Program-made: the position numbers and the translations under genes
In this document: in pieces, positions 1 through 64,000 of the stretch
Numbering within the stretch: position 1 is the first letter of the stretch
Layout: each line of letters begins with the position of its first letter
Source of the DNA: an uncultured Gammaproteobacteria bacterium
Lineage (GTDB): Bacteria > Cyanobacteriota > Vampirovibrionia > 2-02-FULL-35-15
Assembly: GCA_964602915.1 (NCBI GenBank)
Contig: CAZRTB010000002.1
Location: 86,301-150,300, forward strand
Direction of reading: 5' to 3'
DNA length: 64,000 bases
Notes under the pieces: generated by a model
Databases searched by the model: none
What the model saw: the letters and a program-made list of their open reading frames with translations, nothing else
Told to the model about the DNA's origin: nothing

Positions 1-320
1 GAAACTACGTCGATAATGTCATATCCTTGATATAAATGTTTGCGACCGGAAAAAACTAACACATCTTTTTTATTAATTCTAAAAAGTTTTAATTTGCTTT
101 CATGACCAGAGATTGTGGATTGTGGATTGTTATTAAAAGACAGTTTCTTTGACTTATTATAAATATGTAACTCACTATATTTAATTTCAAATAAAGGTTT
201 GTGATTATTAAAAACTTTTACTCCAGAGCCAGTTATAATTGCAAAACGGGGTGAAAAATTAAATTTGTCAAATATTTTTAAAAGAGTATGTTTGGTTCGT
301 TTTAAATTTAAGCTAGTCAT
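1..320 (-). CDS. Purine nucleoside phosphorylase, PNP family (N-terminal part only; C-terminus lies beyond the left edge of the window)
   Basis: Minus-strand frame from ATG at complement 318-320 reads MTSLNLKRTKHTLLKIFDIKFNFSPRFAIITGSG...STISGHESKLKLF...VLVFSGRKHLYQGY. This matches the PNP N-terminal phosphate-binding region (human PNP AIICGSGL...STVPGHAGRLVF...MMQGRFHMYEGY). The ORF continues with no stop to position 1. It is not in the supplied ORF track, presumably because it is edge-truncated. Confidence 0.45.
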   Translation of the reverse strand, partial: MTSLNLKRTKHTLLKIFDKFNFSPRFAIITGSGVKVFNNHKPLFEIKYSELHIYNKSKKLSFNNNPQSTISGHESKLKLFRINKKDVLVFSGRKHLYQGYDIIDVV

Positions 321-2652
321 TTTATTTCTTCTTTTATCAATATTTAATTCTACTCCTTCTTTTGCAAACAAGTCAGAAAAAATCGGAGTGCTTTATAGTT
401 ACAAAAATGTTGAGACTTATACTGCTAATGACATTGTTAATTTTCAGCAAGAGTGGAAGTTCTTTTTAGAAACATTTGAACAAACATATCTTGATTATCA
501 ATTTCTCTGTAATTTTTCAGAAGATACAAAAGTAAGTGATATTGGAGTAAATGTAATTTATTTTCCTTTGGCTGTTGATATTGATGATAATGAAAAAATA
601 TTTTTAAAAAAGTTTTTAGATTCTGGTGGAAAATTAATCATTTCAAGTGGGGTAGGTCCTATATCACCGGCTCTAAAACTATTTTTAAGTGAAAACAACA
701 TTCAATTTAAAACAAATGTTATTGCAAAAAATACTTTAAACTTGATTCATAAAATCCAAGAAGTTTCATTTAGCCTAAATCAAGGAAATTTTTATTCTGA
801 CTTTGATCTTTCTGGACTTGATAAAAAAGTTATTGCTCGTTGGAAAGAGAATGATAGAACAGCGATAGGTGGTACAGCTAATGTTATATATATAGGCTAT
901 AGTTGGGGGCAATCAGTAGATAAAGGCAAGGATATAAAAGTTTTTCAGAGGACTTTATTACACTTCTCTTCAGATTTACCTCCAAGACTTACAAAAGAAA
1001 TTTCTAAAAATGAGTATAAAAAAATAGTTAAAGATATTAGTGCACTTAAAGATCAGGCAGAATCAGTTATGCAGGTCTCTGAACAGCTTGAATTACCGGT
1101 CCCGAAGTCGTTGTTAAAAAAGCATTTTGCTGATGGAATAGATTTTCTCCATAATTATCATTCGAACTATTTGTTTGGAAATTTCTACTCTGCAAGAGAG
1201 TCTGCGAGTGATGCAAAAGAAGAATTTGCTTTAGTTTATTCGCTGGGGATTCCGGTTAGAAAGGTAGAAGTTCGTGCTATATGGCTTGATCGTGGAAGTA
1301 TTGTTGCATGTAGAAATGAGAGTGATATTAAAAAGCTTATTAGAAATCTTGCAAAAACAGGTTTTAATGTAATATTTCTTGAAACATTGAATGCTGGATT
1401 TCCTATTTATCCATCTATGTTACTTCCTCAGAATCCACTTATCAATGGTTGGGATCCATTAAAAGCGGCTATTGAAGAAGCGCATGAGAATGGTATTGAA
1501 CTCCATGCATGGGTTTGGGTATTTGCTGTCGGGAATACAAGGCATAATTTATTAATAGGAAAACCACTTCAGTATCCAGGTCCTATTATTGAAGCTAAAG
1601 GTAGGATTCTTTCTCTTACTGATATAGATTCAAAATTAAGAATAGAATCTCAGCCAGAAAATTGGATTAGTCCGGCAAATAAAAAAGCTACTCAGTTTTT
1701 ATTGGATGTTTATAGTGAAATAGTTAGAAATTATGATGTTGATGGAATTCAGTATGATTATATTAGATTTCCATTTCAAAAAAGAGAAACTCAGGTAGGC
1801 TTTGATTTCGCTACCAAAAATGAATTTCTTAAGGATACTGGAAAACTCCCTACGATAGATGGTCCTGTAAATAAAATGTGGAAAGAATGGAAAGCAAAGA
1901 AAGTTAGTGAATTTGTAAAAGATACTAGCTCTAAATTGAAACAAATAAAACCAAATCTAAAGATTTCTGTTGCAGTATTTGGTATTGATAGAAATCTGCG
2001 CTTAAGTCAAATACAGCAAGACTGGGAAACATGGTTAGTAAATAAGTGGGTAGACGTAGCTTATCCTTTTTATTATTCCTATACCAAAGATGAGATTGAG
2101 ATAAAACTAAAAAATGTTAGACAGAGTTTAAATGACAGAGCAATTATTATTCCTGGTTTTAATTTGAGAACTTTAAGTCTTGGAGAATTAACAGAAAGAA
2201 TAGCGGCGGCAAGAAATGGTGGAGCTTTGGGAATCTGCCTTTTTGCTAATGAGCATCTTGAGGCTACAAAGAGAAGTCTTTTGAAGAAAGGTCCTTTTAG
2301 AGAACAAACAGTTTTTATTCCTTATAACAAACCATATATTGCTTGTGAAAAACTTTTAGATGATTTTACTGGTTTAATTGAGAAATTTATTTTATCAGAA
2401 CCTCATACAATTCTTTCTGATAGTCAGATACAAAAGGAAGTTTATTATTTAACTCAGGATCTCAAGAATGAGTTTAAAAACTATACTCCAGAAAAAGCTG
2501 GTGATATTGAAAAGAAATTAATTTTACTTCAGTTAAAAGTCAAGGATTGGCTTAGTCTTGAAAAGTATGTTAAAAGATCTGAAAGATCAAAATACATTAG
2601 TACTTACCTTGATCAAGTGAAAACCTTATTAAACTACATGCGAGCAGACTAA
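265..2652 (+). CDS. Glycoside hydrolase-like family 10 (GHL10/DUF187, YngK-like) secreted protein or lipoprotein
   Basis: 795-aa ORF with an N-terminal signal-like segment (KRVCLVRFKFKLVILFLLLSIFNSTPSFA). The central TIM-barrel-like region carries GFNVIFLETLNAGFPIYPS, GIELHAWVWVF and DGIQYDYIRFP, which is typical of the GHL10 family. The annotated start is TTG at 265, and there is no in-frame ATG near the 5' end. Confidence 0.5.
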   Translation: MSNIFKRVCLVRFKFKLVILFLLLSIFNSTPSFANKSEKIGVLYSYKNVETYTANDIVNFQQEWKFFLETFEQTYLDYQFLCNFSEDTKVSDIGVNVIYFPLAVDIDDNEKIFLKKFLDSGGKLIISSGVGPISPALKLFLSENNIQFKTNVIAKNTLNLIHKIQEVSFSLNQGNFYSDFDLSGLDKKVIARWKENDRTAIGGTANVIYIGYSWGQSVDKGKDIKVFQRTLLHFSSDLPPRLTKEISKNEYKKIVKDISALKDQAESVMQVSEQLELPVPKSLLKKHFADGIDFLHNYHSNYLFGNFYSARESASDAKEEFALVYSLGIPVRKVEVRAIWLDRGSIVACRNESDIKKLIRNLAKTGFNVIFLETLNAGFPIYPSMLLPQNPLINGWDPLKAAIEEAHENGIELHAWVWVFAVGNTRHNLLIGKPLQYPGPIIEAKGRILSLTDIDSKLRIESQPENWISPANKKATQFLLDVYSEIVRNYDVDGIQYDYIRFPFQKRETQVGFDFATKNEFLKDTGKLPTIDGPVNKMWKEWKAKKVSEFVKDTSSKLKQIKPNLKISVAVFGIDRNLRLSQIQQDWETWLVNKWVDVAYPFYYSYTKDEIEIKLKNVRQSLNDRAIIIPGFNLRTLSLGELTERIAAARNGGALGICLFANEHLEATKRSLLKKGPFREQTVFIPYNKPYIACEKLLDDFTGLIEKFILSEPHTILSDSQIQKEVYYLTQDLKNEFKNYTPEKAGDIEKKLILLQLKVKDWLSLEKYVKRSERSKYISTYLDQVKTLLNYMRAD

Positions 2653-2957
2653 TTTTTCCATAAGAATTCTTTTAAATCAATTTTCCCAAGCTTGTCAAAT
2701 CTCACACCTTCAGTTTCAAGTAATCTTTTTTGTAAGTCTAATGGAATATTGTGAAGTTTATTTGTACTGATTGTACCTTTAGAATTTATTACACGTTGCC
2801 AAGGAATTTTTTCTGAAGATACTTTTGTTAATCTGTTTAATGCCCAGCCAACAACTCTGGGGTTTAGTCCGAGTATTTGTCCGATCTGACCATAAGTAGA
2901 TACTTTTCCTTTAGGGATCTTTTTTACTATTTTATAAACTCTGTCGTAAGTTTTCAT
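2649..2957 (-). CDS. Alkyltransferase-like protein (ATL); MGMT/Ogt DNA-binding domain with Trp in place of the active-site Cys
   Basis: MKTYDRVYKIVKKIPKGKVSTYGQIGQILGLNPRVVGWALNRL...IPWQRVINSKG. The helix-turn-helix and the PWQRV motif correspond to PCHRV of O6-alkylguanine-DNA alkyltransferases, but Cys is replaced by Trp as in Atl1 and YbaZ. The start is set at the internal ATG (complement 2955-2957) rather than the 3008 ORF start, which would overlap pyrE. Confidence 0.6.
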   Translation of the reverse strand: MKTYDRVYKIVKKIPKGKVSTYGQIGQILGLNPRVVGWALNRLTKVSSEKIPWQRVINSKGTISTNKLHNIPLDLQKRLLETEGVRFDKLGKIDLKEFLWKN

Positions 2958-3002
2958 TTTCTTTCTCAGAAATATAATACTCTTATAGATTATAATAAAA
3001 AT

Positions 3003-3608
3003 ATGCAACCAACAAACCTACTTATAAACACATTGATCAATACAAATGAAGATTTTTTATTAAACAGACTATTAACTATTCTTGCTAAACAAAGTTATAT
3101 AGAAGGAAAAATTACTTTAGCAAGTGGAAAAGAAAGCAATTACTATGTTGATTGTAAACAGACTACACTTCATCATGAAGGGAATACATTGATTTCATAT
3201 ATATTTTCTAAAATGTTAAAACCAAGCACTCAAGCTGTAGGCGGGTTAACTATGGGTGCAGATCCTTTAGCTACTGGTGTTTCACAAATGGCATATTTAC
3301 TTCAAGGAAAAAACATCGATGCTTTTTATGTTAGAAAAGAACCCAAAAAACATGGAAGAAGTTTGTGGATTGAAGGACCGATTGTCCCTGGTAGTAAAGT
3401 AACTATTTTAGAAGATGTAGTTACTACAGGTGGATCATCTATAAAAGCAATAGAAAAAGTGGAAGAGTTTGGTTGTAAAGTAGAACAAGTCTTATCAATA
3501 GTAGATAGAAATGAAGGTGGCAGAGAGCTTTATAAAGATAAAGGGTTTGACTATGACTATATCTTTGATATTGAAGAGATTATAGAGAAAGCAAAGAGTT
3601 TAAGTTAA
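3003..3608 (+). CDS. pyrE: Orotate phosphoribosyltransferase
   Basis: It shows the PRPP-binding motif VTILEDVVTTGGS, the KEPKKHG loop and the SGKESNYYVDCK N-terminal region of OPRTases. The start is chosen at MQPTNLL (3003) so that it does not overlap the divergent ATL gene, and the length of about 201 aa is typical. Confidence 0.85.
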   Translation: MQPTNLLINTLINTNEDFLLNRLLTILAKQSYIEGKITLASGKESNYYVDCKQTTLHHEGNTLISYIFSKMLKPSTQAVGGLTMGADPLATGVSQMAYLLQGKNIDAFYVRKEPKKHGRSLWIEGPIVPGSKVTILEDVVTTGGSSIKAIEKVEEFGCKVEQVLSIVDRNEGGRELYKDKGFDYDYIFDIEEIIEKAKSLS

Positions 3609-3620
3609 TACTGTTTAGTC

Positions 3621-3700
3621 TTTGTCATTCCCGTGAAAACGGGAATCCAGTTCTTGTAACAAAATTACTGGATTCCCAATCAAGTTGGGAATGACATTTG
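3621..3700. other. Compound palindromic element (three ATTCCC/GGGAAT hairpins nested in a 10-bp outer inverted repeat) in the pyrE-thrS intergenic region
   Basis: The outer inverted repeat is tgtcattccc (3623-3632) with gggaatgaca (3687-3696). Hairpin A is attcccg-tgaaaa-cgggaat (3627-3646). An inverted repeat ggaatccag (3642-3650) pairs with ctggattcc (3668-3676). Hairpin B is attcccaa-tcaag-ttgggaat (3672-3692). I read all of these directly from the sequence. Confidence 0.5.
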
Positions 3701-3731
3701 CCATATATTTATTGCTATAATTTCTCCTATC

Positions 3732-5678
3732 ATGCAAACACAAACAACTATACAAATAACTTTAAAAGATGGCTCAAAAAAAGAAATTGCTTCTGGGTCT
3801 ACTGGTATTGATTTAGCAAAAGCGATAAGCAACAGTTTGGCGAAAAAAAGCATAGGTCTTTTATTAAATAATGAATTGAGTGATATTACTACTGAGCTAA
3901 AAAATGGTGATAATGTTGAAATTGTTACTGTTGATGATCCAAGAAGTCTTGAATTCCTAAGGCATAGTTCAGCACATATTTTGGCATGTGCAGTTCAGAA
4001 CATTTTTAAAAATGCAAAGATTGCAAATGGTCCTGCTATAGAAAGTGGTTTTTACTATGACTTTGAAATCCCTGATCATCAGCTGACTCCTGAAGATCTT
4101 TCTAAAATTGAAAAAGAAATGCAGAAAATTATAGATGAAGACTTAAAATTTTTAAAAGTAAATGTAGAAAATCCAGATAAACAAATTAGTGAGTTTAAAT
4201 CAGCAGGTGAAAAGTTTAAAGCTGAAAATTTAGAAGAACATAAATCTCATAACCCTACTTTATATACGCTACAGAAAGAAGGAAAAACAGTTTGGAACGA
4301 TTTCTGTAAAGGTCCTCATATTACTAGCTCTAAACAGATAAAAGCTTTTAAACTTACTTCTATTTCAGGTGCTTACTGGCATGGAGATGAAAACAGAGAA
4401 AAGCTTCAAAGAATTTATGGAACTTCTTGGTGGAGTAAAGAAGATTTAGAAGCATATTTAAAAAGACTTGAAGAAGCTGAAAAGAGAGATCATAGAAAGT
4501 TAGGACGCCAGCTTGATTTATTTTCTATTCAGGAAGAAACTGGTCCTGGACTTATTTTGTGGCATCCGAAGCTTGCTTATCTTAGAACACAGATAGAAAA
4601 TTTCTGGAGAGAAGTTCATGAAAAGGCAGGATATGAGTTAGTTTTCACTCCTCATATAGCGAGAAATGAGCTTTGGGATATTTCAGGACATAATGAGTTC
4701 TATAAAGAAAATATGTTCAGTATGGAAATTGATGAGCAAAAGTATGTTTTAAAACCCATGAATTGCCCATTTCACGTGAAGATATATGATTCTTGTAGAC
4801 ATAGTTACAGAGAGCTTCCTATAAGAATGGGTGAGCTCGGTACTGTTTATAGATATGAAAGATCTGGAGTTATGCATGGTTTAGCCAGGGTAAGAGGATT
4901 TACTCAGGATGATGCTCATATCTTTTGTAGAAAAGATCAGTTTGTAGATGAAATAAAGGGTGTTATTAAACTAATTGATGAAATTTATTCTAAGTTTGGA
5001 CTTTCATATTCAGCAGAGCTTTCTACAAAGCCAGCAGATGCTATAGGTACTCCAGAAATATGGGATTTCGCTGAAGCAGGTTTAAAAAAAGCTCTTGAAG
5101 AGTATGGACTTGCTTATCAGTTAAATCCTGGTGATGGTGCATTCTATGGACCGAAAATAGATTTTAAATTAAAAGATGCTATCGGCAGAGTATGGCAAGG
5201 TGCTACTGTTCAGCTTGATTTTAATTTACCAAAAAGATTTGATATTAAATACACTGATAAAGATGGTACACAGCAGCAGCCGGTAATGGTACATAGAGCA
5301 ATTTTTGGAAGTCTTGAAAGAATTGGTGCTGTTCTTATTGAGCATTTTGCTGGAGCATTTCCACTATGGCTTTCATATAAGCAGGCTATTGTTTTGCCTA
5401 TAGCAGACAGACATTTAGAGTATGCACAGAAAGTAAATGAAGTACTTAAGTTAAAAGGAATTAGATCAGAGGTAGACGACAGAGCAGAATCAGTTAACTC
5501 TAAGATTCGTGATGCACAGATAGAAAAGATTCCTTATATGTTAATTGTTGGTGATAAAGAAATCTCTGAAAATAAAGTTTCTGTTCGCCATAGAAAAAAA
5601 GCTGATCTTGGAAGTATGGATTTAGAAATAATTGGAAATAAAATTTCAGAAGAAATTAAAACTAAAGCTATTGAATAA
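3732..5678 (+). CDS. thrS: Threonine--tRNA ligase
   Basis: 648 aa with an N-terminal TGS domain, an editing domain and class II aaRS motifs (HRKLGRQLDLF, FTPHIA, GTVYRYERSG, HRAIFGSLERIGAVLIEHFAG) plus a C-terminal anticodon-binding domain. Confidence 0.95.
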   Translation: MQTQTTIQITLKDGSKKEIASGSTGIDLAKAISNSLAKKSIGLLLNNELSDITTELKNGDNVEIVTVDDPRSLEFLRHSSAHILACAVQNIFKNAKIANGPAIESGFYYDFEIPDHQLTPEDLSKIEKEMQKIIDEDLKFLKVNVENPDKQISEFKSAGEKFKAENLEEHKSHNPTLYTLQKEGKTVWNDFCKGPHITSSKQIKAFKLTSISGAYWHGDENREKLQRIYGTSWWSKEDLEAYLKRLEEAEKRDHRKLGRQLDLFSIQEETGPGLILWHPKLAYLRTQIENFWREVHEKAGYELVFTPHIARNELWDISGHNEFYKENMFSMEIDEQKYVLKPMNCPFHVKIYDSCRHSYRELPIRMGELGTVYRYERSGVMHGLARVRGFTQDDAHIFCRKDQFVDEIKGVIKLIDEIYSKFGLSYSAELSTKPADAIGTPEIWDFAEAGLKKALEEYGLAYQLNPGDGAFYGPKIDFKLKDAIGRVWQGATVQLDFNLPKRFDIKYTDKDGTQQQPVMVHRAIFGSLERIGAVLIEHFAGAFPLWLSYKQAIVLPIADRHLEYAQKVNEVLKLKGIRSEVDDRAESVNSKIRDAQIEKIPYMLIVGDKEISENKVSVRHRKKADLGSMDLEIIGNKISEEIKTKAIE

Positions 5679-5884
5679 AATAATCGTGTAAATCATACGT
5701 AAATTTTTTGTAAAAATCTCTTATTCTAGGTTAAAAAAAGAGAACTATAAATTAGGAGTATTCTTCTTTTATTGAGGATTTTGTATAAATTTTCATGTCA
5801 AAAATAAAATAATCTTTAATAAAACAAATCTTTTTTATAAAGGTAGTGTAAAAATAACAAGGTTCAGAAATAAGGGAGATTAAT

Positions 5885-6376
5885 ATGAATAAGACTCAAA
5901 AACTAATTGATAAGCTTCATTTATGTCTTATTATTGCATTTTTATTTTGTTCAGTTAATATCTTAAATATTTTAGCCAGGGTTACTGATGAAGATTTAGA
6001 GATGGTAGAAAAAATAGAAGATTCTAATAAACCATTGCTTCGTGGTGAGATCTGGTATGGAACTGCATCCTGGTATGGAAAACATTTTAATGGTAGAAGA
6101 ACAGCTAGTGGAGAAAAGTTAAATCCTAGAAAATTAACTGCCGCACATAGGTCCCTTCCTTTTAATACAAAGCTTAGAATTACAAACTTAAAAAACAATA
6201 AATCAGTAGTAGTAAGAATTACCGATAGAGGTCCTTTCCATGGAAATAGGATAGTTGATCTTTCTGAAAAAGCCGCTGAAAAATTAGACAGTAAAAGCGA
6301 AGGAATCGCTTATGTTAAGATTCAAGTTCTTAATCCTTTAATAGATTTTGGTAAAAATGAAGCAGAAACTAATTAG
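5885..6376 (+). CDS. rlpA: RlpA-like (rare lipoprotein A / septal ring lytic transglycosylase family) double-psi beta-barrel protein
   Basis: N-terminal hydrophobic signal followed by WYGTASWYGKHFNGRRTASGEKLNPRKLTAAHRSLPFNTKLRITNLKNNKSVVVRITDRGPF, which is the canonical RlpA DPBB signature. An SD (aagggag) precedes the ATG. Confidence 0.7.
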   Translation: MNKTQKLIDKLHLCLIIAFLFCSVNILNILARVTDEDLEMVEKIEDSNKPLLRGEIWYGTASWYGKHFNGRRTASGEKLNPRKLTAAHRSLPFNTKLRITNLKNNKSVVVRITDRGPFHGNRIVDLSEKAAEKLDSKSEGIAYVKIQVLNPLIDFGKNEAETN

Positions 6377-6723
6377 TGTTATCCCTAACTATTAACTTGA
6401 TTAATATTCAACAATTAGCTCTCAATTTTAGGAAATTTAACCTATTTAAAATGTTAATCTTTATTTAAGAATACTGACTTGAAATCCACGTCAGTATTAA
6501 TGTAATATTAAGTTAGGAGCTTAACCTATTCTTAATCAAAGCTGAATAAGCAAACCTCAAAAAAGTTTAAAGAATACGATTGGGCCTTTTAGAATAGATC
6601 AACAAACAAAGAGAGACTTATTAAGTTTTCTTTTTGCATGCGAAGTTTTTAAAATTGCAATGGGGCAATTCTTTTTATTTTATTGGTTTGGATTAGAAAG
6701 ATAGAGATAGGAGTTAATAAAGT

Positions 6724-7722
6724 ATGGATGTAAGTCAAGGTTCAATTGCTAACCTCATGGTTGATGCTGGTCTCCCAGAAGCAGAAGAACTAGATCAAAT
6801 AGAATCAGAATTTAGTGATGTCTTAGATGACATAGATGTAGAAGAAGCAGAAGATGATTTGTTTGATCCTAAATTTGAGTTAGGAACCGATGATTCAATT
6901 AGGCTATATCTTAGAGAAATTGGTAGGATTCATCTCTTAAGTGCTGATGAAGAAATTGATTTAGCAAGAAGGATTGCTAGTGGTGGATACGATGGTATTG
7001 TTGCAAAAAGACAATTAGTCCAAGCAAACTTAAGACTTGTAGTATCTATTGCTAAAAAATATTTAAACAGAGGGCTTCCTTTCCTTGATTTAATTCAAGA
7101 AGGAAATCTTGGTCTTATTCGTGCGGCAGAAAAGTTTGATCCTGAGCGTGGTTATAAATTCTCTACTTATGCTACCTGGTGGATTAGACAAGGTATAACA
7201 AGAGCTCTTGCTGATAAGTCCAGAACCATTCGTGTTCCAGTACACATGGTTGAAACTATTAATAAGTTTAAAAAAGTTACCAGAGAACTTTCACAAGCTT
7301 TAAATAGAAGACCTACTGAACATGAGCTTGCGGCGGCTATGGATATTTCTGTTCAAAAAGTAAAAGAGATTGTTGCGGCAAATAGAACACCAGTTTCACT
7401 TGAAACCCCATTAGGGAAAGAAGAAGATAGCAGACTTGGTGATTTTATTGCTGACGCAGAATCAGCTCAGCCTGATAGTTCAGCAACTGATGAGTTGTTG
7501 AGAAATGATATTGAGCAAGTTTTAAACTCGCTTCTTCCAAGAGAAAGAGAAGTAGTTCGCTTACGTTATGGTTTAGATGATGGACGTGAGAGAACTCTTG
7601 AAGAAGTAGGTCAACTTTTTGGTATAACTAGAGAAAGAGTACGCCAAATCGAATTTAAAGCGATGAGGAAGCTTAGACAGCCTGATAGATGTACAAAACT
7701 TGAGGGTTATTTAGCTCATTAA
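6724..7722 (+). CDS. sigA: RNA polymerase sigma factor, sigma-70 family group 1 or 2 (cyanobacterial SigA-like)
   Basis: Region 1.2 [16 protein letters not shown], region 2 [40 protein letters not shown] and region 4 [20 protein letters not shown]. It aligns closely with cyanobacterial principal sigma factors. An SD (taggag) sits upstream. Confidence 0.9.
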
Positions 7723-7756
7723 TTCGTATTAGTTCAAAATCTAGAGATAGGTTAAG

Positions 7757-7785
7757 AAGCAAGGTTAGTAGCCTTGCTTTTTGAT
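7757..7785 (+). terminator. Rho-independent terminator downstream of the sigma factor gene
   Basis: Stem aagcaagg (7757-7764), loop ttagtag, stem ccttgctt (7772-7779), followed by tttttgattt. Confidence 0.55.
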
Positions 7786-7893
7786 TTATATAAGGAAATA
7801 AACTGGAACATGTATTGCATTAATCAAATCTTTACGGTAGTATTGTTTCATTATAAATAGATAGGGAATTGAGACTACAAGGGGGTATTTATC

Positions 7894-8094
7894 ATGAACT
7901 ATTCAATGCAAAAATTATATGATGATTTTATGAAGAAAATCGGTGATTCAGATTTAAGAACATTAGATACTATGCCAACTGATGTTGCTGTTAATTATGT
8001 ATTTTTCCTTTATAACAAATTTTATGAAGCTTATCCAACTGGTGAAATGTTTGAAGTTTTAAGTGACCGTTTTGGATGTAGGATGGCCGCATAG
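7894..8094 (+). CDS. Small hypothetical protein (66 aa)
   Basis: Strong SD (aagggggt) 8 nt upstream of the ATG. There is no recognisable motif, and it sits in an otherwise empty intergenic space. Confidence 0.3.
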   Translation: MNYSMQKLYDDFMKKIGDSDLRTLDTMPTDVAVNYVFFLYNKFYEAYPTGEMFEVLSDRFGCRMAA

Positions 8095-8180
8095 AAAATC
8101 TCGAGTAAATTAATTATCTTTAGAGAATTGTTAATTAATTCTATATTTTCACAAAGATTCTAGTTTTAGAGTTACCATAT

Positions 8181-9389
8181 TTGACTAATATGGTTAACTT
8201 ACAAAATGAAAATTATTCAATCTCTCAAAAAGCTGTAATAGGTGGAAGAAAGATTGCGAGACAGACATATGGTTTTGATGAAGTATCAATTGTGCCTGGA
8301 AGAATTACTTTAGATTTAGATCTTTGCGATACTAGCTTTATGATTGGAAAACACAAATTTGATTTTCCAATTATTGCTTCTGCCATGGATAGTTGTGTAA
8401 GTCCAAAGACTGCAGTTCTAATAAGTAAGCTGGGTGGTTTAGGAGTTTTAAATCTTCAAGGAATTTATACAAGGTATGAAAACTATGAGGATATTTTAAA
8501 ACAAATTACTGAGGCAGATAGAGATAGTTTTGTGCCACTCATGCAGAAGCTTTATCAGGAACCAATAAAAGAAAATTTAATTGAACAGAGAATTAAAGAA
8601 ATAAAATCAGCTGGTGGAATCTGTGCAGTTTCATGTACACCAAATGTTGCAAATAATTATGGTCCAATAATAGAAAAAGCAGGAGCAGATATTTTAGTGG
8701 TTCAAGGAACAGTTGTTTCTGTCGAACATAAATCTAACGATAAAAATTCATGCTTTAATCTCTCAGACTTTATAACAAAAATGAAAATTCCAGTTGTTGT
8801 AGGAAATTGTGTAACTTATGAAGTTGCTCTTGAGCACATGAAATCAGGAGCAAGTGCTATTTTAGTAGGAGTCGGTCCTGGAGCGGCTTGTACTAGTCGT
8901 GGCGTTCTTGGAATTGGTGTACCAATGCCTACTTCTATTGCTGATTGTTCAGCGGCAAGAGATGATTATTTTAGTAAAACGGGCAGATATGTACATGTAA
9001 TTGCTGATGGTGGAATGGCAACTGGTGGAGATATTTGTAAGGCTATAGCATGTGGTGCTGATGCAGTAATGATAGGCTCACCATTTTCTAAAGCAAAAGA
9101 AGCACCAGGACGTGGTTTTCACTGGGGAATGGCTACACCAAGTCCAGTTCTTCCTCGTGGTACCAGAATTAATGTAGGCTCTATAGGAACACTTGAACAA
9201 ATACTTTTAGGTCCAGCGACTTTTGATGACGGTACGCATAATTTTGTAGGCGCTATAAAAACCTCTATGTCTACAGTAGGTGCCTCTAACATAAAGGAAA
9301 TGCAGAGTGTAGAAGTAGTAATTGCACCATCTATTCTCACTGAAGGAAAAGTCTTCCAAAAAGCTCAGAAGCTTGGCATGGGTAAGTAG
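8181..9389 (+). CDS. IMP dehydrogenase family protein lacking CBS domains (GuaB3-like)
   Basis: A TIM-barrel IMPDH-like sequence with the catalytic-loop-like GVGPGAACTSRGVLGIGVPM and VIADGGMATGGDICKAIACGADAVMIGS (IMPDH phosphate-binding region). Its 402-aa length with no CBS insert is typical of the GuaB3-like clade. Confidence 0.7.
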   Translation: MTNMVNLQNENYSISQKAVIGGRKIARQTYGFDEVSIVPGRITLDLDLCDTSFMIGKHKFDFPIIASAMDSCVSPKTAVLISKLGGLGVLNLQGIYTRYENYEDILKQITEADRDSFVPLMQKLYQEPIKENLIEQRIKEIKSAGGICAVSCTPNVANNYGPIIEKAGADILVVQGTVVSVEHKSNDKNSCFNLSDFITKMKIPVVVGNCVTYEVALEHMKSGASAILVGVGPGAACTSRGVLGIGVPMPTSIADCSAARDDYFSKTGRYVHVIADGGMATGGDICKAIACGADAVMIGSPFSKAKEAPGRGFHWGMATPSPVLPRGTRINVGSIGTLEQILLGPATFDDGTHNFVGAIKTSMSTVGASNIKEMQSVEVVIAPSILTEGKVFQKAQKLGMGK

Positions 9390-9401
9390 AAGTAGATTGA
9401 T

Positions 9402-9440
9402 TGGGGACGGTTCTAGTTGCGTCCCCAACTTGTATTATTA
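9402..9440 (+). terminator. Putative intrinsic terminator after the IMPDH-family gene
   Basis: Stem tggggacg (9402-9409), 10-nt loop, stem cgtcccca (9420-9427), followed by a T-rich but imperfect tract (acttgtattatt). Confidence 0.45.
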
Positions 9441-9506
9441 GAAGAATTTAATTTTACTGATTTGACACTGTGATAGCATATTTTTTAATTAGGATATTTA
9501 TAAAAT

Positions 9507-10553
9507 ATGAGAGTAGTTTCAGTAGGACAAGTTTTATCTCCATCGAAAGATAAGTACGGTTCTGCAGTTTCAGACATTGATGGGGACGGTGTAGCTACTC
9601 GTGAAGATTGTGGTGATAGTAGTTTCGCTAGATATGACTTAGAATCAAGGATAGTTACTTGTGGTGTATTTGATGGTGTTGGTAGTTGTAATAATGATGT
9701 TTTATCCAGTCAAACTGTATGTGGATCAGTAAGTGGATATTTAAAACGACCTTTAAGTCCTGAATCTATAGTTAGTGATTTATATAATGCTTCATTTAGT
9801 GCTTTCCAGGCTTTAAGAAATTATCCCTTAGAAGATAAAGCTAATGGTTTATCTTCTACTGCTACATATGTAGTTGTTCTTCCAGGTGGAGAGGCTTTTA
9901 TCGTAAATTGTGGAGACTCACGATGTTATAGGTTTCGTGATGGCGAACTACAGATGTTAACTATTGATGACAGAAGCTTTCACAGTATAAGTGATCTAGA
10001 AGAACCATATAAATCATTATATGAAAAGCTTTCTGTTAATGATGGTATTGAAGGAATTAAAGCAATGCAGGGATTGAAAACTGCAGATGAAGCATTGGAA
10101 TTTTATAGTAAAAGAGTAATTCTTAGAGAAGAATCTGAGTTGAGGTTATTGTTAGCATTTCAGGAATATTTTTCTAATATACAATTCAAAGATATTGATG
10201 ATGCTACTTCTACAGAAAAAACATTTGGTGTTATTCCTGCCGGAATTGTAAATAGGGGAAATATAATTGTCAGATCCATAGATTCTGCTTCAGTTCCATA
10301 TCTTTCAATTACTAAAACTCATTTAGAAGAAGGTGATATTTTATTCCTTTGTACTGATGGATTGAGTGATGTTTTGCCTACAGATGATATAAAAAAACAG
10401 ATTGATTTATGGAAAACAGCAAAACCACATGTTATAGCTAGAATGCTTATAGATTATACAAGAGAGCTAGTTAGGGAAAACAGATGTTTTTATACTAGAA
10501 ATAAAGAAGATGACATTGGTGTGGCTGTGGTTAAGTGGGGAGAGAAGAAGTAG
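9507..10553 (+). CDS. PP2C-family (PPM) protein serine/threonine phosphatase
   Basis: PPM motifs GVFDGVGS (metal-binding motif 1), NCGDSRCY (the GDSR motif) and LCTDGLSDVL (C-terminal Asp motif). Confidence 0.65.
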   Translation: MRVVSVGQVLSPSKDKYGSAVSDIDGDGVATREDCGDSSFARYDLESRIVTCGVFDGVGSCNNDVLSSQTVCGSVSGYLKRPLSPESIVSDLYNASFSAFQALRNYPLEDKANGLSSTATYVVVLPGGEAFIVNCGDSRCYRFRDGELQMLTIDDRSFHSISDLEEPYKSLYEKLSVNDGIEGIKAMQGLKTADEALEFYSKRVILREESELRLLLAFQEYFSNIQFKDIDDATSTEKTFGVIPAGIVNRGNIIVRSIDSASVPYLSITKTHLEEGDILFLCTDGLSDVLPTDDIKKQIDLWKTAKPHVIARMLIDYTRELVRENRCFYTRNKEDDIGVAVVKWGEKK

Positions 10554-10595
10554 TGCTAGAATTGGTTTTAATAAAAAGAATATTTGAGGTAAATT

Positions 10596-10955
10596 ATGAG
10601 TTCTAGAATTATGACTATTTGTACGCTTAATACTTATGTGAAGAGATATGCTACTTCTATGCCAGCTCAAACGGCTGTAGCTACCTGGGAAGGACCATTT
10701 ACAAGACCAGAAGAAAGGTTTATTGAAGTAGATATTATGGATTACTTTAGGCAAAATATAAAACAACTAACTAACAATGAGGTTTTTGATTATACAAATA
10801 GCTTTATCAGACAAAACCCTAAAGATGAGACTTTCTTAGATGATTTAACTGCACTGTTAAAGGAAATAAAACCTGATTACTTACCTTATGTTTTAAAAGA
10901 AATAGGAAGATATAATCCTAAGCTAAGCGAACAATGTTTAAAATTAGTTGCTTAA
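10596..10955 (+). CDS. Hypothetical protein (119 aa)
   Basis: ORF with an SD (gaggt) upstream and no recognisable motif. Confidence 0.35.
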   Translation: MSSRIMTICTLNTYVKRYATSMPAQTAVATWEGPFTRPEERFIEVDIMDYFRQNIKQLTNNEVFDYTNSFIRQNPKDETFLDDLTALLKEIKPDYLPYVLKEIGRYNPKLSEQCLKLVA

Positions 10956-11059
10956 AGACTTTTAGCATAACCTATAGCTAAAGTGTCGTTTAATAATATT
11001 AAATTAAATTAATTTTTAAAGGTTGACTTAATTTAAATGTTCTTTATATAGTTTTATTA

Positions 11060-11776
11060 ATGAGAATAGATTCGTATATTACTACTGGATTAATTAAAGC
11101 ATTGCAGTTGCAATCACAAGAACTAAAAAGAAATCTTATTATTCCTGAAATCTCAGGAGTATTTACCAATGTTCAGTATAGATCTGTGGATGAAGAGAAA
11201 ACCATTTCCATTCCTCAAGGATTCTATTCATTTGGCTCACCAAATGTTAAGGGAGCTGTAATCTTGGCTACAGGTGGACTTGGACCATGTGTTGCTGTTG
11301 TTGCTTATAATAGTCAAACAAAAATTGGAATGATTGCACATATAGACGAAGCTAATAAAACTAAAAATGTAATGGATATAATTTATAAAGGATTAGGAAG
11401 TGATGTAAAAATAGCTATTATTGGTGGAATTGTAAATGGACAATCAAGTAGCTTTGCTACTAGTGAACTAGGTAGTTATATTACTGAAGACGTAGTCAAT
11501 TCATCAAAAGATATTATTTCTGAAATTATAAAACATGGAACAAATTGTAATATTGTTGGTAAAAGCATTTTGCAGAGCAGAATTCAATCAGTAGCATTAG
11601 ATACTTCAATTGGAGAAATTTTCATCCCACAAAATTTACCATCAGCACATGGGAGGCAATCGAGAGGCTTTATTCAGTGTAGTCACGTTAATGAAAAAGG
11701 AGTAGTATTTCACTACACTATTTGTGATAAGAATGGGTTGGATAGAAATGCTAATGTTAACAGGGTTCAATTATAA
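11060..11776 (+). CDS. Hypothetical protein with a CheD-like (deamidase-fold) signature
   Basis: The segment ATGGLGPCVAVVAYNSQTKIGMIAHI resembles the CheD catalytic-Cys/His region (TLGLGSCVAV...KVGGMAHVMLP). It is about 238 aa, which is roughly 70 aa longer than canonical CheD. No chemotaxis genes are visible nearby. Confidence 0.35.
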   Translation: MRIDSYITTGLIKALQLQSQELKRNLIIPEISGVFTNVQYRSVDEEKTISIPQGFYSFGSPNVKGAVILATGGLGPCVAVVAYNSQTKIGMIAHIDEANKTKNVMDIIYKGLGSDVKIAIIGGIVNGQSSSFATSELGSYITEDVVNSSKDIISEIIKHGTNCNIVGKSILQSRIQSVALDTSIGEIFIPQNLPSAHGRQSRGFIQCSHVNEKGVVFHYTICDKNGLDRNANVNRVQL

Positions 11777-11800
11777 TGATTATTGCTTATAAATTTAAAA

Positions 11801-11828
11801 GGACCCGTCCGATTTATTCGGCGGGTCC
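11801..11828 (-). terminator. GC-rich hairpin terminator downstream of tRNA-Val (minus strand)
   Basis: ggacccgtccga-tttat-tcggcgggtcc is an 11-bp stem with one bulge. On the minus strand it is followed by ttttaaattt. It also lies just after the plus-strand gene that ends at 11776. Confidence 0.6.
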
Positions 11829-11889
11829 GGTAGAGCGCTATTTAGGTTAGAGGGAAGGTTCAGCTTGTCTGAACCTTCATAAAAGAAAA

Positions 11890-11961
11890 TGGGCAGTAAA
11901 GGATTTGAACCTTTGACCCCCTCGGTGTAAACGAGGTGCGCTACCGCTGCGCCAACTGCCC
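11890..11961 (-). tRNA. tRNA-Val (anticodon UAC)
   Basis: The reverse complement gives GGGCAGTTGGCGCAGCGGTAGCGCACCTCGTTTACACCGAGGGGGTCAAAGGTTCAAATCCTTTACTGCCCA. There is a 7-bp acceptor stem, a D-arm with GG, an anticodon stem CCTCG/CGAGG with loop TTTACAC (anticodon TAC), a T-arm GGTTCAAATCC and discriminator A. No CCA is encoded. Confidence 0.85.
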
Positions 11962-12041
11962 ATAGGACAGAAATATTATAACGTACCACGTAAAATTATT
12001 GTGAAATTCGATGTAGGTATGTTGTATGCAATACAGACGTA

Positions 12042-12725
12042 TTAACGTAGTCTCTGAATTTTCTTTTCATTAAAAAATAATATGTCTTCTAATTTTTGAT
12101 TAGACCAGTCGCTAAATCTAAACGTATTTGGATTAAATTGTTTAGGGTTTTCAAGCTTTATAAAATATTGAGAAAGTGGTCTTTTTTGTACCTGAGGGTA
12201 TAGTTTTTCTCTGTCCCATTTTAAGTTTTCAGACCTTTCTATAGATCCTATTACATGTCCTGTATCATCTATTAAAAAATCATTTTCTATTTGAGCAATT
12301 ACACTTTCATCATAATTTCTTACCAGCTCATTTGTTTCTAGTTTTATCCACCCAAGTAAATCTTTACCATAGTAATCATATAGTTTTAAATCATTATCTA
12401 TAAAAGCCACTGGTCTCCCTTCTTTATTTAAGACAAATGCATCTTTAAACTTTAATTGTTTTTTATTTTGCTCAGTAATTACTTGTAAATCCTGAACTAC
12501 TTTTGAAGTTTGAGTAAAATCTTTTATAAGAGTGTTTTGATTCTCTATTAAATCTGTTACTTGTTCAAGAAGTTTAGCTGTTGTAGACTTTTGTTCTTCT
12601 AGATCCACCTGTAACTTACTTACTTGATCTTTTAACTGAAGATTCTCTTTTGTTGTTTGTGCTAACGAAACCTGATTAAAGAATGAAATCAGTAATATAA
12701 ACAATAAAAAACATTTTTTACCCAT
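12042..12725 (-). CDS. Secreted coiled-coil protein, function unknown
   Basis: Signal peptide MGKKCFLLFILLISFFNQVSLAQT, then a Q/L/K/E-rich heptad-like region (QLKDQVSKLQVDLEEQKSTTAKLLEQVTDLIENQNTLIKDF) and a C-terminal globular region. Confidence 0.45.
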   Translation of the reverse strand: MGKKCFLLFILLISFFNQVSLAQTTKENLQLKDQVSKLQVDLEEQKSTTAKLLEQVTDLIENQNTLIKDFTQTSKVVQDLQVITEQNKKQLKFKDAFVLNKEGRPVAFIDNDLKLYDYYGKDLLGWIKLETNELVRNYDESVIAQIENDFLIDDTGHVIGSIERSENLKWDREKLYPQVQKRPLSQYFIKLENPKQFNPNTFRFSDWSNQKLEDILFFNEKKIQRLR

Positions 12726-12838
12726 AAGATAAATTATATAACTAACTTGTTTTGTTAAGGATTTACCTGGCTTTGCCAGTAAATTCGGTCTTTGTAAATG
12801 TGCTAAAGATGGAAGTCGCCAGCTTGTCTGGTGACATT

Positions 12839-13846
12839 CTAATTAAACAATTCACTTACAGAATCATCTAAGTGAATTCTTTTAATAGCTTCTGCTAAAA
12901 GTCCAGCAACACTTAAGACTGTTAGATTCTTAGGTGCTTTTTCTGGAGCGATAGGGACTGAGTTTGTTGCTATTAATTTAGTAATCGGGGAATTGTCAAT
13001 TCTCTCTTTTGCTTTGCCAGATAAAACAGCATGGGTACAGCAGGCAAGAACTTCTTTTGCCCCTTCTTTTTTTAGAAGGCTTGCTCCTAGAGTGATAGTC
13101 CCTGCTGTATCAATCATGTCATCGACAAGAACACAGGTTTTCCCTTTTATTTCACCAATGATATTTATAACTTCTACAGTATTGTGTTTATCAACAGGTC
13201 TTCTTTTGTCGAGAATAGCAATCGGCGCATCGTTAAGTCTTTTTGCAAATGCACGAGCTCTTGTCACACCACCTACATCAGGGCTTACTACTACAATGTC
13301 TTTTAGATTTAAGCTATTTATATGATCAACAATTACTGGTGTAGCAAATAAGTGATCTACAATTACATCAAAAAATCCCATCATTTGAGTAGCATGTAAG
13401 TCTAAAGCTAGAACTCTTGAAGTACCTGCTTTTGAAAGTAGATCAGCAATTAGTTTTGCTGTGATTGGTTCACGACCAGCGGCTTTTCTGTCTTGTCTTC
13501 CGTAGCCATAGTAAGGCATTACTACTGTAATCTTTTCTGCACTTGCACGTTTTAAAGCATCTAAAACTATTAATAATTCCATTACGTTTTCATTTACAGG
13601 TGGACAAGTGGGTTGAATAATAAATACATCACAACCTCTAACACTTTCTTCTACCTGTACATAGAGTTCACCATCAGAAAATGGTTGAATATTGATTTTC
13701 CCAAGTGGAAGACCAAGACTATTGCAGATATCTTGAGCAAGTGGTTTATTTGCTCGGCCTGAAAATATTTTTACTGCTCTTTTTCCGTTCACTTGTGATA
13801 ATAATGGGTTTTCTTCGGTTTGATTCTTTATGAGAGTCTCTAACAT
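12839..13846 (-). CDS. prs: Ribose-phosphate pyrophosphokinase (PRPP synthetase)
   Basis: It carries the PRPP-synthetase fingerprints KIFSGRANKPLAQDIC, DLHATQMMGFFDV, the divalent-cation site and the PRPP-binding loop VLVDDMIDTAGT. Confidence 0.95.
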   Translation of the reverse strand: MLETLIKNQTEENPLLSQVNGKRAVKIFSGRANKPLAQDICNSLGLPLGKINIQPFSDGELYVQVEESVRGCDVFIIQPTCPPVNENVMELLIVLDALKRASAEKITVVMPYYGYGRQDRKAAGREPITAKLIADLLSKAGTSRVLALDLHATQMMGFFDVIVDHLFATPVIVDHINSLNLKDIVVVSPDVGGVTRARAFAKRLNDAPIAILDKRRPVDKHNTVEVINIIGEIKGKTCVLVDDMIDTAGTITLGASLLKKEGAKEVLACCTHAVLSGKAKERIDNSPITKLIATNSVPIAPEKAPKNLTVLSVAGLLAEAIKRIHLDDSVSELFN

Positions 13847-13941
13847 TAAATATACCTTTCTAATAGAAAATTAAATAGCTTCATCTTCATTCTCCTAAAT
13901 TTAAATTAAAAGTACAAGAGACTTATACAAAGTAAATAAAG

Positions 13942-14619
13942 TTAAATAGTATATTCTGGAAGGATTCTTGGTCTTTTTCTTATTAGATCTCTTTGATTTA
14001 TTGATAAACTCAGATCACCTTCACTAATTTCAAAGGCTTTCATAATAGGTAGTGCAGACTCTTCATTTATAAGATATAAGACTCTAATAAAATCAGTTAA
14101 ATGATCATCTGGTCTTAAATTGTCATTTATAGGCATAAAGTAAGGTTCTCCAAGCATATTTTCAACAATTTCAAGAGTGATTTTTTGAAGATCAGGTAAA
14201 AGTTCGTATAGATCACCATTCTGTAATATATATTCTGCAATAGTTTCAGCTGATCTTTGTTTTAATCTGGCAAGGGTTCTTAAAAATTCAGTTCTTGTAA
14301 ATTCTAACGGGTCATGAAATCTTGACCTATCTAAACCCTCAGGTATGAGATTTTCACTAATTTCATCTGGCTCAATTAATACCGGGAAGTTCTCATTGTC
14401 AGCTAAAAAGTTCATAAGACTAAAAACATCTTGCCTTGAAATCCCTTGATGGATAATTGATTCAAGAGCAACTGCTCTCTCATTTAAATTAGTTACTTGC
14501 CAAGTAGGATTAAATGCAATTTGACTTAAAACTTGCTTAGGTTTATCTCGAAATTCACCTACCCAATTAGCAAGTTGTCTTACTTTAAGAGATGAATGTG
14601 GTGGGAGTCTATGAATCAT
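13942..14619 (-). CDS. Acidic hypothetical protein (225 aa)
   Basis: Clean ORF between prs and gyrB with no recognisable motif. Confidence 0.4.
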   Translation of the reverse strand: MIHRLPPHSSLKVRQLANWVGEFRDKPKQVLSQIAFNPTWQVTNLNERAVALESIIHQGISRQDVFSLMNFLADNENFPVLIEPDEISENLIPEGLDRSRFHDPLEFTRTEFLRTLARLKQRSAETIAEYILQNGDLYELLPDLQKITLEIVENMLGEPYFMPINDNLRPDDHLTDFIRVLYLINEESALPIMKAFEISEGDLSLSINQRDLIRKRPRILPEYTI

Positions 14620-14801
14620 TTATGGTAGTTACTACTTTGTATTACCTGTGAAATTAAGAAAAGTATAACCAGAGCAATTTTTAAAGTCAGCTTTTTATCT
14701 TGCTTGTAAAGAAAAATTTGCAGGTTAAGAATATTAGATATATATATCAAATAATTTTAAGCAGATTTCTACTAGAGAAATTATCTTAATTTGGGAATTG
14801 G

Positions 14802-16808
<2,007 letters not shown>

Positions 16809-16866
16809 TCAAAATTTGTAAAAAATACTATGATATTTTAACATTTTTGATACTTAAAAGCTAGAT

Positions 16867-17187
16867 TTAATACTTAAAGCGTATATCTTTAAAATTGATA
16901 TCCGTATTTCTAATGGCAGATTTTAGCCGAGATAAAATTGACGTTTTTTGCATAGACAATTCGGTCGCTAAAGTACTGCTTTTAACGCTAATTACAAGAT
17001 TGTTTTCCTTGTCAAAATAGGCAATTTTACTGTTGCTGGCTATATCAAAACTAGTAACAAGAGGCCATAACTCGTTCAGAGCAGATATCTTCAAATTATT
17101 TTCAATTCCAAGGTTTTCTTTTACTTGAGGAATTAATTGTTCAAGTTTTACGAGCTCACCTTTAGGACGAATATCTTTTCTATTCAT
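16867..17187 (-). CDS. dciA: DUF721 family protein (DciA-like putative replicative-helicase loader)
   Basis: 106-aa protein between recF and gyrB. It has the NELWPLVTS motif (the DUF721 ...W..VVG pattern), which is conserved in the recF-(DUF721)-gyrB arrangement of many bacteria. Confidence 0.5.
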   Translation of the reverse strand: MNRKDIRPKGELVKLEQLIPQVKENLGIENNLKISALNELWPLVTSFDIASNSKIAYFDKENNLVISVKSSTLATELSMQKTSILSRLKSAIRNTDINFKDIRFKY

Positions 17188-17305
17188 ACAAAAATTATAT
17201 CAATTTGGGAACCTGTCATTAAAGTTATTAATCTATTTCTCTAGCTATATTTCAAAATAAGCAGATCCCAATTGATGTATAATGTTTTATTAAAGAGGTG
17301 AGTAA

Positions 17306-17419
17306 ATGAGTCCAGCTGTAGGTGTAGGTATCGTAATCACATTTTTTATTACGATTTTAAGTCTTGGAATGACAATCCTTATTAGAACGATTAAAGAAGG
17401 GAAAAAGCATTCTCATTAA
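17306..17419 (+). CDS. Candidate 37-aa single-TM small protein (not in the ORF track)
   Basis: ATG at 17306 preceded by a strong SD (aaagaggtg, 6 nt spacing). It translates to MSPAVGVGIVITFFITILSLGMTILIRTIKEGKKHSH, one hydrophobic helix plus a basic tail. It lies in the recF-dciA intergenic region on the opposite strand. Confidence 0.25.
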   Translation: MSPAVGVGIVITFFITILSLGMTILIRTIKEGKKHSH

Positions 17420-17424
17420 ATTAT

Positions 17425-18561
17425 TTAGATGCTTACAACTTTCCCATTTTCAATTTTTAAAACTTTTGCATTTTCTAAAAGCTCTTTTTGTATGTCGCTT
17501 ATATGAGTTGTAGTAATAAAGGTTTGAATATCTTTTGGAAGATTGTGTAAAAGGAAATCTTGCCTGCTCTCATCTAGTTCAGCAAAAACATCATCAAGTA
17601 ATAAAATAGGAATTTCATTTTTTCGAATTTCAATTACTTTTAACTCTGAAAGTTTTAAAGCTAAAACTATTGATCTTTGTTGTCCTTGACTGGCAAAAGA
17701 TTTTGCTTCTCTTTCATTAATTAAAAAATTTAAGTCGTCTCTATGTGGACCTACTAAGCACTGTCCGCGAGCAGTTTCTGCAGAAAATGAAGATTCGATT
17801 TTTGATTTGAAAAGACTCTGAATCTTTTCAATGGATATAGCACTAACCTGCCCTAAGTCAATTGTACTTTCGTAAAGCAGATCAAGATTTTCATTGTTCT
17901 TAGAAATACTTCTTTGAAAATCCTTTGCAATTAATTTAATTTCTTCTATAAATTTAATTCTTTTTAAGAGAATATCCGAACCAAAATTTATTATTTGTTC
18001 ATTCCAGATATCTAGCTGATCTTTAAGAGGCTTCCCTGATATCCCGCTTTCAAAAGCACTTTTTAGTAGAGCATTTTTTTGAGTGATTGACTTTTGATAG
18101 TCTTGAAGTGATTTATGATATTTTGAATCTAGTTGAAAAAGTATTGAGTCTAGCCAATTTCTGCGAGTTGATGGAGACCCTTTGATCAGATAAAGATCTT
18201 CACATGAGAACATGACTGAAAAAAAGTTCCCAAGTAAATCTGCTTGTGGAGCTTTTTTGGCTACACCATTTATTTTTAATTTTCTTCTTCCACTATTATT
18301 TATCTGAAGTGCTATATCTAATCGGTCATTTTTAGTCTCAATATCTGCAAAAATAAGGGCATATTCAGAGTCCCATTTAACTAAGTTGCTGTCCCTTTCT
18401 GCTCTGTCTGATTTACTTGTTGCGAGAATGTTTATAGCCTCTAAAACATTGGTTTTTCCCTGTGCATTTGGGCCTATGATAATAGTCTTTAATTCTTTAA
18501 ATTCCTGCTCAAAATCTGTATAATTGCGGAAATTAGCTAATTTTAACTTTTTTAAAAACAT
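17425..18561 (-). CDS. recF: DNA replication and repair protein RecF
   Basis: N-terminal Walker A (IIGPNAQGKTNVLEAI), the ABC-like signature and Walker B/D-loop (ILLLDDVFAELDESRQ). Length is 378 aa. Confidence 0.9.
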   Translation of the reverse strand: MFLKKLKLANFRNYTDFEQEFKELKTIIIGPNAQGKTNVLEAINILATSKSDRAERDSNLVKWDSEYALIFADIETKNDRLDIALQINNSGRRKLKINGVAKKAPQADLLGNFFSVMFSCEDLYLIKGSPSTRRNWLDSILFQLDSKYHKSLQDYQKSITQKNALLKSAFESGISGKPLKDQLDIWNEQIINFGSDILLKRIKFIEEIKLIAKDFQRSISKNNENLDLLYESTIDLGQVSAISIEKIQSLFKSKIESSFSAETARGQCLVGPHRDDLNFLINEREAKSFASQGQQRSIVLALKLSELKVIEIRKNEIPILLLDDVFAELDESRQDFLLHNLPKDIQTFITTTHISDIQKELLENAKVLKIENGKVVSI

Positions 18562-18670
18562 ATCAGTATATAAGCTTACATGAATATTCTGGATTTATTT
18601 GACTCTGCTATACGTCAATTCTTAAAGCTGAATAAATAAATATTCTTATCAGCTATAATCTTAGAAACTA

Positions 18671-20464
18671 ATGTATAGAAAAATTAAAATTGTTTTATTG
18701 CTTTTCATTCTGATTTTCTCATCTTCATTTAATCTTTCTTCCTATGCATTTAAGAATACAAAAAAGAAAAATCAAAAAGCACAAAAAAGAACTGAAGAAG
18801 TTTCTTCTGATCAATTAAAAGCTAGTGCTGCTTATCTAGAACTTGAAGGTGATTCGGTTGAGTATGATCACCAAAATAATGTTTATATTACTTCAGGTAT
18901 GTCTATAGCACATATCATCGATCAGAATGCCACACTAGAAGCTGATGAAATTATATATTATGGAGCCAATGAAGAGGTTGAGGCTAAAGGAAATATAAAA
19001 ATTACCAGAGATGGAATAGTTACTACTGGAGAGTCTTTTAAATTTGATGTCACTTCTAATAAATATCTTTTAACTAATCCAAATACAACTGTTATGGGAG
19101 CTGTTATTAAGGCTCGTCTTGCAAACTCTGATAGCGAAAATAACATTGAGTATAAAAGAGGTACTTTGAAGTTAGATGAACCTATTAGAATTGCTCAGGG
19201 ATTCGGCGCAAGACGTAATCCACCTTCTTTTTATAGCAGAAGAAAAGCAAGAGCTTCGAAATCAAAGCCAAGCTGGGAAGATGTTTCAAAGAGTGATAGG
19301 TATAGAGTCTCAGCTGAAAAGATTCTTTTTGATAACACAAAAAAAATAAACAATTTAACTATTCTTGGAGCAAAATTACACTTTAAAAACTTCTCACTTC
19401 CAGCCTACCCAAAATTTACTACTACAGCTAGTTCTGATCCTAATGTAAGAAGTGCACCGCTTATTGCTCCTGTTCTTGGTACTCAGGGCGTTTTGGGTGG
19501 GTTTGCAATAGGACCTAATTTCAATTTAAATGTAACTGATTATCATATTATATCTGTTGCTCCTTTTGCTCAAATAGGTTCTCGTGGTGATAACTATGGC
19601 TTTGGTGGAAAGCTGGGATTTCATGGTCCAAACAGCTCTATTGAAGGAGCTTATGGCTCATTGAAAAATCGATATATATTGAGAGCAGTTCAAACAGTAG
19701 GAAGAAATACTCAGATTAGACTAGCTCATAACCAATATTTAGATGATGGCTTTATCGGCAGTACCCTTACAAAATATTTAGCTGAAGTTGTAGATAGAAG
19801 AAGAGTAAGACTTCCATTTACTGAGTCAGGTATTAATTTTAGAAGTTCAATAGGGTGGATTGAAACTGACCCTAATCTCGCCCCTACTAAGTATAAAAAT
19901 TTCTTGAAAGATGCTACAAACAATGAAACTGACTTTAAAAAATCAGCTTTTAAATTTCAAGAGCAAATAAACATTATTTCAAAACCAATAATTATGCTTG
20001 GAAATGATACTTTTAATACTGCTCTAAGAGTTAGAACTAGGGATGCTTTCAGAGCTTATTCTACTGGAAATCTTCAGGGAGTTTTTACTGGCGGTCCTTT
20101 GCTGGATAACACTGTTGGTCCATTAAGTTTTGAAGTGGGATATATCCAAGGTTTTGTAAAAGGTAAATCTCCTCTTCTCTATGACCAGTATATTCAGGGG
20201 ATGCAAAGTGTAGCTCTTGATGGTGATTTGAAAATTTTCGAAGGATTAAGTTTAGGTGGATATAGCACTTATAATATAAAAGCTGGTGAAGTCGTAGAAA
20301 AACAAATTAGAGCAAAGATAGGACCAAAAGATTTTAAGATGCTTGTTAATTGGGATGCACTCCGTCAGCAAACACAGTTTGGGTTAAACTTTTTATTTGG
20401 TCAGCCTGTTGATTTTGAGAGATTTGTAATCTTAAATTCTAAAGCTAAAAGTGGCGGAATGTAA
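18671..20464 (+). CDS. LptD/OstA-like outer-membrane protein (OstA-like N-terminal beta-jellyroll plus a putative C-terminal barrel)
   Basis: Signal peptide, then the OstA_N-like pattern LEADEIIYYGANEEVEAKGNIKITRDGIVTTGESFKFDVTSNKYLL. The C-terminal roughly 400 aa are rich in Gly/aromatic alternation. There is no canonical terminal aromatic residue. Confidence 0.4.
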   Translation: MYRKIKIVLLLFILIFSSSFNLSSYAFKNTKKKNQKAQKRTEEVSSDQLKASAAYLELEGDSVEYDHQNNVYITSGMSIAHIIDQNATLEADEIIYYGANEEVEAKGNIKITRDGIVTTGESFKFDVTSNKYLLTNPNTTVMGAVIKARLANSDSENNIEYKRGTLKLDEPIRIAQGFGARRNPPSFYSRRKARASKSKPSWEDVSKSDRYRVSAEKILFDNTKKINNLTILGAKLHFKNFSLPAYPKFTTTASSDPNVRSAPLIAPVLGTQGVLGGFAIGPNFNLNVTDYHIISVAPFAQIGSRGDNYGFGGKLGFHGPNSSIEGAYGSLKNRYILRAVQTVGRNTQIRLAHNQYLDDGFIGSTLTKYLAEVVDRRRVRLPFTESGINFRSSIGWIETDPNLAPTKYKNFLKDATNNETDFKKSAFKFQEQINIISKPIIMLGNDTFNTALRVRTRDAFRAYSTGNLQGVFTGGPLLDNTVGPLSFEVGYIQGFVKGKSPLLYDQYIQGMQSVALDGDLKIFEGLSLGGYSTYNIKAGEVVEKQIRAKIGPKDFKMLVNWDALRQQTQFGLNFLFGQPVDFERFVILNSKAKSGGM

Positions 20465-20633
20465 CTGAGGGTTACATGAAAGTCTAAAAACTTTATTAAG
20501 TAAAGGCAGATAAGTATGTTTATTAGTGATGAAAATATTTTCCTTTTTATAATGTGTTTTGCAGGCTTTGTCGCTCCACTTGCAGTTTATTTGGTTTTTG
20601 TGGTCCTAGCAGATTCAAAAAAACAGAAAAGCA

Positions 20634-22574
20634 TTAGCCAACTAAAGCTTGTTGAGTAGTGAATGTAGATGACTCTAAACCGATTGATGGCTTGTTCTTC
20701 TCATACCACAACTGAAATACTAAAAGATTCCATAATAGTTTTTTATTATCCCATTTTTCATCTAAGTGATTTTGAACAATTTTATCTATAAAGTTATGCT
20801 GAAATAACCCTTGTTTTTTAATGTAATCTTTGCTGGTGTAATGTAATAAAGTGTCTTTTAACTCATGCTTAAGCCATTTAGTTGTAGGAATAGCAAACCC
20901 TTGTTTTTTCTTATAGATAATCCATTTGGGGATATGTTTTTCTGCCATTTTTTTAAGAATATATTTTGATGTAAGTCTATTTAGTTTTAAATCATAAGGA
21001 AGTTTTGCCCCGAATTCCTGAATTGTATAATCTAGAAATGGTGCTCTAACTTCAAGACTGGTAGCCATGCTTGCTCTGTCGACTTTAAATAAAATATCAT
21101 CACTTAAATAAAGTTTTGAAATAAGATAAAGCATCCTGTCTTCATCGTTTGAAATAAATTTACCCCTTAGGTAATTGTTTATTTCAGTAAAAGTATTTTC
21201 TTTTATCTGAGAGCTAATATCAGGATTTAAGAGCATTTCTTTTTCGCTATCAATATATGCCCCCATCCACACGAACATTCTGATTTCGTTAGACAATCCT
21301 ACTCCTCTTAAAAACTGTTTTAATGCGAAAGGAAAGCTTAAGTATGTTTCACGTGCAGGTAGGTTGTTTGCACCAGAGAGAATTATATTTTTAATCTCAC
21401 GTGGGAGAACATTATATAAACCAATTAATCTATGAACAGGAAATATCTGATAACCTGCGAAAAGCTCATCACCACCATCACCGCCCAGGCAGACTTTTAA
21501 TTGTTTGGATGCAAAATTTGAAAGGAAATATGTAGGAAGTATAGAAGCATCTGACATTGGCTCATCTACTAAATCTGCCATATTAGGAATTAGCTTTAAA
21601 CACTCTTTACTGTCGAATAAGAATTGATTATGATCACTTCCTAGTTCTTTAGCAAACCTTGTAGCTATTTTTGATTCGTCAAAAGATTTTTCTTCAAACC
21701 CTATAGAAAAAGTTTTGATAGGATCAGAAGAATGATAAGTCATAAATTTTGCCACAAGACTAGAGTCAATTCCACCGCTTAAAAATACTCCCAGAGGAAC
21801 ATCGCTCATTAAGCGTCTTTTAACTGCTTCTCCAAAAAGTCTTTCTAGCTCTTCTGTAGCTTCCTCTTCTGTGATTTTTAATTTTGGAGCATCGAGAGGT
21901 ATATCCCAATACTGATGTATCTTTACTTCTCCGTTTTCAAGAATGAGAGCCTTGCCTGGCTCAAGCTTGTAAATATTCTTAATAATAGAATGTGGGGAAG
22001 GAATGTTTTCAAAAGAAAGATATTTATTTAGACCTTCAAGATTTAGTTCTTTTTTAATTTCGGGGATAGCTAAAACGCCTTTTAATTCAGAAGAGAAATA
22101 AATTGAACCGTTCTGAAGTGCATAATAGAGAGGCTTTACACCCATTCTATCTCTAGCTAAGAACAATCTGTTTTTATTTTGATCCCATATAGCAAAAGCA
22201 AACATTCCATTCATATGGTTTGGACAATCCAGCCCATATGTTTCATAAAGGTGGATTATAGCTTCATTGTCAGATTTTGTTTTAAATTTATGCCCTTTTG
22301 ATTCAAGGTCTTTTAAAAGGTCAGGGAAGTTATAGATCTCTCCGTTTCCTACCAATGCTATGGAATTGTCTTCATTAAATAAAGGTTGTTTCCCTGTTGT
22401 TAAATCTACGATACTTAATCTTCTATGTCCAAAACCAATGCCATTTCTGTCATCAAAATAAAAACCATCCTGATCTGGACCTCTGTGACTAATAGCAGAA
22501 GTAGCAGTTTCTAGTACCTTTCTATTTACAGGTTCTTTAGAAGTAAAATTATAAATCCCGATAATTCCGCACAT
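20634..22574 (-). CDS. asnB: Asparagine synthetase (glutamine-hydrolysing) family amidotransferase, AsnB/WbpS-like
   Basis: N-terminal MCGIIGIY (Ntn Cys2) with GHRRLSIVD, and a synthetase domain with the PP-loop FLSGGIDSS. Its position in a glycan cluster suggests sugar or uronate amidation rather than housekeeping Asn synthesis. Confidence 0.85.
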   Translation of the reverse strand: MCGIIGIYNFTSKEPVNRKVLETATSAISHRGPDQDGFYFDDRNGIGFGHRRLSIVDLTTGKQPLFNEDNSIALVGNGEIYNFPDLLKDLESKGHKFKTKSDNEAIIHLYETYGLDCPNHMNGMFAFAIWDQNKNRLFLARDRMGVKPLYYALQNGSIYFSSELKGVLAIPEIKKELNLEGLNKYLSFENIPSPHSIIKNIYKLEPGKALILENGEVKIHQYWDIPLDAPKLKITEEEATEELERLFGEAVKRRLMSDVPLGVFLSGGIDSSLVAKFMTYHSSDPIKTFSIGFEEKSFDESKIATRFAKELGSDHNQFLFDSKECLKLIPNMADLVDEPMSDASILPTYFLSNFASKQLKVCLGGDGGDELFAGYQIFPVHRLIGLYNVLPREIKNIILSGANNLPARETYLSFPFALKQFLRGVGLSNEIRMFVWMGAYIDSEKEMLLNPDISSQIKENTFTEINNYLRGKFISNDEDRMLYLISKLYLSDDILFKVDRASMATSLEVRAPFLDYTIQEFGAKLPYDLKLNRLTSKYILKKMAEKHIPKWIIYKKKQGFAIPTTKWLKHELKDTLLHYTSKDYIKKQGLFQHNFIDKIVQNHLDEKWDNKKLLWNLLVFQLWYEKNKPSIGLESSTFTTQQALVG

Positions 22575-22597
22575 GGGTTAGATTATAGCGTATCTTA

Positions 22598-24046
22598 CTA
22601 TACCTTTTGTATTTCTTTTTCCTCTTCTTGGACTTTAATATTAATTTCTTCAGCTGAAGAATGTAAGTTTGCTTTAGGCTTTTTATTATTAGTTTTTAGA
22701 ATATTAAGGATGATTCCCATACCCTCTTCAAATAAAACATTAATATCATGAATTGTTCTTATTTCAAGGATTCGACTAAGAATATAGTTTGGTCTGAAAT
22801 AGAAAGCTTTTATAGCTTTATTTCTAATTCTGTAGAGTTCTTCTTCTGGAAGAAAATGAATTTTTTCTGGACTATGACTCCACTCTGTCCCAGGTCTGAT
22901 TCCTGCTACGTTAAATGATGCAAAACTACAATCAATTTCTTTAGCAAAACTAACTGTTCTCATAATATCTTCTTCAGTTTCACCAGGGAGCCCTATTATA
23001 AAAGTAGCCGCTCTTCTTATACCTTTTTTCTTGCAGAGTTCAAACGCATTTTTAACTTTTTCTACTGTTATTCTTTTTTGGACATCTAAAAGTGTTTTGT
23101 CATTTATACTTTCAATCCCAAAAATTATCGTGTGACATCCTGAAGACTTCATGGCAGAAACCAACTCTTCATTTATAACATCTACTCTGGAAAAACAATA
23201 CCAGGAGAATTTTAAATCTTCTTTTACCATTCTTTCGCAGAGTTCTATAGCACGTTTTTTATTTGCTCCGAAGGTTTGGTCTCTAAAATAAAGTTCTTTT
23301 ACGCCCAATGATTTTAAGTACTTTAGTTCTTCAATGATTTCATCAACAGGTCTTACTTTAAATCCAAGATTATCATTTCTTATAGGACAAAATGAGCAGT
23401 TAAATGCACACCCAAAATCAGTCATTAAGTGAGCTGTAGGAAATTCTCTTGAAAAAGCATATTTGTATTCTTCTAAAGGAAATAATTCATGTTTTGGTGT
23501 AGGTAATGAAAACTCTCCTTTTGGTCTTGAAATACTACCACTAATTATTTTCCCATTCTCACTTTTAAAAATACAGTTTTCAATAGGTTTTGAATCTGAG
23601 TTATTTATTAGTTTAATAATTGAATCATCTGAAAAATCTAAAATACAACCATCAAAAAAGTCATTTTCTTTTATAAAATCTTCACCGTTATCTAAAAACA
23701 CATCTCCAGTTCCAATTATTTTCAGGTCTGGAATTAAGGATTTAATTCCCTGAAGGAATAATTTATCTTCTTTCCATGATATTGTCCCAACTAAAACTAC
23801 TAAATAATCAGGATTAAGTTTTAAGATTCTGTTTTTAGTTTCTAATGGAGAGTAATTTTTTACTAAAGCGTCAATTAAAGCTACATCAAAATTCTCTGAA
23901 TCAAGCCTTCCTGATAAATAAAGCAAATCCATAGGGTAGTGGATGTAACTGCTTTTTGAGACATTATTACAGTAGTAATCTCTAAGGAAAACCTCACTGC
24001 CAGGAGGATTAAGAAGTAGTACTTTAAGTTTATTTTTTGTTTGCAT
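22598..24046 (-). CDS. B12-binding domain radical SAM protein (class B)
   Basis: N-terminal Rossmann-like cobalamin-binding region, then the radical SAM CxxxCxxC motif (GCAFNCSFC) and a TIM-barrel-like remainder. Confidence 0.75.
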   Translation of the reverse strand: MQTKNKLKVLLLNPPGSEVFLRDYYCNNVSKSSYIHYPMDLLYLSGRLDSENFDVALIDALVKNYSPLETKNRILKLNPDYLVVLVGTISWKEDKLFLQGIKSLIPDLKIIGTGDVFLDNGEDFIKENDFFDGCILDFSDDSIIKLINNSDSKPIENCIFKSENGKIISGSISRPKGEFSLPTPKHELFPLEEYKYAFSREFPTAHLMTDFGCAFNCSFCPIRNDNLGFKVRPVDEIIEELKYLKSLGVKELYFRDQTFGANKKRAIELCERMVKEDLKFSWYCFSRVDVINEELVSAMKSSGCHTIIFGIESINDKTLLDVQKRITVEKVKNAFELCKKKGIRRAATFIIGLPGETEEDIMRTVSFAKEIDCSFASFNVAGIRPGTEWSHSPEKIHFLPEEELYRIRNKAIKAFYFRPNYILSRILEIRTIHDINVLFEEGMGIILNILKTNNKKPKANLHSSAEEINIKVQEEEKEIQKV

Positions 24047-24132
24047 TTTAAGTATATTTATTATACTGCTTAATTTTTTATTGATATTTAAACTTTATTA
24101 GTGCAAAAAGGCATACATATTACTTGTTTAAG

Positions 24133-25629
24133 CTACACTCCTGTAAGAGCTCTAAGTGCTTTTGTATATTTTGCTATGTCTTTTAGTCCTCTTATCCTTG
24201 CAAAATTTCTATAGATTACTTTAGGTTGTTTATAGTATTCATCAAATGCTTTTTTAAGAAGCTCTTGCATTTTCTCTTTTCCAATTTTTGGATTTACATA
24301 AACAGGATTTGAATAGTCAACACAACTATAATCTTTCCATGTAACATCGCTTCTTAGTCCACCATCATCTTTAGCTTGTTGTAAAAGATGTGATCCAGGA
24401 TATGGTACTGGTAAGAAAAATAATGCTGTTTCAGTTCCGAGCTTTTTAGCAAAGGAAATTGTAGTTTCAACATCGTCTACTGTTTCACCAGGAAGTCCTA
24501 AGATATAACTCGCCATTACTTGAATACCAAGCTTTTGACAGTTTCTTATTTCTTGCTCATATTTATTTAATAGATAAGGATTTCCGTTCGGATCATTTGG
24601 ATCGGGCTTAAAAGCAGATGAGTAAGATGCTTTTTTAATTAATTCAAGTGATTTAATATTCCCAGATTCAATACCAATCTGAATCATCCAGCATCCAGCT
24701 TTTTTTAATTCTGTTAGAAGTTCATAATCTAGCTGATCTGCTCTGGCATTACAAGCAAAAGAGATTTTAAAATCCTGTTTCTGGATCTCTTTAAGTAGAC
24801 TCATTATGAAATCTCTTCTTACAGTAAAAACACTGTCAAGAAAATAAATTCCTTTTGCCCCATAATTTTTTACAAGAAATTGAATGTTTTCAATTGCTCT
24901 TTCAACAGTAAGAGATCTTATTTTTCTACCTAGTACTGCTCCATGATCACAATAAGTGCATTGATAAGGACACCCTCTTTGTAAAACCATAGGATAATTA
25001 GGAAGATCAATATACTGAGTTACATGTGGAACATACTTTTCCATTTTTACCTTGTGATATGCAGGGAATGGAAGAGAATCTAAATCTGGAATCGGTGTTC
25101 TTGGAGGAGAGTATTTTACTTTATTTTCTTCTTTACTCCAGTAGGCCAATCCATCAACTTTATGAAAATCTTTTCCTTCGCTTAAACAATTAGCTATATC
25201 AACAAAAGTTTGTTCACCTTCTCCAGTTATTATTAAGTCTGCAGATTTGCATTCGATAACTGTTTGTTCAGGTAATGCAGTAGGGTGAACACCACCTAAA
25301 ACAATTATGGCTTCAGGAGAAACTTCTCTAATTGCTTTGACTGATTCGAAAGCATCTAGAGCTGAATTAGTCATGCATGTGATACCGATTAAATCATATT
25401 TATTATTTTTAATAAATTCTTTTAAGTCATTTATTTTATATCTTTCAACTAAGCAATCTAAAACGTCACAATGAAATCCTTTTGATTCCATATAGCCAGC
25501 AATGTACATAATTCCAAGTGGTGGCACATTGCCACTGCCTTTTTTAAATCTTCCCCACATAATTTCATCAGAAATTGGTGGCTGTAAAACTAGTGTTCTT
25601 ACTTCTTTTTTCATATAGTTTCTATGCAA
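24133..25629 (-). CDS. B12-binding domain radical SAM protein (class B), a second distinct copy
   Basis: It has the CxxxCxxC motif RGCPYQCTYC and an N-terminal B12-binding-like domain (GITCMTNSALDAFESV). It is a paralog in function but diverged in sequence from 22598..24046. Confidence 0.75.
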   Translation of the reverse strand: MHRNYMKKEVRTLVLQPPISDEIMWGRFKKGSGNVPPLGIMYIAGYMESKGFHCDVLDCLVERYKINDLKEFIKNNKYDLIGITCMTNSALDAFESVKAIREVSPEAIIVLGGVHPTALPEQTVIECKSADLIITGEGEQTFVDIANCLSEGKDFHKVDGLAYWSKEENKVKYSPPRTPIPDLDSLPFPAYHKVKMEKYVPHVTQYIDLPNYPMVLQRGCPYQCTYCDHGAVLGRKIRSLTVERAIENIQFLVKNYGAKGIYFLDSVFTVRRDFIMSLLKEIQKQDFKISFACNARADQLDYELLTELKKAGCWMIQIGIESGNIKSLELIKKASYSSAFKPDPNDPNGNPYLLNKYEQEIRNCQKLGIQVMASYILGLPGETVDDVETTISFAKKLGTETALFFLPVPYPGSHLLQQAKDDGGLRSDVTWKDYSCVDYSNPVYVNPKIGKEKMQELLKKAFDEYYKQPKVIYRNFARIRGLKDIAKYTKALRALTGV

Positions 25630-25718
25630 AGTCTAGCATAGTTTTTTTGTAGTTTAAATAGATAATATCCTAAATGTAAATATACAAAAAAAGTGACATA
25701 TTTAATACCTTATAATAA

Positions 25719-26612
25719 GTGTTAAATATGAGTAATGAAGAAAAAATTAGTGTGGTTCTTCCTTGTTTTAATGAAAACAGTGCTATTGAGAAAACAATAG
25801 ATGACATAAAATTTTTGCTTGAACCAATTTTATCTGAGATTGTTGTAGTTGATGATGGTTCTACTGATGGAACTTATCAAGTTTTAAAAAAAAGAAATGA
25901 TATTAAACTTTTGAGGAATTCATATAATAAAGGCTATGGTTTCTCTTTAAAAAAAGGAATTCTTTCTGCACAAAGCGATATTATTGCGATTACAGATGCA
26001 GATGGGACATATCCTATAGAAGAAATCCTATTAATGGTGAAAAAACTTGAAGAAGGATTTGATTTAATTATAGGTAAGAGAGATAATTTACAAAGTTTTG
26101 ATCCGTTCTTAAAAAAGATTTCAAGATTTCTATTTAAACTGATTGCAGAATTCGTTGCTGGTGAAAAAATATTGGATGTTAATTCCGGGTTGAGGGTTTT
26201 TCGCAAAAGTGTAATTTCTAAGTATTTTGTGAATACTTCTAGTGGATTTTCTTTCTCCCTTTCGACAACATTAATTTATATTTTAGAAGGTTTAGCTGTT
26301 TATTATCACCCGATTAAATACAGAGAGAGAATAGGTGAGTCTAAAGTTAAATATCTGAGAGATATTTTAAGATCAGCTCAGATCCTAGTAGAAACAATTG
26401 CTCTATATAACCCTATAAAAATCTTTATGTTGTTTGCCTTGAAAATAAGTGGTTTTGGATTTCTCTTATTACTTATTTCGTTTTTATTTGGAGTTGTAAA
26501 TAGTTCTTTGGCAATAACAGGTTTCTTTATACTTCAAGGACTTGCAGTTTTTACTTTTTCATTGGGGTTAATTTGTTTATTGTTAAAGAAAAGAATTTTT
26601 GCTGATAGATAA
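25719..26612 (+). CDS. GT2 polyprenyl-phosphate glycosyltransferase (GtrB/ArnC/DPM1-like) with a C-terminal TM pair
   Basis: ISVVLPCFNE, VVVDDGSTDGT and TDADGTYP (the DxD region), plus two C-terminal hydrophobic helices typical of GtrB/ArnC-type Und-P-sugar synthases. Confidence 0.75.
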   Translation: MLNMSNEEKISVVLPCFNENSAIEKTIDDIKFLLEPILSEIVVVDDGSTDGTYQVLKKRNDIKLLRNSYNKGYGFSLKKGILSAQSDIIAITDADGTYPIEEILLMVKKLEEGFDLIIGKRDNLQSFDPFLKKISRFLFKLIAEFVAGEKILDVNSGLRVFRKSVISKYFVNTSSGFSFSLSTTLIYILEGLAVYYHPIKYRERIGESKVKYLRDILRSAQILVETIALYNPIKIFMLFALKISGFGFLLLLISFLFGVVNSSLAITGFFILQGLAVFTFSLGLICLLLKKRIFADR

Positions 26613-28265
26613 ATGGCTGATTTAAAAAATTCAAAGTTCTTTTATCCCATATTAATCTTTTTAATTTGGCTTTTCATGTATATTATTTGTAACTCTTTGT
26701 GGGAACATCAAATATGGTGGGATGAAACTTCTTATCTAAGTACAGCTAGAGGAATTGTTAGGGACTTTGATTTCAGCAGTAGAACTACAACAGTTCAAGG
26801 GACTTTAAAATATAATTTTCCCCAGCATACCCATCATTACCCTTTACATTCTGTGTATATGGCAATTTTCCTTAAACTGTTTGGAGACAATTTAAATTCT
26901 GGGTATCTCTCTGTGTGGATAAGTGGTTTAATAACAGTTTTATTTATTTATCTAACTTGCAATTTATTCTTTCCAGAGAAAAAATTCCTTTCATTTATTG
27001 TTGGGATCTCATTTATGTTTTTCCCTAGGATACTTCATTATTTTGATTCGGGGATGATGGAAATCCCATGCTGTGCACTGCTTTCAATGACTTCCTGTTT
27101 CGTTTTTAAGAATCTTAAGTTAGGAAAAATAAATCCTTTTTTGATTGCTTTGTTTTCAATATGGCTTTATTGTTATAAAAGTCTTTTTGTTGGAACTGTT
27201 TTTGGCTTTTTAGTTTTAATAATACTTTCATCTGCTTTTAAAGATTTAAATATTAAGTCTAAATTTAATGGATTTCAAAATGTTTGTGTCTATCTTGGGC
27301 TTTTTGTTTTCTTATATATAGTTCTCTCCAAATTTATATTTTTATCACTAGCGCCCATGATGAATTTTCTATCTAGATTAGAAACTCCTGAGGGTGCTTA
27401 TGCGGATTTTGCAGGAGGATTTTTAAGTGATCCTTTTGGCTATATTAAAATAAGCCTTGCTATCTTGTACCAAAATTTTATAGTTAATTACTCTATTTAT
27501 AATGTTGTTCGAGAAAATGGACTAGATGCTTTTTATGTTTCTATTCCAAATGTCTATGAATATAATATTTATTTAATTACTATATTTTTTATAAGTGTAT
27601 TTCTAATAACTTTATGGAAGAGAATTAATTCGCTTGGAAGACTGTATATTTTATTTACAATATCATCAATATTCTTTATGAATTTCTTTTTTGCATTAAT
27701 TGCTGGAGGCTCTCCGGGAATACTTTGCAGGTACAATATTCATTTTGTCCCTAATTTATTAATTTCATTTGTAATTATTTTAAATGAGTTAAAAAATGAC
27801 TTTATGAAATTTTACTTACCAAATAAAGTAGCTATTAATATTATTTCTTGCACACTTTTTCTGATTGTTTATATTCCATATTATAGATCTGCAAATGCTG
27901 TTATGGATTGGGAGAAAAAAACTTATTCTGGTATAGCTAATGGGAATTCAAAACTAATAGAGAAATTTACAGGAAACACAAATCTAAGATTTATCTATTT
28001 TACTGTGGGAAATCATTCTACTTGGAATAATTACCCTTTAAGGGTTATAGCTATGGAGGCTACTGGTGAACAGATTAAGAAGCTGAATTATAAGCTTGGA
28101 GTACCTATAGAATATCTTTTTATTTTTCCTCATAATTATCTTTTTAAAGAAAATCAGGATAAAATCTTAAAAGCCCTTCCTATAATTGATAATTGGTATA
28201 CTTTTTATGGATTTGATAAAGATAGTAAAGTGTTTGTTTATAGGTTTAATCCGGTAAATAAATGA
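26613..28265 (+). CDS. GT-C fold glycosyltransferase, ArnT/PMT-like (PMT_2, GT39/GT83-like)
   Basis: Polytopic membrane protein. After TM1, the first loop carries WWDETSYLSTARGI (compare ArnT PDETRYAEI and the PMT DE motif). It starts immediately after the GT2 stop (26612/26613). Confidence 0.5.
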   Translation: MADLKNSKFFYPILIFLIWLFMYIICNSLWEHQIWWDETSYLSTARGIVRDFDFSSRTTTVQGTLKYNFPQHTHHYPLHSVYMAIFLKLFGDNLNSGYLSVWISGLITVLFIYLTCNLFFPEKKFLSFIVGISFMFFPRILHYFDSGMMEIPCCALLSMTSCFVFKNLKLGKINPFLIALFSIWLYCYKSLFVGTVFGFLVLIILSSAFKDLNIKSKFNGFQNVCVYLGLFVFLYIVLSKFIFLSLAPMMNFLSRLETPEGAYADFAGGFLSDPFGYIKISLAILYQNFIVNYSIYNVVRENGLDAFYVSIPNVYEYNIYLITIFFISVFLITLWKRINSLGRLYILFTISSIFFMNFFFALIAGGSPGILCRYNIHFVPNLLISFVIILNELKNDFMKFYLPNKVAINIISCTLFLIVYIPYYRSANAVMDWEKKTYSGIANGNSKLIEKFTGNTNLRFIYFTVGNHSTWNNYPLRVIAMEATGEQIKKLNYKLGVPIEYLFIFPHNYLFKENQDKILKALPIIDNWYTFYGFDKDSKVFVYRFNPVNK

Positions 28266-29905
28266 ATATAAAAAATGACAATCTTAAAAACCTTCTTTTT
28301 ATAACCATAGTTTGGTTTTTTGTCTACTGCTTTTGTCAGGTAATTTTAGAACAAAAACTTGGGTGGGATGAAATAAATTATTTGTCTGTTGCTAGAGGGA
28401 TAGCTGAAAACTTTGATTATAGTGCTAGATCTTATACTGTTATGGGACTTTTAAAACATGGGTTTCCTACGCATTCTATTAATTACCCAGTATCTTCGTT
28501 TTACATAGCACTTTTTTTTAAACTTTTTGGAGCATCTTTGAAAGTTGCTTATTTCTCTACATGGTTGGCAGGGCTAGGCGTATGTATTTTAATTTACTTT
28601 ATTTTTAACTTATTCTCAGAGAATAAAAAGTTATCAGTTTTAGTTTCACTATCATACTTGTTATATCCAGGGTTTATAAGAAACTTTGATAGTGCAATGA
28701 TGGAACAGTTAGGGAATTGTTTATTGTGTTTATTTACATACTTAATTTTTAAAGACTATATCAAAGGATTGTTTGATTGGAGGACTCTATTAAAGATAGT
28801 TTTTATGTGCTTAATTTTATGGATCTATAAAACCTTATTTGTAGGAATATTTTATGGGATTTTATCTTTCATTTTCTTATCTTCTAAAGATCTTGTTGGG
28901 GAAAAGGTAACTTTTAAAATCCATCCCATATTATTTACACTTCTAAATTTCGCTATATTTGCAGGACTACTTTTCATATGTATGAAATGGATATTCTTGC
29001 CAGTTGCTCCAATGATGAACTTCACTATTGATAAAGAATATAGTCAGGTCTACTCAGACTTTTTAGCAGGCTACTTTAATGACTTTCCTAACAGCTTTTT
29101 GACTAATGTTGTTAACTCTTTCTATATACTAAAGACCTTTTTTATTTATCCGAGTCATTATGTAGAGCCGCAAAGTCATTTCTTTATTTTTATACCGTAT
29201 ATCGTTTTAATTTCCTTTTATTTTTTGGTATTAATATTTAGTATCTTGTTTTTGTTTTTAGTTTGGCATTTGTTAAAGCCAGAAGAAAAAACTTTTATAG
29301 TTTTTACTATTACCTCTATCTTGGGATTTAATGTAACTTTTTTTACTATATTTATTACTACCTATGAAAATATGTGGAGATATAATCTTTACTATCTACC
29401 ACTTTATTTAATTACTATAGGAATAGTTTTAAAGTCTTTAAATACTTATTTTGATAATTTCTATCAAAGAAATAAAATATTCTCATATCTGTTTGTTCTG
29501 GTTTTTATCGTTTTTATTTATACTCCTCTTACATTTTCTGCTATGAAAATGCAAAAAATATCTTATGATTACTATCATAACCAGGCAAAAATGAATGGAA
29601 TGCTAGTTAGCAAAGTCCTTGAAAAATATCCATCAAGGTTTATTTATTTAAACGATGGATCACATACGGCTTTTACATCATTTCCAACTATTCAGATTAT
29701 GAAAGATGCTACAAATGAACAGCTACTTCAGATTAACAAAATTCTTCCAGAGCCCATAGGATTTTTATTCTTAAAACAGTCAGACTGGTTGGCTGTAAAT
29801 AATAAAGAACAGATCTTAAAATCAGAACCAATTTTAAATAATAGTTATGTTTATTACTCATATGAGCCTACTACTAATACTGTGATTTATCGTTATAGAG
29901 GATGA
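28262..29905 (+). CDS. GT-C fold glycosyltransferase, ArnT/PMT-like; tandem paralog of 26613..28265
   Basis: GWDEINYLSVARGIAENFDYSARSYTVMGLLKHGFP aligns with QIWWDETSYLSTARGIVRDFDFSSRTTTVQGTLKYNFP of the upstream gene. The ATGA start/stop overlap (28262-28265) indicates translational coupling. Confidence 0.5.
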   Translation: MNIKNDNLKNLLFITIVWFFVYCFCQVILEQKLGWDEINYLSVARGIAENFDYSARSYTVMGLLKHGFPTHSINYPVSSFYIALFFKLFGASLKVAYFSTWLAGLGVCILIYFIFNLFSENKKLSVLVSLSYLLYPGFIRNFDSAMMEQLGNCLLCLFTYLIFKDYIKGLFDWRTLLKIVFMCLILWIYKTLFVGIFYGILSFIFLSSKDLVGEKVTFKIHPILFTLLNFAIFAGLLFICMKWIFLPVAPMMNFTIDKEYSQVYSDFLAGYFNDFPNSFLTNVVNSFYILKTFFIYPSHYVEPQSHFFIFIPYIVLISFYFLVLIFSILFLFLVWHLLKPEEKTFIVFTITSILGFNVTFFTIFITTYENMWRYNLYYLPLYLITIGIVLKSLNTYFDNFYQRNKIFSYLFVLVFIVFIYTPLTFSAMKMQKISYDYYHNQAKMNGMLVSKVLEKYPSRFIYLNDGSHTAFTSFPTIQIMKDATNEQLLQINKILPEPIGFLFLKQSDWLAVNNKEQILKSEPILNNSYVYYSYEPTTNTVIYRYRG

Positions 29906-29908
29906 AGA

Positions 29909-30802
29909 TTGATAGAACTTATTTCAAAAGATAAAGATATTTTAAAGAAGCTGTCAACTGCTTTACATGAATCAACTGGAGACTTGTTGGATTTAGATTC
30001 AAAAGTAATCGCAGAAGAGTTTCTGTCTTATAAAAGAGCTAAAGAACAAATTGATTTATTTATTAAAACAGTTAATGAGTATGAAAAATATGATTTTAAA
30101 AATAAGAAATTCTTAGAGGTTGGATGTGGAGTAGGATCTTCACTTATAGTAGCTAAGAAAGATTATTCTATAGATGCTTTTGGAGTAGAACCATCATCTA
30201 AAGAGTTCTCTTCATTTAAAGAAATATCTTTACTCTTATTTAAAGAGCATAATTTATCAGATGAAATAATAATTAATTCTACTGCTGAAAGTCTTCCTTT
30301 TGAAAGTGAAACCTTTGATTTGGTTTATTCTACAAATGTTCTTGAACATGTAAATGATCCTGTTAAAGTTTTAAATGAATCGTACCGAGTCCTGAAAAGA
30401 GGTGGATTTTTGCAGTTTGTTATCCCAAACTATTTCTCTTTTTGGGAGGGACATTACGGGGTGTTTTGGCCTTGTATTACAAACAAAACATTAGGAAAGA
30501 TATATGCAACAATTATAGGTAAAAACCCTAAATATGTTGATTCTCTTCAGCTTATAAATCCTGGTTATTTAAAAAACATATTGAAAGATTTAGAGAATAA
30601 AATTGAAGTAATTGGTTGGGGAAAAGAAGTATTTAAAAACAGATTGGAAAATGGAAATTATTCTGACTGGGCATCTCTACAAAAAATTAGACCGCTAGTT
30701 GAAATTGTACAAAAAATTAAACTATCTTCCCTTATTTCAAGTACCTTAAATCTATTTGAAATGTATACTCCTATAGTTTTAACTTTTAAGAAGTTAAAAT
30801 AG
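29909..30802 (+). CDS. Class I SAM-dependent methyltransferase (Methyltransf_11-like)
   Basis: Motif I LEVGCGVGSSL, motif post-I DAFGVEPS and motif II/III DLVYSTNVLEHV...RVLKRGGFLQF. The apparent start is TTG. Confidence 0.65.
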   Translation: MIELISKDKDILKKLSTALHESTGDLLDLDSKVIAEEFLSYKRAKEQIDLFIKTVNEYEKYDFKNKKFLEVGCGVGSSLIVAKKDYSIDAFGVEPSSKEFSSFKEISLLLFKEHNLSDEIIINSTAESLPFESETFDLVYSTNVLEHVNDPVKVLNESYRVLKRGGFLQFVIPNYFSFWEGHYGVFWPCITNKTLGKIYATIIGKNPKYVDSLQLINPGYLKNILKDLENKIEVIGWGKEVFKNRLENGNYSDWASLQKIRPLVEIVQKIKLSSLISSTLNLFEMYTPIVLTFKKLK

Positions 30803-31979
30803 GTTCTTTAGCTGGCTTTTTACCATAAGCTACTTCTTCATATATTTTAAAATAGTTCTCAGCAATTTTTTTCCAGGAGAAAGATTCTGATTTCTTTAAA
30901 CTGTTTTGTGCCATTTTTTGCCTTAAGTTAGAATCCGTAGCTAATTTTGCAATTGCATGTGCAATAGCCTTATGGTCTCCATACTCTATACAAAAACCAT
31001 TTATTCCATCTTCTAATACTTCAGAAAACCCTTCTACTTTAGAACCAATAACTGGTAACCCACAAGCCATTGCTTGAAGTACTACACTAGGCATACCTTC
31101 CATCACTGATGGTAGTAGGAAGACATCTGCACTTCTGTAAATATCAGGAAGTTCTTCTAATTTCTTCCATCCTAAAAATTCTACCTTGCTACTTATGTCG
31201 TATTCATTTACTAATGAGAACATTTTCTCTTTTAAAGGACCATCACCAACTACAGTAAGTTTAAAATTCTCTACTCCAAGCTTTTTTAACTCTCCACACG
31301 ATTTAATTAGAGGTTCAACGCCTTTTTGAGCACAGAGTCTGCTTATGAATAATAAATTTATACAATCATTATTTTGTTTTTGATTTGATGGGAAAAATAC
31401 TTCTGTATCAACACCATTTGTTATCATCTCAATTCTTTGCTTTGGTGAAAACCGCACGCATAATTCTTTTAGCGAACTACTATTTGCAATTATGTTTGAA
31501 GAATTATTCCATATGGACCTTGAAAGTAAGTGAGTAATTGAATGATATGTATTTAATTTCCAGTCCCCGATATTAAATCCTGGTACATCAGCGCCAAGGG
31601 TAGATGAAATATATGGTATGTTAAAGGTCTTTTTGCAGTAGAGTCCAAAACATCCTGCAGGAATAGTGAAAAAACAGTGGATTAAATCTGGAGATGTTTT
31701 TCTAACAATCTTTTTTGCGTTAAACAATGATTCTAAGATAAATCTTGTCATTTCAGGGATATGAGATGTTTCAAAATTATTTTTTTGTGGTCCTATATAG
31801 TAAATATTAAAGCCATCTGGGTGCTCTACAAAGCTTTTATCATAAGGTTTTGAAGTTATAACATTCACTTCAACACCCATTTTAGAAAGATATTTTGCTA
31901 AAAATCTTGTTGTTGTTCCGCCACCTCCGCCTATCGGTGGCAGTTCATGATTTGCCATTAATACTTTTATTTTTTTCAT
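30786..31979 (-). CDS. GT4 family (GT-B) glycosyltransferase
   Basis: C-terminal Glycos_transf_1 signature EGMPSVVLQAMACGLPVIGSKVEGFSEVLEDG (the E-X7-E-like motif) and an N-terminal GT4 fold start MKKIKVLMAN. Confidence 0.8.
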   Translation of the reverse strand: MKKIKVLMANHELPPIGGGGGTTTRFLAKYLSKMGVEVNVITSKPYDKSFVEHPDGFNIYYIGPQKNNFETSHIPEMTRFILESLFNAKKIVRKTSPDLIHCFFTIPAGCFGLYCKKTFNIPYISSTLGADVPGFNIGDWKLNTYHSITHLLSRSIWNNSSNIIANSSSLKELCVRFSPKQRIEMITNGVDTEVFFPSNQKQNNDCINLLFISRLCAQKGVEPLIKSCGELKKLGVENFKLTVVGDGPLKEKMFSLVNEYDISSKVEFLGWKKLEELPDIYRSADVFLLPSVMEGMPSVVLQAMACGLPVIGSKVEGFSEVLEDGINGFCIEYGDHKAIAHAIAKLATDSNLRQKMAQNSLKKSESFSWKKIAENYFKIYEEVAYGKKPAKEPILTS

Positions 31980-33769
31980 GCTTTATTTGAAACCAGATTA
32001 TTCTCAGTAATATTTTTTGAACTTGATTTATTCTCTAAAATATAATTTCCTATTATGAGCATATCTAAATGCCCTCTTTGAAAGCAATCTATAGCTTGTT
32101 TTGGTGATTCTACTATTGGTTCTTCATGCATATTAAAGCTGGTATTAATAACAGCAGGTACTCCAGTGATTTCTTCATGTAGTTTTAGCATTTTATAAAC
32201 AATTGGATTTTGTTCTTCAGTAATTGACTGGAATCTGGCTGTATTATCAATATGAACTGCGGCTGGAATATCTTTTTTCGCTTTATCTTTGACCTTTGTA
32301 GTTATTGTCATAAATTGAGTACATTTACTTTTGTTTTTTATATCTTCAAAATATAAATCCTCTTTATCTTTTAAAATAATTGGGGCAAAAGGCATAAACT
32401 CTGATCTTTCTAATTTCTCATTTAAGGATTGATTTATATAAGGATCTTTTGCACTTACAAATATACTTCTATTTCCTAAGGCTCTTGGTCCGTACTCCAT
32501 TCCACCGTTGTAGTGAGCTACTACTTTTCCTTCACTTATTGCTTTAGCCATTATTTGACTTATGTCATCAGGCTTGGAGTAGGTACAATTTTGAGCCTCT
32601 AATTCTTTTAAGATTTCTTCATCAGAATAACTTGGACCTAGATAAGCATTTTTAAGAAAATACGGCTTAGGGATTTTACCTTCTTGTACCATTAATGAAA
32701 ATGAAGCACCAACAGCAAGTCCACCATCACCCATATGTGGATAAACATATAACTCTTCTACACCATTGATTTCACTTATCTTTTGATTTAATTTAACATT
32801 AGCAAATACTCCGCCACATAGAGCAATTTTAGTTTTTTCTGATTTGCTAAATCTTTTAATTAAATCTTTTATGTATGAAATGATCATTTCTTCAGTATAT
32901 GTTTGAATACCAGCTGAAATATCTTCTTTGGAAAACTTACTGAGAGCTTTTTTTAGATAATTAATTTCACTATTGAAATAATGTCCTTTATTTATAAATG
33001 TCATTGAACCGCTATCATAGTAAATTCTTTCAGAGAAAATCTTTTTAGTTTCCTCTGCATTCCCATAGGCGGCTAAACCTGTTAATTTACCTTCCCGACC
33101 ATACTTAAAACCGCAGATGTTTGTAGCATATGAATAGTAGTATCCAGGTGAGCCGTAGAAAGGTATCTTATGCACATTTTTAAGCTTATTATTTTCTGGA
33201 ATAAAAACTTTTGAACAGTATCCATCTCCAGCACCATCTAGTGTGATTACTAAGCAATCATCCCATCCTGAAGTGTAATATGCGGATGATGCATGGCATG
33301 TATGATGATCTATAAAAATAACCTTTTGTTTAAATCCTAGATCTCTTAATTTGTTTATGACTTCTTTTCTGTATAAGCTTTGAATAAGACCATAAGAATT
33401 TTTTACGAACTCAGTAAAACCTACTGTTTTAAGTGCTTTTTGGATAAAACTTATTTTTGAAAGTTTTTCTCCTAATATTTGATGAAAGGCAAGATTAGAA
33501 TAATCTAGTGATGGAATATGATTTAAAGTTGATACTGAAATATAATCAAAATCTTCTGGTTTTAAATGGACTTTTTTACAAATCTCTTTTATTGAATATT
33601 CTGGAAACCCTATATAGAGTTTTTCTCTGTTAAATCTTTCTTCATTGACTGCAGTAACTATTTCCCCATCAACGTTTATAACTGCTCCTGCATCCTGCTC
33701 TGTAGAAATTGATAGAATCTTCATTTTCAATAGTATACATTGAGATAGCATTGAATTGTTAATAAACAT
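31976..33769 (-). CDS. Carbamoyltransferase, NodU/CmcH family
   Basis: N-terminal MKILSISTEQDAGAVINVDGEIVTAVNEERFNREK and HHTCHASSAYY are characteristic of NodU/CmcH O-carbamoyltransferases. Length is about 580 aa. The likely true start is the internal ATG at complement 33724. The 3' end overlaps the GT4 start by 4 nt. Confidence 0.7.
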   Translation of the reverse strand: MFINNSMLSQCILLKMKILSISTEQDAGAVINVDGEIVTAVNEERFNREKLYIGFPEYSIKEICKKVHLKPEDFDYISVSTLNHIPSLDYSNLAFHQILGEKLSKISFIQKALKTVGFTEFVKNSYGLIQSLYRKEVINKLRDLGFKQKVIFIDHHTCHASSAYYTSGWDDCLVITLDGAGDGYCSKVFIPENNKLKNVHKIPFYGSPGYYYSYATNICGFKYGREGKLTGLAAYGNAEETKKIFSERIYYDSGSMTFINKGHYFNSEINYLKKALSKFSKEDISAGIQTYTEEMIISYIKDLIKRFSKSEKTKIALCGGVFANVKLNQKISEINGVEELYVYPHMGDGGLAVGASFSLMVQEGKIPKPYFLKNAYLGPSYSDEEILKELEAQNCTYSKPDDISQIMAKAISEGKVVAHYNGGMEYGPRALGNRSIFVSAKDPYINQSLNEKLERSEFMPFAPIILKDKEDLYFEDIKNKSKCTQFMTITTKVKDKAKKDIPAAVHIDNTARFQSITEEQNPIVYKMLKLHEEITGVPAVINTSFNMHEEPIVESPKQAIDCFQRGHLDMLIIGNYILENKSSSKNITENNLVSNKA

Positions 33770-33896
33770 TCGTGATATTAGGGCATTAGGTATTACTAGA
33801 CTATTGTTAATAAAAAGATTATATCTATATACACTAATTTCAATTAATAATCTTTAGAATAATATCAAGAATACATTCGTAAAAGTAAATTTAATT

Positions 33897-36743
33897 ATGG
33901 GCAAAAGAGCTAAAAACAAATCTCATTTAGAAGTTCAAAGTAAGAACCCATTAAATGAAAAGTTAATAGTACTTTCTTTTATATTTTTTGTAACTATAAC
34001 ATTCTTTTTTCCAGCACTTCAGGGAAAGATTGAGTGTCCAATTGATATTAGAGACTTTCATTTTTATCCTTGGAAATATCATTCAACGGATATTCATGTT
34101 GTTAAAAGCGATTTAGTTAAATTAAGTATTGCTCAGGATTTAACAAAAGAATCCAACCAATACTACTCCCCTAAAGTATTTAAAGTTCCTCTGAAACCCG
34201 GAGAACAAAAAGAATTAGAATTTAAGATTAATATAAATGACATTGAAAATAAGACTGTAAGTGATCAGTTTAATTATTATATTTATTATGAGTTTCTTCC
34301 TATTCTTGAAAAAAATGACAATCTTAATTTTGCAGTATATGTAAAAAACTCCAAAAACAAATTTGCAAAACTACCTTTTTCTGCTTTTCCATTAGAAGGA
34401 AAGGAAAATTATACTAATTCAAATTCTAAGTGGTTATTTGCCAAAGTAAATCTAAATTTTGTTCTGGATGAGCTTAAGTCTTTTAATGGTCTGAGAGAAT
34501 GTAAATTAGTCCTGGTCGTTTTAAATAACAATAAGAATATCTCTACACTATTTATAAGCAATCCAAAAATAACTACTGAAGATTTCTCTGCAATAAATAA
34601 AAAAGCAATACATAGTTTTTATACAGAAGACTTAATTATTTGGTTCACATCTGCTAGAGAATTTTTTTCAAATTCTATAAAAAGTGGTAAGATCCCATTT
34701 TGGAATAACTATATCTTGACTGGGGCTGAGTTTATTTCTGAACCTCAGGTTGGGTATTTTAACCCCATATATTTCCTTTCTTATTTGATGTTTGATCATT
34801 TTACGGCTCATCTGGTTGTTCTGATTTTATTTTTCTTAATCAGTGGGGTTGGATCTTATTTGCTAGCAAGATCTTGGGGATTGAATATCCCTTCTGGACT
34901 GCTTACATCATTAGTTTATCTTTTTAATCCTTATCTAGTGCCTTGGTTTGGATATGAGCATACTTTAATGTGCAATGCTGTAATTCCATATTTGATTTTG
35001 TTTTACGATAAAACTTTAAATAATAAAAAACTTTTGAATAACGATTTAATATTTTCAACCATAATATATGGAATCTTAGTTTTATCTGGACATTTGCAAG
35101 TTATATACTATTCAATTTTCTTTTTTATTTTATATGCAATATTTAGATTGTTAATAGATCCTCAAAATATGAAATTAAAGATTTTGAAACATATTTTTAA
35201 TATATGCTTTATAAATTTATTGGGACTTTCTATTGGTGGGATAGTTTTATTTCAGTTTTTCCCTTTGTTATCGGATTCCCATAGACTTCCTATGACAGTA
35301 CAGCAGTTAAGAGATAACTGCACGGATTTATCTGCTCTGAAAAGTTTTCTTTATCCTTATTACAGAGGAGTTATTTCATTTCTAATTACAGACAGGTATA
35401 GTTTAGATCCAGTTTTTATGGATTATAAAGTTAAATTCTTTAAAAACTATCTTTATTTTGGAGCTTTACCTTTTCTCTTTTCAATATTCAGTTTAAAAAA
35501 TCTTCTAAAAGATAGACTTGTACTTTTTTTAGTTATAGCTATTTTATTTGCATTTTTAAATAGCTCATCAGCAGATTTCTACCTAACTATTAGAAATATA
35601 ATTCCCGGCTTTAATCTTTTGCAAAACTCAAGATTTATTGAAATTTACTCATACTGTATACCATTTTTGGCAGGTATTGGATTTAATAATTTTTCAAAAC
35701 ACTTTACTGAGATGGATTATAAAAAAAAGTTTTGTATAACTGCTTTAATTTTATTAATAACTACAATAGATTTGGTTCATTATTCATCATTTTTTATTAC
35801 CTGGTCGGATAGAAAAGATTATAAGCCTATTCATAAAGGAGGAGTATTAGAATATCTTATTAATGAGAAAGTGAAATCCTCTGAACCGTTTAGAGTCTTA
35901 TGCGTGGAGAATCCATATAATATTGCGTTTGGATTAAAACCAACATCTGCAAAGTCAAATAATTTGTTACCTTATGGTATTGAAGAAGTTCATGGCTATA
36001 GCTCTTTTATCCCAAAAGATTTATATTGGCTTCTAATGTATCCGATAATTAAGGATCAAAAATTACTTTATGGTAAGCATAACCCTGAAATAGGAAATAA
36101 TAGAAATCTTATTTTCCCATCCCCAGAATATAAAAGTAGGATCTATGACATATTAAATGCAAAATACTTTTTAACTTCACCAGATTTTTCTTTAGATCCA
36201 GATAGAGCTATTAAAGTTTTTGATGGAGATTCTAGACTATGGCTAAATAAAAACTATTTGCCAAGAGCCTTTCTTGTTCCTTCTTATAAAATTATTTCTA
36301 CTAAGCCTGAAATAATAGTGACTTTAGATAATGAAGACTTTGACCCTCTGAAAGAAGTATTGATTCAATCAATAGATAATAAGACTAAAGTTATTTTGGA
36401 TAATTTAAAGAGCAAAGAGTTAAGCCTTGAATCTCAAATAAAGTTTGCAAAATATGAAAATGAAAACATAATCTTAAATGTTAAAACGAACTCTGGTGGA
36501 ATATTAGTTCTTGGAAATAACTTAAATAATGAGTGGATGGTAAAGGTAAATAATACTCCTGCTGATTTCTTTAAGGTTAATCTTGTTCAAACAGGGATTC
36601 TTCTACCTTCTGAGGGTGAATATGAAGTTGAGTATTATTTCTATCCTAAGAAGTTTTATATAGGATTATTTATTACAGGTTTAACATTGATAGTGTTGAT
36701 TTTAATGTTAGTAATGTTGAAGGTGAAGGCTAGGAAGGAGTAG
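33897..36743 (+). CDS. Large polytopic membrane protein, YfhO-like or GT-C-like putative glycosyltransferase
   Basis: 948 aa with TM1 near residue 25, a soluble domain of about 250 aa, about 12 TM helices (285-630), a C-terminal extracytoplasmic domain and a final TM helix (LFITGLTLIVLILMLVML). This architecture is like that of YfhO-family glycosylation proteins. Confidence 0.35.
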   Translation: MGKRAKNKSHLEVQSKNPLNEKLIVLSFIFFVTITFFFPALQGKIECPIDIRDFHFYPWKYHSTDIHVVKSDLVKLSIAQDLTKESNQYYSPKVFKVPLKPGEQKELEFKININDIENKTVSDQFNYYIYYEFLPILEKNDNLNFAVYVKNSKNKFAKLPFSAFPLEGKENYTNSNSKWLFAKVNLNFVLDELKSFNGLRECKLVLVVLNNNKNISTLFISNPKITTEDFSAINKKAIHSFYTEDLIIWFTSAREFFSNSIKSGKIPFWNNYILTGAEFISEPQVGYFNPIYFLSYLMFDHFTAHLVVLILFFLISGVGSYLLARSWGLNIPSGLLTSLVYLFNPYLVPWFGYEHTLMCNAVIPYLILFYDKTLNNKKLLNNDLIFSTIIYGILVLSGHLQVIYYSIFFFILYAIFRLLIDPQNMKLKILKHIFNICFINLLGLSIGGIVLFQFFPLLSDSHRLPMTVQQLRDNCTDLSALKSFLYPYYRGVISFLITDRYSLDPVFMDYKVKFFKNYLYFGALPFLFSIFSLKNLLKDRLVLFLVIAILFAFLNSSSADFYLTIRNIIPGFNLLQNSRFIEIYSYCIPFLAGIGFNNFSKHFTEMDYKKKFCITALILLITTIDLVHYSSFFITWSDRKDYKPIHKGGVLEYLINEKVKSSEPFRVLCVENPYNIAFGLKPTSAKSNNLLPYGIEEVHGYSSFIPKDLYWLLMYPIIKDQKLLYGKHNPEIGNNRNLIFPSPEYKSRIYDILNAKYFLTSPDFSLDPDRAIKVFDGDSRLWLNKNYLPRAFLVPSYKIISTKPEIIVTLDNEDFDPLKEVLIQSIDNKTKVILDNLKSKELSLESQIKFAKYENENIILNVKTNSGGILVLGNNLNNEWMVKVNNTPADFFKVNLVQTGILLPSEGEYEVEYYFYPKKFYIGLFITGLTLIVLILMLVMLKVKARKE

Positions 36744-37701
36744 CAGTACTTTTAATCCAAGCCTTATTGTTTTTATACCACTCAATAGTGTTAATTAATG
36801 CATTGTCAAAACTATACTTTCTCTTCCACCCCAGTTCAGACTTAATTTTTGAGCAGTCCATTGCATATCTTTTGTCATGTCCAAGTCTATCAGTTACAAA
36901 TGAAATTAGTGACTCATCTTTCCCCATAATTTTCAACACTTTTTTAGTTAGATCTATGTTTGTGAGTTCGTATTCTCCGCCTACGTTATAGACCTCACCA
37001 ACAATACCTTTTTCTAAAATGAGAGAAATTGCTGAGCAGAAGTCAAGTACATAAATCCAGTCGCGTACATTTAAGCCATCACCATAAACAGGAAGCTTTT
37101 TGTTTTCCATAGCAAGTGAAATAAAATATGGAATTACTTTTTCTGGATATTGATATGGACCAAAATTATTTGAACATCTAACGATTATGCTGTTTAAACC
37201 ATAGGTTTTAAAATAGGCTCTTACCAGATGATCTGCTCCTGCTTTACTTGCAGAATAAGGGCTATTAGGTTTAATTTGACTTGTTTCAGTAAATTTATCA
37301 GGTGGTTCAATAGAGCCATAAACTTCATCAGTGCTAATTTGAATATATTTTTTTAAATTATTTTTTTTACTTACTTCTAGTAAAGTCTGTGTCCCGACAA
37401 TATTTGTTTCAATAAAAGGATCAACTTGTTTTATGCTTCTATCTACATGTGTTTCTGCAGCAAAATTTATAATAGCGTCAGGCTTATACTTTTTTATTAA
37501 ACCATCAATAAATTCATAATCCTGAATCTTCCCTTTAAAATACTGATAGTTCTTTTTTGATGAAATATCTTTTAAGTTTTCTGGATTGCCAGCATATGTT
37601 TCTGCATCAATGTTTGTTACGAATACATCAGTATTATTTAGTATCTCTCTAATAAAATTAGATCCTATAAAACCTAATCCACCAGTTACGAAGATATGCA
37701 T
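36730..37701 (-). CDS. rfbB: dTDP-glucose 4,6-dehydratase
   Basis: NAD-binding loop MHIFVTGGLGFIGSNF, the catalytic YSASKAGADHLVRAY (YxxxK) and the TDEVYG motif. Length is 323 aa. Confidence 0.9.
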   Translation of the reverse strand: MHIFVTGGLGFIGSNFIREILNNTDVFVTNIDAETYAGNPENLKDISSKKNYQYFKGKIQDYEFIDGLIKKYKPDAIINFAAETHVDRSIKQVDPFIETNIVGTQTLLEVSKKNNLKKYIQISTDEVYGSIEPPDKFTETSQIKPNSPYSASKAGADHLVRAYFKTYGLNSIIVRCSNNFGPYQYPEKVIPYFISLAMENKKLPVYGDGLNVRDWIYVLDFCSAISLILEKGIVGEVYNVGGEYELTNIDLTKKVLKIMGKDESLISFVTDRLGHDKRYAMDCSKIKSELGWKRKYSFDNALINTIEWYKNNKAWIKSTATPS

Positions 37702-38756
37702 TTTGTATAATCTCCTAGTATGAATTTACTCTTACCATTACCTTTTATGTCAATAATTGTATTTTCACCAATCAGACTGTCATAAATAATTTCTTTTAAA
37801 CACTTTATTTTTGAATTATTTCTAATAATTGATCTTTCAATTGTTGATGATTCTATCTGGTTATTCTTTCCAATACTTACGTGTGGTCCAATTTTTGAAT
37901 TTTTTATAATTGATCCATGTGAAATTATTACAGGTCCTGTAATTTCAGAATTCTCTATAATTACATCTTTATCAATCCATACCTTACCATTTATTTTTGA
38001 GGCTTTATCTATATTTGATTCTATTTTTTCATCTATAGAATTTAGTAGAAAATCGTTTGCAAGAAGCATGTTTTCAGGAGTACCAACATCATACCAATCA
38101 CTTAAAATCTTATGATACCCAACTATTTTCTTCTGACTAATTTGAAAGTCAACAGCGTCAGTAATTTCTAATTCGCCTCTGTAACTAGGTTTAATATTGG
38201 CAATTGCATAAAAAATTGAAGGTTTAAATAAGTAGATTCCTGATAAGCATAAATTTGATTTTGGGTCTTGTGGTTTTTCGATAAGCTTTAAAACGTTATC
38301 CCCATTAATTTCTGCTACTCCATATGGTCTTGGATCTTCAACTTCATTTAAAAAGACAAGAGTTTCGTAATTATTTTTTGTAAATTTATCAAGAGCATTT
38401 TTAACTTCATTCTTACCAATTAAAATATCACCTAAAAACATGATGAAAGGCTCATCACCTACTTGCATATTAGTTAACTGTACTGCATGTGCAAGTCCAA
38501 GCGGTTTATCTTGAAAAACAAAATCCATATCAAAATAATTCTTATATGTAGAATTTATTAAAGTCTCTTTAACTTGATGACCAAAGTCTTGACTTACAAC
38601 TACTATTACAGACTTGATACTTGTTTCTTCTTTAATTCTGTCTAAAATATGAAATAAAGTAGGTTTATTTGCTATTGGCAAAAGTTGTTTGGTTATTGTA
38701 CTTGTTAAAGGGAGCAGTCTTTGACCTGAGCCACCACTAAGTATTACAGCTTTCAT
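37686..38756 (-). CDS. rfbA: Glucose-1-phosphate thymidylyl/nucleotidyltransferase, long form with a C-terminal left-handed beta-helix
   Basis: MKAVILSGGSGQRLLPLTSTITKQLLPIANKPTLFHILD (sugar nucleotidyltransferase G-loop) plus C-terminal hexapeptide repeats. It overlaps the rfbB start by 16 nt, so the two are coupled. Confidence 0.8.
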   Translation of the reverse strand: MKAVILSGGSGQRLLPLTSTITKQLLPIANKPTLFHILDRIKEETSIKSVIVVVSQDFGHQVKETLINSTYKNYFDMDFVFQDKPLGLAHAVQLTNMQVGDEPFIMFLGDILIGKNEVKNALDKFTKNNYETLVFLNEVEDPRPYGVAEINGDNVLKLIEKPQDPKSNLCLSGIYLFKPSIFYAIANIKPSYRGELEITDAVDFQISQKKIVGYHKILSDWYDVGTPENMLLANDFLLNSIDEKIESNIDKASKINGKVWIDKDVIIENSEITGPVIISHGSIIKNSKIGPHVSIGKNNQIESSTIERSIIRNNSKIKCLKEIIYDSLIGENTIIDIKGNGKSKFILGDYTKCISS

Positions 38757-38780
38757 GAATAATAATATAGCATTTAATTG

Positions 38781-39611
38781 CTATGACTTTTTCTTTGCTA
38801 TGACAAAATAACCTATTGTATCTCTAGGACTGCCTATTACTGAATCTAAAACTAAGAAGATAATATTAATAATAGGGATTAATAGTGATGAAATAATGAT
38901 TAAGGGTGACTTATAAATAGCGTATAGAAGTGATCCATATAACTCTTTCTTGGAAACTGTTTTATCGCCTTTTATAGCACCGAATATATTTTTTACATGG
39001 TTAAGGTCAAATAATAAAATTAAGGCATTGCAAAAAGCTTGACCAACTACAGCAAAAGATTTTCCAAGTTCTTTCATATAAAGGATTTCAAAGTCTGTAT
39101 CAGTAATTTCTTTATTTAAAATATGTTTTGTGAATCTGATGTAATCATGTGGCTCTTCATGCAAATGCCAATATTGAGGTACTGAAATAATAAAAACACC
39201 ATCTTTCTTTAAAATCCTTTTAAATTCTTTTAAAGTTTCAAATGGTTCTGATACATGTTCTAAAACTGAAAACGAAATTATTGTGTTGACAGAGCTATCT
39301 TCAGCACTGATTTTAGGAAGCTCTGATAAAAAATCATATGTGATATTAGGTTTAATAGCAGATGGGTGTTCATGTTTTAAATACTTCTCTATATTTTTAA
39401 TAAAGTAATTATAAAAAGGTGAAGATCCACATCCTACATCTAATAGAACACCCTTAGCAAAGTGAGAATTTTTTTTAATCTCATTGATAAGGTAAAAATA
39501 TACTAAAAAGCAGTAATTAAAAATTGATAGACTAACCCTATTGTCCTGCCTGATAGCATTTTGCCTGAGGTTAATTGACTCTGATTTCTTATTTTCTTCT
39601 AAAACTACCAT
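38781..39611 (-). CDS. Class I SAM-dependent methyltransferase with a hydrophobic C-terminal tail
   Basis: Motif I LLDVGCGSSPFYNYF, motif II/III ISFSVLEHVSEPFETLKEFKRILKKDGVFIISVP, and a C-terminal roughly 40-aa hydrophobic segment. Confidence 0.6.
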   Translation of the reverse strand: MVVLEENKKSESINLRQNAIRQDNRVSLSIFNYCFLVYFYLINEIKKNSHFAKGVLLDVGCGSSPFYNYFIKNIEKYLKHEHPSAIKPNITYDFLSELPKISAEDSSVNTIISFSVLEHVSEPFETLKEFKRILKKDGVFIISVPQYWHLHEEPHDYIRFTKHILNKEITDTDFEILYMKELGKSFAVVGQAFCNALILLFDLNHVKNIFGAIKGDKTVSKKELYGSLLYAIYKSPLIIISSLLIPIINIIFLVLDSVIGSPRDTIGYFVIAKKKS

Positions 39612-40603
39612 TATGAAATAATCTTAACACTTTCTTTCTTCTCAACATTAAACCAGTTGTAAAATTCAATGATCCCGCCAATTAGACTAGTAAATATACC
39701 AATTATAAAAATTAATAATGAGTAACTTAGTGCTGATGAGCTTTCTATCCCAATTTTACCCATCAGTACAATAAGCGTTCCTTCACGAACTCCTAATCCA
39801 CAAAAACTTATTGGTAATAAACTAGCTAAAGAAATAACAGAGAATAACCATGCAGATTCAATTAAATTTATCTTAATATTTAAACTTAAGGCTAAATAGA
39901 ATAAAGAAAATACATGTGGTGCTTTAGTCATAAAGCTCCAAAATAATGTTTCAAAAAGAATCAATTTATGATTTTTGTATTCTTGAAAATATGTAAGCGA
40001 GAAGTTCTTAATGATTTCAGAATTAATTTTCAACATATCAAAAATCTTTATTAGAAGAGTTTTAACAAAGTTTAATAGCGTATCTATCTTTTCTGTAAAT
40101 AATAAAACAGTGAAAAATAAAGTTATGAGATTAATTGCAGAAATAGAAAAGATCAATTTCTTGTTTTCTCTAAAGTTATCATCAAGAACTAAACCAATTC
40201 CACCTATTATAAAAATAATAAGTAAATTAGTTGCTTTATCTAATATTATTGGAGCCCAAATCTTTTCAACTGAACCTTTCTCTTTTTTTTGTAACTTTAT
40301 CCCTTTAATTAACTCGCCTGAAGTTTGCCCAGGTACAAAAATGCTGTAAAACATTGATATGTAGTTTAGTTTTAAAAGTTCTACGAAGTTACTTTTAATT
40401 CCTAGAGGTTTAGCAAGCCTATACCATTTAAATGCAAGAAAAAAGTGAGATAAAGTACTGAAAATAATCCCAATGAATAAATATCCAGGACTAGCTTTAG
40501 TTAGCAATTTAAATGCTTCTTTAAAATCAACAATTTTTGTAAGCCAAATGATTAAGATTATAAGTAGAGAAAGCTTTAGAATTAAGAAAAAATTCTTTTT
40601 CAT
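39611..40603 (-). CDS. Flippase-like integral membrane protein (UPF0104 / LPG-synthase-TM-like family)
   Basis: 330 aa with about 8 TM helices and no soluble domain. This type of protein typically sits beside GT2 genes in glycolipid clusters. The assignment rests on architecture only. Confidence 0.35.
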   Translation of the reverse strand: MKKNFFLILKLSLLIILIIWLTKIVDFKEAFKLLTKASPGYLFIGIIFSTLSHFFLAFKWYRLAKPLGIKSNFVELLKLNYISMFYSIFVPGQTSGELIKGIKLQKKEKGSVEKIWAPIILDKATNLLIIFIIGGIGLVLDDNFRENKKLIFSISAINLITLFFTVLLFTEKIDTLLNFVKTLLIKIFDMLKINSEIIKNFSLTYFQEYKNHKLILFETLFWSFMTKAPHVFSLFYLALSLNIKINLIESAWLFSVISLASLLPISFCGLGVREGTLIVLMGKIGIESSSALSYSLLIFIIGIFTSLIGGIIEFYNWFNVEKKESVKIIS

Positions 40604-40604
40604 T

Positions 40605-41693
40605 TTAACCCGATCTATAGTTTTGACAGCCAGTACATGCTAATGGCATTTTTTTGTAAAAGCCACCTCTAAAATCTACGAATTCTTCTGAATTCCAAAT
40701 CTGTTCAAATGGAGTTTCAAAGACATTTCCCATGTTTAAGATACTTGGATTGCTTATAGTACAGCAAGGAGTTACAAATCCTTCTGCTGTAATATTTGGG
40801 CTGAACCACGGCAATTTACATTGACCTAAGTTATTTGAGGATTTTCCAAAACTTTCAGTAATAATTTCAGTTTTAATTTCTTTTTTCCATACTTCAAGCT
40901 TTTCTGAAAAACTTTCTATTTCTTCTGGTTTTAATGAGGATTCACATAAAGATTTATCAGCGACTGAGCTCATAAATAGTTGAATATACAAAACATCAAT
41001 TCCGATTTCATTGGATTTACGAACTAGCTCTTCCATATAAGGTTCAGTTTCTTTCATTAGAATTGCTCTAAAAGATACTATAGGCTTACTTATTCCCAAC
41101 TCTTTTTTTATTTCAATAAATCTTTTAATATTTTCTGAAATTTTAGCTATAGATGCGCCGCTTCTGGTTTTAGCAAAGACTTCTTCATTGAAGCTATTTA
41201 CAGAAATTGATAAATTGCTTAAACCTGAAGAAATTAATTCTCTTGATTTTGTCTCTGTTAAAATAGTGCCATTTGTGTTTATATAGGTAGAAATTCCTTT
41301 TTCAGTACAGTATTCAATCATTTTCATTATGTCTTTGTTCAAAAGAGGTTCACCTACTCCTTGGAGAGTTACATATACTAGAGAAGGAATCTGATCAATC
41401 GTTTTTTTAAACTGTTCAAAATCTATATCATTTTTACTATATCCGTTATATGCCATATCTGTTCCTAGAGGACAGGTTGGGCATGTTAAATTACAGCGAT
41501 TTGTTACTTCAACAAATAAACATGGTGGTAAATAATTTACTCGACCGGGATGTTTTTCTTTTATTGCAGACACTGAAACATTTACTAGGTTAACTAAGCC
41601 TTTGTATCCCTGAAACTGGATAACTCTATTTAAGAGGTCAGATCCTACTTGTCTATCAACTTTTTCTTTTAAGTTTTTTAAATATGTAATCAT
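40605..41693 (-). CDS. Radical SAM protein with a C-terminal SPASM/twitch-like Cys cluster
   Basis: CxxxCxxC in VEVTNRCNLTCPTCP. C-terminal cysteines CKLPWFSPNITAEGFVTPCC and CTGCQNY suggest an auxiliary Fe-S domain. Confidence 0.65.
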   Translation of the reverse strand: MITYLKNLKEKVDRQVGSDLLNRVIQFQGYKGLVNLVNVSVSAIKEKHPGRVNYLPPCLFVEVTNRCNLTCPTCPLGTDMAYNGYSKNDIDFEQFKKTIDQIPSLVYVTLQGVGEPLLNKDIMKMIEYCTEKGISTYINTNGTILTETKSRELISSGLSNLSISVNSFNEEVFAKTRSGASIAKISENIKRFIEIKKELGISKPIVSFRAILMKETEPYMEELVRKSNEIGIDVLYIQLFMSSVADKSLCESSLKPEEIESFSEKLEVWKKEIKTEIITESFGKSSNNLGQCKLPWFSPNITAEGFVTPCCTISNPSILNMGNVFETPFEQIWNSEEFVDFRGGFYKKMPLACTGCQNYRSG

Positions 41694-41742
41694 AATAATT
41701 ATATTAAGGATATCATTTGCTAGTGGGTTATAATTTTAACTT

Positions 41743-42297
41743 ATGTTAGATGAATTTAATAAGGATTTTAAAAATGTATTTAATGGTAATCCGCTAACGG
41801 TATTACAGAGATACATTTTTTTAACTATATATGGAATATTTAAATATCTTCCAACACCAATCGGTGATATTTTGAGAGCTGTTTTTTTAAAGCTATTTTT
41901 GAAAAAAATAAATACAATTTGGATAAGAGAAGGTGTAACATTTCACTTTCCTGAAAATATTTCTATGGGAAAAAGTATGGTTGCTGAATTTGTTTATTTT
42001 AATGGATATGGTGGAATTGAAATTGGAGATAAAGTTTTAATAGGTGCAAATAGCATGTTCTTTTCTCATGATCATAATTTTAGTGATATTACAAAACCCA
42101 TATGGCATCAGGGGCTAACAAAAAAACCTATAGTTATAAAAGATAATGTTTATATAGGGTGTGGGGTAACTGTTTTAGGAAATGTAACTGTAAATAGTGG
42201 ATCAGTAATTGGTGCTGGTAGTGTAGTAATTGAAGATGTTCCTGAAAATTCTATAGTAGCTGGAATTCCTGCTAAAGTGATAGGAGAGAGATCTTAA
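41743..42297 (+). CDS. Hexapeptide-repeat (LbH) acetyltransferase, WbbJ/LacA/maltose O-acetyltransferase-like
   Basis: Hexapeptide repeats IGDKVLIGANSMFF and IGCGVTVLGNVTVNSGSVIGAGSVV, with the conserved SHDHNF region. Confidence 0.7.
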   Translation: MLDEFNKDFKNVFNGNPLTVLQRYIFLTIYGIFKYLPTPIGDILRAVFLKLFLKKINTIWIREGVTFHFPENISMGKSMVAEFVYFNGYGGIEIGDKVLIGANSMFFSHDHNFSDITKPIWHQGLTKKPIVIKDNVYIGCGVTVLGNVTVNSGSVIGAGSVVIEDVPENSIVAGIPAKVIGERS

Positions 42298-44618
42298 AAA
42301 TCTTTTTCTATGCTAATGTTTGAATTTATTAAACCATTTACGGACTGGATTTTACTTTCAAACTCGCTAATAATAATAGTTTGAGCTGTTATTAAATCTC
42401 TCTTTAGTTGTGGATATTTTTTCTGCAATTCTTTTAAATATATTAAGGCATCTTTCATGGAAGATTTTAAAACTATTTTTCTTGTTTTTAAATTGGCTAT
42501 TTCTACTGGTTCACCACTGTTATTAATAAGTACCCATGCAGTTTTTCTTTTGTAGTGGTTAAGAGTATTTTTAATGTTAGTAGTATGGTAAATCTTTACC
42601 CATGTATCCCCTAAACCTTTAGAATAAACAAGTCTAAAAATCTCCTTATTTTCAAGTAGGGACGAAATGTTAATTGGAATAAGGTTATTTGGAGATTCTT
42701 CAACAGCAACCCACTTTAAATTTAACTCATTTAGAAGGTGAGGATCAAAAGTTGAGAAGATTGTGAAAAATACACTATCATATTGTGAATATATCTGATC
42801 CTGATAAATAAATTTACCTGGAACAGATAGTGAATAAACTCCGGCATATAGAGGCAATGCAGGAATTGAACTAACAGAAAAGTCTCCAGGATTACTGTTT
42901 TCTTTTAAGTATTTAATAGTGTCAGCATATTTAATGGTAGGATTGTATTTAATCTGGTACAAGAAATCATTTAAAGACTTAGAGAAAAGCTTCATATCCT
43001 CTACACTTTTAATAATTCTAATATTCTTGAAAACGAATTTTGAAAAAACTTTATCACTGAAAAAATAAGGAGTGAAAAAGATATTGATAAATAGTTGTAA
43101 AATTGGTGAAGTACAGAATCCTATTAGTATTAGTGCAATAAAAATCTTTTTCTTAAATAAATTTCTATATTGCTCCCATAGTCCGATGATAATTAATATT
43201 ACTAGTATAGTATTTCCAAAGCCAAACATTCTATTGAAGTCAGTTGGATTAGTTTTAAAATTTATTATTAAAGGAGCTGGCATTGTGCAGATCGCACAAA
43301 GAAATAATAAAATACCAAATAGATTCTTTGATTTTATGATATATCTTATGGCAAAAGGTAAAAGTAATAAACTCAATCCAAACTCACATACAAAATCCCA
43401 GGATAGAATATTAATTTTTGAATATAGATTTAACTGATCATTAAATCTTCCCCACGTAGGTAAGAACAAATCTTTTTTCAATTCGATGTTAAATATATTT
43501 GCTCTACCTAAAGAATATAAGCCATCTTGTAAAAAAAATGGATTCCCAAAAGTTTTATTTAAAACTGAGCAAGTTAGGATAATTGCAAAGGTGTATTTAA
43601 GATTTTTCCAGTCTTTATTTTTGATAAATACAAATGAAAAAGGAATTACTCCTACCATGAAAGTTAAGTAAAGCCATTCAGCTGTTAAATATAATGAAAA
43701 AAGAGAAATTATAAGAGCTAAAATATAATATTTTTTATTTACTTCATTGCAATTAATCATTATCCAGAAAAGGATGAGTGAAAAAATTAAAAATGCAATC
43801 CCAGGTGCCCATGTGGAAACAAAAGTAAGAATGGATGGTGGGTTAATTACTGATCCATGTGCGCCAAAGTTGAAAAGAACTTCTATAAATCCTGAATTAA
43901 TAAAATCTTTTGGAAGTGCTTTAGTGAAAAATCTAAAAAAAGTATCTAACCACAACAATCCACCACTAAAATAAGTACAGAAAGCTGATAAGAGTGAAAT
44001 CTTATAACTCTTGCTTAAGGTCCAAGAGAGTAAGAAATATCCTAGAAAAATTGTGCCACTAAATAAAGCACAAATCAATTCATAACATCTGACAATTTCA
44101 ACTTTGCTAATCATATAAAATGCACCAGCTAGAATATCCCCTCCGTAGTGATATAGGACTGAATATGCAGGTCTGAAAAAATCTCTCGGAGGATATATAT
44201 CATTATGGAAAATGGTAAGAACAAGTGGCGTATGAAAATTCTTATCAATTACTCCGTATTTTTGAAGACATATAAGTGAGAGTAAATCTACACATAGAAA
44301 AATAAGAAGTAATACCACAAGCTTATTTTTTGAATATTCTATTTCCAATTCAAATTTTTCATTTTTTGTTTTAAAAATAACAAATATTACTGATACCAAT
44401 AAAACTAAAAATGAGATGTATGTGGACTTGATTGGTCCAAAAATAAAGGCTATAAGCTGAAATATAAATAAATAAGTACTTGTTCCTAAGGAAAATGAAA
44501 GAGCCAATAAATAAATTAATGATTTAATTTTAAAGAATTTATTTAATGTGATAAATCCAAAAGAGTATACTAATAATATTAATATTCCAAATATGATGTA
44601 AGGATTTAAAAAATTCAT
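42294..44618 (-). CDS. Large polytopic membrane protein of unknown family (putative glycan polymerase or transferase); paralog of 44695..47004
   Basis: 774 aa with about 12-14 TM helices over the N-terminal 480 aa and a soluble C-terminal domain. It shares a YHYGGDILAGAF motif and a C-terminal LNLKWVAVEE motif with the divergent neighbour. Confidence 0.4.
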   Translation of the reverse strand: MNFLNPYIIFGILILLVYSFGFITLNKFFKIKSLIYLLALSFSLGTSTYLFIFQLIAFIFGPIKSTYISFLVLLVSVIFVIFKTKNEKFELEIEYSKNKLVVLLLIFLCVDLLSLICLQKYGVIDKNFHTPLVLTIFHNDIYPPRDFFRPAYSVLYHYGGDILAGAFYMISKVEIVRCYELICALFSGTIFLGYFLLSWTLSKSYKISLLSAFCTYFSGGLLWLDTFFRFFTKALPKDFINSGFIEVLFNFGAHGSVINPPSILTFVSTWAPGIAFLIFSLILFWIMINCNEVNKKYYILALIISLFSLYLTAEWLYLTFMVGVIPFSFVFIKNKDWKNLKYTFAIILTCSVLNKTFGNPFFLQDGLYSLGRANIFNIELKKDLFLPTWGRFNDQLNLYSKINILSWDFVCEFGLSLLLLPFAIRYIIKSKNLFGILLFLCAICTMPAPLIINFKTNPTDFNRMFGFGNTILVILIIIGLWEQYRNLFKKKIFIALILIGFCTSPILQLFINIFFTPYFFSDKVFSKFVFKNIRIIKSVEDMKLFSKSLNDFLYQIKYNPTIKYADTIKYLKENSNPGDFSVSSIPALPLYAGVYSLSVPGKFIYQDQIYSQYDSVFFTIFSTFDPHLLNELNLKWVAVEESPNNLIPINISSLLENKEIFRLVYSKGLGDTWVKIYHTTNIKNTLNHYKRKTAWVLINNSGEPVEIANLKTRKIVLKSSMKDALIYLKELQKKYPQLKRDLITAQTIIISEFESKIQSVNGLINSNISIEKDF

Positions 44619-44694
44619 TAACTTTAAGTTTCTTTTTGAGAAGGATCTTTTTATTACGTAAGTTAAATCCTAATATATAAGTTACATTATTAAT

Positions 44695-47004
44695 ATGCTT
44701 ATTCTGAAATTATTTATATTTATTTCCATAATTTTTTCTTTAGGATTTGTTTTTCTTAAAAGAATACTTTTAATTAATTCTTTAGTTTATCTGGTGCCAT
44801 TTTCTTTTGTTATAGGAATGGCTTTTTTCCTGGATATAATATCGATATTTGCTTATTTCTTTGGTATTAGTAATGCAGTTATTCTTGCATTAATACTAAT
44901 GCTAATTTTTTCTCTATTAATTGTATATTTCAAGAAAACAACTTTATCTAAAGTTGATATTAACTTTACAAAAAATGAACTATCAATTTTAGGACTTTTC
45001 TTATTAATACTTTCTATTGTTACCATTTTTATCACAGATACGTGGCCAATCTCAGATTATGATTTTCACCTATCTAGCGTTAATCACTTTTTAAAGACAA
45101 ATAAATTTCCGAATGATTTCTCTAATTGGCCTCACTTATTTACGCCATACCATTATGGCTTTGATATTATTTGTGCAGGATTAGCTAGCTTCTTTAGAAT
45201 TGATGCTACAACAATATTTAAGTTCATAGTGAGTATTTCTTCGGTGACTACGTTCCTTTCAGCATTTGCTCTTTCTAAATTTATAATTGAGCGCTTCCCT
45301 AATCTTAAAAATAATTCCAATGATTTCTTTACAACTTTTAGTGGAGCTATATTCTTTTATTTTACTGGCAACTTCTTACTTACAGATTCAATCTTCAGGT
45401 ATTTATTTAAATTGTATCCTGTTCAAGAAGGATGGAGCTTTTTGAAAACGGTATTAAATCTAGGCTTTCATGGCGGAGTGTTTAATGATATCGCTAGTGG
45501 TGGGATTTTATTTCCTTCTTTTATATTTGGTATCCAGTTTTTTTTGGTATTTTTAGTGTTTTTATATAAGTTTATAAACAGTGATAAATTTAACTATTTT
45601 AAGTTTATTTTACTTTTTGTACTAGGAATAGCATTGATTCATACTGCAGAATCAATACTTTTTACTTTGCTTTGTTCACTTTTCTTAATGCCAATAGTAA
45701 CTGTTCTTATTTCAAGAAAAGAAAATCCTAAAAAAGTGGTTTTACGCTGTCTTATGTCTGCAGGTTTAATTTTACTAATAATATTTTTAAATTCCATTTC
45801 TTATAATTTTCTAAAATCAAACTATTATTATCTGCCAACTTTTCTAGAGCTGACATTAAACCCAAACTTTCCAATGATAGAGATCTTTGGAAGATTTGGA
45901 GATGTTAATAATCATATGAACATTTCAGTCTTTTCCTGGGACTATATTTCAGAATTGGGCATTCAATTTCTTCTATCAATTATTATTCTTTGGTGGGTTG
46001 TAAAGAACAACTCAAAGTTTTCAAGCCTTGCGATATCTATTTTTCTTATTGGTACTATCTCTTCAATGCTCCTATATATAAAAAGCTCTCCGCCAGATTC
46101 TTTAAGGCTACTTCATCCAGGAATTGAACTTCTAAACATGCTATTTTGTCTCTTTGCTTTATCTAATTTAAAGAATATATTTAAACCAATTTTTTTCTTC
46201 TTTTTTACATTTCAACCACTCTTAAAATTCCTACTTGCAGGAATCTTTACTTTAAGCATTTTTGTAAATTCCCAATACCCCGAAGTACTTAACTCTGTTA
46301 TTAGAGAGTCAGTAGCTAAAAATAACGTTGTATTATTTACTGAACAGCTTAAGAATCTAAAAAATATGGTGAGGAATTCATATGCATGTTCTGATGTCCA
46401 TAAAAATTTATCTAACTATTTGCTCAAGAATTATACTGGTATTGAATGTGGAATATCAATTAATCCAAAACCTTTTGATTTGGCAGGAATTCCCTGCTAT
46501 ATTTCTAGAACAGCTTCACTCCCAAAAAGACTTTCATTTTTTACTTTATTAAAGACCTTAGATCCGTTTATTTTAAAAGAATTGAATATAAAGTGGATTT
46601 ATATAGATAGTCAATCTCAGCAATATATAGATGAAAAAATTATTAATGAAATGATTAAATTTGGTTATTTAAAGTTAATAAAAACAGAGCATGATGAATT
46701 GTCAGATCAATATTCTTCTCTCTATGAGTTTGTAAATCTAGATGATTATATAAGTAAGTATGAAAGAAGGGTTTATTGGACCTATGTAAAATATATGAAT
46801 GATACGCTAATTGTCATTCCAGAAGGAAATGAAATACAGAGCGTTTATTTATTTAAAACTGAAAAAGAAGCTAATAACTTCTTGAAAGAAATTATCAAAA
46901 AGAATAAAAATCTTGATCTTTATAAACCATTTGTTAATGCTGTTGAAAAGGACTTAATTCTCGGGAAAGCACAGCAAAATGGATTTTTAGTTAAATATCT
47001 TTAA
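44695..47004 (+). CDS. Large polytopic membrane protein of unknown family; paralog of 42294..44618
   Basis: 769 aa with the same architecture. The motifs YHYGFDIICAGLASFF and LNIKWIYIDSQ match the neighbour. The two are divergently transcribed from a 76-bp intergenic region. Confidence 0.4.
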   Translation: MLILKLFIFISIIFSLGFVFLKRILLINSLVYLVPFSFVIGMAFFLDIISIFAYFFGISNAVILALILMLIFSLLIVYFKKTTLSKVDINFTKNELSILGLFLLILSIVTIFITDTWPISDYDFHLSSVNHFLKTNKFPNDFSNWPHLFTPYHYGFDIICAGLASFFRIDATTIFKFIVSISSVTTFLSAFALSKFIIERFPNLKNNSNDFFTTFSGAIFFYFTGNFLLTDSIFRYLFKLYPVQEGWSFLKTVLNLGFHGGVFNDIASGGILFPSFIFGIQFFLVFLVFLYKFINSDKFNYFKFILLFVLGIALIHTAESILFTLLCSLFLMPIVTVLISRKENPKKVVLRCLMSAGLILLIIFLNSISYNFLKSNYYYLPTFLELTLNPNFPMIEIFGRFGDVNNHMNISVFSWDYISELGIQFLLSIIILWWVVKNNSKFSSLAISIFLIGTISSMLLYIKSSPPDSLRLLHPGIELLNMLFCLFALSNLKNIFKPIFFFFFTFQPLLKFLLAGIFTLSIFVNSQYPEVLNSVIRESVAKNNVVLFTEQLKNLKNMVRNSYACSDVHKNLSNYLLKNYTGIECGISINPKPFDLAGIPCYISRTASLPKRLSFFTLLKTLDPFILKELNIKWIYIDSQSQQYIDEKIINEMIKFGYLKLIKTEHDELSDQYSSLYEFVNLDDYISKYERRVYWTYVKYMNDTLIVIPEGNEIQSVYLFKTEKEANNFLKEIIKKNKNLDLYKPFVNAVEKDLILGKAQQNGFLVKYL

Positions 47005-49181
47005 TTCTTTTTAATGGTTAAAAGCTTCTCTAATGCAGAGTCTATTTTTAACTTAAGATTTTCATTTGCATTACTTCCATTAGCTTTATCTTTTGCAAGG
47101 GTTAAATATTTTATTGCATTATCAAAATCATTATTTCTAATAAAAAAGCTTGATACTAAATATAGAGATAATGGATTTTCGCTATCTGTTCCAGTAATTT
47201 TTTTTACTACCAGTTCAGCACTTTTTAAATCATTTATAGTTAAGAATGCTACTAAAGCTTCTCTGTAAAAAAGACTATTATGTGTTCTCAAACCATTTAA
47301 ATATGAATATTTTGCATATTCTGAAAGATTACCTTCTGTTTGTGATGTTTTTAAGGCTTCAAGCAATATTTCTTTAGAGTAGGGGAAAAGTTTTAATCCT
47401 TCTAATAAATATTTTTTTGAGGTTGGCAGGTCTTTCTCTATATCTCTTTTTAACCTTATTAAAGATAGTATTGTAATTGGTAGCTTTGGATAATCATCAT
47501 ACATCTTGTGAAATATATCTCTAGCTTGGTTTAATTTATTATTTTTAATTAATAGATTTGCATAAAGTTCTAAAGCTAATGGATCCAGCTTTTTAATATG
47601 TTTAATGCTCGATTCATAGTTAGATAGATTGCTCTTTAAAAGATTTTGATCTGTTGATTCTAAATCAATTAATGATAAGTAATAAATTCCTTTAGAGATA
47701 AAAGAATCTTTATCTAGTCCATAAGAATAGATGATTCCAGGAGTGGGTTTATTATTCTCATCTTTTAATTTTGACAAGGCTTTATTGACATATGTTTTTG
47801 CAGTGTTTTTGTAGTTTTCATATTCTTCTTTTGAATTTGAACAGTTGACTGCTAAATCGTTGTATCTAAAGGCTTTAAGAAGAAGGTTATTTGAAGTTTT
47901 TATGCTCGATGTTATTAATGCGTAGTTGTTTGTCCAGTCAAGAGTTCTAATCATTGTTCTTGTGGAAAAACATATTAATAATATTAAAAGAGCAATTTTC
48001 TCTACTTTTTTATTTTTAACAGTTGAAGAAAATATAGAATATCCAAATACTAAGAAGAAAATAGGTGTATATAAATATCTTTCTGCAAAAAGACAATATG
48101 TCTGAGATAAAACTTGTGAAAAAGGAAGAATGCTGATTATAAAAAGAGACGATGTCGTGACAAGCCAGAATCTTGATTTGTTTTTTAGATATAAATAACA
48201 TGGAACTGTTATCCATGCAGTTATTGCTAAAATGCAAAAAATACTATACGTATCAAATAAGCTTTCTCCTAGTTTTACTAATGATGATTGATCTAGAGAT
48301 AAAGCTTTTGGAAAAAATGACAATTTTATAGCATGAAAAATTATTTGTGGCGATAACCATAAAATTCTTTCAACTATTAGTTTTATAGAGCTCTCACCAG
48401 TTTTTATAAACTCATATTTGGAGAGAGTAAAATAGGCTACAAACAATAAAAATCCAACTAAATAAGGACTGGTTTTTTTAATTGATTGAAGTAATGAGTC
48501 TCTAAGATTACTTTTTTTAAGCTCATTTAATATTGAAAAAGCAAATACTGTCAAAGGTAGCATGATGATATGTTCATTAAACATTAGGAATAAAATAAAA
48601 ATTGTTAGTATAGAAATACTTCTTTTTAATGAAAGATCATTACTTATATTTAGAATAAAGTCATAAAATAGATAAAAGAATGCTGTATAGCTTAGTGTTG
48701 CACTCATATTTGTGCTTAAAAGAATAGACTCCGCATGTACAGGATGACATGACCAGAGTAGCGTAAGTATTATTAATATCAAATTATCTTTTGTAAAAGA
48801 TTTTAATATTAAAAATACAAAGATTGTGTTGATCATATGCAAGATTAAATTAAATAAATGATATAAAAAAGCACTTTTACCAAAAAACAGTCCAGTTATT
48901 AAAAGAAATGGTGTTGAAAAAATGCTATTTCTTTTAATTGATACGACTGAAGAATATAAGTAATTTGATGAAGTTAAGTTATTCTCTATCCCAAAAGTTT
49001 TAACTATTTCAAAAACTTCTTCTAAGGAATGTGGAATCGGAATTAAGTCCTCATTATAAATTAATCTTTCATCATAGAAAATCCAGGGTCTGTTTAAGGT
49101 ATGAAGATAAATAAATAAGACTACAATTATGCATATTGTTATGCTTGCTAATGTTTTATTTTTAAAGATTAATTCTTTCAT
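47001..49181 (-). CDS. TPR-repeat-containing GT-C (PMT_2/TMTC-like) membrane glycosyltransferase, paralog 5 of 5
   Basis: N-terminal multi-TM domain with WIFYDERLIYNE (DE motif after TM1) and YHLFNLILHMINTIFVFLIL (the H..N...H hallmark), plus ERYLY and RTLDW motifs. The C-terminal half is TPR-like. Confidence 0.5.
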   Translation of the reverse strand: MKELIFKNKTLASITICIIVVLFIYLHTLNRPWIFYDERLIYNEDLIPIPHSLEEVFEIVKTFGIENNLTSSNYLYSSVVSIKRNSIFSTPFLLITGLFFGKSAFLYHLFNLILHMINTIFVFLILKSFTKDNLILIILTLLWSCHPVHAESILLSTNMSATLSYTAFFYLFYDFILNISNDLSLKRSISILTIFILFLMFNEHIIMLPLTVFAFSILNELKKSNLRDSLLQSIKKTSPYLVGFLLFVAYFTLSKYEFIKTGESSIKLIVERILWLSPQIIFHAIKLSFFPKALSLDQSSLVKLGESLFDTYSIFCILAITAWITVPCYLYLKNKSRFWLVTTSSLFIISILPFSQVLSQTYCLFAERYLYTPIFFLVFGYSIFSSTVKNKKVEKIALLILLICFSTRTMIRTLDWTNNYALITSSIKTSNNLLLKAFRYNDLAVNCSNSKEEYENYKNTAKTYVNKALSKLKDENNKPTPGIIYSYGLDKDSFISKGIYYLSLIDLESTDQNLLKSNLSNYESSIKHIKKLDPLALELYANLLIKNNKLNQARDIFHKMYDDYPKLPITILSLIRLKRDIEKDLPTSKKYLLEGLKLFPYSKEILLEALKTSQTEGNLSEYAKYSYLNGLRTHNSLFYREALVAFLTINDLKSAELVVKKITGTDSENPLSLYLVSSFFIRNNDFDNAIKYLTLAKDKANGSNANENLKLKIDSALEKLLTIKKN

Positions 49182-51505
49182 TAGTTTTCTAGCATTTTAT
49201 ATAAAGTATCAAGTAATGGAGAATATTTGGGATAACTGTTCGTAAGCTGAGCTAAGTCTTCAGTTAAAGAAGCGGCAATACGTTTGTCCCCACTAATAAT
49301 ATTTAGCTTAGCAAGATTAAATATAATCTCTACATATAAGTCTGGATTTATATTTATACTTTTGCTTATTTCGTAAGCTTTAGTTAGGACTTTTAAGCTT
49401 TTATTAGGATCGTTCTTTATATAAAAATATTTACTAAGTAAATAAAGTGTTTCTGGATCATTATTTCCATATTTTTCGAGCTTACTAGCTATGGAAACCA
49501 TTAAAGGAGAATTAAAATCTTTTAGTAGCATAAATATGGAAAATGCTTGGGTGTAATACTTTAAGGACTGAGTCCTTAATCCCAGTAGATAACTATATTT
49601 GCTAGCACTACTTAAATCATTATTTCTATAATAAAACTCCACACCCTTTTTTAGAATAGAAGGATCATATGGAAATTTTTCAAATTCTTTTTTCAGATAG
49701 TACTCTGCTTTTGTTAAATCTCTTAAATGTTCTGAATGAATTTCTATTAGTTTGTTTAATATTAAAGGATCATTGGGATATTGATCTAGCGATTTTTCAA
49801 GGATGCTTCTTGCTTCACCATATCTTTTTTCTTTAATTAAAAAATAAGAGTAAAGCTCTACAATACTTGGGCTGGCTTTTTCAATTTTATCTTTGAATGG
49901 AGATAAAATTTCTAGCCCTACCGTTACGGGCTCATTTAATTCTATACATTTTGACGATGCTAATAAGAAAGCAATTTTAAGTAAAAAAGAATCAGGGTCA
50001 ATGCCATAAGACGTTAATATTTTAATTTCTTTTGATGAAGCTTTTTTATTTTCAAAATCTTTTTTTGCGCTTTCTAGGAAATCGATAGCTTCGATAAAAT
50101 ATTTTTTTGATTCTTGAGTCTTTAATGGTTCAAATACTGGAATCATTTTTCCTAACATCCCGAGCTTTACAGCTTTGAAGAAATTATTATTTGTGTTTTT
50201 ATACGTCGAATTAATGAAAGAATAATTATCACTCCATTCACTTGTTCTAAGCTTTGATCTTGTAAAACAAATACTTAGAGCTAAAATCAATAAAATAAAA
50301 ACAAAGGATTTTATTTTATTCTTTGTTTTGTTTTTGATTAGTAGTGCTATGCCAAGCAATATAAATAGTAATGGAATATAAAGATACCTCTCTGCTGATA
50401 ATGTATAAGAGGGAAATAGAATATGTAAAAATGGAAAAAGAGAAATAAAAAATCCCCATGATAAAAATAGAGCCCACTCTTCTTTTTGCTTTAAAAAGTA
50501 GATCAATGGTATTGTCAGAAAACATAATAAAAACATTAAGCAAAAAATTGAATAAGGATCTAGTCTGGAGTCTCCGAGCTTAACAAATATAGTTTGATCG
50601 ATAGAAAGTGTGTACGGGTAAAAAACAAGTTTTAATAAATGGAAAAATATTTGTGGTGAAAGCCAAAATACTCTTTCAAGGATAATCTCTATATCTGGGT
50701 TTAATGTTTGTGAGGATTTAAATCCAGCTATGAAAAAAAAGTAAAATGAATAAATTAAAAAACCAATTATATATGGAACAGTCTCCTTTGTTGCATTTTT
50801 CATGCTTGAAGAAAATCCAGATTCTTTATAGCTTTGACTAAATGAAATCATGAAAAGTAAAAATGGTAGTGAGATTATATACTCATTTGTAAGCATGGGA
50901 ATTAAAAAAAGTATTGGTATTAAAATAATTCTTACTAAAGATAAATTTTGAGATCTATTTTTTAGAAAATCTAAAATAAATCCCAATAAAAACATGTAGC
51001 TGAATGTTGCACCTATATTTGTTGATAGGAGTATCGGCTCTATCATTACTGGATGAATAGCCCAGATTAAAGAAAATAATAAAGGCAAAAATTTTAATTT
51101 CTTATCGCGTAGAAAAAATTTAAAAATATAAAAAACAAAACAGGTGTTTATTACATGTAATAAGAAATTAAATAAATGATAGTAGAATGGATTGCCTTTA
51201 AAAAAACAGTTTATTGTCATCCATAAAATCTGACCAAATGGAGAAGTCCTAATTACTTGATTAGAGCTATACATAAGATTAGAAGAGACAATATTAAAAT
51301 TAAAACCTAAGTTCTTTATAATTTCAGGTATTTCAGATAATGAAAGCGGTACAGGAAAATATTTGTTCTCATAAATAATGTTTTCATCATAATAGAGCCA
51401 TGATCTTGATAGTGTTGGAATAAAAATTATAGAGAGCACTGTTAGACAAAATAATAATTCGTTATTTAATTTGTTTTTTATTACTGATTTTTTACTGCTA
51501 ATCAT
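49181..51505 (-). CDS. TPR-repeat-containing GT-C (PMT_2/TMTC-like) membrane glycosyltransferase, paralog 4 of 5
   Basis: WLYYDENIIYEN and YHLFNFLLHVINTCFVFYIF, with ERYLYIP and a C-terminal TPR-like region. Its stop overlaps the start of the downstream paralog (49181). Confidence 0.5.
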   Translation of the reverse strand: MISSKKSVIKNKLNNELLFCLTVLSIIFIPTLSRSWLYYDENIIYENKYFPVPLSLSEIPEIIKNLGFNFNIVSSNLMYSSNQVIRTSPFGQILWMTINCFFKGNPFYYHLFNFLLHVINTCFVFYIFKFFLRDKKLKFLPLLFSLIWAIHPVMIEPILLSTNIGATFSYMFLLGFILDFLKNRSQNLSLVRIILIPILFLIPMLTNEYIISLPFLLFMISFSQSYKESGFSSSMKNATKETVPYIIGFLIYSFYFFFIAGFKSSQTLNPDIEIILERVFWLSPQIFFHLLKLVFYPYTLSIDQTIFVKLGDSRLDPYSIFCLMFLLCFLTIPLIYFLKQKEEWALFLSWGFFISLFPFLHILFPSYTLSAERYLYIPLLFILLGIALLIKNKTKNKIKSFVFILLILALSICFTRSKLRTSEWSDNYSFINSTYKNTNNNFFKAVKLGMLGKMIPVFEPLKTQESKKYFIEAIDFLESAKKDFENKKASSKEIKILTSYGIDPDSFLLKIAFLLASSKCIELNEPVTVGLEILSPFKDKIEKASPSIVELYSYFLIKEKRYGEARSILEKSLDQYPNDPLILNKLIEIHSEHLRDLTKAEYYLKKEFEKFPYDPSILKKGVEFYYRNNDLSSASKYSYLLGLRTQSLKYYTQAFSIFMLLKDFNSPLMVSIASKLEKYGNNDPETLYLLSKYFYIKNDPNKSLKVLTKAYEISKSININPDLYVEIIFNLAKLNIISGDKRIAASLTEDLAQLTNSYPKYSPLLDTLYKMLEN

Positions 51506-51538
51506 TTTTTATTAAGTATAGTTGATCAAGTTTAACTT

Positions 51539-53458
51539 TTAAAGACCATTTGATCTTAGTTTGTATAACTCAACGAAGTGTTCATATTTTTTCATGTCAC
51601 CTTTTAAAAAATAAAAATCTCGCAAGTGGGTTATGACATCAATATTGTAAGGAAAATAATCAAAGGCTAGAGTTAAATATTTTTCTGCATGAGCAAAATC
51701 ATTTTTTAAAATGTATAATTCTGAGAGTGGAATTAAAATAAGAGGACTTATATTCTTTTCTCGTGCTTTTTCAAGAAAGGTTATAGCCTTATCGTTCATA
51801 TTTCCTATTTTTAATAGTTTGGTGTAAAAAGAGACAACAGTAGGATCATAAATAGGATTTCTGTCTAAATGTTCTGAAATTATTCTATATGCAAACCGGA
51901 CATCATTTTCCAATCCCATTCTAGAAAATGCAATTAGATATCCAGCTTTTGTTTGTTTAGTTGTAGGATCAAGCCCATAAAGCTTTAAAATCTCTGGAAT
52001 TGGTTTGCTTTTTTCTCCTTCTAAGCTTGAATAATAACTACTTAAAAGCTGAATTGAAGAATTTATTAGATTTAGTCCTCTTATTTGATTATTAATATTA
52101 GATCTGTCATCTAAAAGCAGGCTCCCGGTAAATTGCAATCTTAAAGCTTTTAATAAAACATCTGAGTTTGATATGTAGGCAGAATAAAAGAGTTTTTGAC
52201 TATTACTCCAGTCTAATGTTCTGAAATAGGTTCTTGTTGATAAAACTAATAGTAGGGTAAGCATAACAGAGAAAACAATTTTATCTTTTTTTAAATTTAA
52301 TATTAAATGTAAAATTCCCAGTATGAAAAATAAGCTGGGAAGATAAAGATATCTTTCGCTACACAAACAATACGTGGGTGAGATTGTTTGTAAAAATGGA
52401 GCTAAAGAAATTATAAAGGTAGATAATGGCAGTGAGATATTTAAAAATAAATCTTTTCGATTAAAAATACTAAAGACTATAAATCCAATTAAGCACATTG
52501 AAAATAAAATACAAAAAATTGCATAAATGTGAAAATAACTATCTGCAAAAAATACATTACCAGATTGGTCTATCGTTAATTTTAAGGGGAAAAATAATAG
52601 TTTTATGTAATGTATAAAAATTTGAGGTGAAATCCAAAAGACTCTTTCAATTACTAATCTGTAGTTTTGAAAATTGTTTGAAAAATTGTGTTTAGTTGGC
52701 GACAGTATGAAATAAATACAAAATAATATAATTGAAATAAACAATGGAGATACTTTTAAGAGCGCTTGTTTAATAGAGGTATTAAGATTGGTTTTATTCT
52801 TTAAATCCTCATATAGAACATATGAAAATAAAATAAAAGGTAATGTGACTGCATATTCACAGATGAATAACGTTATTGAAAACATTATAAACAGTACAAG
52901 AGGATTTCTGTTTTTTAAAAACAAATAAAAAACAACCATATATAAAAAATAGGTTAGAAGCGCCGCCCAATTTGTAGCAAAAACCACTGACTCTACATTT
53001 ACAGGATGTAAAGCCCACATCAGAGTTAAAGATGATGATATGAAAAGACCCTTTTTCTTATCAATTTCATATTTTTCAATAAAGCTATTTAAAAGTAAAA
53101 ATAAAATATAAGTATTTCCTGCGTGAAGTATAAGTGATAATAAATGGTAATTAAAAGGATCCTTTTTAAATAAATATTGAACAAATAAGGTTATTAAATT
53201 ATTTACAGGATCACATCTTAAGTTTGAAATGCTTGTGTAGAATGTGTTGCTAGCCTCGAAATAATTATTTATTCCAAATGTTTTAATGAAAGTAAAAATC
53301 CTGCTGAAATTATTCAGGATAGGTATAACAGCCTCATTGTAAATAAGTTGCTCATCAAAATTTCTCCATGGATATACCAATGTATGAAAGTAAAAAATAA
53401 AAACAATTAATGGTACTGCTATATAAAAGCTTTTTTCGTTTTTTAGAATATTTCTCAA
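51539..53458 (-). CDS. TPR-repeat-containing GT-C (PMT_2/TMTC-like) membrane glycosyltransferase, paralog 3 of 5
   Basis: WRNFDEQLIYNE, FEASNTFYTSISNLRCDP, YHLLSLILHAGNTYILFLLL, ERYLYLP and RTLDWSN, plus C-terminal TPR-like repeats. Confidence 0.5.
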   Translation of the reverse strand: MRNILKNEKSFYIAVPLIVFIFYFHTLVYPWRNFDEQLIYNEAVIPILNNFSRIFTFIKTFGINNYFEASNTFYTSISNLRCDPVNNLITLFVQYLFKKDPFNYHLLSLILHAGNTYILFLLLNSFIEKYEIDKKKGLFISSSLTLMWALHPVNVESVVFATNWAALLTYFLYMVVFYLFLKNRNPLVLFIMFSITLFICEYAVTLPFILFSYVLYEDLKNKTNLNTSIKQALLKVSPLFISIILFCIYFILSPTKHNFSNNFQNYRLVIERVFWISPQIFIHYIKLLFFPLKLTIDQSGNVFFADSYFHIYAIFCILFSMCLIGFIVFSIFNRKDLFLNISLPLSTFIISLAPFLQTISPTYCLCSERYLYLPSLFFILGILHLILNLKKDKIVFSVMLTLLLVLSTRTYFRTLDWSNSQKLFYSAYISNSDVLLKALRLQFTGSLLLDDRSNINNQIRGLNLINSSIQLLSSYYSSLEGEKSKPIPEILKLYGLDPTTKQTKAGYLIAFSRMGLENDVRFAYRIISEHLDRNPIYDPTVVSFYTKLLKIGNMNDKAITFLEKAREKNISPLILIPLSELYILKNDFAHAEKYLTLAFDYFPYNIDVITHLRDFYFLKGDMKKYEHFVELYKLRSNGL

Positions 53459-53460
53459 AT

Positions 53461-55503
53461 TTAACTACCACCAAATATCTTTTTATAAGCTAATTCTATT
53501 TCTTTTGTACTATCATCACTGGGATATTCGTATAAAAGTTTATGTAAAATTAAATCTGCTTTTGATTTATTTCTCATAATTATATAAACAATTCCTGCCT
53601 CTTGTAGGCTTTGAATATCATGGGTTCTAAGTCCATGAAGATATGAGAAATAAGCAAAACGCTCAGGCTGATTTTTAATTTTATATATTCTTACTAGTCC
53701 ATAGAGTGTTACAGAATCAAATGGAAACATTGAGAATGATTGTCGAAGATATTCCTCTGCTTTATTTAAATCTTTGTATTTGTATTCAGTAACATCTGCT
53801 AAAGAAAGGAATAATATTGGATTTAATTTTTTTTGATTTAAAGACTTGATTAAAACCTCTTCTGCTAAATCTATTCTCTTGGTTAAAAATAAAATAGGGT
53901 AATAAAAATTCAATATTAAGCTGTCAGTAACTCTTAGATTTCTTATCTGAGGAGTTAAAAACTCTTCAATTTTATAATTATCTTTATTTAAGCTACTTTC
54001 ACACAATGAAATCAAAAAAGCAGTTTTTGACTTTAAAGTTTTATTGTCTAATCCGTAATATTTAATTACAAGTGGGGCTGAATCGTTCTCATTTATTGAG
54101 CTAAAATAATTTTTAGTTTGCAGTAAAACTTTCTTAATTATTTCCTTTGCTTCTTCAGGGCTATCTTTTTTAATAGAGTCTGCAATCATTTTATGTCGCA
54201 AACTTCTTACAATAGGAGATCTGGTTGTTTCTATGCTTGATGAAAAAAGTGATTGAGTATCTTTCCAGTCTAGAGTTCTTATGTATGTTCTTGTTGAAAG
54301 AATAAGAGTTGTAATTATCAATAAAATTGAGGCAATCTTTAAATTGTTTCCTGAAATTATTCTGGATAAACTGAAAATAAGAAAAAATGTCGGTAGATAT
54401 AAATATCTTTCACTTCCTAAATTATAAATAGGAGAAATAATATGTGTGAATGGTAATAGTGCTATGAAAAATGGGATTATTAAATTTCCAATTGAGTTTA
54501 TTGTTTTATTCTTCGTGAAAAAAGAACATGCAGATATTACAAATAAAAGTATTGTTGAAAGTGTACAAAAAATACTGTATGGGGAAAATAGTGTCTTTGA
54601 AATGTGGATAACACTTGTTTGGTCAATGGATAAATTAATTGGGAAAAAGATTAAAGAAATATAATTAAATATTACTTGTGGAGAAAGCCAGAAAATCCTT
54701 TCAAATGTTAAAGGTAAGAAAGGGAAATCCTTATCATTAAAAGTTAGACTAATATTTGAAGATGTCTTTGATAAGAAGAAAACAATTAAAAATATTAACA
54801 GTGTAATGAAAAGAGGAATTGTTTTTTTGTATGAATTACTTGATTTAGTATATGTATAAAAAAGAACCATAAAGGGTAGTGTTACTGAGTACTCCACTGT
54901 AAAGCATGATATTAAAAGCAGTAAGCCTACGATGATTTGATCCATGAAACCTTCATTTTTATTAGTTAGTGATAAATAAAAGGTGAAAATATACATAGAG
55001 CAAGTGAGAACTCCTCCCCAGTTTGTAGAAAGTAGTATTGTTTCTGAATTAACAGGGTGTAATGCCCATAGAATTGGTAATATTACTGAAATAACCTCTT
55101 TGTATATATTGGAATTGTCATTAATATAAAATTTTCTTATTAGTAAAAAAAGAATTATAGAGTTGAATATATGTAGTGATAGTGAAAATAAATGATAGTA
55201 AAAAAAGTTCTTTTGAAATAAAAATTGAATACAAAGAGCTAATCCATTACATACAGGGTCACATCTTAAGTTTGAGATGCTTGAGTAAAATGGGTTACTT
55301 GCCTCAAAATAATTTCTAAATCCAAAATTACTTATAATTTCTAACAGTTCATTAAAATTCCTGGCTATAGGGAGTAATGTTTCATTGAAAATAAGTTCTT
55401 CGTCATAGAATTTCCATCCGTAATTAAGAGTATGAAAATAAAATATAAAAATAATTACAGAAATAACTATTGAGAGAGCTATACTTTTTTTATTTACCAT
55501 CAT
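53461..55503 (-). CDS. TPR-repeat-containing GT-C (PMT_2/TMTC-like) membrane glycosyltransferase, paralog 2 of 5
   Basis: WKFYDEELIFNE, FEASNPFYSSISNLRCDP, YHLFSLSLHIFNSIILFLLI, ERYLYLP and RTLDWKD. It is 2 nt from the upstream paralog. Confidence 0.5.
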   Translation of the reverse strand: MMVNKKSIALSIVISVIIFIFYFHTLNYGWKFYDEELIFNETLLPIARNFNELLEIISNFGFRNYFEASNPFYSSISNLRCDPVCNGLALCIQFLFQKNFFYYHLFSLSLHIFNSIILFLLIRKFYINDNSNIYKEVISVILPILWALHPVNSETILLSTNWGGVLTCSMYIFTFYLSLTNKNEGFMDQIIVGLLLLISCFTVEYSVTLPFMVLFYTYTKSSNSYKKTIPLFITLLIFLIVFFLSKTSSNISLTFNDKDFPFLPLTFERIFWLSPQVIFNYISLIFFPINLSIDQTSVIHISKTLFSPYSIFCTLSTILLFVISACSFFTKNKTINSIGNLIIPFFIALLPFTHIISPIYNLGSERYLYLPTFFLIFSLSRIISGNNLKIASILLIITTLILSTRTYIRTLDWKDTQSLFSSSIETTRSPIVRSLRHKMIADSIKKDSPEEAKEIIKKVLLQTKNYFSSINENDSAPLVIKYYGLDNKTLKSKTAFLISLCESSLNKDNYKIEEFLTPQIRNLRVTDSLILNFYYPILFLTKRIDLAEEVLIKSLNQKKLNPILFLSLADVTEYKYKDLNKAEEYLRQSFSMFPFDSVTLYGLVRIYKIKNQPERFAYFSYLHGLRTHDIQSLQEAGIVYIIMRNKSKADLILHKLLYEYPSDDSTKEIELAYKKIFGGS

Positions 55504-57581
55504 CTTTTTAATTTTGATTTTAAAAATTCAATTCTTTTTAATGTTCTACTAGCGCTTGCATCGTCATTTAGCTTTATGTATGCTGAATATGCATTCTCTA
55601 AGTCTTCTATAGAATGATGTCTTAGCCCATACACGTATGAAAATTTAGCAAAGTTTTTTAAGTCACCTTTTAACCCATAAATTTTTGTCAGAACTAAAAG
55701 AGTAAAAACATCATATGGAAAATATTTATATGCAAACAATGCATGTTCTTCTATTTGATTTAAATCTTTATATTTGATTTGAATGAGATCACAATACGGA
55801 TAAATTAACCTTGTTGAATAAGGGTATAGTTCAAGTGCTTTTTTAAAAACCACTTCAGCAGAATCAATTTGATTGTCGAAATAAAGTGTTGATGCATAGA
55901 ATGCTAACCCTGCTGAGTCTAGCTTTGATAGATTATTTACAAAAGGTTTAATGTTTTTCAGCGCTAATTTATGATTTTCATTTGAAAGGGAAAAAATAGC
56001 TTGAGAAAGCAGATATCCGGATTTACAAAGGAAGCTTTCAGGATCAATTCCATAGCTCTTTAATATGTGAGGAGTCTTATCTTGATATTTTTCTTTCTCA
56101 GATTGGTAAAACTGAACTGCTAGATTAAGTTCATCAATTGCTTTCAATTGGTATTCAATTGGGACTTCTCGTTCTGGATACTGTGAAAAAATCTTATCTT
56201 GTGGTGTTAATCCTTTATATCTTATTGCTTTAAAAAGATGATTGTTTGTGGATTTAATTACTGACTCATATAAGGATTGGCTGTTTTTCCAGTCTTGTAG
56301 CCTGAAATATGACCTTCCTCCAAATATTAAAACCATTGTTATGAGAATGAAAGTTATTACCTTTGATTTTCTTGAATAATAGTTTAAGTAATGAGATAAG
56401 CCAAATATGAATATAAAAGAAGGGAAGTATAAGTATCTTTCACTAGCAAAGTTGTAAATAGGGGCAATTATCTGAGAATAAGGAACTAAAGCAATAAAAA
56501 ATAAAGATATTGTCAGGAAGAAAAAAATTAACTTTGACTTATTTCTAACGATTGCATATAAAGAAGTCAGGAATATAGCTGTCATAAAAACAATACAAAA
56601 GATTGCATAAGGATCATAAATTGCTTTCCCGAATCGTACTAGATTAGTTTGGTCTATAGAAAGTTTTAATGGGAATAACAGAAGCTTCAAAAAGTGGAAA
56701 AGGACTTGAGGAGAAAGCCAGAGTATTCTTTCGAAAATTAATAACATAGAAGTTTGTGATGTGAAATTTACTTTTGTATTAGAAAAAATAAACAATATAA
56801 TATAAATAAAAGAAGCACTTATAAAAGGAATAATTGAAAAGATAGACTTTTTAACTGTTTCTAATAAACCACATTTATTTTTTGAAAGATAAAGTATTGA
56901 AGTGTAAGAAATAAGTACTAAAGGTATAAAAAAGTGAAATTCAGCTGTTAATAGAGCAAAGGAATAGGTGAAAAAGATAAGAAGATTCTTTAACAAGGAG
57001 ATTTTTTCAAATTCATAGCTTTTTAAGAATGAATCTAAATATAAATAAATTGCTATAAGGCTAAATGTATAGCTTAAAACTATATTTGCATTTGTTAGAA
57101 GTAAAACAGATTCTATATTACTAGGATGAATTGCCCATAATAGTACTAATAATGAACATATAACTAATTTTTCAATATGAACATTTGACTTTAGATTTAG
57201 TACCTTAGAAGTTAATATATAAAGAATAGAAGCATTAATTAAATGAAGTATAAGACTGTATAGGTGATAATTTACTGGATTCTTTTTAAAAAGGACTTGA
57301 ATTAATAGCTGTAAGAAATTTCCAAAAGGATTACACCTCAAGGAGACTATATTTGAATAAGTGGTATTTCCTGCTTCAAAATGTTGTTTTAATCCAAGCC
57401 ATGAAATCAATTCAAACATCTCTGAAAAACTAAAACATACTGGAAGGTATGTTTCTTTAAAAGGCATAAGTTCATCATAAGATCTAACCTTAAAAAAAAC
57501 TGATGGTAGAAAAAATAAAAATATAACTAGAATTGTTAAAAACAAAGTCAAATATATTTTTGGTGTTTTGCTCATAAACAA
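55500..57581 (-). CDS. TPR-repeat-containing GT-C (PMT_2/TMTC-like) membrane glycosyltransferase, paralog 1 of 5 (first gene of the operon)
   Basis: VRSYDELMPFKE, FEAGNTTYSNIVSLRCNP, YHLYSLILHLINASILYIL, ERYLYFP and LQDWKNS. The ATGA overlap with the next gene (55500-55503) indicates translational coupling. Confidence 0.5.
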   Translation of the reverse strand: MFMSKTPKIYLTLFLTILVIFLFFLPSVFFKVRSYDELMPFKETYLPVCFSFSEMFELISWLGLKQHFEAGNTTYSNIVSLRCNPFGNFLQLLIQVLFKKNPVNYHLYSLILHLINASILYILTSKVLNLKSNVHIEKLVICSLLVLLWAIHPSNIESVLLLTNANIVLSYTFSLIAIYLYLDSFLKSYEFEKISLLKNLLIFFTYSFALLTAEFHFFIPLVLISYTSILYLSKNKCGLLETVKKSIFSIIPFISASFIYIILFIFSNTKVNFTSQTSMLLIFERILWLSPQVLFHFLKLLLFPLKLSIDQTNLVRFGKAIYDPYAIFCIVFMTAIFLTSLYAIVRNKSKLIFFFLTISLFFIALVPYSQIIAPIYNFASERYLYFPSFIFIFGLSHYLNYYSRKSKVITFILITMVLIFGGRSYFRLQDWKNSQSLYESVIKSTNNHLFKAIRYKGLTPQDKIFSQYPEREVPIEYQLKAIDELNLAVQFYQSEKEKYQDKTPHILKSYGIDPESFLCKSGYLLSQAIFSLSNENHKLALKNIKPFVNNLSKLDSAGLAFYASTLYFDNQIDSAEVVFKKALELYPYSTRLIYPYCDLIQIKYKDLNQIEEHALFAYKYFPYDVFTLLVLTKIYGLKGDLKNFAKFSYVYGLRHHSIEDLENAYSAYIKLNDDASASRTLKRIEFLKSKLKR

Positions 57582-57999
57582 CTTAAGCTTATATTTATTT
57601 TTTGTATTACTTTATTTTTTATTTATATTTTTTTTATAATATGGGGGATTATTTTTAGTAAATATCTTTTTTACCTATTAGGAAGTCTCCTAAACTTTTT
57701 AAAACTATGGATAGGTAATGAACTAGGAGAGAAAAAGAAACCCTATATATAATGAACAATAAAGCAGTCAAAACGTGTATTACGATATGTGAGTATTTCG
57801 AGTTAAATAAAATTGTTGTTAACAGGAACTTTATGATTGTGTTGAAGTTCATTCAAACTCGTGTATTCTTTAACTTGGCGTGTTAAGTACAAATCTTTTT
57901 AGTTTTATTTTATGGAATTAAAAAGAATTCGGCCTTAACACAAAAAAGTTATATAAAGGTTAAGTAACATTAACTAAAAATTTAAAGGAGTAGAAATTA

Positions 58000-60900
58000 A
58001 TGAAATTGATTTCATCGAAAAAGACTAAACGCCAGATAGCGTTATTGTTTGTTTTCGCATTCATGCTTTCAAATCTTCTGTCATTATTTGGCCCAAGTGC
58101 CAATGCGGCAGTAACGATTACAGCCCCATCAGCTGGAACCTGTTTTCAACACACAGGAACCACTGCAAGCGGTGCACTAGTAACGGTTTATAATATAGGT
58201 ACAGTTCAAGTTTCCTTAACAGCATCAGAAGTCACACCTGGTGATGATGCTGCAGCTACAGATGGTATTACAGCTGGCGTAGCAAGAGCAACACTTGCTG
58301 GTAGTATTTCAGCAGCTTCAGATGTAATCGGAAACGTATTTAGTATTGTTCCTCCAACAGGTACAAACTTTGTTATCGTTCCTGGTTTTGCAGATACAGC
58401 GGCTACTAACCATTTAGCAGCTGCTAATGCTTCAATCTCAAACACTTCATCAAGTGATACTTCAGCATCAGTTGATAGTACATTAGGTGTAAGCGTAGGT
58501 GTTGTAACAACAGGTACATCTGGTATCGGTAGAGCTATCGTTGCAATTGCAAGAGATGCAGGTGACGAAGTTTATCCTAAATCAGGTACATCAACAAATA
58601 CAGTTACAGTTTCATTCAATGGATTAGGTATTGCTATACCACCATCCGGAGATGGTTCATTAAGTGGTACATTACAAGCAACATTTGATTCAACACCTCC
58701 ATCAGGAATCGGTGTATCAGGTGGTGCTTCAGCAGCAGCAGTTGCTTCAGGTATTCCTGGCTTAAGTGGAACACTTAATCTTTGTACAGTTACAACAACC
58801 GCTAACCAATTAGAAGCAGTTTCAGATGCAGATGATGATACTACAGATCTTTATGATAAAACAGCATCATCCTCAAACTTAATTGCTCTTAGCCAAATTG
58901 GTTCATTTACATCATTAACAGCTCAAGATTTAGCTACAAATACAGCTACACCAAGAGTTGACCTTGAGCCAATCCTTATTAGAGGTACTACAGGTACAGG
59001 TACAGCTACAAGAGACCAAGTTTTCGCAACTGGTGAACTCTTAAGCGATATCGATACAAATGCAGAATCTCCATCTACATCAGCTCTTGATTTAGCGACA
59101 GCATTTGGTAATAACGTTATTACACCAATTACTATTGCATTCTCTGATGACAATGCTACAGCAACAACAACACTTAATGCAGTAGACATTATTATTGAAA
59201 ATTCAACTGCTCCTACAACAGCAGCTGGTTTCAGTGCAACACAATCATCAAGATTTGGTTTCTTGGGAGCTCTTAGAGCCGCTCAAATCGCTGGTGGTAA
59301 TACAGCTTCAGTAACAGCATTCGTAGCTGGTTCGCACTGGGGTATTACATCAAACAGAGGTGATACAGCAGTAGTTCAAGAAGCTAACCGTGCTAACGCT
59401 AACAACACCGTATTAAATGGTAGTTTTGGTGGCTTAAATGCAAACAATACAGAACCATTTAATGACACTTTTGTTGACTTAAGAATTAACTGTGATGGAT
59501 CAGCTCCAGTTGCAGGTTGGTTTGCTATCGGTAACGGATCAAATGCAGGCGCACAAGCTGCATTCGGTACTACAGCAAATACAAATCAATTGCTTGCTAG
59601 ATCACAAGCAGGTTCAAAACTACTTGTTAGTAGCTTAAGCAATTTCTACACACAAAATCTTACAAACATTGCAGGTACAACACCAGGAACTACAGTAGCT
59701 GGAGACTTCAATCCAACTCCATTCTTAGGTGGTGCTAATGCAATTGTTGTTGACTCAACACTTAGAAATAATGCTCTCTTATATGCATCATGTGCTAATA
59801 ACACATTAACCTTATTCCCAATTCAGGATGCTTTCGATGCTACAAGAGATATTCTTGCTATTACTCCTAAGTTGACAGTCTCAAATATCAGCAATACATT
59901 GTCATCTGATACAAATATCGTTGCTCAAATTTCTGGTAATAACTTAAGTGGTACAACAACACTTAACTTAACCAAGTTACTTGGAGCAATTGGTACATCA
60001 GGTGGTCAAACCAGCACACTTGCAGCAGCTACCGGAGTCGGACTTTCAGAAGCCGCTCAGTTAGCAATTAACTGTTCAAGTGGTAGCTCATCAACAGTAA
60101 CTCTTAGCAGTGTAACCGCTACATCACTGGATGCTACAGTAGCAGCAGCATGTACAAGTGGTTCTATTGCAACCCCTCCAGCACTCTTTAAGGGTGGTGC
60201 GCCAAATACAGTTTCTGGAACTACAGTAATTGATGGTTCACCAGTTGTTCAGAGTGAAGGCAGAGGTGTTTTACTCAAAGAGTTAAGCGCAACTGGTTTC
60301 AGCGAATTAGTTAACAAAGTCGGTGGTGGTTCAACCGGAACTGTTATCGAAGTACAACTCCCAAGTGGATGTGATGTAATCGATGATAGAGACGATAACA
60401 ATACAGCAGCAGCATCAGGTGGTGGTGGTAACGATGTAACTATGTTTACACTTACTTCAACTGCAGGTGTTTCAGTCGCTGCAACAGGTATTGGTACTAC
60501 TCCAGCTGATTTAACCGTAGTAAATGCAGTCATTCCTTCAACAGGAGCTGACCCAGCATTATTACACTTCGGTTTCACCTCAGCTTCAGGTGTTGGTACT
60601 GATGCAACTACAACAGACGCAGTTCTTTTAAGACTTGATGCTCAAGACATCTTCTGCCCTTCAACAGTTGCAGATGGTGCTTTAACAGGTCTTGTAAGAG
60701 CACAAAACAAAACAGTAAGCCCAACAATAACTGAAAACTTAGGATCAGTAAGTTTCGGTACAGCAACAAGTGCGGCAACATTCTCAATTGCAGATGATGT
60801 AGTAACCTCAACAAAAGGTGAAACTTCAACTAATACAATGATTGGTACAACACCAAGATTGTCAGGTGGAAGTGTAACTACAGCAAATCCATTTAAGATT

Positions 60901-62013
60901 GTTGAAAACAATGCAAGATCTTTCCCAATTGGTGGAAGAGTTTCAGCACGTAACTTGGATCCAGAAAACACAGTTCTTTCCGCAGTAATTACTAAGGGTC
61001 AACTCTGGGTAGTACCAGCAGCTTCAACAGCATTTTCAACTGCTCCAGCAGCTGCAGACGTATCCTTCTCAGATAACTCAATCGTAATTGATGGAAATCC
61101 TTACATCGTTACATCAGCAACAGTAGATCCAAACCCACCTTTAGGAACATTAGTAATTCCTATTAAGAAAGGTTCTGGAGATCCTACTGTTAACACAACT
61201 ACAGTTACAGTAAGAAATCTTAAACTAGGCGCGGCTACATCAAGTACAACTGATTTAGTTGCATCAGTTCAGTTCTTCTTACAAGATGCAGGTGTAGTAG
61301 TTAACACACCAGGTATTGCATCTGGTAACAGTGCTACAACTCCTACACTCTTTACACCATATGTTAGAGGTGGAACCAAAGCAGGTACTCAGCTAAATAC
61401 AGCTGGTGTCCAACTTGGAACTGGTTCATTAGCAAATTCATTGCTAACTTCCAGATTAACTACTGAAGGTGCTCCTCAACTTAGCCCATTTGCAACCGTA
61501 GTATCATCAGCTAAAAATGCAGATGCTTCAAAGATTACTGTTTCAGCAACAGCTGTAGCAGGATCAAGCGGTTCAACTTCAACAGATAATACAGTAACCG
61601 TAACAGGTGCTGCAGGATCAGTTGACGGTGGTGCTCAAGTTGTTGTCACTACAGGTAGTGGAACCACTACATATGATTCTGTAACAGTAGTTTCATCTAC
61701 TGATGGATCATTCACAGCTAAGCTCAGAGGTGATTGTGCAAGTCCAGCTACAAGTGTTTCAGTTACAGTTGCAGAATCAGTTAGTGGAACAGCCACTACA
61801 TCTGTAAGTAAGACAGCACTGTGTAATGGAAGTACAGGTGATACAGCAGACTCAGTATTTACTGAAATTGCTGGAGCAGACGGTACTGCAACAATTACTG
61901 AAGTGCTTAACTACATCACTTCAAAAGGCGGTTTATCAGCAGTTATTTCAGCAGGTGGAGCAACACTTGATGGAGTAATCAAGGCTGTTAAATCAGTTCT
62001 TGGACTTAGCTAA
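58000..62013 (+). CDS. Giant secreted Thr/Ser/Ala/Gly-rich low-complexity surface protein (putative S-layer or mucin-like glycoprotein), 1337 aa
   Basis: SD aaaggag 8 nt upstream and a signal peptide MKLISSKKTKRQIALLFVFAFMLSNLLSLFGPSANA. The rest is dominated by T/S/A/G/V with very few charged or aromatic residues. There is no RTX GGxGxD motif or LPxTG motif. A strong terminator follows. Confidence 0.65.
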   Translation: MKLISSKKTKRQIALLFVFAFMLSNLLSLFGPSANAAVTITAPSAGTCFQHTGTTASGALVTVYNIGTVQVSLTASEVTPGDDAAATDGITAGVARATLAGSISAASDVIGNVFSIVPPTGTNFVIVPGFADTAATNHLAAANASISNTSSSDTSASVDSTLGVSVGVVTTGTSGIGRAIVAIARDAGDEVYPKSGTSTNTVTVSFNGLGIAIPPSGDGSLSGTLQATFDSTPPSGIGVSGGASAAAVASGIPGLSGTLNLCTVTTTANQLEAVSDADDDTTDLYDKTASSSNLIALSQIGSFTSLTAQDLATNTATPRVDLEPILIRGTTGTGTATRDQVFATGELLSDIDTNAESPSTSALDLATAFGNNVITPITIAFSDDNATATTTLNAVDIIIENSTAPTTAAGFSATQSSRFGFLGALRAAQIAGGNTASVTAFVAGSHWGITSNRGDTAVVQEANRANANNTVLNGSFGGLNANNTEPFNDTFVDLRINCDGSAPVAGWFAIGNGSNAGAQAAFGTTANTNQLLARSQAGSKLLVSSLSNFYTQNLTNIAGTTPGTTVAGDFNPTPFLGGANAIVVDSTLRNNALLYASCANNTLTLFPIQDAFDATRDILAITPKLTVSNISNTLSSDTNIVAQISGNNLSGTTTLNLTKLLGAIGTSGGQTSTLAAATGVGLSEAAQLAINCSSGSSSTVTLSSVTATSLDATVAAACTSGSIATPPALFKGGAPNTVSGTTVIDGSPVVQSEGRGVLLKELSATGFSELVNKVGGGSTGTVIEVQLPSGCDVIDDRDDNNTAAASGGGGNDVTMFTLTSTAGVSVAATGIGTTPADLTVVNAVIPSTGADPALLHFGFTSASGVGTDATTTDAVLLRLDAQDIFCPSTVADGALTGLVRAQNKTVSPTITENLGSVSFGTATSAATFSIADDVVTSTKGETSTNTMIGTTPRLSGGSVTTANPFKIVENNARSFPIGGRVSARNLDPENTVLSAVITKGQLWVVPAASTAFSTAPAAADVSFSDNSIVIDGNPYIVTSATVDPNPPLGTLVIPIKKGSGDPTVNTTTVTVRNLKLGAATSSTTDLVASVQFFLQDAGVVVNTPGIASGNSATTPTLFTPYVRGGTKAGTQLNTAGVQLGTGSLANSLLTSRLTTEGAPQLSPFATVVSSAKNADASKITVSATAVAGSSGSTSTDNTVTVTGAAGSVDGGAQVVVTTGSGTTTYDSVTVVSSTDGSFTAKLRGDCASPATSVSVTVAESVSGTATTSVSKTALCNGSTGDTADSVFTEIAGADGTATITEVLNYITSKGGLSAVISAGGATLDGVIKAVKSVLGLS

Positions 62014-62030
62014 TAGCTAAGAGAAATTTA

Positions 62031-62060
62031 GAGGCCCTGTTCTCAGGGCCTCTCTTTTTT
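62031..62060 (+). terminator. Rho-independent terminator after the 1337-aa surface protein gene
   Basis: Perfect 9-bp stem gaggccctg (62031-62039) / cagggcctc (62044-62052) with loop ttct, followed by tctttttt. Confidence 0.8.
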
Positions 62061-62165
62061 CAAAAAAATTATTATATTTAGACTATTAGTCGAAAAAAAT
62101 TAGATAAAAAAGTAAAAAGTTTCCAATAATTAGTTTTATCGAAGGAAAAGGTGGAGGAAAATAAA

Positions 62166-63575
62166 ATGGTCAAAAGAGCAACTTCATTAGTGTTAGCATT
62201 GTTGCTTTTAACTGGTATCTATTCAAATATTCCAGCTAAAGCACAAGTAACAGCAACACCAACACAAGCTGTAATCACAGTTAGTGGTGTGCCAGCTAAT
62301 ACAACAAATCTAGCTGTTGAAGTAACAGTAGATTCTTCAGTTGTTACATTAGGAGGTGCATCAACAAGTGCTTCAGGTGCAATTGCTGCATCAGGAAGTA
62401 ATGGTGTTGGTGTCGTATCAACAACAGGCAGTTTGCCAGATAGTTTTACAATTACAGTAGGTCTTACTGGAGTAGCAGTAGGAACATCTGCAGTTACTCT
62501 TGGTAATGTAAAAGATACCTTAGGATCGTCAGGTGTTGTAATTAGTGGTGTAACAGCGATGGCTGATACAAGTTCAGTAACAGTTGCATCATCATCAACT
62601 ACTACATCATCAACGACATCATCATCAAGTTCAACTGGTGGTGGAACACTTAGTACAGATACATTTACAATAATGGTTACAGGTGAAGCAGTTAAACAAA
62701 CTACAGCACTTAATGTAACATTAGCATTTGCAGATTCATCAATTGCTCAGTTAGATACAACTGGTGTAACAGTTACAGGAAGTGGCATTACACAGTTATT
62801 AACTAATTCAGATTCAGCAACAAGTGTAGTATCAGCAGTATGGAGTGGAACTTCAACTGATGGTACCGTTACAATTACTGGAAAATTAAAACCAGGAACT
62901 ATGGGTGGAACTACAACAGTAGGAATAGCTAAAGTTGAAGCTGCAGGTGGAACAGACATTACTTCAAATGTCGTAGCATCAGTTGACCCAACTAGCATTA
63001 CTAATGGTTCTGGTTCATCATCAAGCGGAGTCGGTTCATTTACATTAATCGGACCATCTTCAGCTACTGGACCAGGAAAAGTAGCAGTTTCATTCTCAGC
63101 AACTGGAGCTTCTAGTGATATTATGGCAACCTTAAATGGTTCTACAGTATCATTCTTTAATGGAAACAGTGTAGGGGTAGCAATTATTGATATCTCAACA
63201 GCTGGTTCAATTCCACTTTCATTAGTAGCAACTAGTGGTGGTTCAAGTGCAACAGTTAATCTTGGTAATATTACAGTTACTCAAGGAACTGGTAAAGCAC
63301 CTAAAGTTAAAACAGCTTCTGTAAGCAACAAGTCTACAGGAACTAAATTAACTGTAACTGGTAAAGCATTTGCTAAGGATTCAACTACCGTAACAATTGC
63401 TCCAACAGATCACTCAGCTACAACAACAAAAGTTAAAGGCACATCAATCATGGCATCTTACTCATCTTCAGAGTGTATACCAAATGGTAGCTTCGTAAAT
63501 GTAAGCACACCAGGTGGTACATCATCTAAGAAGATTACCGTAAGAGGTACCTGTGCTAATAGCTTAGCTCCTTAA
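62166..63575 (+). CDS. Secreted Thr/Ser/Gly-rich low-complexity surface protein (about 470 aa); likely partner or paralog of the 1337-aa protein
   Basis: ATG at 62166 preceded by the SD ggtggagg. The ORF-track start at 62151 is a GTG inside that SD. Signal peptide MVKRATSLVLALLLLTGIYSNIPAKAQ. The body is T/S/G/V/A-rich and includes a poly-Ser/Thr tract SSSTTTSSTTSSSSSTGGG. Confidence 0.6.
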   Translation: MVKRATSLVLALLLLTGIYSNIPAKAQVTATPTQAVITVSGVPANTTNLAVEVTVDSSVVTLGGASTSASGAIAASGSNGVGVVSTTGSLPDSFTITVGLTGVAVGTSAVTLGNVKDTLGSSGVVISGVTAMADTSSVTVASSSTTTSSTTSSSSSTGGGTLSTDTFTIMVTGEAVKQTTALNVTLAFADSSIAQLDTTGVTVTGSGITQLLTNSDSATSVVSAVWSGTSTDGTVTITGKLKPGTMGGTTTVGIAKVEAAGGTDITSNVVASVDPTSITNGSGSSSSGVGSFTLIGPSSATGPGKVAVSFSATGASSDIMATLNGSTVSFFNGNSVGVAIIDISTAGSIPLSLVATSGGSSATVNLGNITVTQGTGKAPKVKTASVSNKSTGTKLTVTGKAFAKDSTTVTIAPTDHSATTTKVKGTSIMASYSSSECIPNGSFVNVSTPGGTSSKKITVRGTCANSLAP

Positions 63576-63600
63576 TAAAGAGCATAGTGTTCTATAAAGA

Positions 63601-63630
63601 GGGGGGCCTTAAAGCTCCCCTTTTTTATTT
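63601..63630 (+). terminator. Rho-independent terminator after the second surface protein gene
   Basis: Stem ggggggc / gctcccc (one G-U wobble), loop cttaaa, followed by ttttttattt. Confidence 0.7.
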
Positions 63631-63732
63631 AATAAGACTATTTATACTCCTGAAATTTTTCTTGGAGAAATATCAGTAAATAATTTTTCACATTTGATAA
63701 AATTTAGTTGTTAAATAAAAGAGGTGTTAATA

Positions 63733-64000
63733 ATGAAAAAAAATCTAGCTTATATTTTGCTTTTGTCTTTAATTTTTAACTTTAATGCATTTAATGCACA
63801 TGCTATTAAAAATACATCAAAGGCATCTGCTAAAAAGCAAGTTGTAGATAATATTACTGAAAAAACTGAAGAGCCAAAAGTAGAACAAAAAACAGAAGTA
63901 AAAGAAGAAGCACAACAACAATATCAACTAGAGGTAACCGTAAAAGATATTCCTAAATCTCAACAAACACTTTTTATACCTATAAAAATAGACACTATGG
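63733..64000 (+). CDS. Secreted protein, N-terminal fragment (continues beyond the right edge of the window)
   Basis: ATG at 63733 with the SD agaggtg. Signal peptide MKKNLAYILLLSLIFNFNAFNAHA, followed by a K/E/Q-rich region. It is truncated by the window end. Confidence 0.4.
   Translation, partial: MKKNLAYILLLSLIFNFNAFNAHAIKNTSKASAKKQVVDNITEKTEEPKVEQKTEVKEEAQQQYQLEVTVKDIPKSQQTLFIPIKIDTM

Follow-up and report, generated by a model that had tools for sequence, protein, structure and literature searches.

Tandem genes for five TPR-containing membrane proteins of the GT-C type, candidate protein O-glycosyltransferases, in a gene island of Melainabacteria

The stretch of DNA analyzed here (the window; 64,000 nucleotides of contig CAZRTB010000002.1) carries five consecutive minus-strand genes for large membrane proteins, which raise the question of what kind of enzyme they encode, on what these enzymes act and why several copies stand side by side. 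A sequence-only reading had described them as an operon of paralogous membrane glycosyltransferases with a common architecture. The open reading frame listing of the window gives five frames of 639-774 aa with exactly the boundaries of that reading, and the five products align end to end. The genes and the parts of the last copy are as follows:

55500..57581, minus strand: T1, 693 aa, first gene of the array; TTG start with an alternative ATG 6 nt downstream; predicted 11-TM GT-C domain and C-terminal TPR; 'first-position' ortholog class G1 (bootstrap 100%)
53461..55503, minus strand: T2, 680 aa; 'middle' ortholog class
51539..53458, minus strand: T3, 639 aa; TTG start; 'middle' ortholog class
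49181..51505, minus strand: T4, 774 aa; 'last' ortholog class
47001..49181, minus strand: T5, 726 aa, last gene of the array; copy used for the structure model
47928-49181, minus strand: membrane GT-C domain of T5, residues 1-418
47004-47927, minus strand: periplasmic TPR domain of T5, residues 419-726
49068..49073, minus strand: codons of T5 D37-E38, an acidic pair in the first periplasmic loop that is invariant in all five paralogs

T2 starts on the stop codon of T1 (ATGA, 4-nt overlap, 55500-55503), T2 and T3 are separated by a 2-nt gap (53459-53460), and the ATG of T5 overlaps the T4 stop codon by 1 nt (TAATG, at 49181). The overlap or 2-nt spacing formerly claimed for four junctions holds for these three, but not for T3/T4, where a 33-nt spacer (51506-51538) is found. 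As judged from spacing, the tight or overlapping junctions fit a co-transcribed array with coupled translation; a promoter and terminator scan was uninformative for operon status.

Overall pairwise identity between the copies is 30-38%, with 32-45% for the membrane half and 21-33% for the C-terminal half; at 53 columns of the membrane domain all five carry the same residue. The genes are thus true paralogs, with a likeness far beyond shared hydrophobicity. In a tree that takes in orthologs from six other genomes, the proposed subgroups of T1, T2 and T3 versus T4 and T5 were recovered with bootstrap values of 99% and 100%. Because they are only 30-38% identical, the paralogs are not recent duplicates, and the duplications must be ancient, since in related Melainabacteria tandem arrays of 4-12 copies keep this order. 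Ortholog classes track array position (bootstrap 94-100%), and each paralog is matched in other genomes by orthologs of the same position (40-58% identity), which implies long-term purifying selection on every copy. The paralogs are old, diverged and probably non-redundant. To call a five-fold expansion unusual misleads here, as five copies lie at the low end of the range in this lineage.

Pfam and NCBIfam searches of the five proteins left the membrane domain unrecognized and returned weak TPR matches only; a PDB sequence search gave no match to the membrane domain, and PMT (PF02366), PMT_4TMC and DUF1736 had no direct Pfam score on the five proteins. A family profile of the membrane domain only, against which T1 scores 454 bits, matches the membrane domains of other TPR proteins with 93-148 bits over essentially the full domain. 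These targets score 34.7-37.7 with Pfam PMT_2 (gathering score 26.1) or 48.3 with TMTC_DUF1736 (gathering score 27), and the DUF1736 segment of protein P0120 aligns with the ER(I/V)FWLSPQ...LSIDQ loop. At E<=1e-10, 10,823 representative proteins match the profile, and the relatives examined carry PMT_2 or DUF1736. The AlphaFold2 model of T5 has a pLDDT of 94.5; a whole-model Foldseek search returned TPR proteins only, and the top structural hits are Pmt4 and Pmt2, both protein O-mannosyltransferases, and STT3B, an oligosaccharyltransferase. Because the cytoplasmic loops carry 9-15 K+R and the short periplasmic loops none in every paralog, the predicted topology is 11 TM helices with the N-terminus inside and a periplasmic TPR domain, an arrangement shared with TMTC. 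Profile homology and conserved loop motifs support a GT-C fold of the PMT/TMTC superfamily, as had been proposed, and the array proteins are a new, unannotated subfamily of a known enzyme kind.

The TPR-like nature of the C-terminal half also stands: in a profile search against PDB sequences, query positions 552-664 match consensus TPR proteins (E 1e-7), in addition to the weak Pfam matches, of which one in T4 is the sole match above a gathering score (TPR_14, 26.6 bits). In the end-to-end alignment T3 has the shortest TPR domain. Each paralog is thus predicted to join an 11-helix GT-C domain to a periplasmic TPR domain with about eight repeats.

None of the five copies departs from the loop motifs D-E, ER..W..DQ and ERYLY. 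The motifs named in the sequence-only reading are real, with details slightly off: the motif after TM1 is [YF]DE[RNQEL] instead of YDE[RNQE]; the helix motif given as Y-H-L-x-N is YHLx[NS]xxLHxxN, with N in only two copies; ERYLY[LIF]P is ERYLY[TILF]P; and RTLDW occurs in three copies and not in all, the other two having RTSEW and RLQDW. Invariant in the five paralogs are D37, E38, H108, H115, H146, E151, E203, E271, R272, D297, E367, R368, Y371 and R412, and eight of these 14 residues are also invariant across 101 close and distant homologs. The D-E pair is equivalent to the DD/DE of TMTC, ArnT and Pmt1 (PMC7801869), and by this equivalence D37-E38 is predicted to be the GT-C catalytic/acceptor-binding motif. 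D-E corresponds to TMTC motif M1 and ERYLY to motif M7 (ERxxY). The array proteins lack the Lys of motif M4 (KE) and have DQ in place of DW, so that donor binding may differ from that of TMTC.

Candidate genes for the supply of a sugar donor, and two further membrane proteins, lie in the same island:

25719..26612, plus strand: GT2 glycosyltransferase (Pfam Glycos_transf_2), candidate maker of the lipid-linked donor
36730-37701, minus strand: RmlB, dTDP-glucose 4,6-dehydratase (NCBIfam, above equivalog cut-off)
37686-38756, minus strand: RmlA long form, glucose-1-phosphate thymidylyltransferase (NCBIfam, above equivalog cut-off)
39611..40603, minus strand: flippase-like membrane protein (LPG_synthase_TM / TIGR00374, 84 bits, cut-off 43.2), candidate lipid-linked sugar translocator
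42294-44618, minus strand: DUF2298-like large polytopic membrane protein
44695-47004, plus strand: DUF2298-like large polytopic membrane protein, 23% identical to the preceding one (E 9e-46)

The GT2 gene stands some 20 kb away from the array. Its product best matches families of polyprenyl-phosphate sugar synthases (Dol-P-hexose transferase, AglJ, ArnC, PpgS), with all NCBIfam matches far below the equivalog cut-offs. For RmlB and RmlA the scores, as paired with their cut-offs, are 463.4 vs 365.1 and 336.7 vs 320.25, and the two enzymes are predicted to supply a 6-deoxyhexose nucleotide sugar. All related loci keep the flippase-like gene in synteny with the array, RmlA and RmlB are also syntenic, and one to three copies of the DUF2298-like type always follow the array in related genomes. 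Sugar-tailoring enzymes of the island include GT4, a carbamoyltransferase, methyltransferases, an acetyltransferase and radical SAM proteins.

Upstream of the array, two Thr/Ser-rich proteins are candidate acceptors:

57582..57999, no strand: divergent intergenic region between the array and ST1337, 418 bp, AT-rich
58000..62013, plus strand: ST1337, 1337 aa, 26% Thr+Ser, Sec-type signal peptide; Ig-like beta-sandwich domains in the model
62151..63575, plus strand: ST474, secreted, 34% Thr+Ser, SSSTTTSSTTSSSSS linker; second candidate acceptor

The promoters of the array and of the ST1337 gene are presumed to lie both within 57582..57999, for which the promoter scan was likewise uninformative. 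The model of ST1337 is of medium confidence (pLDDT 73), and its Foldseek matches are PrgB, AgI/II and pilin Ig-like domains. All 44 homologs of ST1337 (50-70% identity) are from Melainabacteria; ST1337 is co-conserved with the array and adjoins it in the window and wherever else the beginning of the array can be seen, divergently beside the first array gene in loci L010, L015 and L017 as in the window. Ten shared lengths suggest that ST1337 homologs and array genes occur on the same contigs. ST474 orthologs adjoin ST1337 in L015 and L017. Ig-like domains (cadherin EC, IPT) are O-mannosylated by eukaryotic TMTC and TMEM260. The array enzymes probably decorate ST1337, the adjacent, conserved surface protein, acceptor and sugar being deduced from the gene neighborhood and homology. 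The neighborhood could also reflect a shared envelope function of enzymes and protein that are not enzyme and substrate, and the island encodes no fewer than five other large polytopic membrane proteins that could just as well be the enzymes acting on ST1337.

We hold with middling confidence that the array encodes a battery of non-redundant periplasmic protein O-glycosyltransferases, a reading in which acceptor, sugar and activity are deduced. Cytoplasmic enzymes of the island, RmlA and RmlB by family assignment, would make the nucleotide sugar, which may be tailored by the methyltransferases, acetyltransferase and radical-SAM enzymes. The GT2 enzyme, by family resemblance, would load the sugar on polyprenyl phosphate, and the flippase-like protein would carry it to the outer face of the inner membrane. 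There, by homology, the ER..W / D-Q and ERYLY loops of each paralog would hold the donor phosphate, the TPR domain would recognize the exported acceptor, most likely ST1337 (58000-62013) and its smaller neighbor ST474 (62151-63575), and the D-E pair would direct a single sugar onto Ser/Thr hydroxyls. Each paralog may serve a different domain, site or sugar, or the paralogs may form hetero-oligomers like Pmt1-Pmt2, as suggested by their divergence, which is greatest in the TPR half, and by their fixed order across genomes.

A tentative alternative, which deserves weight, is that the five paralogs act on a glycan or lipid-linked acceptor and add successive or alternative sugars to an envelope polysaccharide or glycolipid, the TPR domain being a periplasmic scaffold as in BcsC, AlgK and PgaA. 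Such a role belongs in mycobacteria to the tandem EmbC-EmbA-EmbB and the Aft arabinosyltransferases, and on O-antigen to serotype-specific GtrC enzymes. The embCAB genes resemble the array as proposed here in being tandem paralogous GT-C genes of one operon with divided labor, there for one polymer; unlike the array they number only three and encode GT53 arabinosyltransferases that act on arabinan and have carbohydrate-binding C-terminal domains in place of TPR. The abundant sugar-tailoring enzymes are typical of complex glycan synthesis, several GT-C families occur within the one locus, glycans and lipids are also among the acceptors of GT-C enzymes that have periplasmic domains, and the weak NCBIfam TPR matches are to polysaccharide-system proteins (PrsT, BcsC, PilW). 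However, Pmt4, Pmt2 and STT3B all act on proteins, and the combination of 11 TM with an outer C-terminal TPR characterizes the protein O-glycosyltransferases TMTC and TfpW. A role in polysaccharide synthesis is also disfavored because no Wzx/Wzy/Wza, ABC polysaccharide-export, polymerase or ligase genes were recognized in the window, and it leaves unexplained why a Thr/Ser-rich secreted protein is so strictly conserved together with the array and encoded beside it.

It is improbable that only one or two copies are catalytic and the rest degenerate pseudo-enzymes with regulatory or scaffolding roles, or redundant recent duplicates. Inactive members are frequent in paralog families, the TPR domain of T3 is truncated and two genes have TTG starts, but every copy retains the full set of putative catalytic and donor-binding residues, and both the low identity between copies and the selection seen in their positional orthologs speak against it. 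Still less credit can be given to the view that the membrane domain is no glycosyltransferase but, for example, an O-antigen ligase/polymerase, a transporter or another polytopic protein whose likeness to GT-C lies merely in hydrophobic helices. The missing database matches and the Foldseek result would be compatible with this, but it is effectively refuted by profile homology with PMT_2 and DUF1736 proteins over the full length, by the large set of profile matches, of which the relatives examined carry PMT_2 or DUF1736, and by the D-E and ERxxY motifs conserved on the periplasmic side.

The protein O-glycosyltransferase reading is a well-supported lead and does not represent a new kind of system. 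TMTC1-4 (CAZy GT105; TMTC_DUF1736 + TPR) likewise have 11 TM, a C-terminal TPR on the non-cytoplasmic side, an acidic pair after TM1, ERxxY between TM9 and TM10, a long TM7-TM8 loop homologous to DUF1736, several non-redundant paralogs and an acceptor of Ig-like beta-sandwich domains (cadherin EC), as is likely for the array. Unlike them, the array proteins are bacterial and periplasmic, are encoded in collinear tandem arrangement, lack a direct DUF1736 score, have DE for DD besides the M4 and DW differences, and would use a polyprenyl-phosphate sugar that is not necessarily mannose (6-deoxyhexose pathway nearby). Systems of GtrA/GtrB/GtrC and Citrobacter GT136 combine a synthase for polyprenyl-phosphate sugar with a flippase and with a GT-C transferase that works outside the cytoplasm (PMC11127046), and the window has a candidate for each; these systems differ in that they modify O-antigen polysaccharide, their GT-C enzyme is without TPR, and their flippases are GtrA, MATE or SMR, whereas that of the window is of the LPG_synthase_TM type. 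PMT enzymes (GT39; yeast Pmt1/2/4, Mycobacterium and Streptomyces Pmt) likewise carry D-E in loop 1; their substrates are secreted proteins rich in Ser/Thr, and the yeast paralogs form hetero- or homodimers. In contrast, the array proteins have C-terminal TPR and no MIR beta-trefoil, no PF02366/PMT_4TMC match and about 10% identity. The pilin O-arabinofuranosyltransferase TfpW of Pseudomonas aeruginosa, compared here by its published description, has DDx in periplasmic loop 1 and transfers a polyprenyl-phosphate sugar onto Ser/Thr of an adjacently encoded surface protein; unlike the array it is a single gene beside pilA, its acceptor is the type IV pilin, and it may also polymerize glycan.

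The T1-T5 array, five tandem minus-strand genes, consists of intact GT-C/TPR paralogs whose predicted active-site residues form a conserved constellation and whose TPR domain is periplasmic, and it belongs to a set of ancient, ordered arrays. It has a conserved linkage to a Thr/Ser-rich secreted protein with Ig-like domains, and the linkage extends to genes for nucleotide sugars, a GT2 and a flippase-like protein. The five consecutive minus-strand ORFs in the six-frame ORF list match exactly the coordinates of the sequence-only reading; the junctions between them were read from the sequence.

55500-57581, minus strand: T1, 693 aa, TTG start
55500-55503, minus strand: T1/T2 junction, 4-nt ATGA overlap
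53461-55503, minus strand: T2, 680 aa
53459-53460, minus strand: T2/T3 junction, 2-nt gap
51539-53458, minus strand: T3, 639 aa, TTG start
51506-51538, minus strand: T3/T4 junction, 33-nt spacer
49181-51505, minus strand: T4, 774 aa
49181, minus strand: T4/T5 junction, 1-nt TAATG overlap
47001-49181, minus strand: T5, 726 aa

Tight junctions had been claimed at all four positions and are found at three, the fourth being the 33-nt spacer (51506-51538). The proteins are alignable end to end with pairwise identities of 30-38% (N-terminal, membrane half 32-45%; C-terminal half 21-33%), and the membrane domain contains 53 invariant columns. The motifs described earlier are present in a corrected wording, namely [YF]DE after TM1, YHLx[NS]xxLHxxN and ERYLY[TILF]P; RTLDW occurs in three of the five copies, and the other two are without the exact motif. 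Between 46.5 and 58.1 kb shuffled sequence contained more promoter-like sites than the real one, and no intergenic terminator was convincing, both scans being uninformative in DNA of 27% GC. The sole match of the Rfam and tRNA scans was a tRNA-Val at 11889-11962, with none near the array.

In Pfam and NCBIfam scans the membrane domains of T1-T5 remained without a match at E≤0.1, and the matches obtained were weak TPR hits confined to the C-terminal halves. None of the proteins reached the gathering threshold of PMT_2 (PF13231) or matched it at E≤0.1, TMTC_DUF1736 (PF08409) was unmatched at E≤0.1 on the TM7-TM8 loop of all five, and the Pfam domains PMT, PMT_4TMC and MIR were not matched in T1-T5. 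A five-protein profile searched against all PDB sequences retrieved TPR proteins alone (query ~552-664). The HMM check proposed for the GT-C assignment (Pfam PMT_2, DUF1736) thus fails on its face, because the Pfam, NCBIfam and PDB-sequence matches are all to TPR. In public sources the proteins are unnamed and their catalytic half is invisible to Pfam; no description of the family or of tandem PMT_2/TPR arrays was found in the literature.

The interpretation itself, TPR-containing GT-C proteins of PMT_2/TMTC-like type, is supported in substance by the GT-C fold and by relatives with PMT_2 and DUF1736. When 5.8 billion proteins were searched with a profile, about 85 close relatives emerged. Every one is unnamed or 'hypothetical' and comes from Candidatus Melainabacteria, the sister lineage of Cyanobacteria that lacks photosynthesis. 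Beyond a large score gap followed TPR proteins, several with PMT_2 and one named protein O-mannosyl-transferase. TPR relatives reached by the family profile score 27.5-37.7 bits for PMT_2 (gathering threshold 26.1), and P0120, a distant TPR relative, carries TMTC_DUF1736 at residues 269-333 (48.3 versus 27 bits). A membrane-only profile of the close family, without TPR, matches the membrane domains of these relatives with 93-148 bits over profile positions ~5-440, so the relationship is not TPR-driven; the homology of T1-T5 to PMT_2/DUF1736-bearing TPR proteins is solid as judged from these profile scores. The DUF1736 segment of P0120 and the ER(I/V)FWLSPQ...LSIDQ loop of the family align with each other, and by this alignment the TM7-TM8 loop is homologous to DUF1736 despite the absent direct Pfam match.

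An AlphaFold2 model of T5, built from a 101-sequence alignment, reached a mean pLDDT of 94.5 and a pTM of 0.93. A Foldseek search with the whole model gave a result list swamped by TPR proteins. As modelled, the membrane domain is a polytopic GT-C fold, nearest to protein O-mannosyltransferases. Run exhaustively against 1.84 billion representative proteins, the membrane-domain profile matched 43,308 relatives at E≤1e-3, 10,823 at ≤1e-10 and 87 at ≤1e-30; on these counts the T1-T5 family is a small, discrete clade within a very large superfamily.

The T5 model contains 11 membrane helices, after which residues 419-723 form TPR-like hairpins with approximately 17 helices. The TM7-TM8 loop of about 57 residues is mainly helical, and the sole beta element is a hairpin (68-85) in loop 1. 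With helix boundaries taken from this model, each paralog has 9-15 Lys+Arg in the predicted cytoplasmic loops and none in the short opposite-side loops; because Lys+Arg are confined to the cytoplasmic-side loops, the N-terminus is placed inside and the TPR domain in the periplasm. The predicted topology of T1-T5 is 11 TM, N-terminus in, TPR on the non-cytoplasmic side. The acidic motif D37-E38 (T5 numbering) in the first extracytoplasmic loop, 9 residues past TM1, is invariant in all five paralogs, and D37 is kept in at least 90% of 101 homologs. Equally invariant in the five are H146 and E151 (loop 2), E203 (loop 3), E271-R272, W275 and D297-Q298 (loop 4), E367-R368-Y369 and Y371 (loop 5), and R408, R412 and W416 (TM11 end). 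H108, H115, E151, P353, R368, Y369, Y371 and R412 are unchanged in all 101 close and distant homologs. The possibility that some copies are pseudo-enzymes was rejected, since every catalytic-loop residue is invariant in the five paralogs.

TMTC proteins possess 11 TM with a DUF1736 loop between TM7 and TM8 and ERxxY between TM9 and TM10, and their motifs are M1 DD, M2 SHKSYRP, M4 KE(T/Q)xxT, DW and M7 ERxxY (PMC7801869). T1-T5 have the topology in common with them (11 TM, C-terminal TPR non-cytoplasmic) and M7 complete as ERYLY, whereas M1 reads DE instead of DD, DW is replaced by DQ, the Glu alone is kept in M4 (E203; Lys absent), and R..P alone is recognisable of M2. By this motif comparison the family is placed as a separate subfamily in the PMT_2/TMTC-like branch of GT-C, not TMTC (GT105) or PMT (GT39) proper. 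PMT proteins (GT39) carry a MIR beta-trefoil in a large lumenal loop, whereas T1-T5 are without a MIR domain. TfpW of P. aeruginosa, a GT-C protein with 11 TM and periplasmic TPR, O-glycosylates the pilin encoded alongside, and its architecture matches that of T1-T5. The cyanobacterial 'Ogt' pilin glycosyltransferase was excluded as a relative, being a soluble and unrelated GT41 enzyme. Tandem GT-C paralogs have precedent. The fold, architecture and probable chemistry of T1-T5 are those of known TPR-bearing GT-C protein O-glycosyltransferases.

With one genome scanned for each GTDB species, 13 loci were obtained, all in metagenome-assembled genomes of Melainabacteria or Caenarcanales. Copies in these loci were counted with the membrane-domain profile.

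L010, a Caenarcanales genome: 4 tandem copies
L006, L007 and L015: at least 6 copies each
L013/L008 and L014/L009, two genomes: at least 7 copies each
L017, L012 and L005, Melainabacteria isolate nzgw192: 12 tandem copies and one divergent copy further downstream
JAHFBF010000001.1, ~205.6-231.8 kb: the nzgw192 array (L017 1-9582, L012, L005 1-12280)

The five-fold expansion had been regarded as unusual, which does not hold for this lineage: with 4-12 tandem copies in related genomes, five lie at the low end. A neighbour-joining tree was built from 39 copies of seven genomes (Kimura distances, 100 bootstrap replicates), and in it the copies cluster by array position, not by genome. Bootstrap values are 100% for a 'first-position' class with T1, 94% for a 'middle' class with T2 and T3, 100% for a 'last' class with T4 and T5, and 99% for T1 plus the middle class versus the rest. 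Two subgroups proposed earlier, T1-T3 and T4-T5, are thereby confirmed (99% and 100%); separate ortholog clades of T4 and T5 were unsupported (31% and 21%), the joint T4+T5 clade alone being supported (100%). Because the copies cluster by position and not by genome, the duplications are older than the split of these genomes, and a recent local amplification of the array was rejected on the basis of this positional orthology together with the 30-38% identity. Gene order and every copy are, on the evidence of the tree, retained across genomes, which argues for non-redundant functions of T1-T5.

The 12 members in nzgw192 form one uninterrupted array adjoining the orthologs of ST1337 and ST474, the two secreted proteins encoded beside T1; the four copies nearest ST1337 are apparently without a close counterpart in the window (best match 31-35% identity). 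An extra divergent TPR/GT-C copy (~235-255 bits, family profile) lies between the flippase-like gene and a methyltransferase gene in related genomes.

L005 16712-18988: extra divergent copy
L009 18884-20695: extra divergent copy
L004 7622-9862: extra divergent copy
L011 5912-8137: extra divergent copy

In the window this copy was lost or never gained, since the flippase-like gene (39611-40603) there immediately adjoins the methyltransferase gene (38781-39611).

Housekeeping genes occupy the first 18.5 kb of the window, namely those for ThrRS, sigma-70, IMPDH, PRPP synthetase, GyrB and RecF, and the region from ~20.6 to 57.6 kb is one envelope-glycosylation island.

18671-20464, plus strand: 597-aa protein, signal-peptide-like N-terminus, no Pfam match; between recF and the island
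20634-25629, minus strand: asparagine-synthase-like amidotransferase, then two radical-SAM genes (one with a B12-binding domain); left edge of the island
26613-28265 and 28262-29905, plus strand: tandem ~550-aa polytopic pair, 4-nt coding overlap (28262-28265), directly after the GT2 gene
After the ~550-aa pair: methyltransferase, GT4, carbamoyltransferase
33897-36743, plus strand: 948-aa polytopic protein, large extracytoplasmic N-terminal region
RmlB: score 463, cut-off 365
RmlA, long-form: score 337, cut-off 320
38781-39611: methyltransferase, adjoining the flippase-like gene
39611-40603: flippase-like protein, 84 versus TIGR00374 cut-off 43
40605-41693, minus strand: radical-SAM/SPASM protein, with a hexapeptide acetyltransferase next in island order
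42294-44618, minus strand, and 44695-47004, plus strand: DUF2298-like polytopic pair, ~770 aa, convergent/divergent

The best matches of the GT2 protein, encoded at 25719-26612 and ~20 kb from the array, are Dol-P/Und-P sugar synthases, at scores far below the equivalog cut-offs. The block of DUF2298-like, radical-SAM/SPASM, flippase-like, methyltransferase, RmlA and RmlB genes is also found after the array in related genomes.

On the other side of the array lie the candidate acceptors.

58000-62013, plus strand: ST1337, 1337 aa, Sec-type signal peptide, divergent from the array over a 418-bp spacer
62151-63575, plus strand: ST474, secreted, 474 aa, 34% Thr+Ser, next after ST1337

Both are secreted and very rich in Thr/Ser/Ala/Gly; ST1337 contains 14.8% Thr, 13.2% Ala, 11.4% Ser and 10.5% Gly. 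The GC content is 40-42% at these genes versus 27% in the array, and that of the ST1337 gene probably reflects amino-acid composition. The 44 homologs of ST1337, all from Melainabacteria, share 50-70% identity over the full length, and the size of full-length members is tightly conserved (1310-1388 aa); neither ST1337 nor its homologs contain a Pfam domain. Contigs with ST1337 homologs and contigs with array genes have ten lengths in common, which suggests that they are the same contigs, and an ortholog occupies the same divergent position in all three other loci showing the array start (L010, L015, L017). The model of residues 1-1200 is all-beta (pLDDT 73, pTM 0.64), and its matches are Ig-like domains arranged in tandem in surface adhesins and pilins, among them PrgB (E 2.5e-11), the C-terminal domains of AgI/II, and pilin shafts. 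In Melainabacteria ST1337 may form an S-layer or fibre or act as an adhesin; no pilin was identified among the array neighbours examined. Eukaryotic TMTC and TMEM260 are likewise described as acting on Ig-like domains.

Bacterial periplasmic glycosylation follows a logic of GT2, flippase and GT-C (PMC11127046). In such a three-component system T1-T5 would supply the GT-C part, with the flippase-like protein and GT2 of the island as candidates for the others; in this context an outer-face polyprenyl-phosphate sugar is the candidate donor. A mechanism proposed by analogy with this logic and with TMTC and TfpW architecture is that a sugar, once activated in the cytoplasm, would be attached to polyprenyl phosphate and flipped. 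Each paralog would then transfer it to Ser/Thr of the neighbouring surface proteins, with the acceptor domain or site chosen by the TPR domain, and the paralogs may split the work or form hetero-oligomers.

The most far-reaching form of this proposal, which we rate as rather unlikely, is that Melainabacteria possess 4-12 TMTC-like protein O-glycosyltransferases as an ancient, collinear battery that serves a single co-evolving surface protein with Ig-like domains, each paralog having its own domain or site. If true, eukaryotic domain-specific O-mannosylation (TMTC on cadherin EC, TMEM260 on IPT) would have a prokaryotic counterpart and perhaps an evolutionary relative, and the bacterial TPR/GT-C superfamily of >10,000 sequence clusters would receive its first functional assignment.

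Bacterial TPR-bearing GT-C proteins are very numerous, and to our knowledge the acceptor is known for almost none except TfpW. The locus provides an unusually specific hypothesis, composed of ordered paralogs, a co-conserved Ig-like neighbour and candidate donor-pathway genes, and the acceptor hypothesis for T1-T5 is useful and testable. Confirmation would mean that TMTC-type domain-specific protein O-glycosylation exists in bacteria, would explain acceptor specificity divided among paralogs via TPR domains, and would characterise a major part of the cell envelope in an uncultured phylum. Should the acceptor be a glycan instead, the locus would be one more pathway of the Emb/Aft kind, in which several GT-C enzymes build an envelope polymer.

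Several other island proteins are polytopic. The ~550-aa pair, 32% identical (E 7e-81) and with a W-D-E motif just past TM1, had no match in Pfam, NCBIfam or PDB sequences and looks like a second unannotated GT-C-type family. The DUF2298-like pair, 23% identical (E 9e-46) with a weak DUF2298 match in one member (35 bits), may be another GT-C-like family; related genomes invariably have one to three such copies after the array, and in the window the stop codon of 44695-47004 overlaps that of T5 on the opposite strand by 4 nt. The 948-aa protein was without a match in Pfam, NCBIfam and PDB sequences, and a partial homolog (40% identity) occurs near the array in L004. For the other three types of membrane protein, phmmer gave no meaningful PDB matches. 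The 597-aa protein at 18671-20464 may belong to the outer membrane or the periplasm. Within the syntenic block the radical-SAM/SPASM protein is the best conserved, with 74-84% identity across genomes versus ~45% for the glycosyltransferases, and sugar tailoring or surface-protein modification are its candidate roles. Altogether the island encodes three radical-SAM enzymes, an unusual density for a sugar locus.

What the first reader, a model, noticed from the sequence alone, without database searches (positions are those of the whole stretch)
57582..63630. Two giant Thr/Ser/Ala/Gly-rich secreted proteins divergently adjacent to the GT-C array are candidate O-glycosylation substrates (S-layer or mucin-like)
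The 1337-aa and roughly 470-aa proteins both have signal peptides. They consist almost entirely of T, S, A, G and V, with long runs such as SSSTTTSSTTSSSSSTGGG and almost no charged or aromatic residues. Each gene has a strong SD and its own strong intrinsic terminator, which suggests high expression. The 1337-aa gene shares a 418-bp AT-rich divergent promoter region with the TPR/GT-C operon. Hydroxy-amino-acid-rich extracellular proteins next to PMT-family transferases is the arrangement seen for O-mannosylated proteins in actinobacteria and for S-layer glycoproteins in Firmicutes. A protein of this size and composition in a low-GC cyanobacteria-related genome is not something I recognise.
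Basis: partly seen in the sequence, partly recalled or inferred. Interest (0 to 1): 0.75.

Follow-up and report, generated by a model that had tools for sequence, protein, structure and literature searches.

The report
Melainabacterial surface-coat proteins inside a glycosylation island
Two adjacent genes in an uncultured, non-photosynthetic relative of cyanobacteria encode exported, folded, Thr/Ser/Ala/Gly-rich proteins that look like building blocks of a cell-surface coat, and they sit in a conserved gene island next to five enzymes resembling animal protein O-mannosyltransferases, which makes them plausible but unproven targets for sugar attachment.

Summary
Protein A (58000-62013, 1337 aa) and protein B (62166-63575, 469 aa) are real, conserved genes. 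Each has a Sec-type signal peptide, a strong SD and its own terminator. T+S+A+G+V makes up 59% of A and 68% of B, against 29% in other window genes.

They are not mucin-like. AlphaFold models show chains of distinct beta-sandwich domains. The only long S/T run is an 18-residue disordered linker in B.

Both families have no Pfam, NCBIfam or PDB sequence match. A has only 22 relatives among 1.84 billion proteins. All named relatives come from groundwater Melainabacteria.

In nine genomes the layout is the same: an array of membrane+TPR genes, a conserved ~420-490-bp spacer, then A, B and a third secreted protein C.

Five array genes are remote homologues of PMT_2/TMTC-type GT-C transferases (hhalign 99.9%). 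They keep the catalytic-loop acidic pair and the ERYLY motif. The island also encodes RmlA/RmlB, a polyprenyl-phosphate-sugar-synthase-like GT2 and a flippase-like protein.

Best reading: a lineage-specific surface-coat (S-layer-like) protein set, probably O-glycosylated by its neighbours. Expression, lattice formation and glycosylation are untested.

The parts
58000..62013 (+). Protein A, 1337 aa. The mature form is about 128 kDa with pI 4.3. It is a non-repetitive chain of beta-sandwich domains and the candidate major surface-coat (S-layer-like) subunit.
   Evidence: ORF. There are 39 full-length homologues of 1310-1388 aa at 50-70% identity, with 10 invariant Cys. There are no Pfam, NCBIfam or PDB sequence hits. 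The AF2 model of residues 37-1236 has pLDDT 74.8 and pTM 0.65 and is nearly all beta. Fold matches are only to Ig-like domains of surface adhesins, pilins and cohesins. No internal repeats were found.
58000..58107 (+). Signal peptide of A (residues 1-36), with predicted cleavage ANA|AV.
   Evidence: The sequence shows a basic n-region, a hydrophobic core and an AxA site. The region is conserved across the family. This is a heuristic call; SignalP was not run.
61846..62010 (+). Conserved C-terminal tail of A (about residues 1283-1337). It is an EF-hand-like helix-loop-helix followed by GG-spaced helices ending ...ALGLS.
   Evidence: A profile of the tail matches the EF-hands of Entamoeba CaBP (E 3e-6) and polcalcins (E 4e-3). 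Some homologues carry a canonical DxDxDGxxxxxE loop, whereas the window copy reads IAGADGTATITE, which is degenerate. The function is unknown.
62166..63575 (+). Protein B, 469 aa (an alternative GTG start lies at 62151). It has a signal peptide and four beta-sandwich domains (about residues 28-142, 166-280, 290-373 and 380-460). It is the candidate partner or adaptor of A.
62589..62642 (+). Disordered Ser/Thr linker of B (residues 142-159, SSSTTTSSTTSSSSSTGG). This is the most likely O-glycosylation site.
   Evidence: The S/T run is. pLDDT is below 50 for residues 142-159. The low-complexity linker is conserved in the family consensus.
57582..57999 (.). The 418-bp divergent intergenic region between the GT-C/TPR array and gene A, carrying conserved cis elements.
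   Evidence: Sequence. Conserved blocks appear in 4 and then 10 related genomes.
57679..57694 (.). Conserved palindrome TAGGAAGTCTCCTAAA, a candidate operator.
   Evidence: It occurs once per syntenic locus at a constant distance from A's start, in 8 distinct related loci (10 locus ids, two of them duplicates of one contig). The window has one exact match.
57825..57851 (+). Invariant inverted repeat GGAACTTTAT-N7-TTGAAGTTCA. It overlaps a putative -35 (TTGAAG, 57842-57847); the putative -10 is TATTCT at 57864-57869.
   Evidence: It is present exactly once in each of 10 distinct syntenic loci (12 locus ids) and once in the window. All 8 pairs are invariant, so this is a DNA-level signal rather than RNA covariation. 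The promoter assignment is my inference.
57870..57943 (+). Putative 5'-UTR stem-loop of the gene A mRNA (outer stem GTGTTAAG/CTTAACAC plus an inner stem).
   Evidence: The same long hairpin is predicted in all 10 genomes folded separately, with z between -0.6 and -4.1. Covariance model R1 finds it in 11 of 11 loci. 78.6% of cells are paired against at most 59% when the partners are slid. Five pairs have compensatory changes, which is modest support.
62030..62061 (+). Intrinsic terminator after A.
   Evidence: A 10-bp stem with 7 GC pairs followed by a T-run.
63596..63633 (+). Intrinsic terminator after B.
   Evidence: A 12-bp stem followed by a T-run.
63733..64000 (+). Start of gene C, which runs off the window. 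It encodes a secreted protein of about 320 aa that is conserved directly after B.
   Evidence: Sequence. The full gene of 320 aa is present on a contig carrying the identical A and B genes. Orthologues of 293-325 aa follow B in related genomes. Its first domain is weakly related to B's domain 1 (hhalign 62%, E 7e-5).
47001..57581 (-). Five tandem paralogues (726, 774, 639, 680 and 693 aa) of a multi-pass membrane domain plus a C-terminal TPR domain. They are PMT_2/TMTC-like GT-C glycosyltransferase candidates.
   Evidence: ORFs. Only TPR hits appear in Pfam and PDB. Distant homologues pass the Pfam PMT_2 or TMTC_DUF1736 thresholds. hhalign to those homologues gives 99.9% and E 2e-34 over 534 columns, including the membrane domain. 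All five carry [YF]DE after TM1, HPxxxE and ERYLY, and four of the five match P..L[ST].D at the expected position (the 49181-51505 copy does not). Kyte-Doolittle analysis gives 9-13 hydrophobic segments.
42294..47004 (.). Two further large membrane proteins (774 aa on the - strand, 769 aa on the + strand) of a different, DUF2298-type family.
   Evidence: Pfam DUF2298 hits the 774-aa protein. Both align weakly with the array profile at 16-19% identity. Both lack the DE and ERYLY motifs.
25719..26612 (+). GT2 glycosyltransferase of the polyprenyl-phosphate-sugar-synthase type, the candidate maker of the lipid-linked donor.
   Evidence: Pfam Glycos_transf_2. The best NCBIfam resemblances are dolichyl-P-hexose transferase, AglJ, ArnC, PpgS and PgfS, all below their equivalog cut-offs.
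36730..40603 (-). RmlB (36730-37701), RmlA (37686-38756), a methyltransferase (38781-39611) and a flippase-like membrane protein (39611-40603).
   Evidence: TIGR01181, TIGR01208 and TIGR00374 all score above their curated cut-offs.

Best explanation
A and B are exported through the Sec pathway. They fold into chains of distinct beta-sandwich domains and form, probably together with the downstream protein C, an abundant proteinaceous surface coat on a Caenarcaniphilales-type Melainabacterium. A (128 kDa, acidic) would be the main S-layer-like subunit. B and C (cohesin-like and IPT-like domains) would be partner or anchoring subunits.

While the proteins are in the periplasm, the five divergently encoded PMT_2/TMTC-like GT-C enzymes would act on them. 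The TPR domains would hold the acceptor protein. The membrane domains would transfer single sugars from polyprenyl-phosphate-sugar donors to Ser/Thr hydroxyls. The island's GT2 would make those donors from RmlA/RmlB-derived and other nucleotide sugars, and the flippase-like protein would flip them.

B's disordered S/T linker is the most obvious acceptor site. Exposed Ser/Thr on the beta-sandwich domains are further possible sites.

Shown: the gene structure, export signals, fold class, narrow lineage distribution, conserved synteny, and remote homology and motif conservation of the enzymes. Inferred: high expression, surface location, lattice formation, glycosylation itself, and which enzyme acts on which site.
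For: - Composition, size, pI and signal peptides.
- Folded, non-repetitive, all-beta architectures. Domain-level matches are to surface adhesins, pilins, cohesins, IPT domains and S-layer Ig-like domains.
- Ten invariant Cys in A and two in B, consistent with an extracytoplasmic folded protein.
- Expression signals: strong SDs, dedicated terminators, an invariant promoter-region repeat and a conserved 5' hairpin.
- Codon usage of A and B differs from the rest of the window: GGT 0.68/0.55 against 0.34, ATA 0.06/0.12 against 0.35, GGG 0.00/0.02 against 0.12. In relatives only the syntenic A copy shows this bias; the second paralogue does not.
- The layout [GT-C/TPR array]<->[A][B][C] recurs in nine distinct genomes at 53-70% protein identity, with varying paralogue numbers.
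- A, B and this GT-C/TPR subfamily share the same narrow distribution.
- GT-C homology and motifs, judged against the motif definitions in PMC7801869.
- Donor-pathway genes lie on both sides of the trio.
- Precedent: the S. mutans Pgf cluster encodes a GT2, GT-C enzymes and their adhesin substrates together, and it glycosylates Ser/Thr-rich disordered regions (PMC12041528). TMTC and TMEM260 O-mannosylate folded Ig-like and IPT domains (PMC7001481, PMC10214176).
Against: - There are no expression, proteomic, microscopy or glycan data; the organism is uncultured.
- No known S-layer anchoring module was found by Pfam, and no solved S-layer protein is a close fold match. The best matches are adhesin and pilin domains at low Z and TM scores.
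- S-layer proteins usually lack cysteine, but A has ten.
- No array gene reaches a Pfam GT-C threshold itself.
- Synteny is sampled within a single order-level clade, so it could reflect inheritance rather than selection.
- Sequon-type motifs are not enriched.
- The ribosomal-protein reference set was too small to validate the codon-bias argument.
- How A would cross the outer membrane is unexplained.
Confidence: 0.45

Rival explanations
1. A (with B and C) is a surface-layer protein, but it is not itself glycosylated. In this reading the surrounding island builds a lipopolysaccharide O-antigen or another cell-surface polysaccharide. The GT-C/TPR enzymes decorate that glycan or a lipid, as ArnT, GtrC or Emb-type GT-Cs do. 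The genes are linked because the protein layer docks non-covalently onto that glycan, as Caulobacter RsaA does on its O-antigen (from my own knowledge).
For: The island has the typical content of an O-antigen or polysaccharide cluster: RmlA/B, GT2, GT4, methyltransferases, a carbamoyltransferase, a hexapeptide acetyltransferase, radical-SAM enzymes, and an LptC-like hit nearby. GT-C enzymes act on lipids and glycans as often as on proteins. A has no long S/T tract. No glycosylation motif is enriched.
Against: The TPR tails and the closest annotated relatives (PMT_2, TMTC_DUF1736, and the JGI name 'protein O-mannosyl-transferase') point to protein acceptors. B's conserved disordered S/T linker is the kind of element known to be O-glycosylated by GT2+GT-C pairs (PMC12041528). 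Five paralogues next to multi-domain proteins parallels the domain-specific action of TMTC1-4.
Confidence: 0.25
2. A, B and C are not a lattice. They would form a fibrillar or multi-subunit adhesin or scaffold complex for attachment to particles, partner cells or prey. Cohesin-like modules in B and C would bind other proteins, and A would project from the surface.
Confidence: 0.2
3. The proteins are mucin-like: largely disordered, heavily glycosylated polypeptide brushes.
For: The composition is rich in hydroxy-amino acids. B contains one poly-S/T tract.
Against: Both model as folded beta proteins with mean pLDDT 75-78. Only 107 of 1200 residues in A and 39 of 469 in B fall below pLDDT 50. Full-length conservation is 50-70% with invariant Cys. 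There are no tandem repeats.
Confidence: 0.03

Closest known systems
Streptococcus mutans Pgf protein-glycosylation cluster (PgfS GT2, PgfE, PgfM1/PgfM2 GT-C, and the adhesins Cnm, CnaB and CbpA)
   Same: One locus encodes a polyprenyl-phosphate-sugar-type GT2, several GT-C membrane transferases and their secreted beta-sandwich surface-protein substrates. Sugars are added outside the cytoplasm to Ser/Thr-rich disordered tracts (PMC12041528, PMC5856776). The window's GT2 lists PgfS among its best NCBIfam resemblances.
   Different: PgfM1 and PgfM2 are YfhO-type GT-Cs without TPR domains, in a monoderm, and their substrates are LPXTG-anchored. Here the enzymes are PMT_2/TMTC-like with TPR tails. 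There are five paralogues, the host is diderm, and A itself lacks a long S/T tract.
Metazoan TMTC1-4 and TMEM260 O-mannosyltransferases (GT-C plus TPR)
   Same: The architecture is the same: a multi-pass GT-C domain followed by TPR repeats. The acidic pair in the first extracytoplasmic loop and the ERxxY motif are conserved (PMC7801869). Distant relatives of the window proteins pass the Pfam TMTC_DUF1736 and PMT_2 thresholds. Multiple paralogues act on folded Ig-like (cadherin EC) and IPT domains (PMC7001481, PMC10214176), and B's last domain resembles IPT/TIG domains, including those of MET.
   Different: The window proteins themselves miss the Pfam thresholds. Motif M2 (SHKSYRP), M3 (RxD) and the Lys of M4 are not conserved. 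The donor would be a bacterial polyprenyl-phosphate sugar of unknown identity. No activity has been shown.
Tannerella forsythia S-layer glycoproteins TfsA and TfsB (from my own knowledge)
   Same: Two adjacent genes in a diderm bacterium encode large secreted proteins that together form the surface layer and are heavily O-glycosylated.
   Different: TfsA and TfsB carry T9SS C-terminal sorting domains and use the Bacteroidota D(S/T)(A/I/L/V/M/T) motif. A and B have neither: there is no Por_Secre_tail hit and the motif is not enriched. There is no sequence similarity.
Cyanobacterial surface-layer proteins: Synechocystis Sll1951, Synechococcus SwmA, and oscillin (from my own knowledge)
   Same: They are large, acidic, sometimes glycosylated surface-layer proteins in the sister lineage of Melainabacteria.
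   Different: Those proteins are RTX-type, with arrays of Ca-binding GGxGxD repeats, and are exported by type I secretion without an N-terminal signal peptide. A has a signal peptide and a single GGxGxD match. No sequence relative of A exists outside its own clade.
Actinobacterial PMT (GT39) O-mannosylation of secreted proteins
   Different: Actinobacterial Pmt has no TPR tail and is a single gene not clustered with its substrates. The window proteins do not reach PMT or PMT_2 thresholds directly.

Membership tests
S-layer protein (functional class) | Self-assembles into a 2D crystalline lattice that covers the cell. | not testable with these tools
   This needs microscopy or in-vitro assembly.
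S-layer protein (functional class) | Among the most abundant cell proteins, with strong expression signals. | tested here: inconclusive
   There is a strong SD, a dedicated terminator, conserved promoter-region elements and a 5' hairpin. Codon usage is skewed. There are no expression data, and the ribosomal reference set was too small.
S-layer protein (functional class) | Exported, 40-200 kDa, acidic, rich in Thr/Ser/Ala/Gly and hydrophobic residues, and poor in Cys and Met. | tested here: met
   A has a signal peptide, is 128 kDa with pI 4.27, is 58.6% TSAGV and 0.3% Met. One caveat is that A has 10 conserved Cys.
S-layer protein (functional class) | A recognisable cell-envelope anchoring module (SLH, CWB2, LPS-binding N-domain, T9SS CTD). 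| tested here: not met
   Neither A nor B has any Pfam or NCBIfam hit. Novel anchors cannot be excluded.
GT-C glycosyltransferases of PMT_2/TMTC type (the five genes at 47001-57581) | Reaches the Pfam PMT, PMT_2 or TMTC_DUF1736 gathering threshold. | tested here: not met
   No such hit appears at E<0.1 for the four proteins scanned at that cut-off, or at E<0.001 for the fifth (47001-49181); only TPR-class hits are found.
GT-C glycosyltransferases of PMT_2/TMTC type (the five genes at 47001-57581) | Profile-level homology of the membrane domain to bona fide family members. | tested here: met
   The relatives P0199 and P0224 pass PMT_2, and P0217 passes TMTC_DUF1736. hhalign of the window paralogues against those relatives gives 99.9% and E 2.3e-34 over 534 columns starting in the membrane domain.
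GT-C glycosyltransferases of PMT_2/TMTC type (the five genes at 47001-57581) | Acidic catalytic pair (DD or DE) in the first extracytoplasmic loop after TM1, plus the ERxxY motif (M1 and M7 of PMC7801869). | tested here: met
   [YF]DE lies at residues 33-41 and ERYLY at residues 365-385 in all five proteins. Motifs M2, M3 and the Lys of M4 are not conserved.
GT-C glycosyltransferases of PMT_2/TMTC type (the five genes at 47001-57581) | GT-C fold with about 11-13 TM helices, and demonstrated transferase activity. | not tested
   Kyte-Doolittle analysis gives only 9-13 hydrophobic segments.
GT-C glycosyltransferases of PMT_2/TMTC type (the five genes at 47001-57581) | C-terminal TPR domain. | tested here: met
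   TPR_14 is above threshold in 49181-51505, with weaker TPR hits in the others. The profile matches designed CTPR proteins and the PA4667 TPR protein in the PDB.
Mucin-like glycoprotein | A dominant disordered Pro/Thr/Ser region, usually in tandem repeats. | tested here: not met
   The only such tract is an 18-residue linker in B. There are no repeats, and both models are folded.
Cohesin module (B domains 1-2, C domain 1) | Cohesin sequence family (Pfam) and a nine-stranded jelly-roll fold that binds a dockerin. | tested here: inconclusive
RTX/type I-secreted cyanobacterial S-layer proteins | An array of GGxGxD nonapeptide repeats, a C-terminal T1SS signal and no signal peptide. | tested here: not met
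   A has one GGxGxD match and B has none. Both have N-terminal signal peptides.
EF-hand (C-terminal tail of A) | A 12-residue DxDxDGxxxxxE Ca-binding loop between two helices. | tested here: inconclusive
   The family profile hits EF-hand proteins (E 3e-6 to 4e-3), and three homologues have canonical loops. The window copy (IAGADGTATITE) lacks ligand positions 1 and 3. Pfam EF-hand matches are only at E of about 0.07.
Fibrillar adhesin | A stalk of tandemly repeated homologous domains plus an adhesive tip domain. | tested here: not met
   Self-BLAST and all-against-all hhalign of 12 segments of A found no internal repeat. Only domain-level fold resemblance to adhesin Ig-like domains exists.

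The most novel reading that the evidence does not exclude
The five TMTC-like GT-C/TPR paralogues would be a bacterial counterpart of the animal TMTC/TMEM260 system. Each would recognise, through its TPR domain, a particular folded beta-sandwich domain (or the S/T linker) of the co-encoded coat proteins A, B and C, and would O-glycosylate it in the periplasm. If so, this would be the first bacterial case in which TPR-bearing GT-C enzymes have genetically linked, identifiable protein substrates. It would also define a new, lineage-specific glycoprotein surface layer in non-photosynthetic relatives of cyanobacteria.
Probability: 0.15. Interest if true: 0.75.

Novelty: new variant of a known kind. 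Interest (0 to 1): 0.5.

Why it matters
Nothing is known experimentally about the cell surface of Melainabacteria. Earlier genome papers inferred an 'S-layer' only from SLH-type outer-membrane proteins (PMC3787301). A and B are clade-specific orphan families that would be the obvious candidates for the real surface coat, and therefore for antigenic, phage-receptor and attachment properties.

Bacterial PMT_2/TMTC-like GT-C proteins with TPR tails are very common, but I know of no such protein with a defined substrate. This locus pairs five of them with candidate substrates and a donor pathway. That gives a compact gene set that could be rebuilt in E. coli to ask what such enzymes do. It also bears on how the animal domain-specific O-mannosylation systems arose.

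If the proteins turn out to be unmodified, the locus is still a clean example of a new surface-protein family, but an ordinary one.

Tried and rejected
- Pfam and NCBIfam scans of A and B returned nothing.
- Profile searches of the A and B families against PDB sequences returned nothing at E<=10.
- hhalign of B against A showed no homology.
The last 101 residues have no model.
- Foldseek against afdb50 was unavailable.
- A beta-helix architecture was rejected. The model is a chain of beta-sandwiches, and no beta-helix proteins appear among the matches.
- Horizontal transfer as the cause of the GC jump was rejected, because GC3 is as low as or lower than in other window genes.
- N-glycosylation sequons were not enriched: NxS/T was 19 observed against 19.9 expected in A, and 8 against 6 in B. 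The PglB-type D/E-x-N-x-S/T occurs only twice. The Bacteroidota O-glycosylation motif is also not enriched.
- Rfam found nothing significant in 57000-64000.
- RNAalifold on the MAFFT alignment of the upstream region recovered only the invariant DNA palindrome, not the UTR hairpin. A hand-specified structure plus a covariance model gave modest support.
- I aligned A's C-terminal half with P0042-44 expecting paralogues of that half. They turned out to contain two copies of A's N-terminal domain instead.
- The idea that A's tail is a dockerin matching cohesin-like B and C was not supported. The tail is only EF-hand-like, there is no dockerin hit, and complex modelling was not possible.
- Cluster look-up gave no names or accessions for the window's own proteins.
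- A literature search for Caenarcaniphilales metaproteomics found nothing usable.

Full report
**1. What is in the sequence**

The two ORFs are real and lie where the finding places them. Protein A is 58000-62013 (+, 1337 aa). Protein B is 62151(GTG)/62166(ATG)-63575 (+). Homologues of B start MVKKA..., so the ATG at 62166 (469 aa) is the likely start.

Four paralogous genes of 639-774 aa lie head to tail on the minus strand up to 57581. This leaves the stated 418-bp AT-rich gap before A. A is preceded by AAAGGAG nine bases before its ATG. B is preceded by GGAGG eight bases before its ATG. Each gene is followed by a GC-rich hairpin and a T-run, at 62030-62053 and 63596-63625.

T+S+A+G+V makes up 58.6% of A and 68.2% of B, against 29.1% in twelve other genes of the window. 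The local rise in GC (0.40-0.42 against about 0.27-0.31) comes from that composition. Third-position GC is 0.17 in A and 0.12 in B, at or below the range of the other window genes (0.16-0.25), so the genes are native.

- Charged residues are 11% and 8.5%, and aromatic residues are 4.3% and 2.6%. That is not 'almost none'.
- The long S/T run exists only in B (residues 142-157).
- A has no S/T run longer than five.

Both N-termini have the basic, hydrophobic and AxA pattern of Sec signal peptides (ANA|AV in A, AKA|QV in B). These regions are conserved in the families. This is a heuristic reading; no dedicated predictor was available.

**2. The proteins are conserved, folded and lineage-restricted**

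A has 39 full-length homologues of 1310-1388 aa at 50-70% identity, with ten invariant cysteines. B has 65 homologues of about 453-520 aa at 46-71% identity, with two invariant cysteines. Every named homologue is a 'hypothetical protein' from Candidatus Melainabacteria. A genome scan returned only groundwater Melainabacteria or 'Ca. Caenarcanales' assemblies of about 34-35% GC.

Neither family matches Pfam, NCBIfam or any PDB sequence. The two are not related to each other. An exhaustive HMMER pass of A over 1.84 billion representative proteins found only 22 hits. All are the same family, fragments of it, or two sister families from the same clade.

Neither protein has internal sequence repeats. 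Mature A is 128 kDa with pI 4.3. Mature B is 42 kDa with pI 5.8. 'Mucin-like' is therefore rejected. 'Large, acidic, non-repetitive, beta-rich exported structural protein' is what the data show.

**3. Conserved neighbourhood**

Nine distinct genomes, counting the window, have enough upstream flank to judge, and all share one order. Two to five or more membrane/TPR genes lie on the minus strand. A spacer of about 420-490 bp follows. Then come A, B and a third secreted protein C of about 300 aa.

In the window, C starts at 63733 and runs off the end. A contig with identical A and B shows it is 320 aa. It is followed by a DegT-type aminotransferase and a PglF/CapD-type dehydratase, as in the relatives. 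C's first domain is weakly related to B's first domain.

One genome also has a second full-length copy of A elsewhere, without B and without an array.

Upstream, the window between about 20 and 47 kb is a glycan island. It encodes:
- an AsnB-like amidotransferase and two radical-SAM enzymes, one with a B12-binding domain;
- GT2, GT4, methyltransferases and a carbamoyltransferase;
- RmlB and RmlA, a flippase-like protein, a SPASM radical-SAM enzyme, a hexapeptide acyltransferase and two DUF2298-type membrane proteins.

So A, B and C lie inside a glycosylation island, not just beside one.

**4. Are the neighbours GT-C enzymes?**

Not by direct annotation. Pfam gives only TPR-class hits, and PDB sequence matches cover only the TPR part.

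A profile of the window paralogues does, however, reach proteins outside the clade. Some of these are named 'protein O-mannosyl-transferase' by JGI. Two of them pass Pfam PMT_2 and one passes TMTC_DUF1736. Profile-profile comparison with those relatives gives 99.9% probability (E 2e-34) over 534 columns, including the membrane domain.

The five genes from 47001 to 57581 all have an [YF]DE pair just after the first transmembrane helix, an HPxxxE motif and an ERYLY motif; four of the five also match P..L[ST].D at the expected position. These correspond to the catalytic DD/DE motif in loop EL1, the DUF1736 loop and the ERxxY motif defined for TMTCs and shared with ArnT and Pmt1 (PMC7801869). Other TMTC motifs (SHKSYRP, RxD, the Lys of KE) are not kept.

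The two genes at 42294-47004 are a different, DUF2298-type family. The GT2 at 25719-26612 most resembles polyprenyl-phosphate-sugar synthases: dolichyl-P-hexose transferase, AglJ, ArnC, PpgS and PgfS. All of these score below their equivalog cut-offs.

A complete route is therefore plausible: nucleotide sugar, then lipid-linked sugar, then flipping, then periplasmic GT-C transfer. No step has been demonstrated.

**5. Signs of high and regulated expression**

The spacer contains elements conserved across genomes whose proteins are only about 55-65% identical:
- A palindrome, TAGGAAGTCTCCTAAA (57679-57694), occurs once per syntenic locus.
- An invariant inverted repeat, GGAACTTTAT-N7-TTGAAGTTCA (57825-57851), is present once in each of 10 distinct related loci and once in the window. 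It overlaps a plausible -35/-10 pair, TTGAAG-16-TATTCT. That promoter reading is my own.
- A stem-loop of about 70 nt (57870-57943) folds the same way in ten genomes despite sequence differences. With a covariance model, 78.6% of cells pair against at most 59% when partners are slid, and five pairs show compensatory change. This is only modest support.

A and B also use codons differently from the rest of the window: more GGT, TTC, AAC and CAC, and far less ATA, GGG and AGG. In relatives the syntenic A copy shows the same skew, while the second paralogue does not. The ribosomal reference available was too small to prove that this skew marks high expression.

**6. Interpretation**

The best-supported reading is a lineage-specific surface-coat system. 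A would be the major, S-layer-like subunit, and B and C its partners. These proteins would be the probable acceptors for the adjacent PMT_2/TMTC-like enzymes. B's disordered S/T linker is the most obvious site.

Known systems give this weight. The S. mutans Pgf cluster encodes a GT2, GT-C enzymes and their adhesin substrates together, and it glycosylates Ser/Thr-rich disordered tracts (PMC12041528, PMC5856776). Animal TMTC1-4 and TMEM260 use several paralogues to O-mannosylate folded Ig-like and IPT domains (PMC7001481, PMC10214176).

I put about 0.45 on the whole chain. Export and surface or periplasmic location are much more likely (about 0.85). 'True 2D S-layer' and 'glycosylated by these enzymes' are each roughly even odds.

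The main rival (0.25) is that the island builds an O-antigen-like glycan, that the GT-Cs decorate that glycan, and that the coat merely docks on it. A second rival (0.2) is a non-lattice adhesin or scaffold complex. The adhesin-like and cohesin-like fold matches and the modular relatives in the same genomes suggest it.

Weak points are the absence of any expression or glycan data, the lack of a recognisable anchoring module, ten cysteines in A, an unexplained route across the outer membrane, and synteny sampled within one clade only.

**7. Novelty and score**

Surface proteins encoded with their glycosylation genes are a known kind of system. S-layer proteins are notoriously lineage-specific, so a new family is not surprising in itself.

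What is new is the combination: two orphan families, five tandem TMTC-like GT-C/TPR paralogues, a conserved regulatory spacer, and a host group whose surface is entirely uncharacterised. I rate it a new variant of a known kind, with interest 0.5.

Noticed in passing
window 57679-57694 and 57825-57851: Two palindromic DNA elements are invariant or nearly so across related genomes, each at a fixed distance upstream of gene A. The second overlaps a putative -35. They look like operator sites for an unidentified regulator of the divergent array/A promoters.
   Followed up: partly
window 57870-57943: A conserved stem-loop of about 70 nt is predicted at the 5' end of the gene A mRNA. It is found in all 11 syntenic loci with a purpose-built covariance model, covariation support is modest, and there is no Rfam match.
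   Followed up: partly
window 61846-62010 (A residues ~1283-1337): The conserved C-terminal tail of A is EF-hand-like. Three homologues keep a canonical DxDxDGxxxxxE loop, but the window copy has lost two ligand positions. It is followed by invariant GG-spaced helices ending ALGLS. This part could not be modelled.
   Followed up: partly
P0042-P0044 (related metagenome proteins, 756-789 aa): A sister family carries two copies of A's N-terminal ~240-residue domain. The copies are separated by long poly-Ser linkers and followed by a Cys-rich region, so that domain is a mobile module in this clade.
   Followed up: partly
L016-L022 (e.g. L017:9767-11866); P0232, P0233, P0236: Secreted paralogues of about 700 aa correspond to A's C-terminal half (residues ~680-1337, 34-40% identity). 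They lie at other loci in the same genomes. Their neighbourhoods were not examined.
   Followed up: no
L003:10001-13933 (= L013; P0035): One genome (nzgw193) has a second full-length copy of A directly after a PurM-like (AIRS) gene, with DNA polymerase I the gene before that. It has no B gene, no GT-C array, no upstream conserved elements and ordinary codon usage.
   Followed up: partly
P0109 (529 aa, on a 2.9-kb ENA contig): The first 278 residues are 48% identical to B, including its signal peptide. The rest is a Sortilin-like region plus a type IX secretion sorting domain. This is either a chimeric assembly or a genuine domain swap.
   Followed up: no
L015 (2.85-kb contig binned as 'Blastocatellia bacterium'): The contig carries an A homologue together with the conserved upstream elements of the Melainabacteria locus. 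The bin assignment is probably contamination.
   Followed up: no
window 26613-28265, 28262-29905 and 33897-36743: Three large ORFs (550, 547 and 948 aa) inside the glycan island have no Pfam or NCBIfam hit. The first two directly follow the polyprenyl-phosphate-sugar-synthase-like GT2.
   Followed up: no
window 20634-25629: An AsnB-type amidotransferase is followed by two radical-SAM enzymes of about 480-500 aa, one with a B12-binding domain. Together with the carbamoyltransferase at 31976-33769 this suggests unusual sugar tailoring (C-methylation, amidation, carbamoylation).
   Followed up: no
L023:6795-9817 (downstream of the window's end, same organism): Directly after gene C lie a DegT-type aminotransferase and a PglF/CapD-type 4,6-dehydratase. 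With the hexapeptide acyltransferase at window 41743-42297, this is the enzyme set expected for a bacillosamine-like 2,4-diamino-trideoxyhexose.
   Followed up: no
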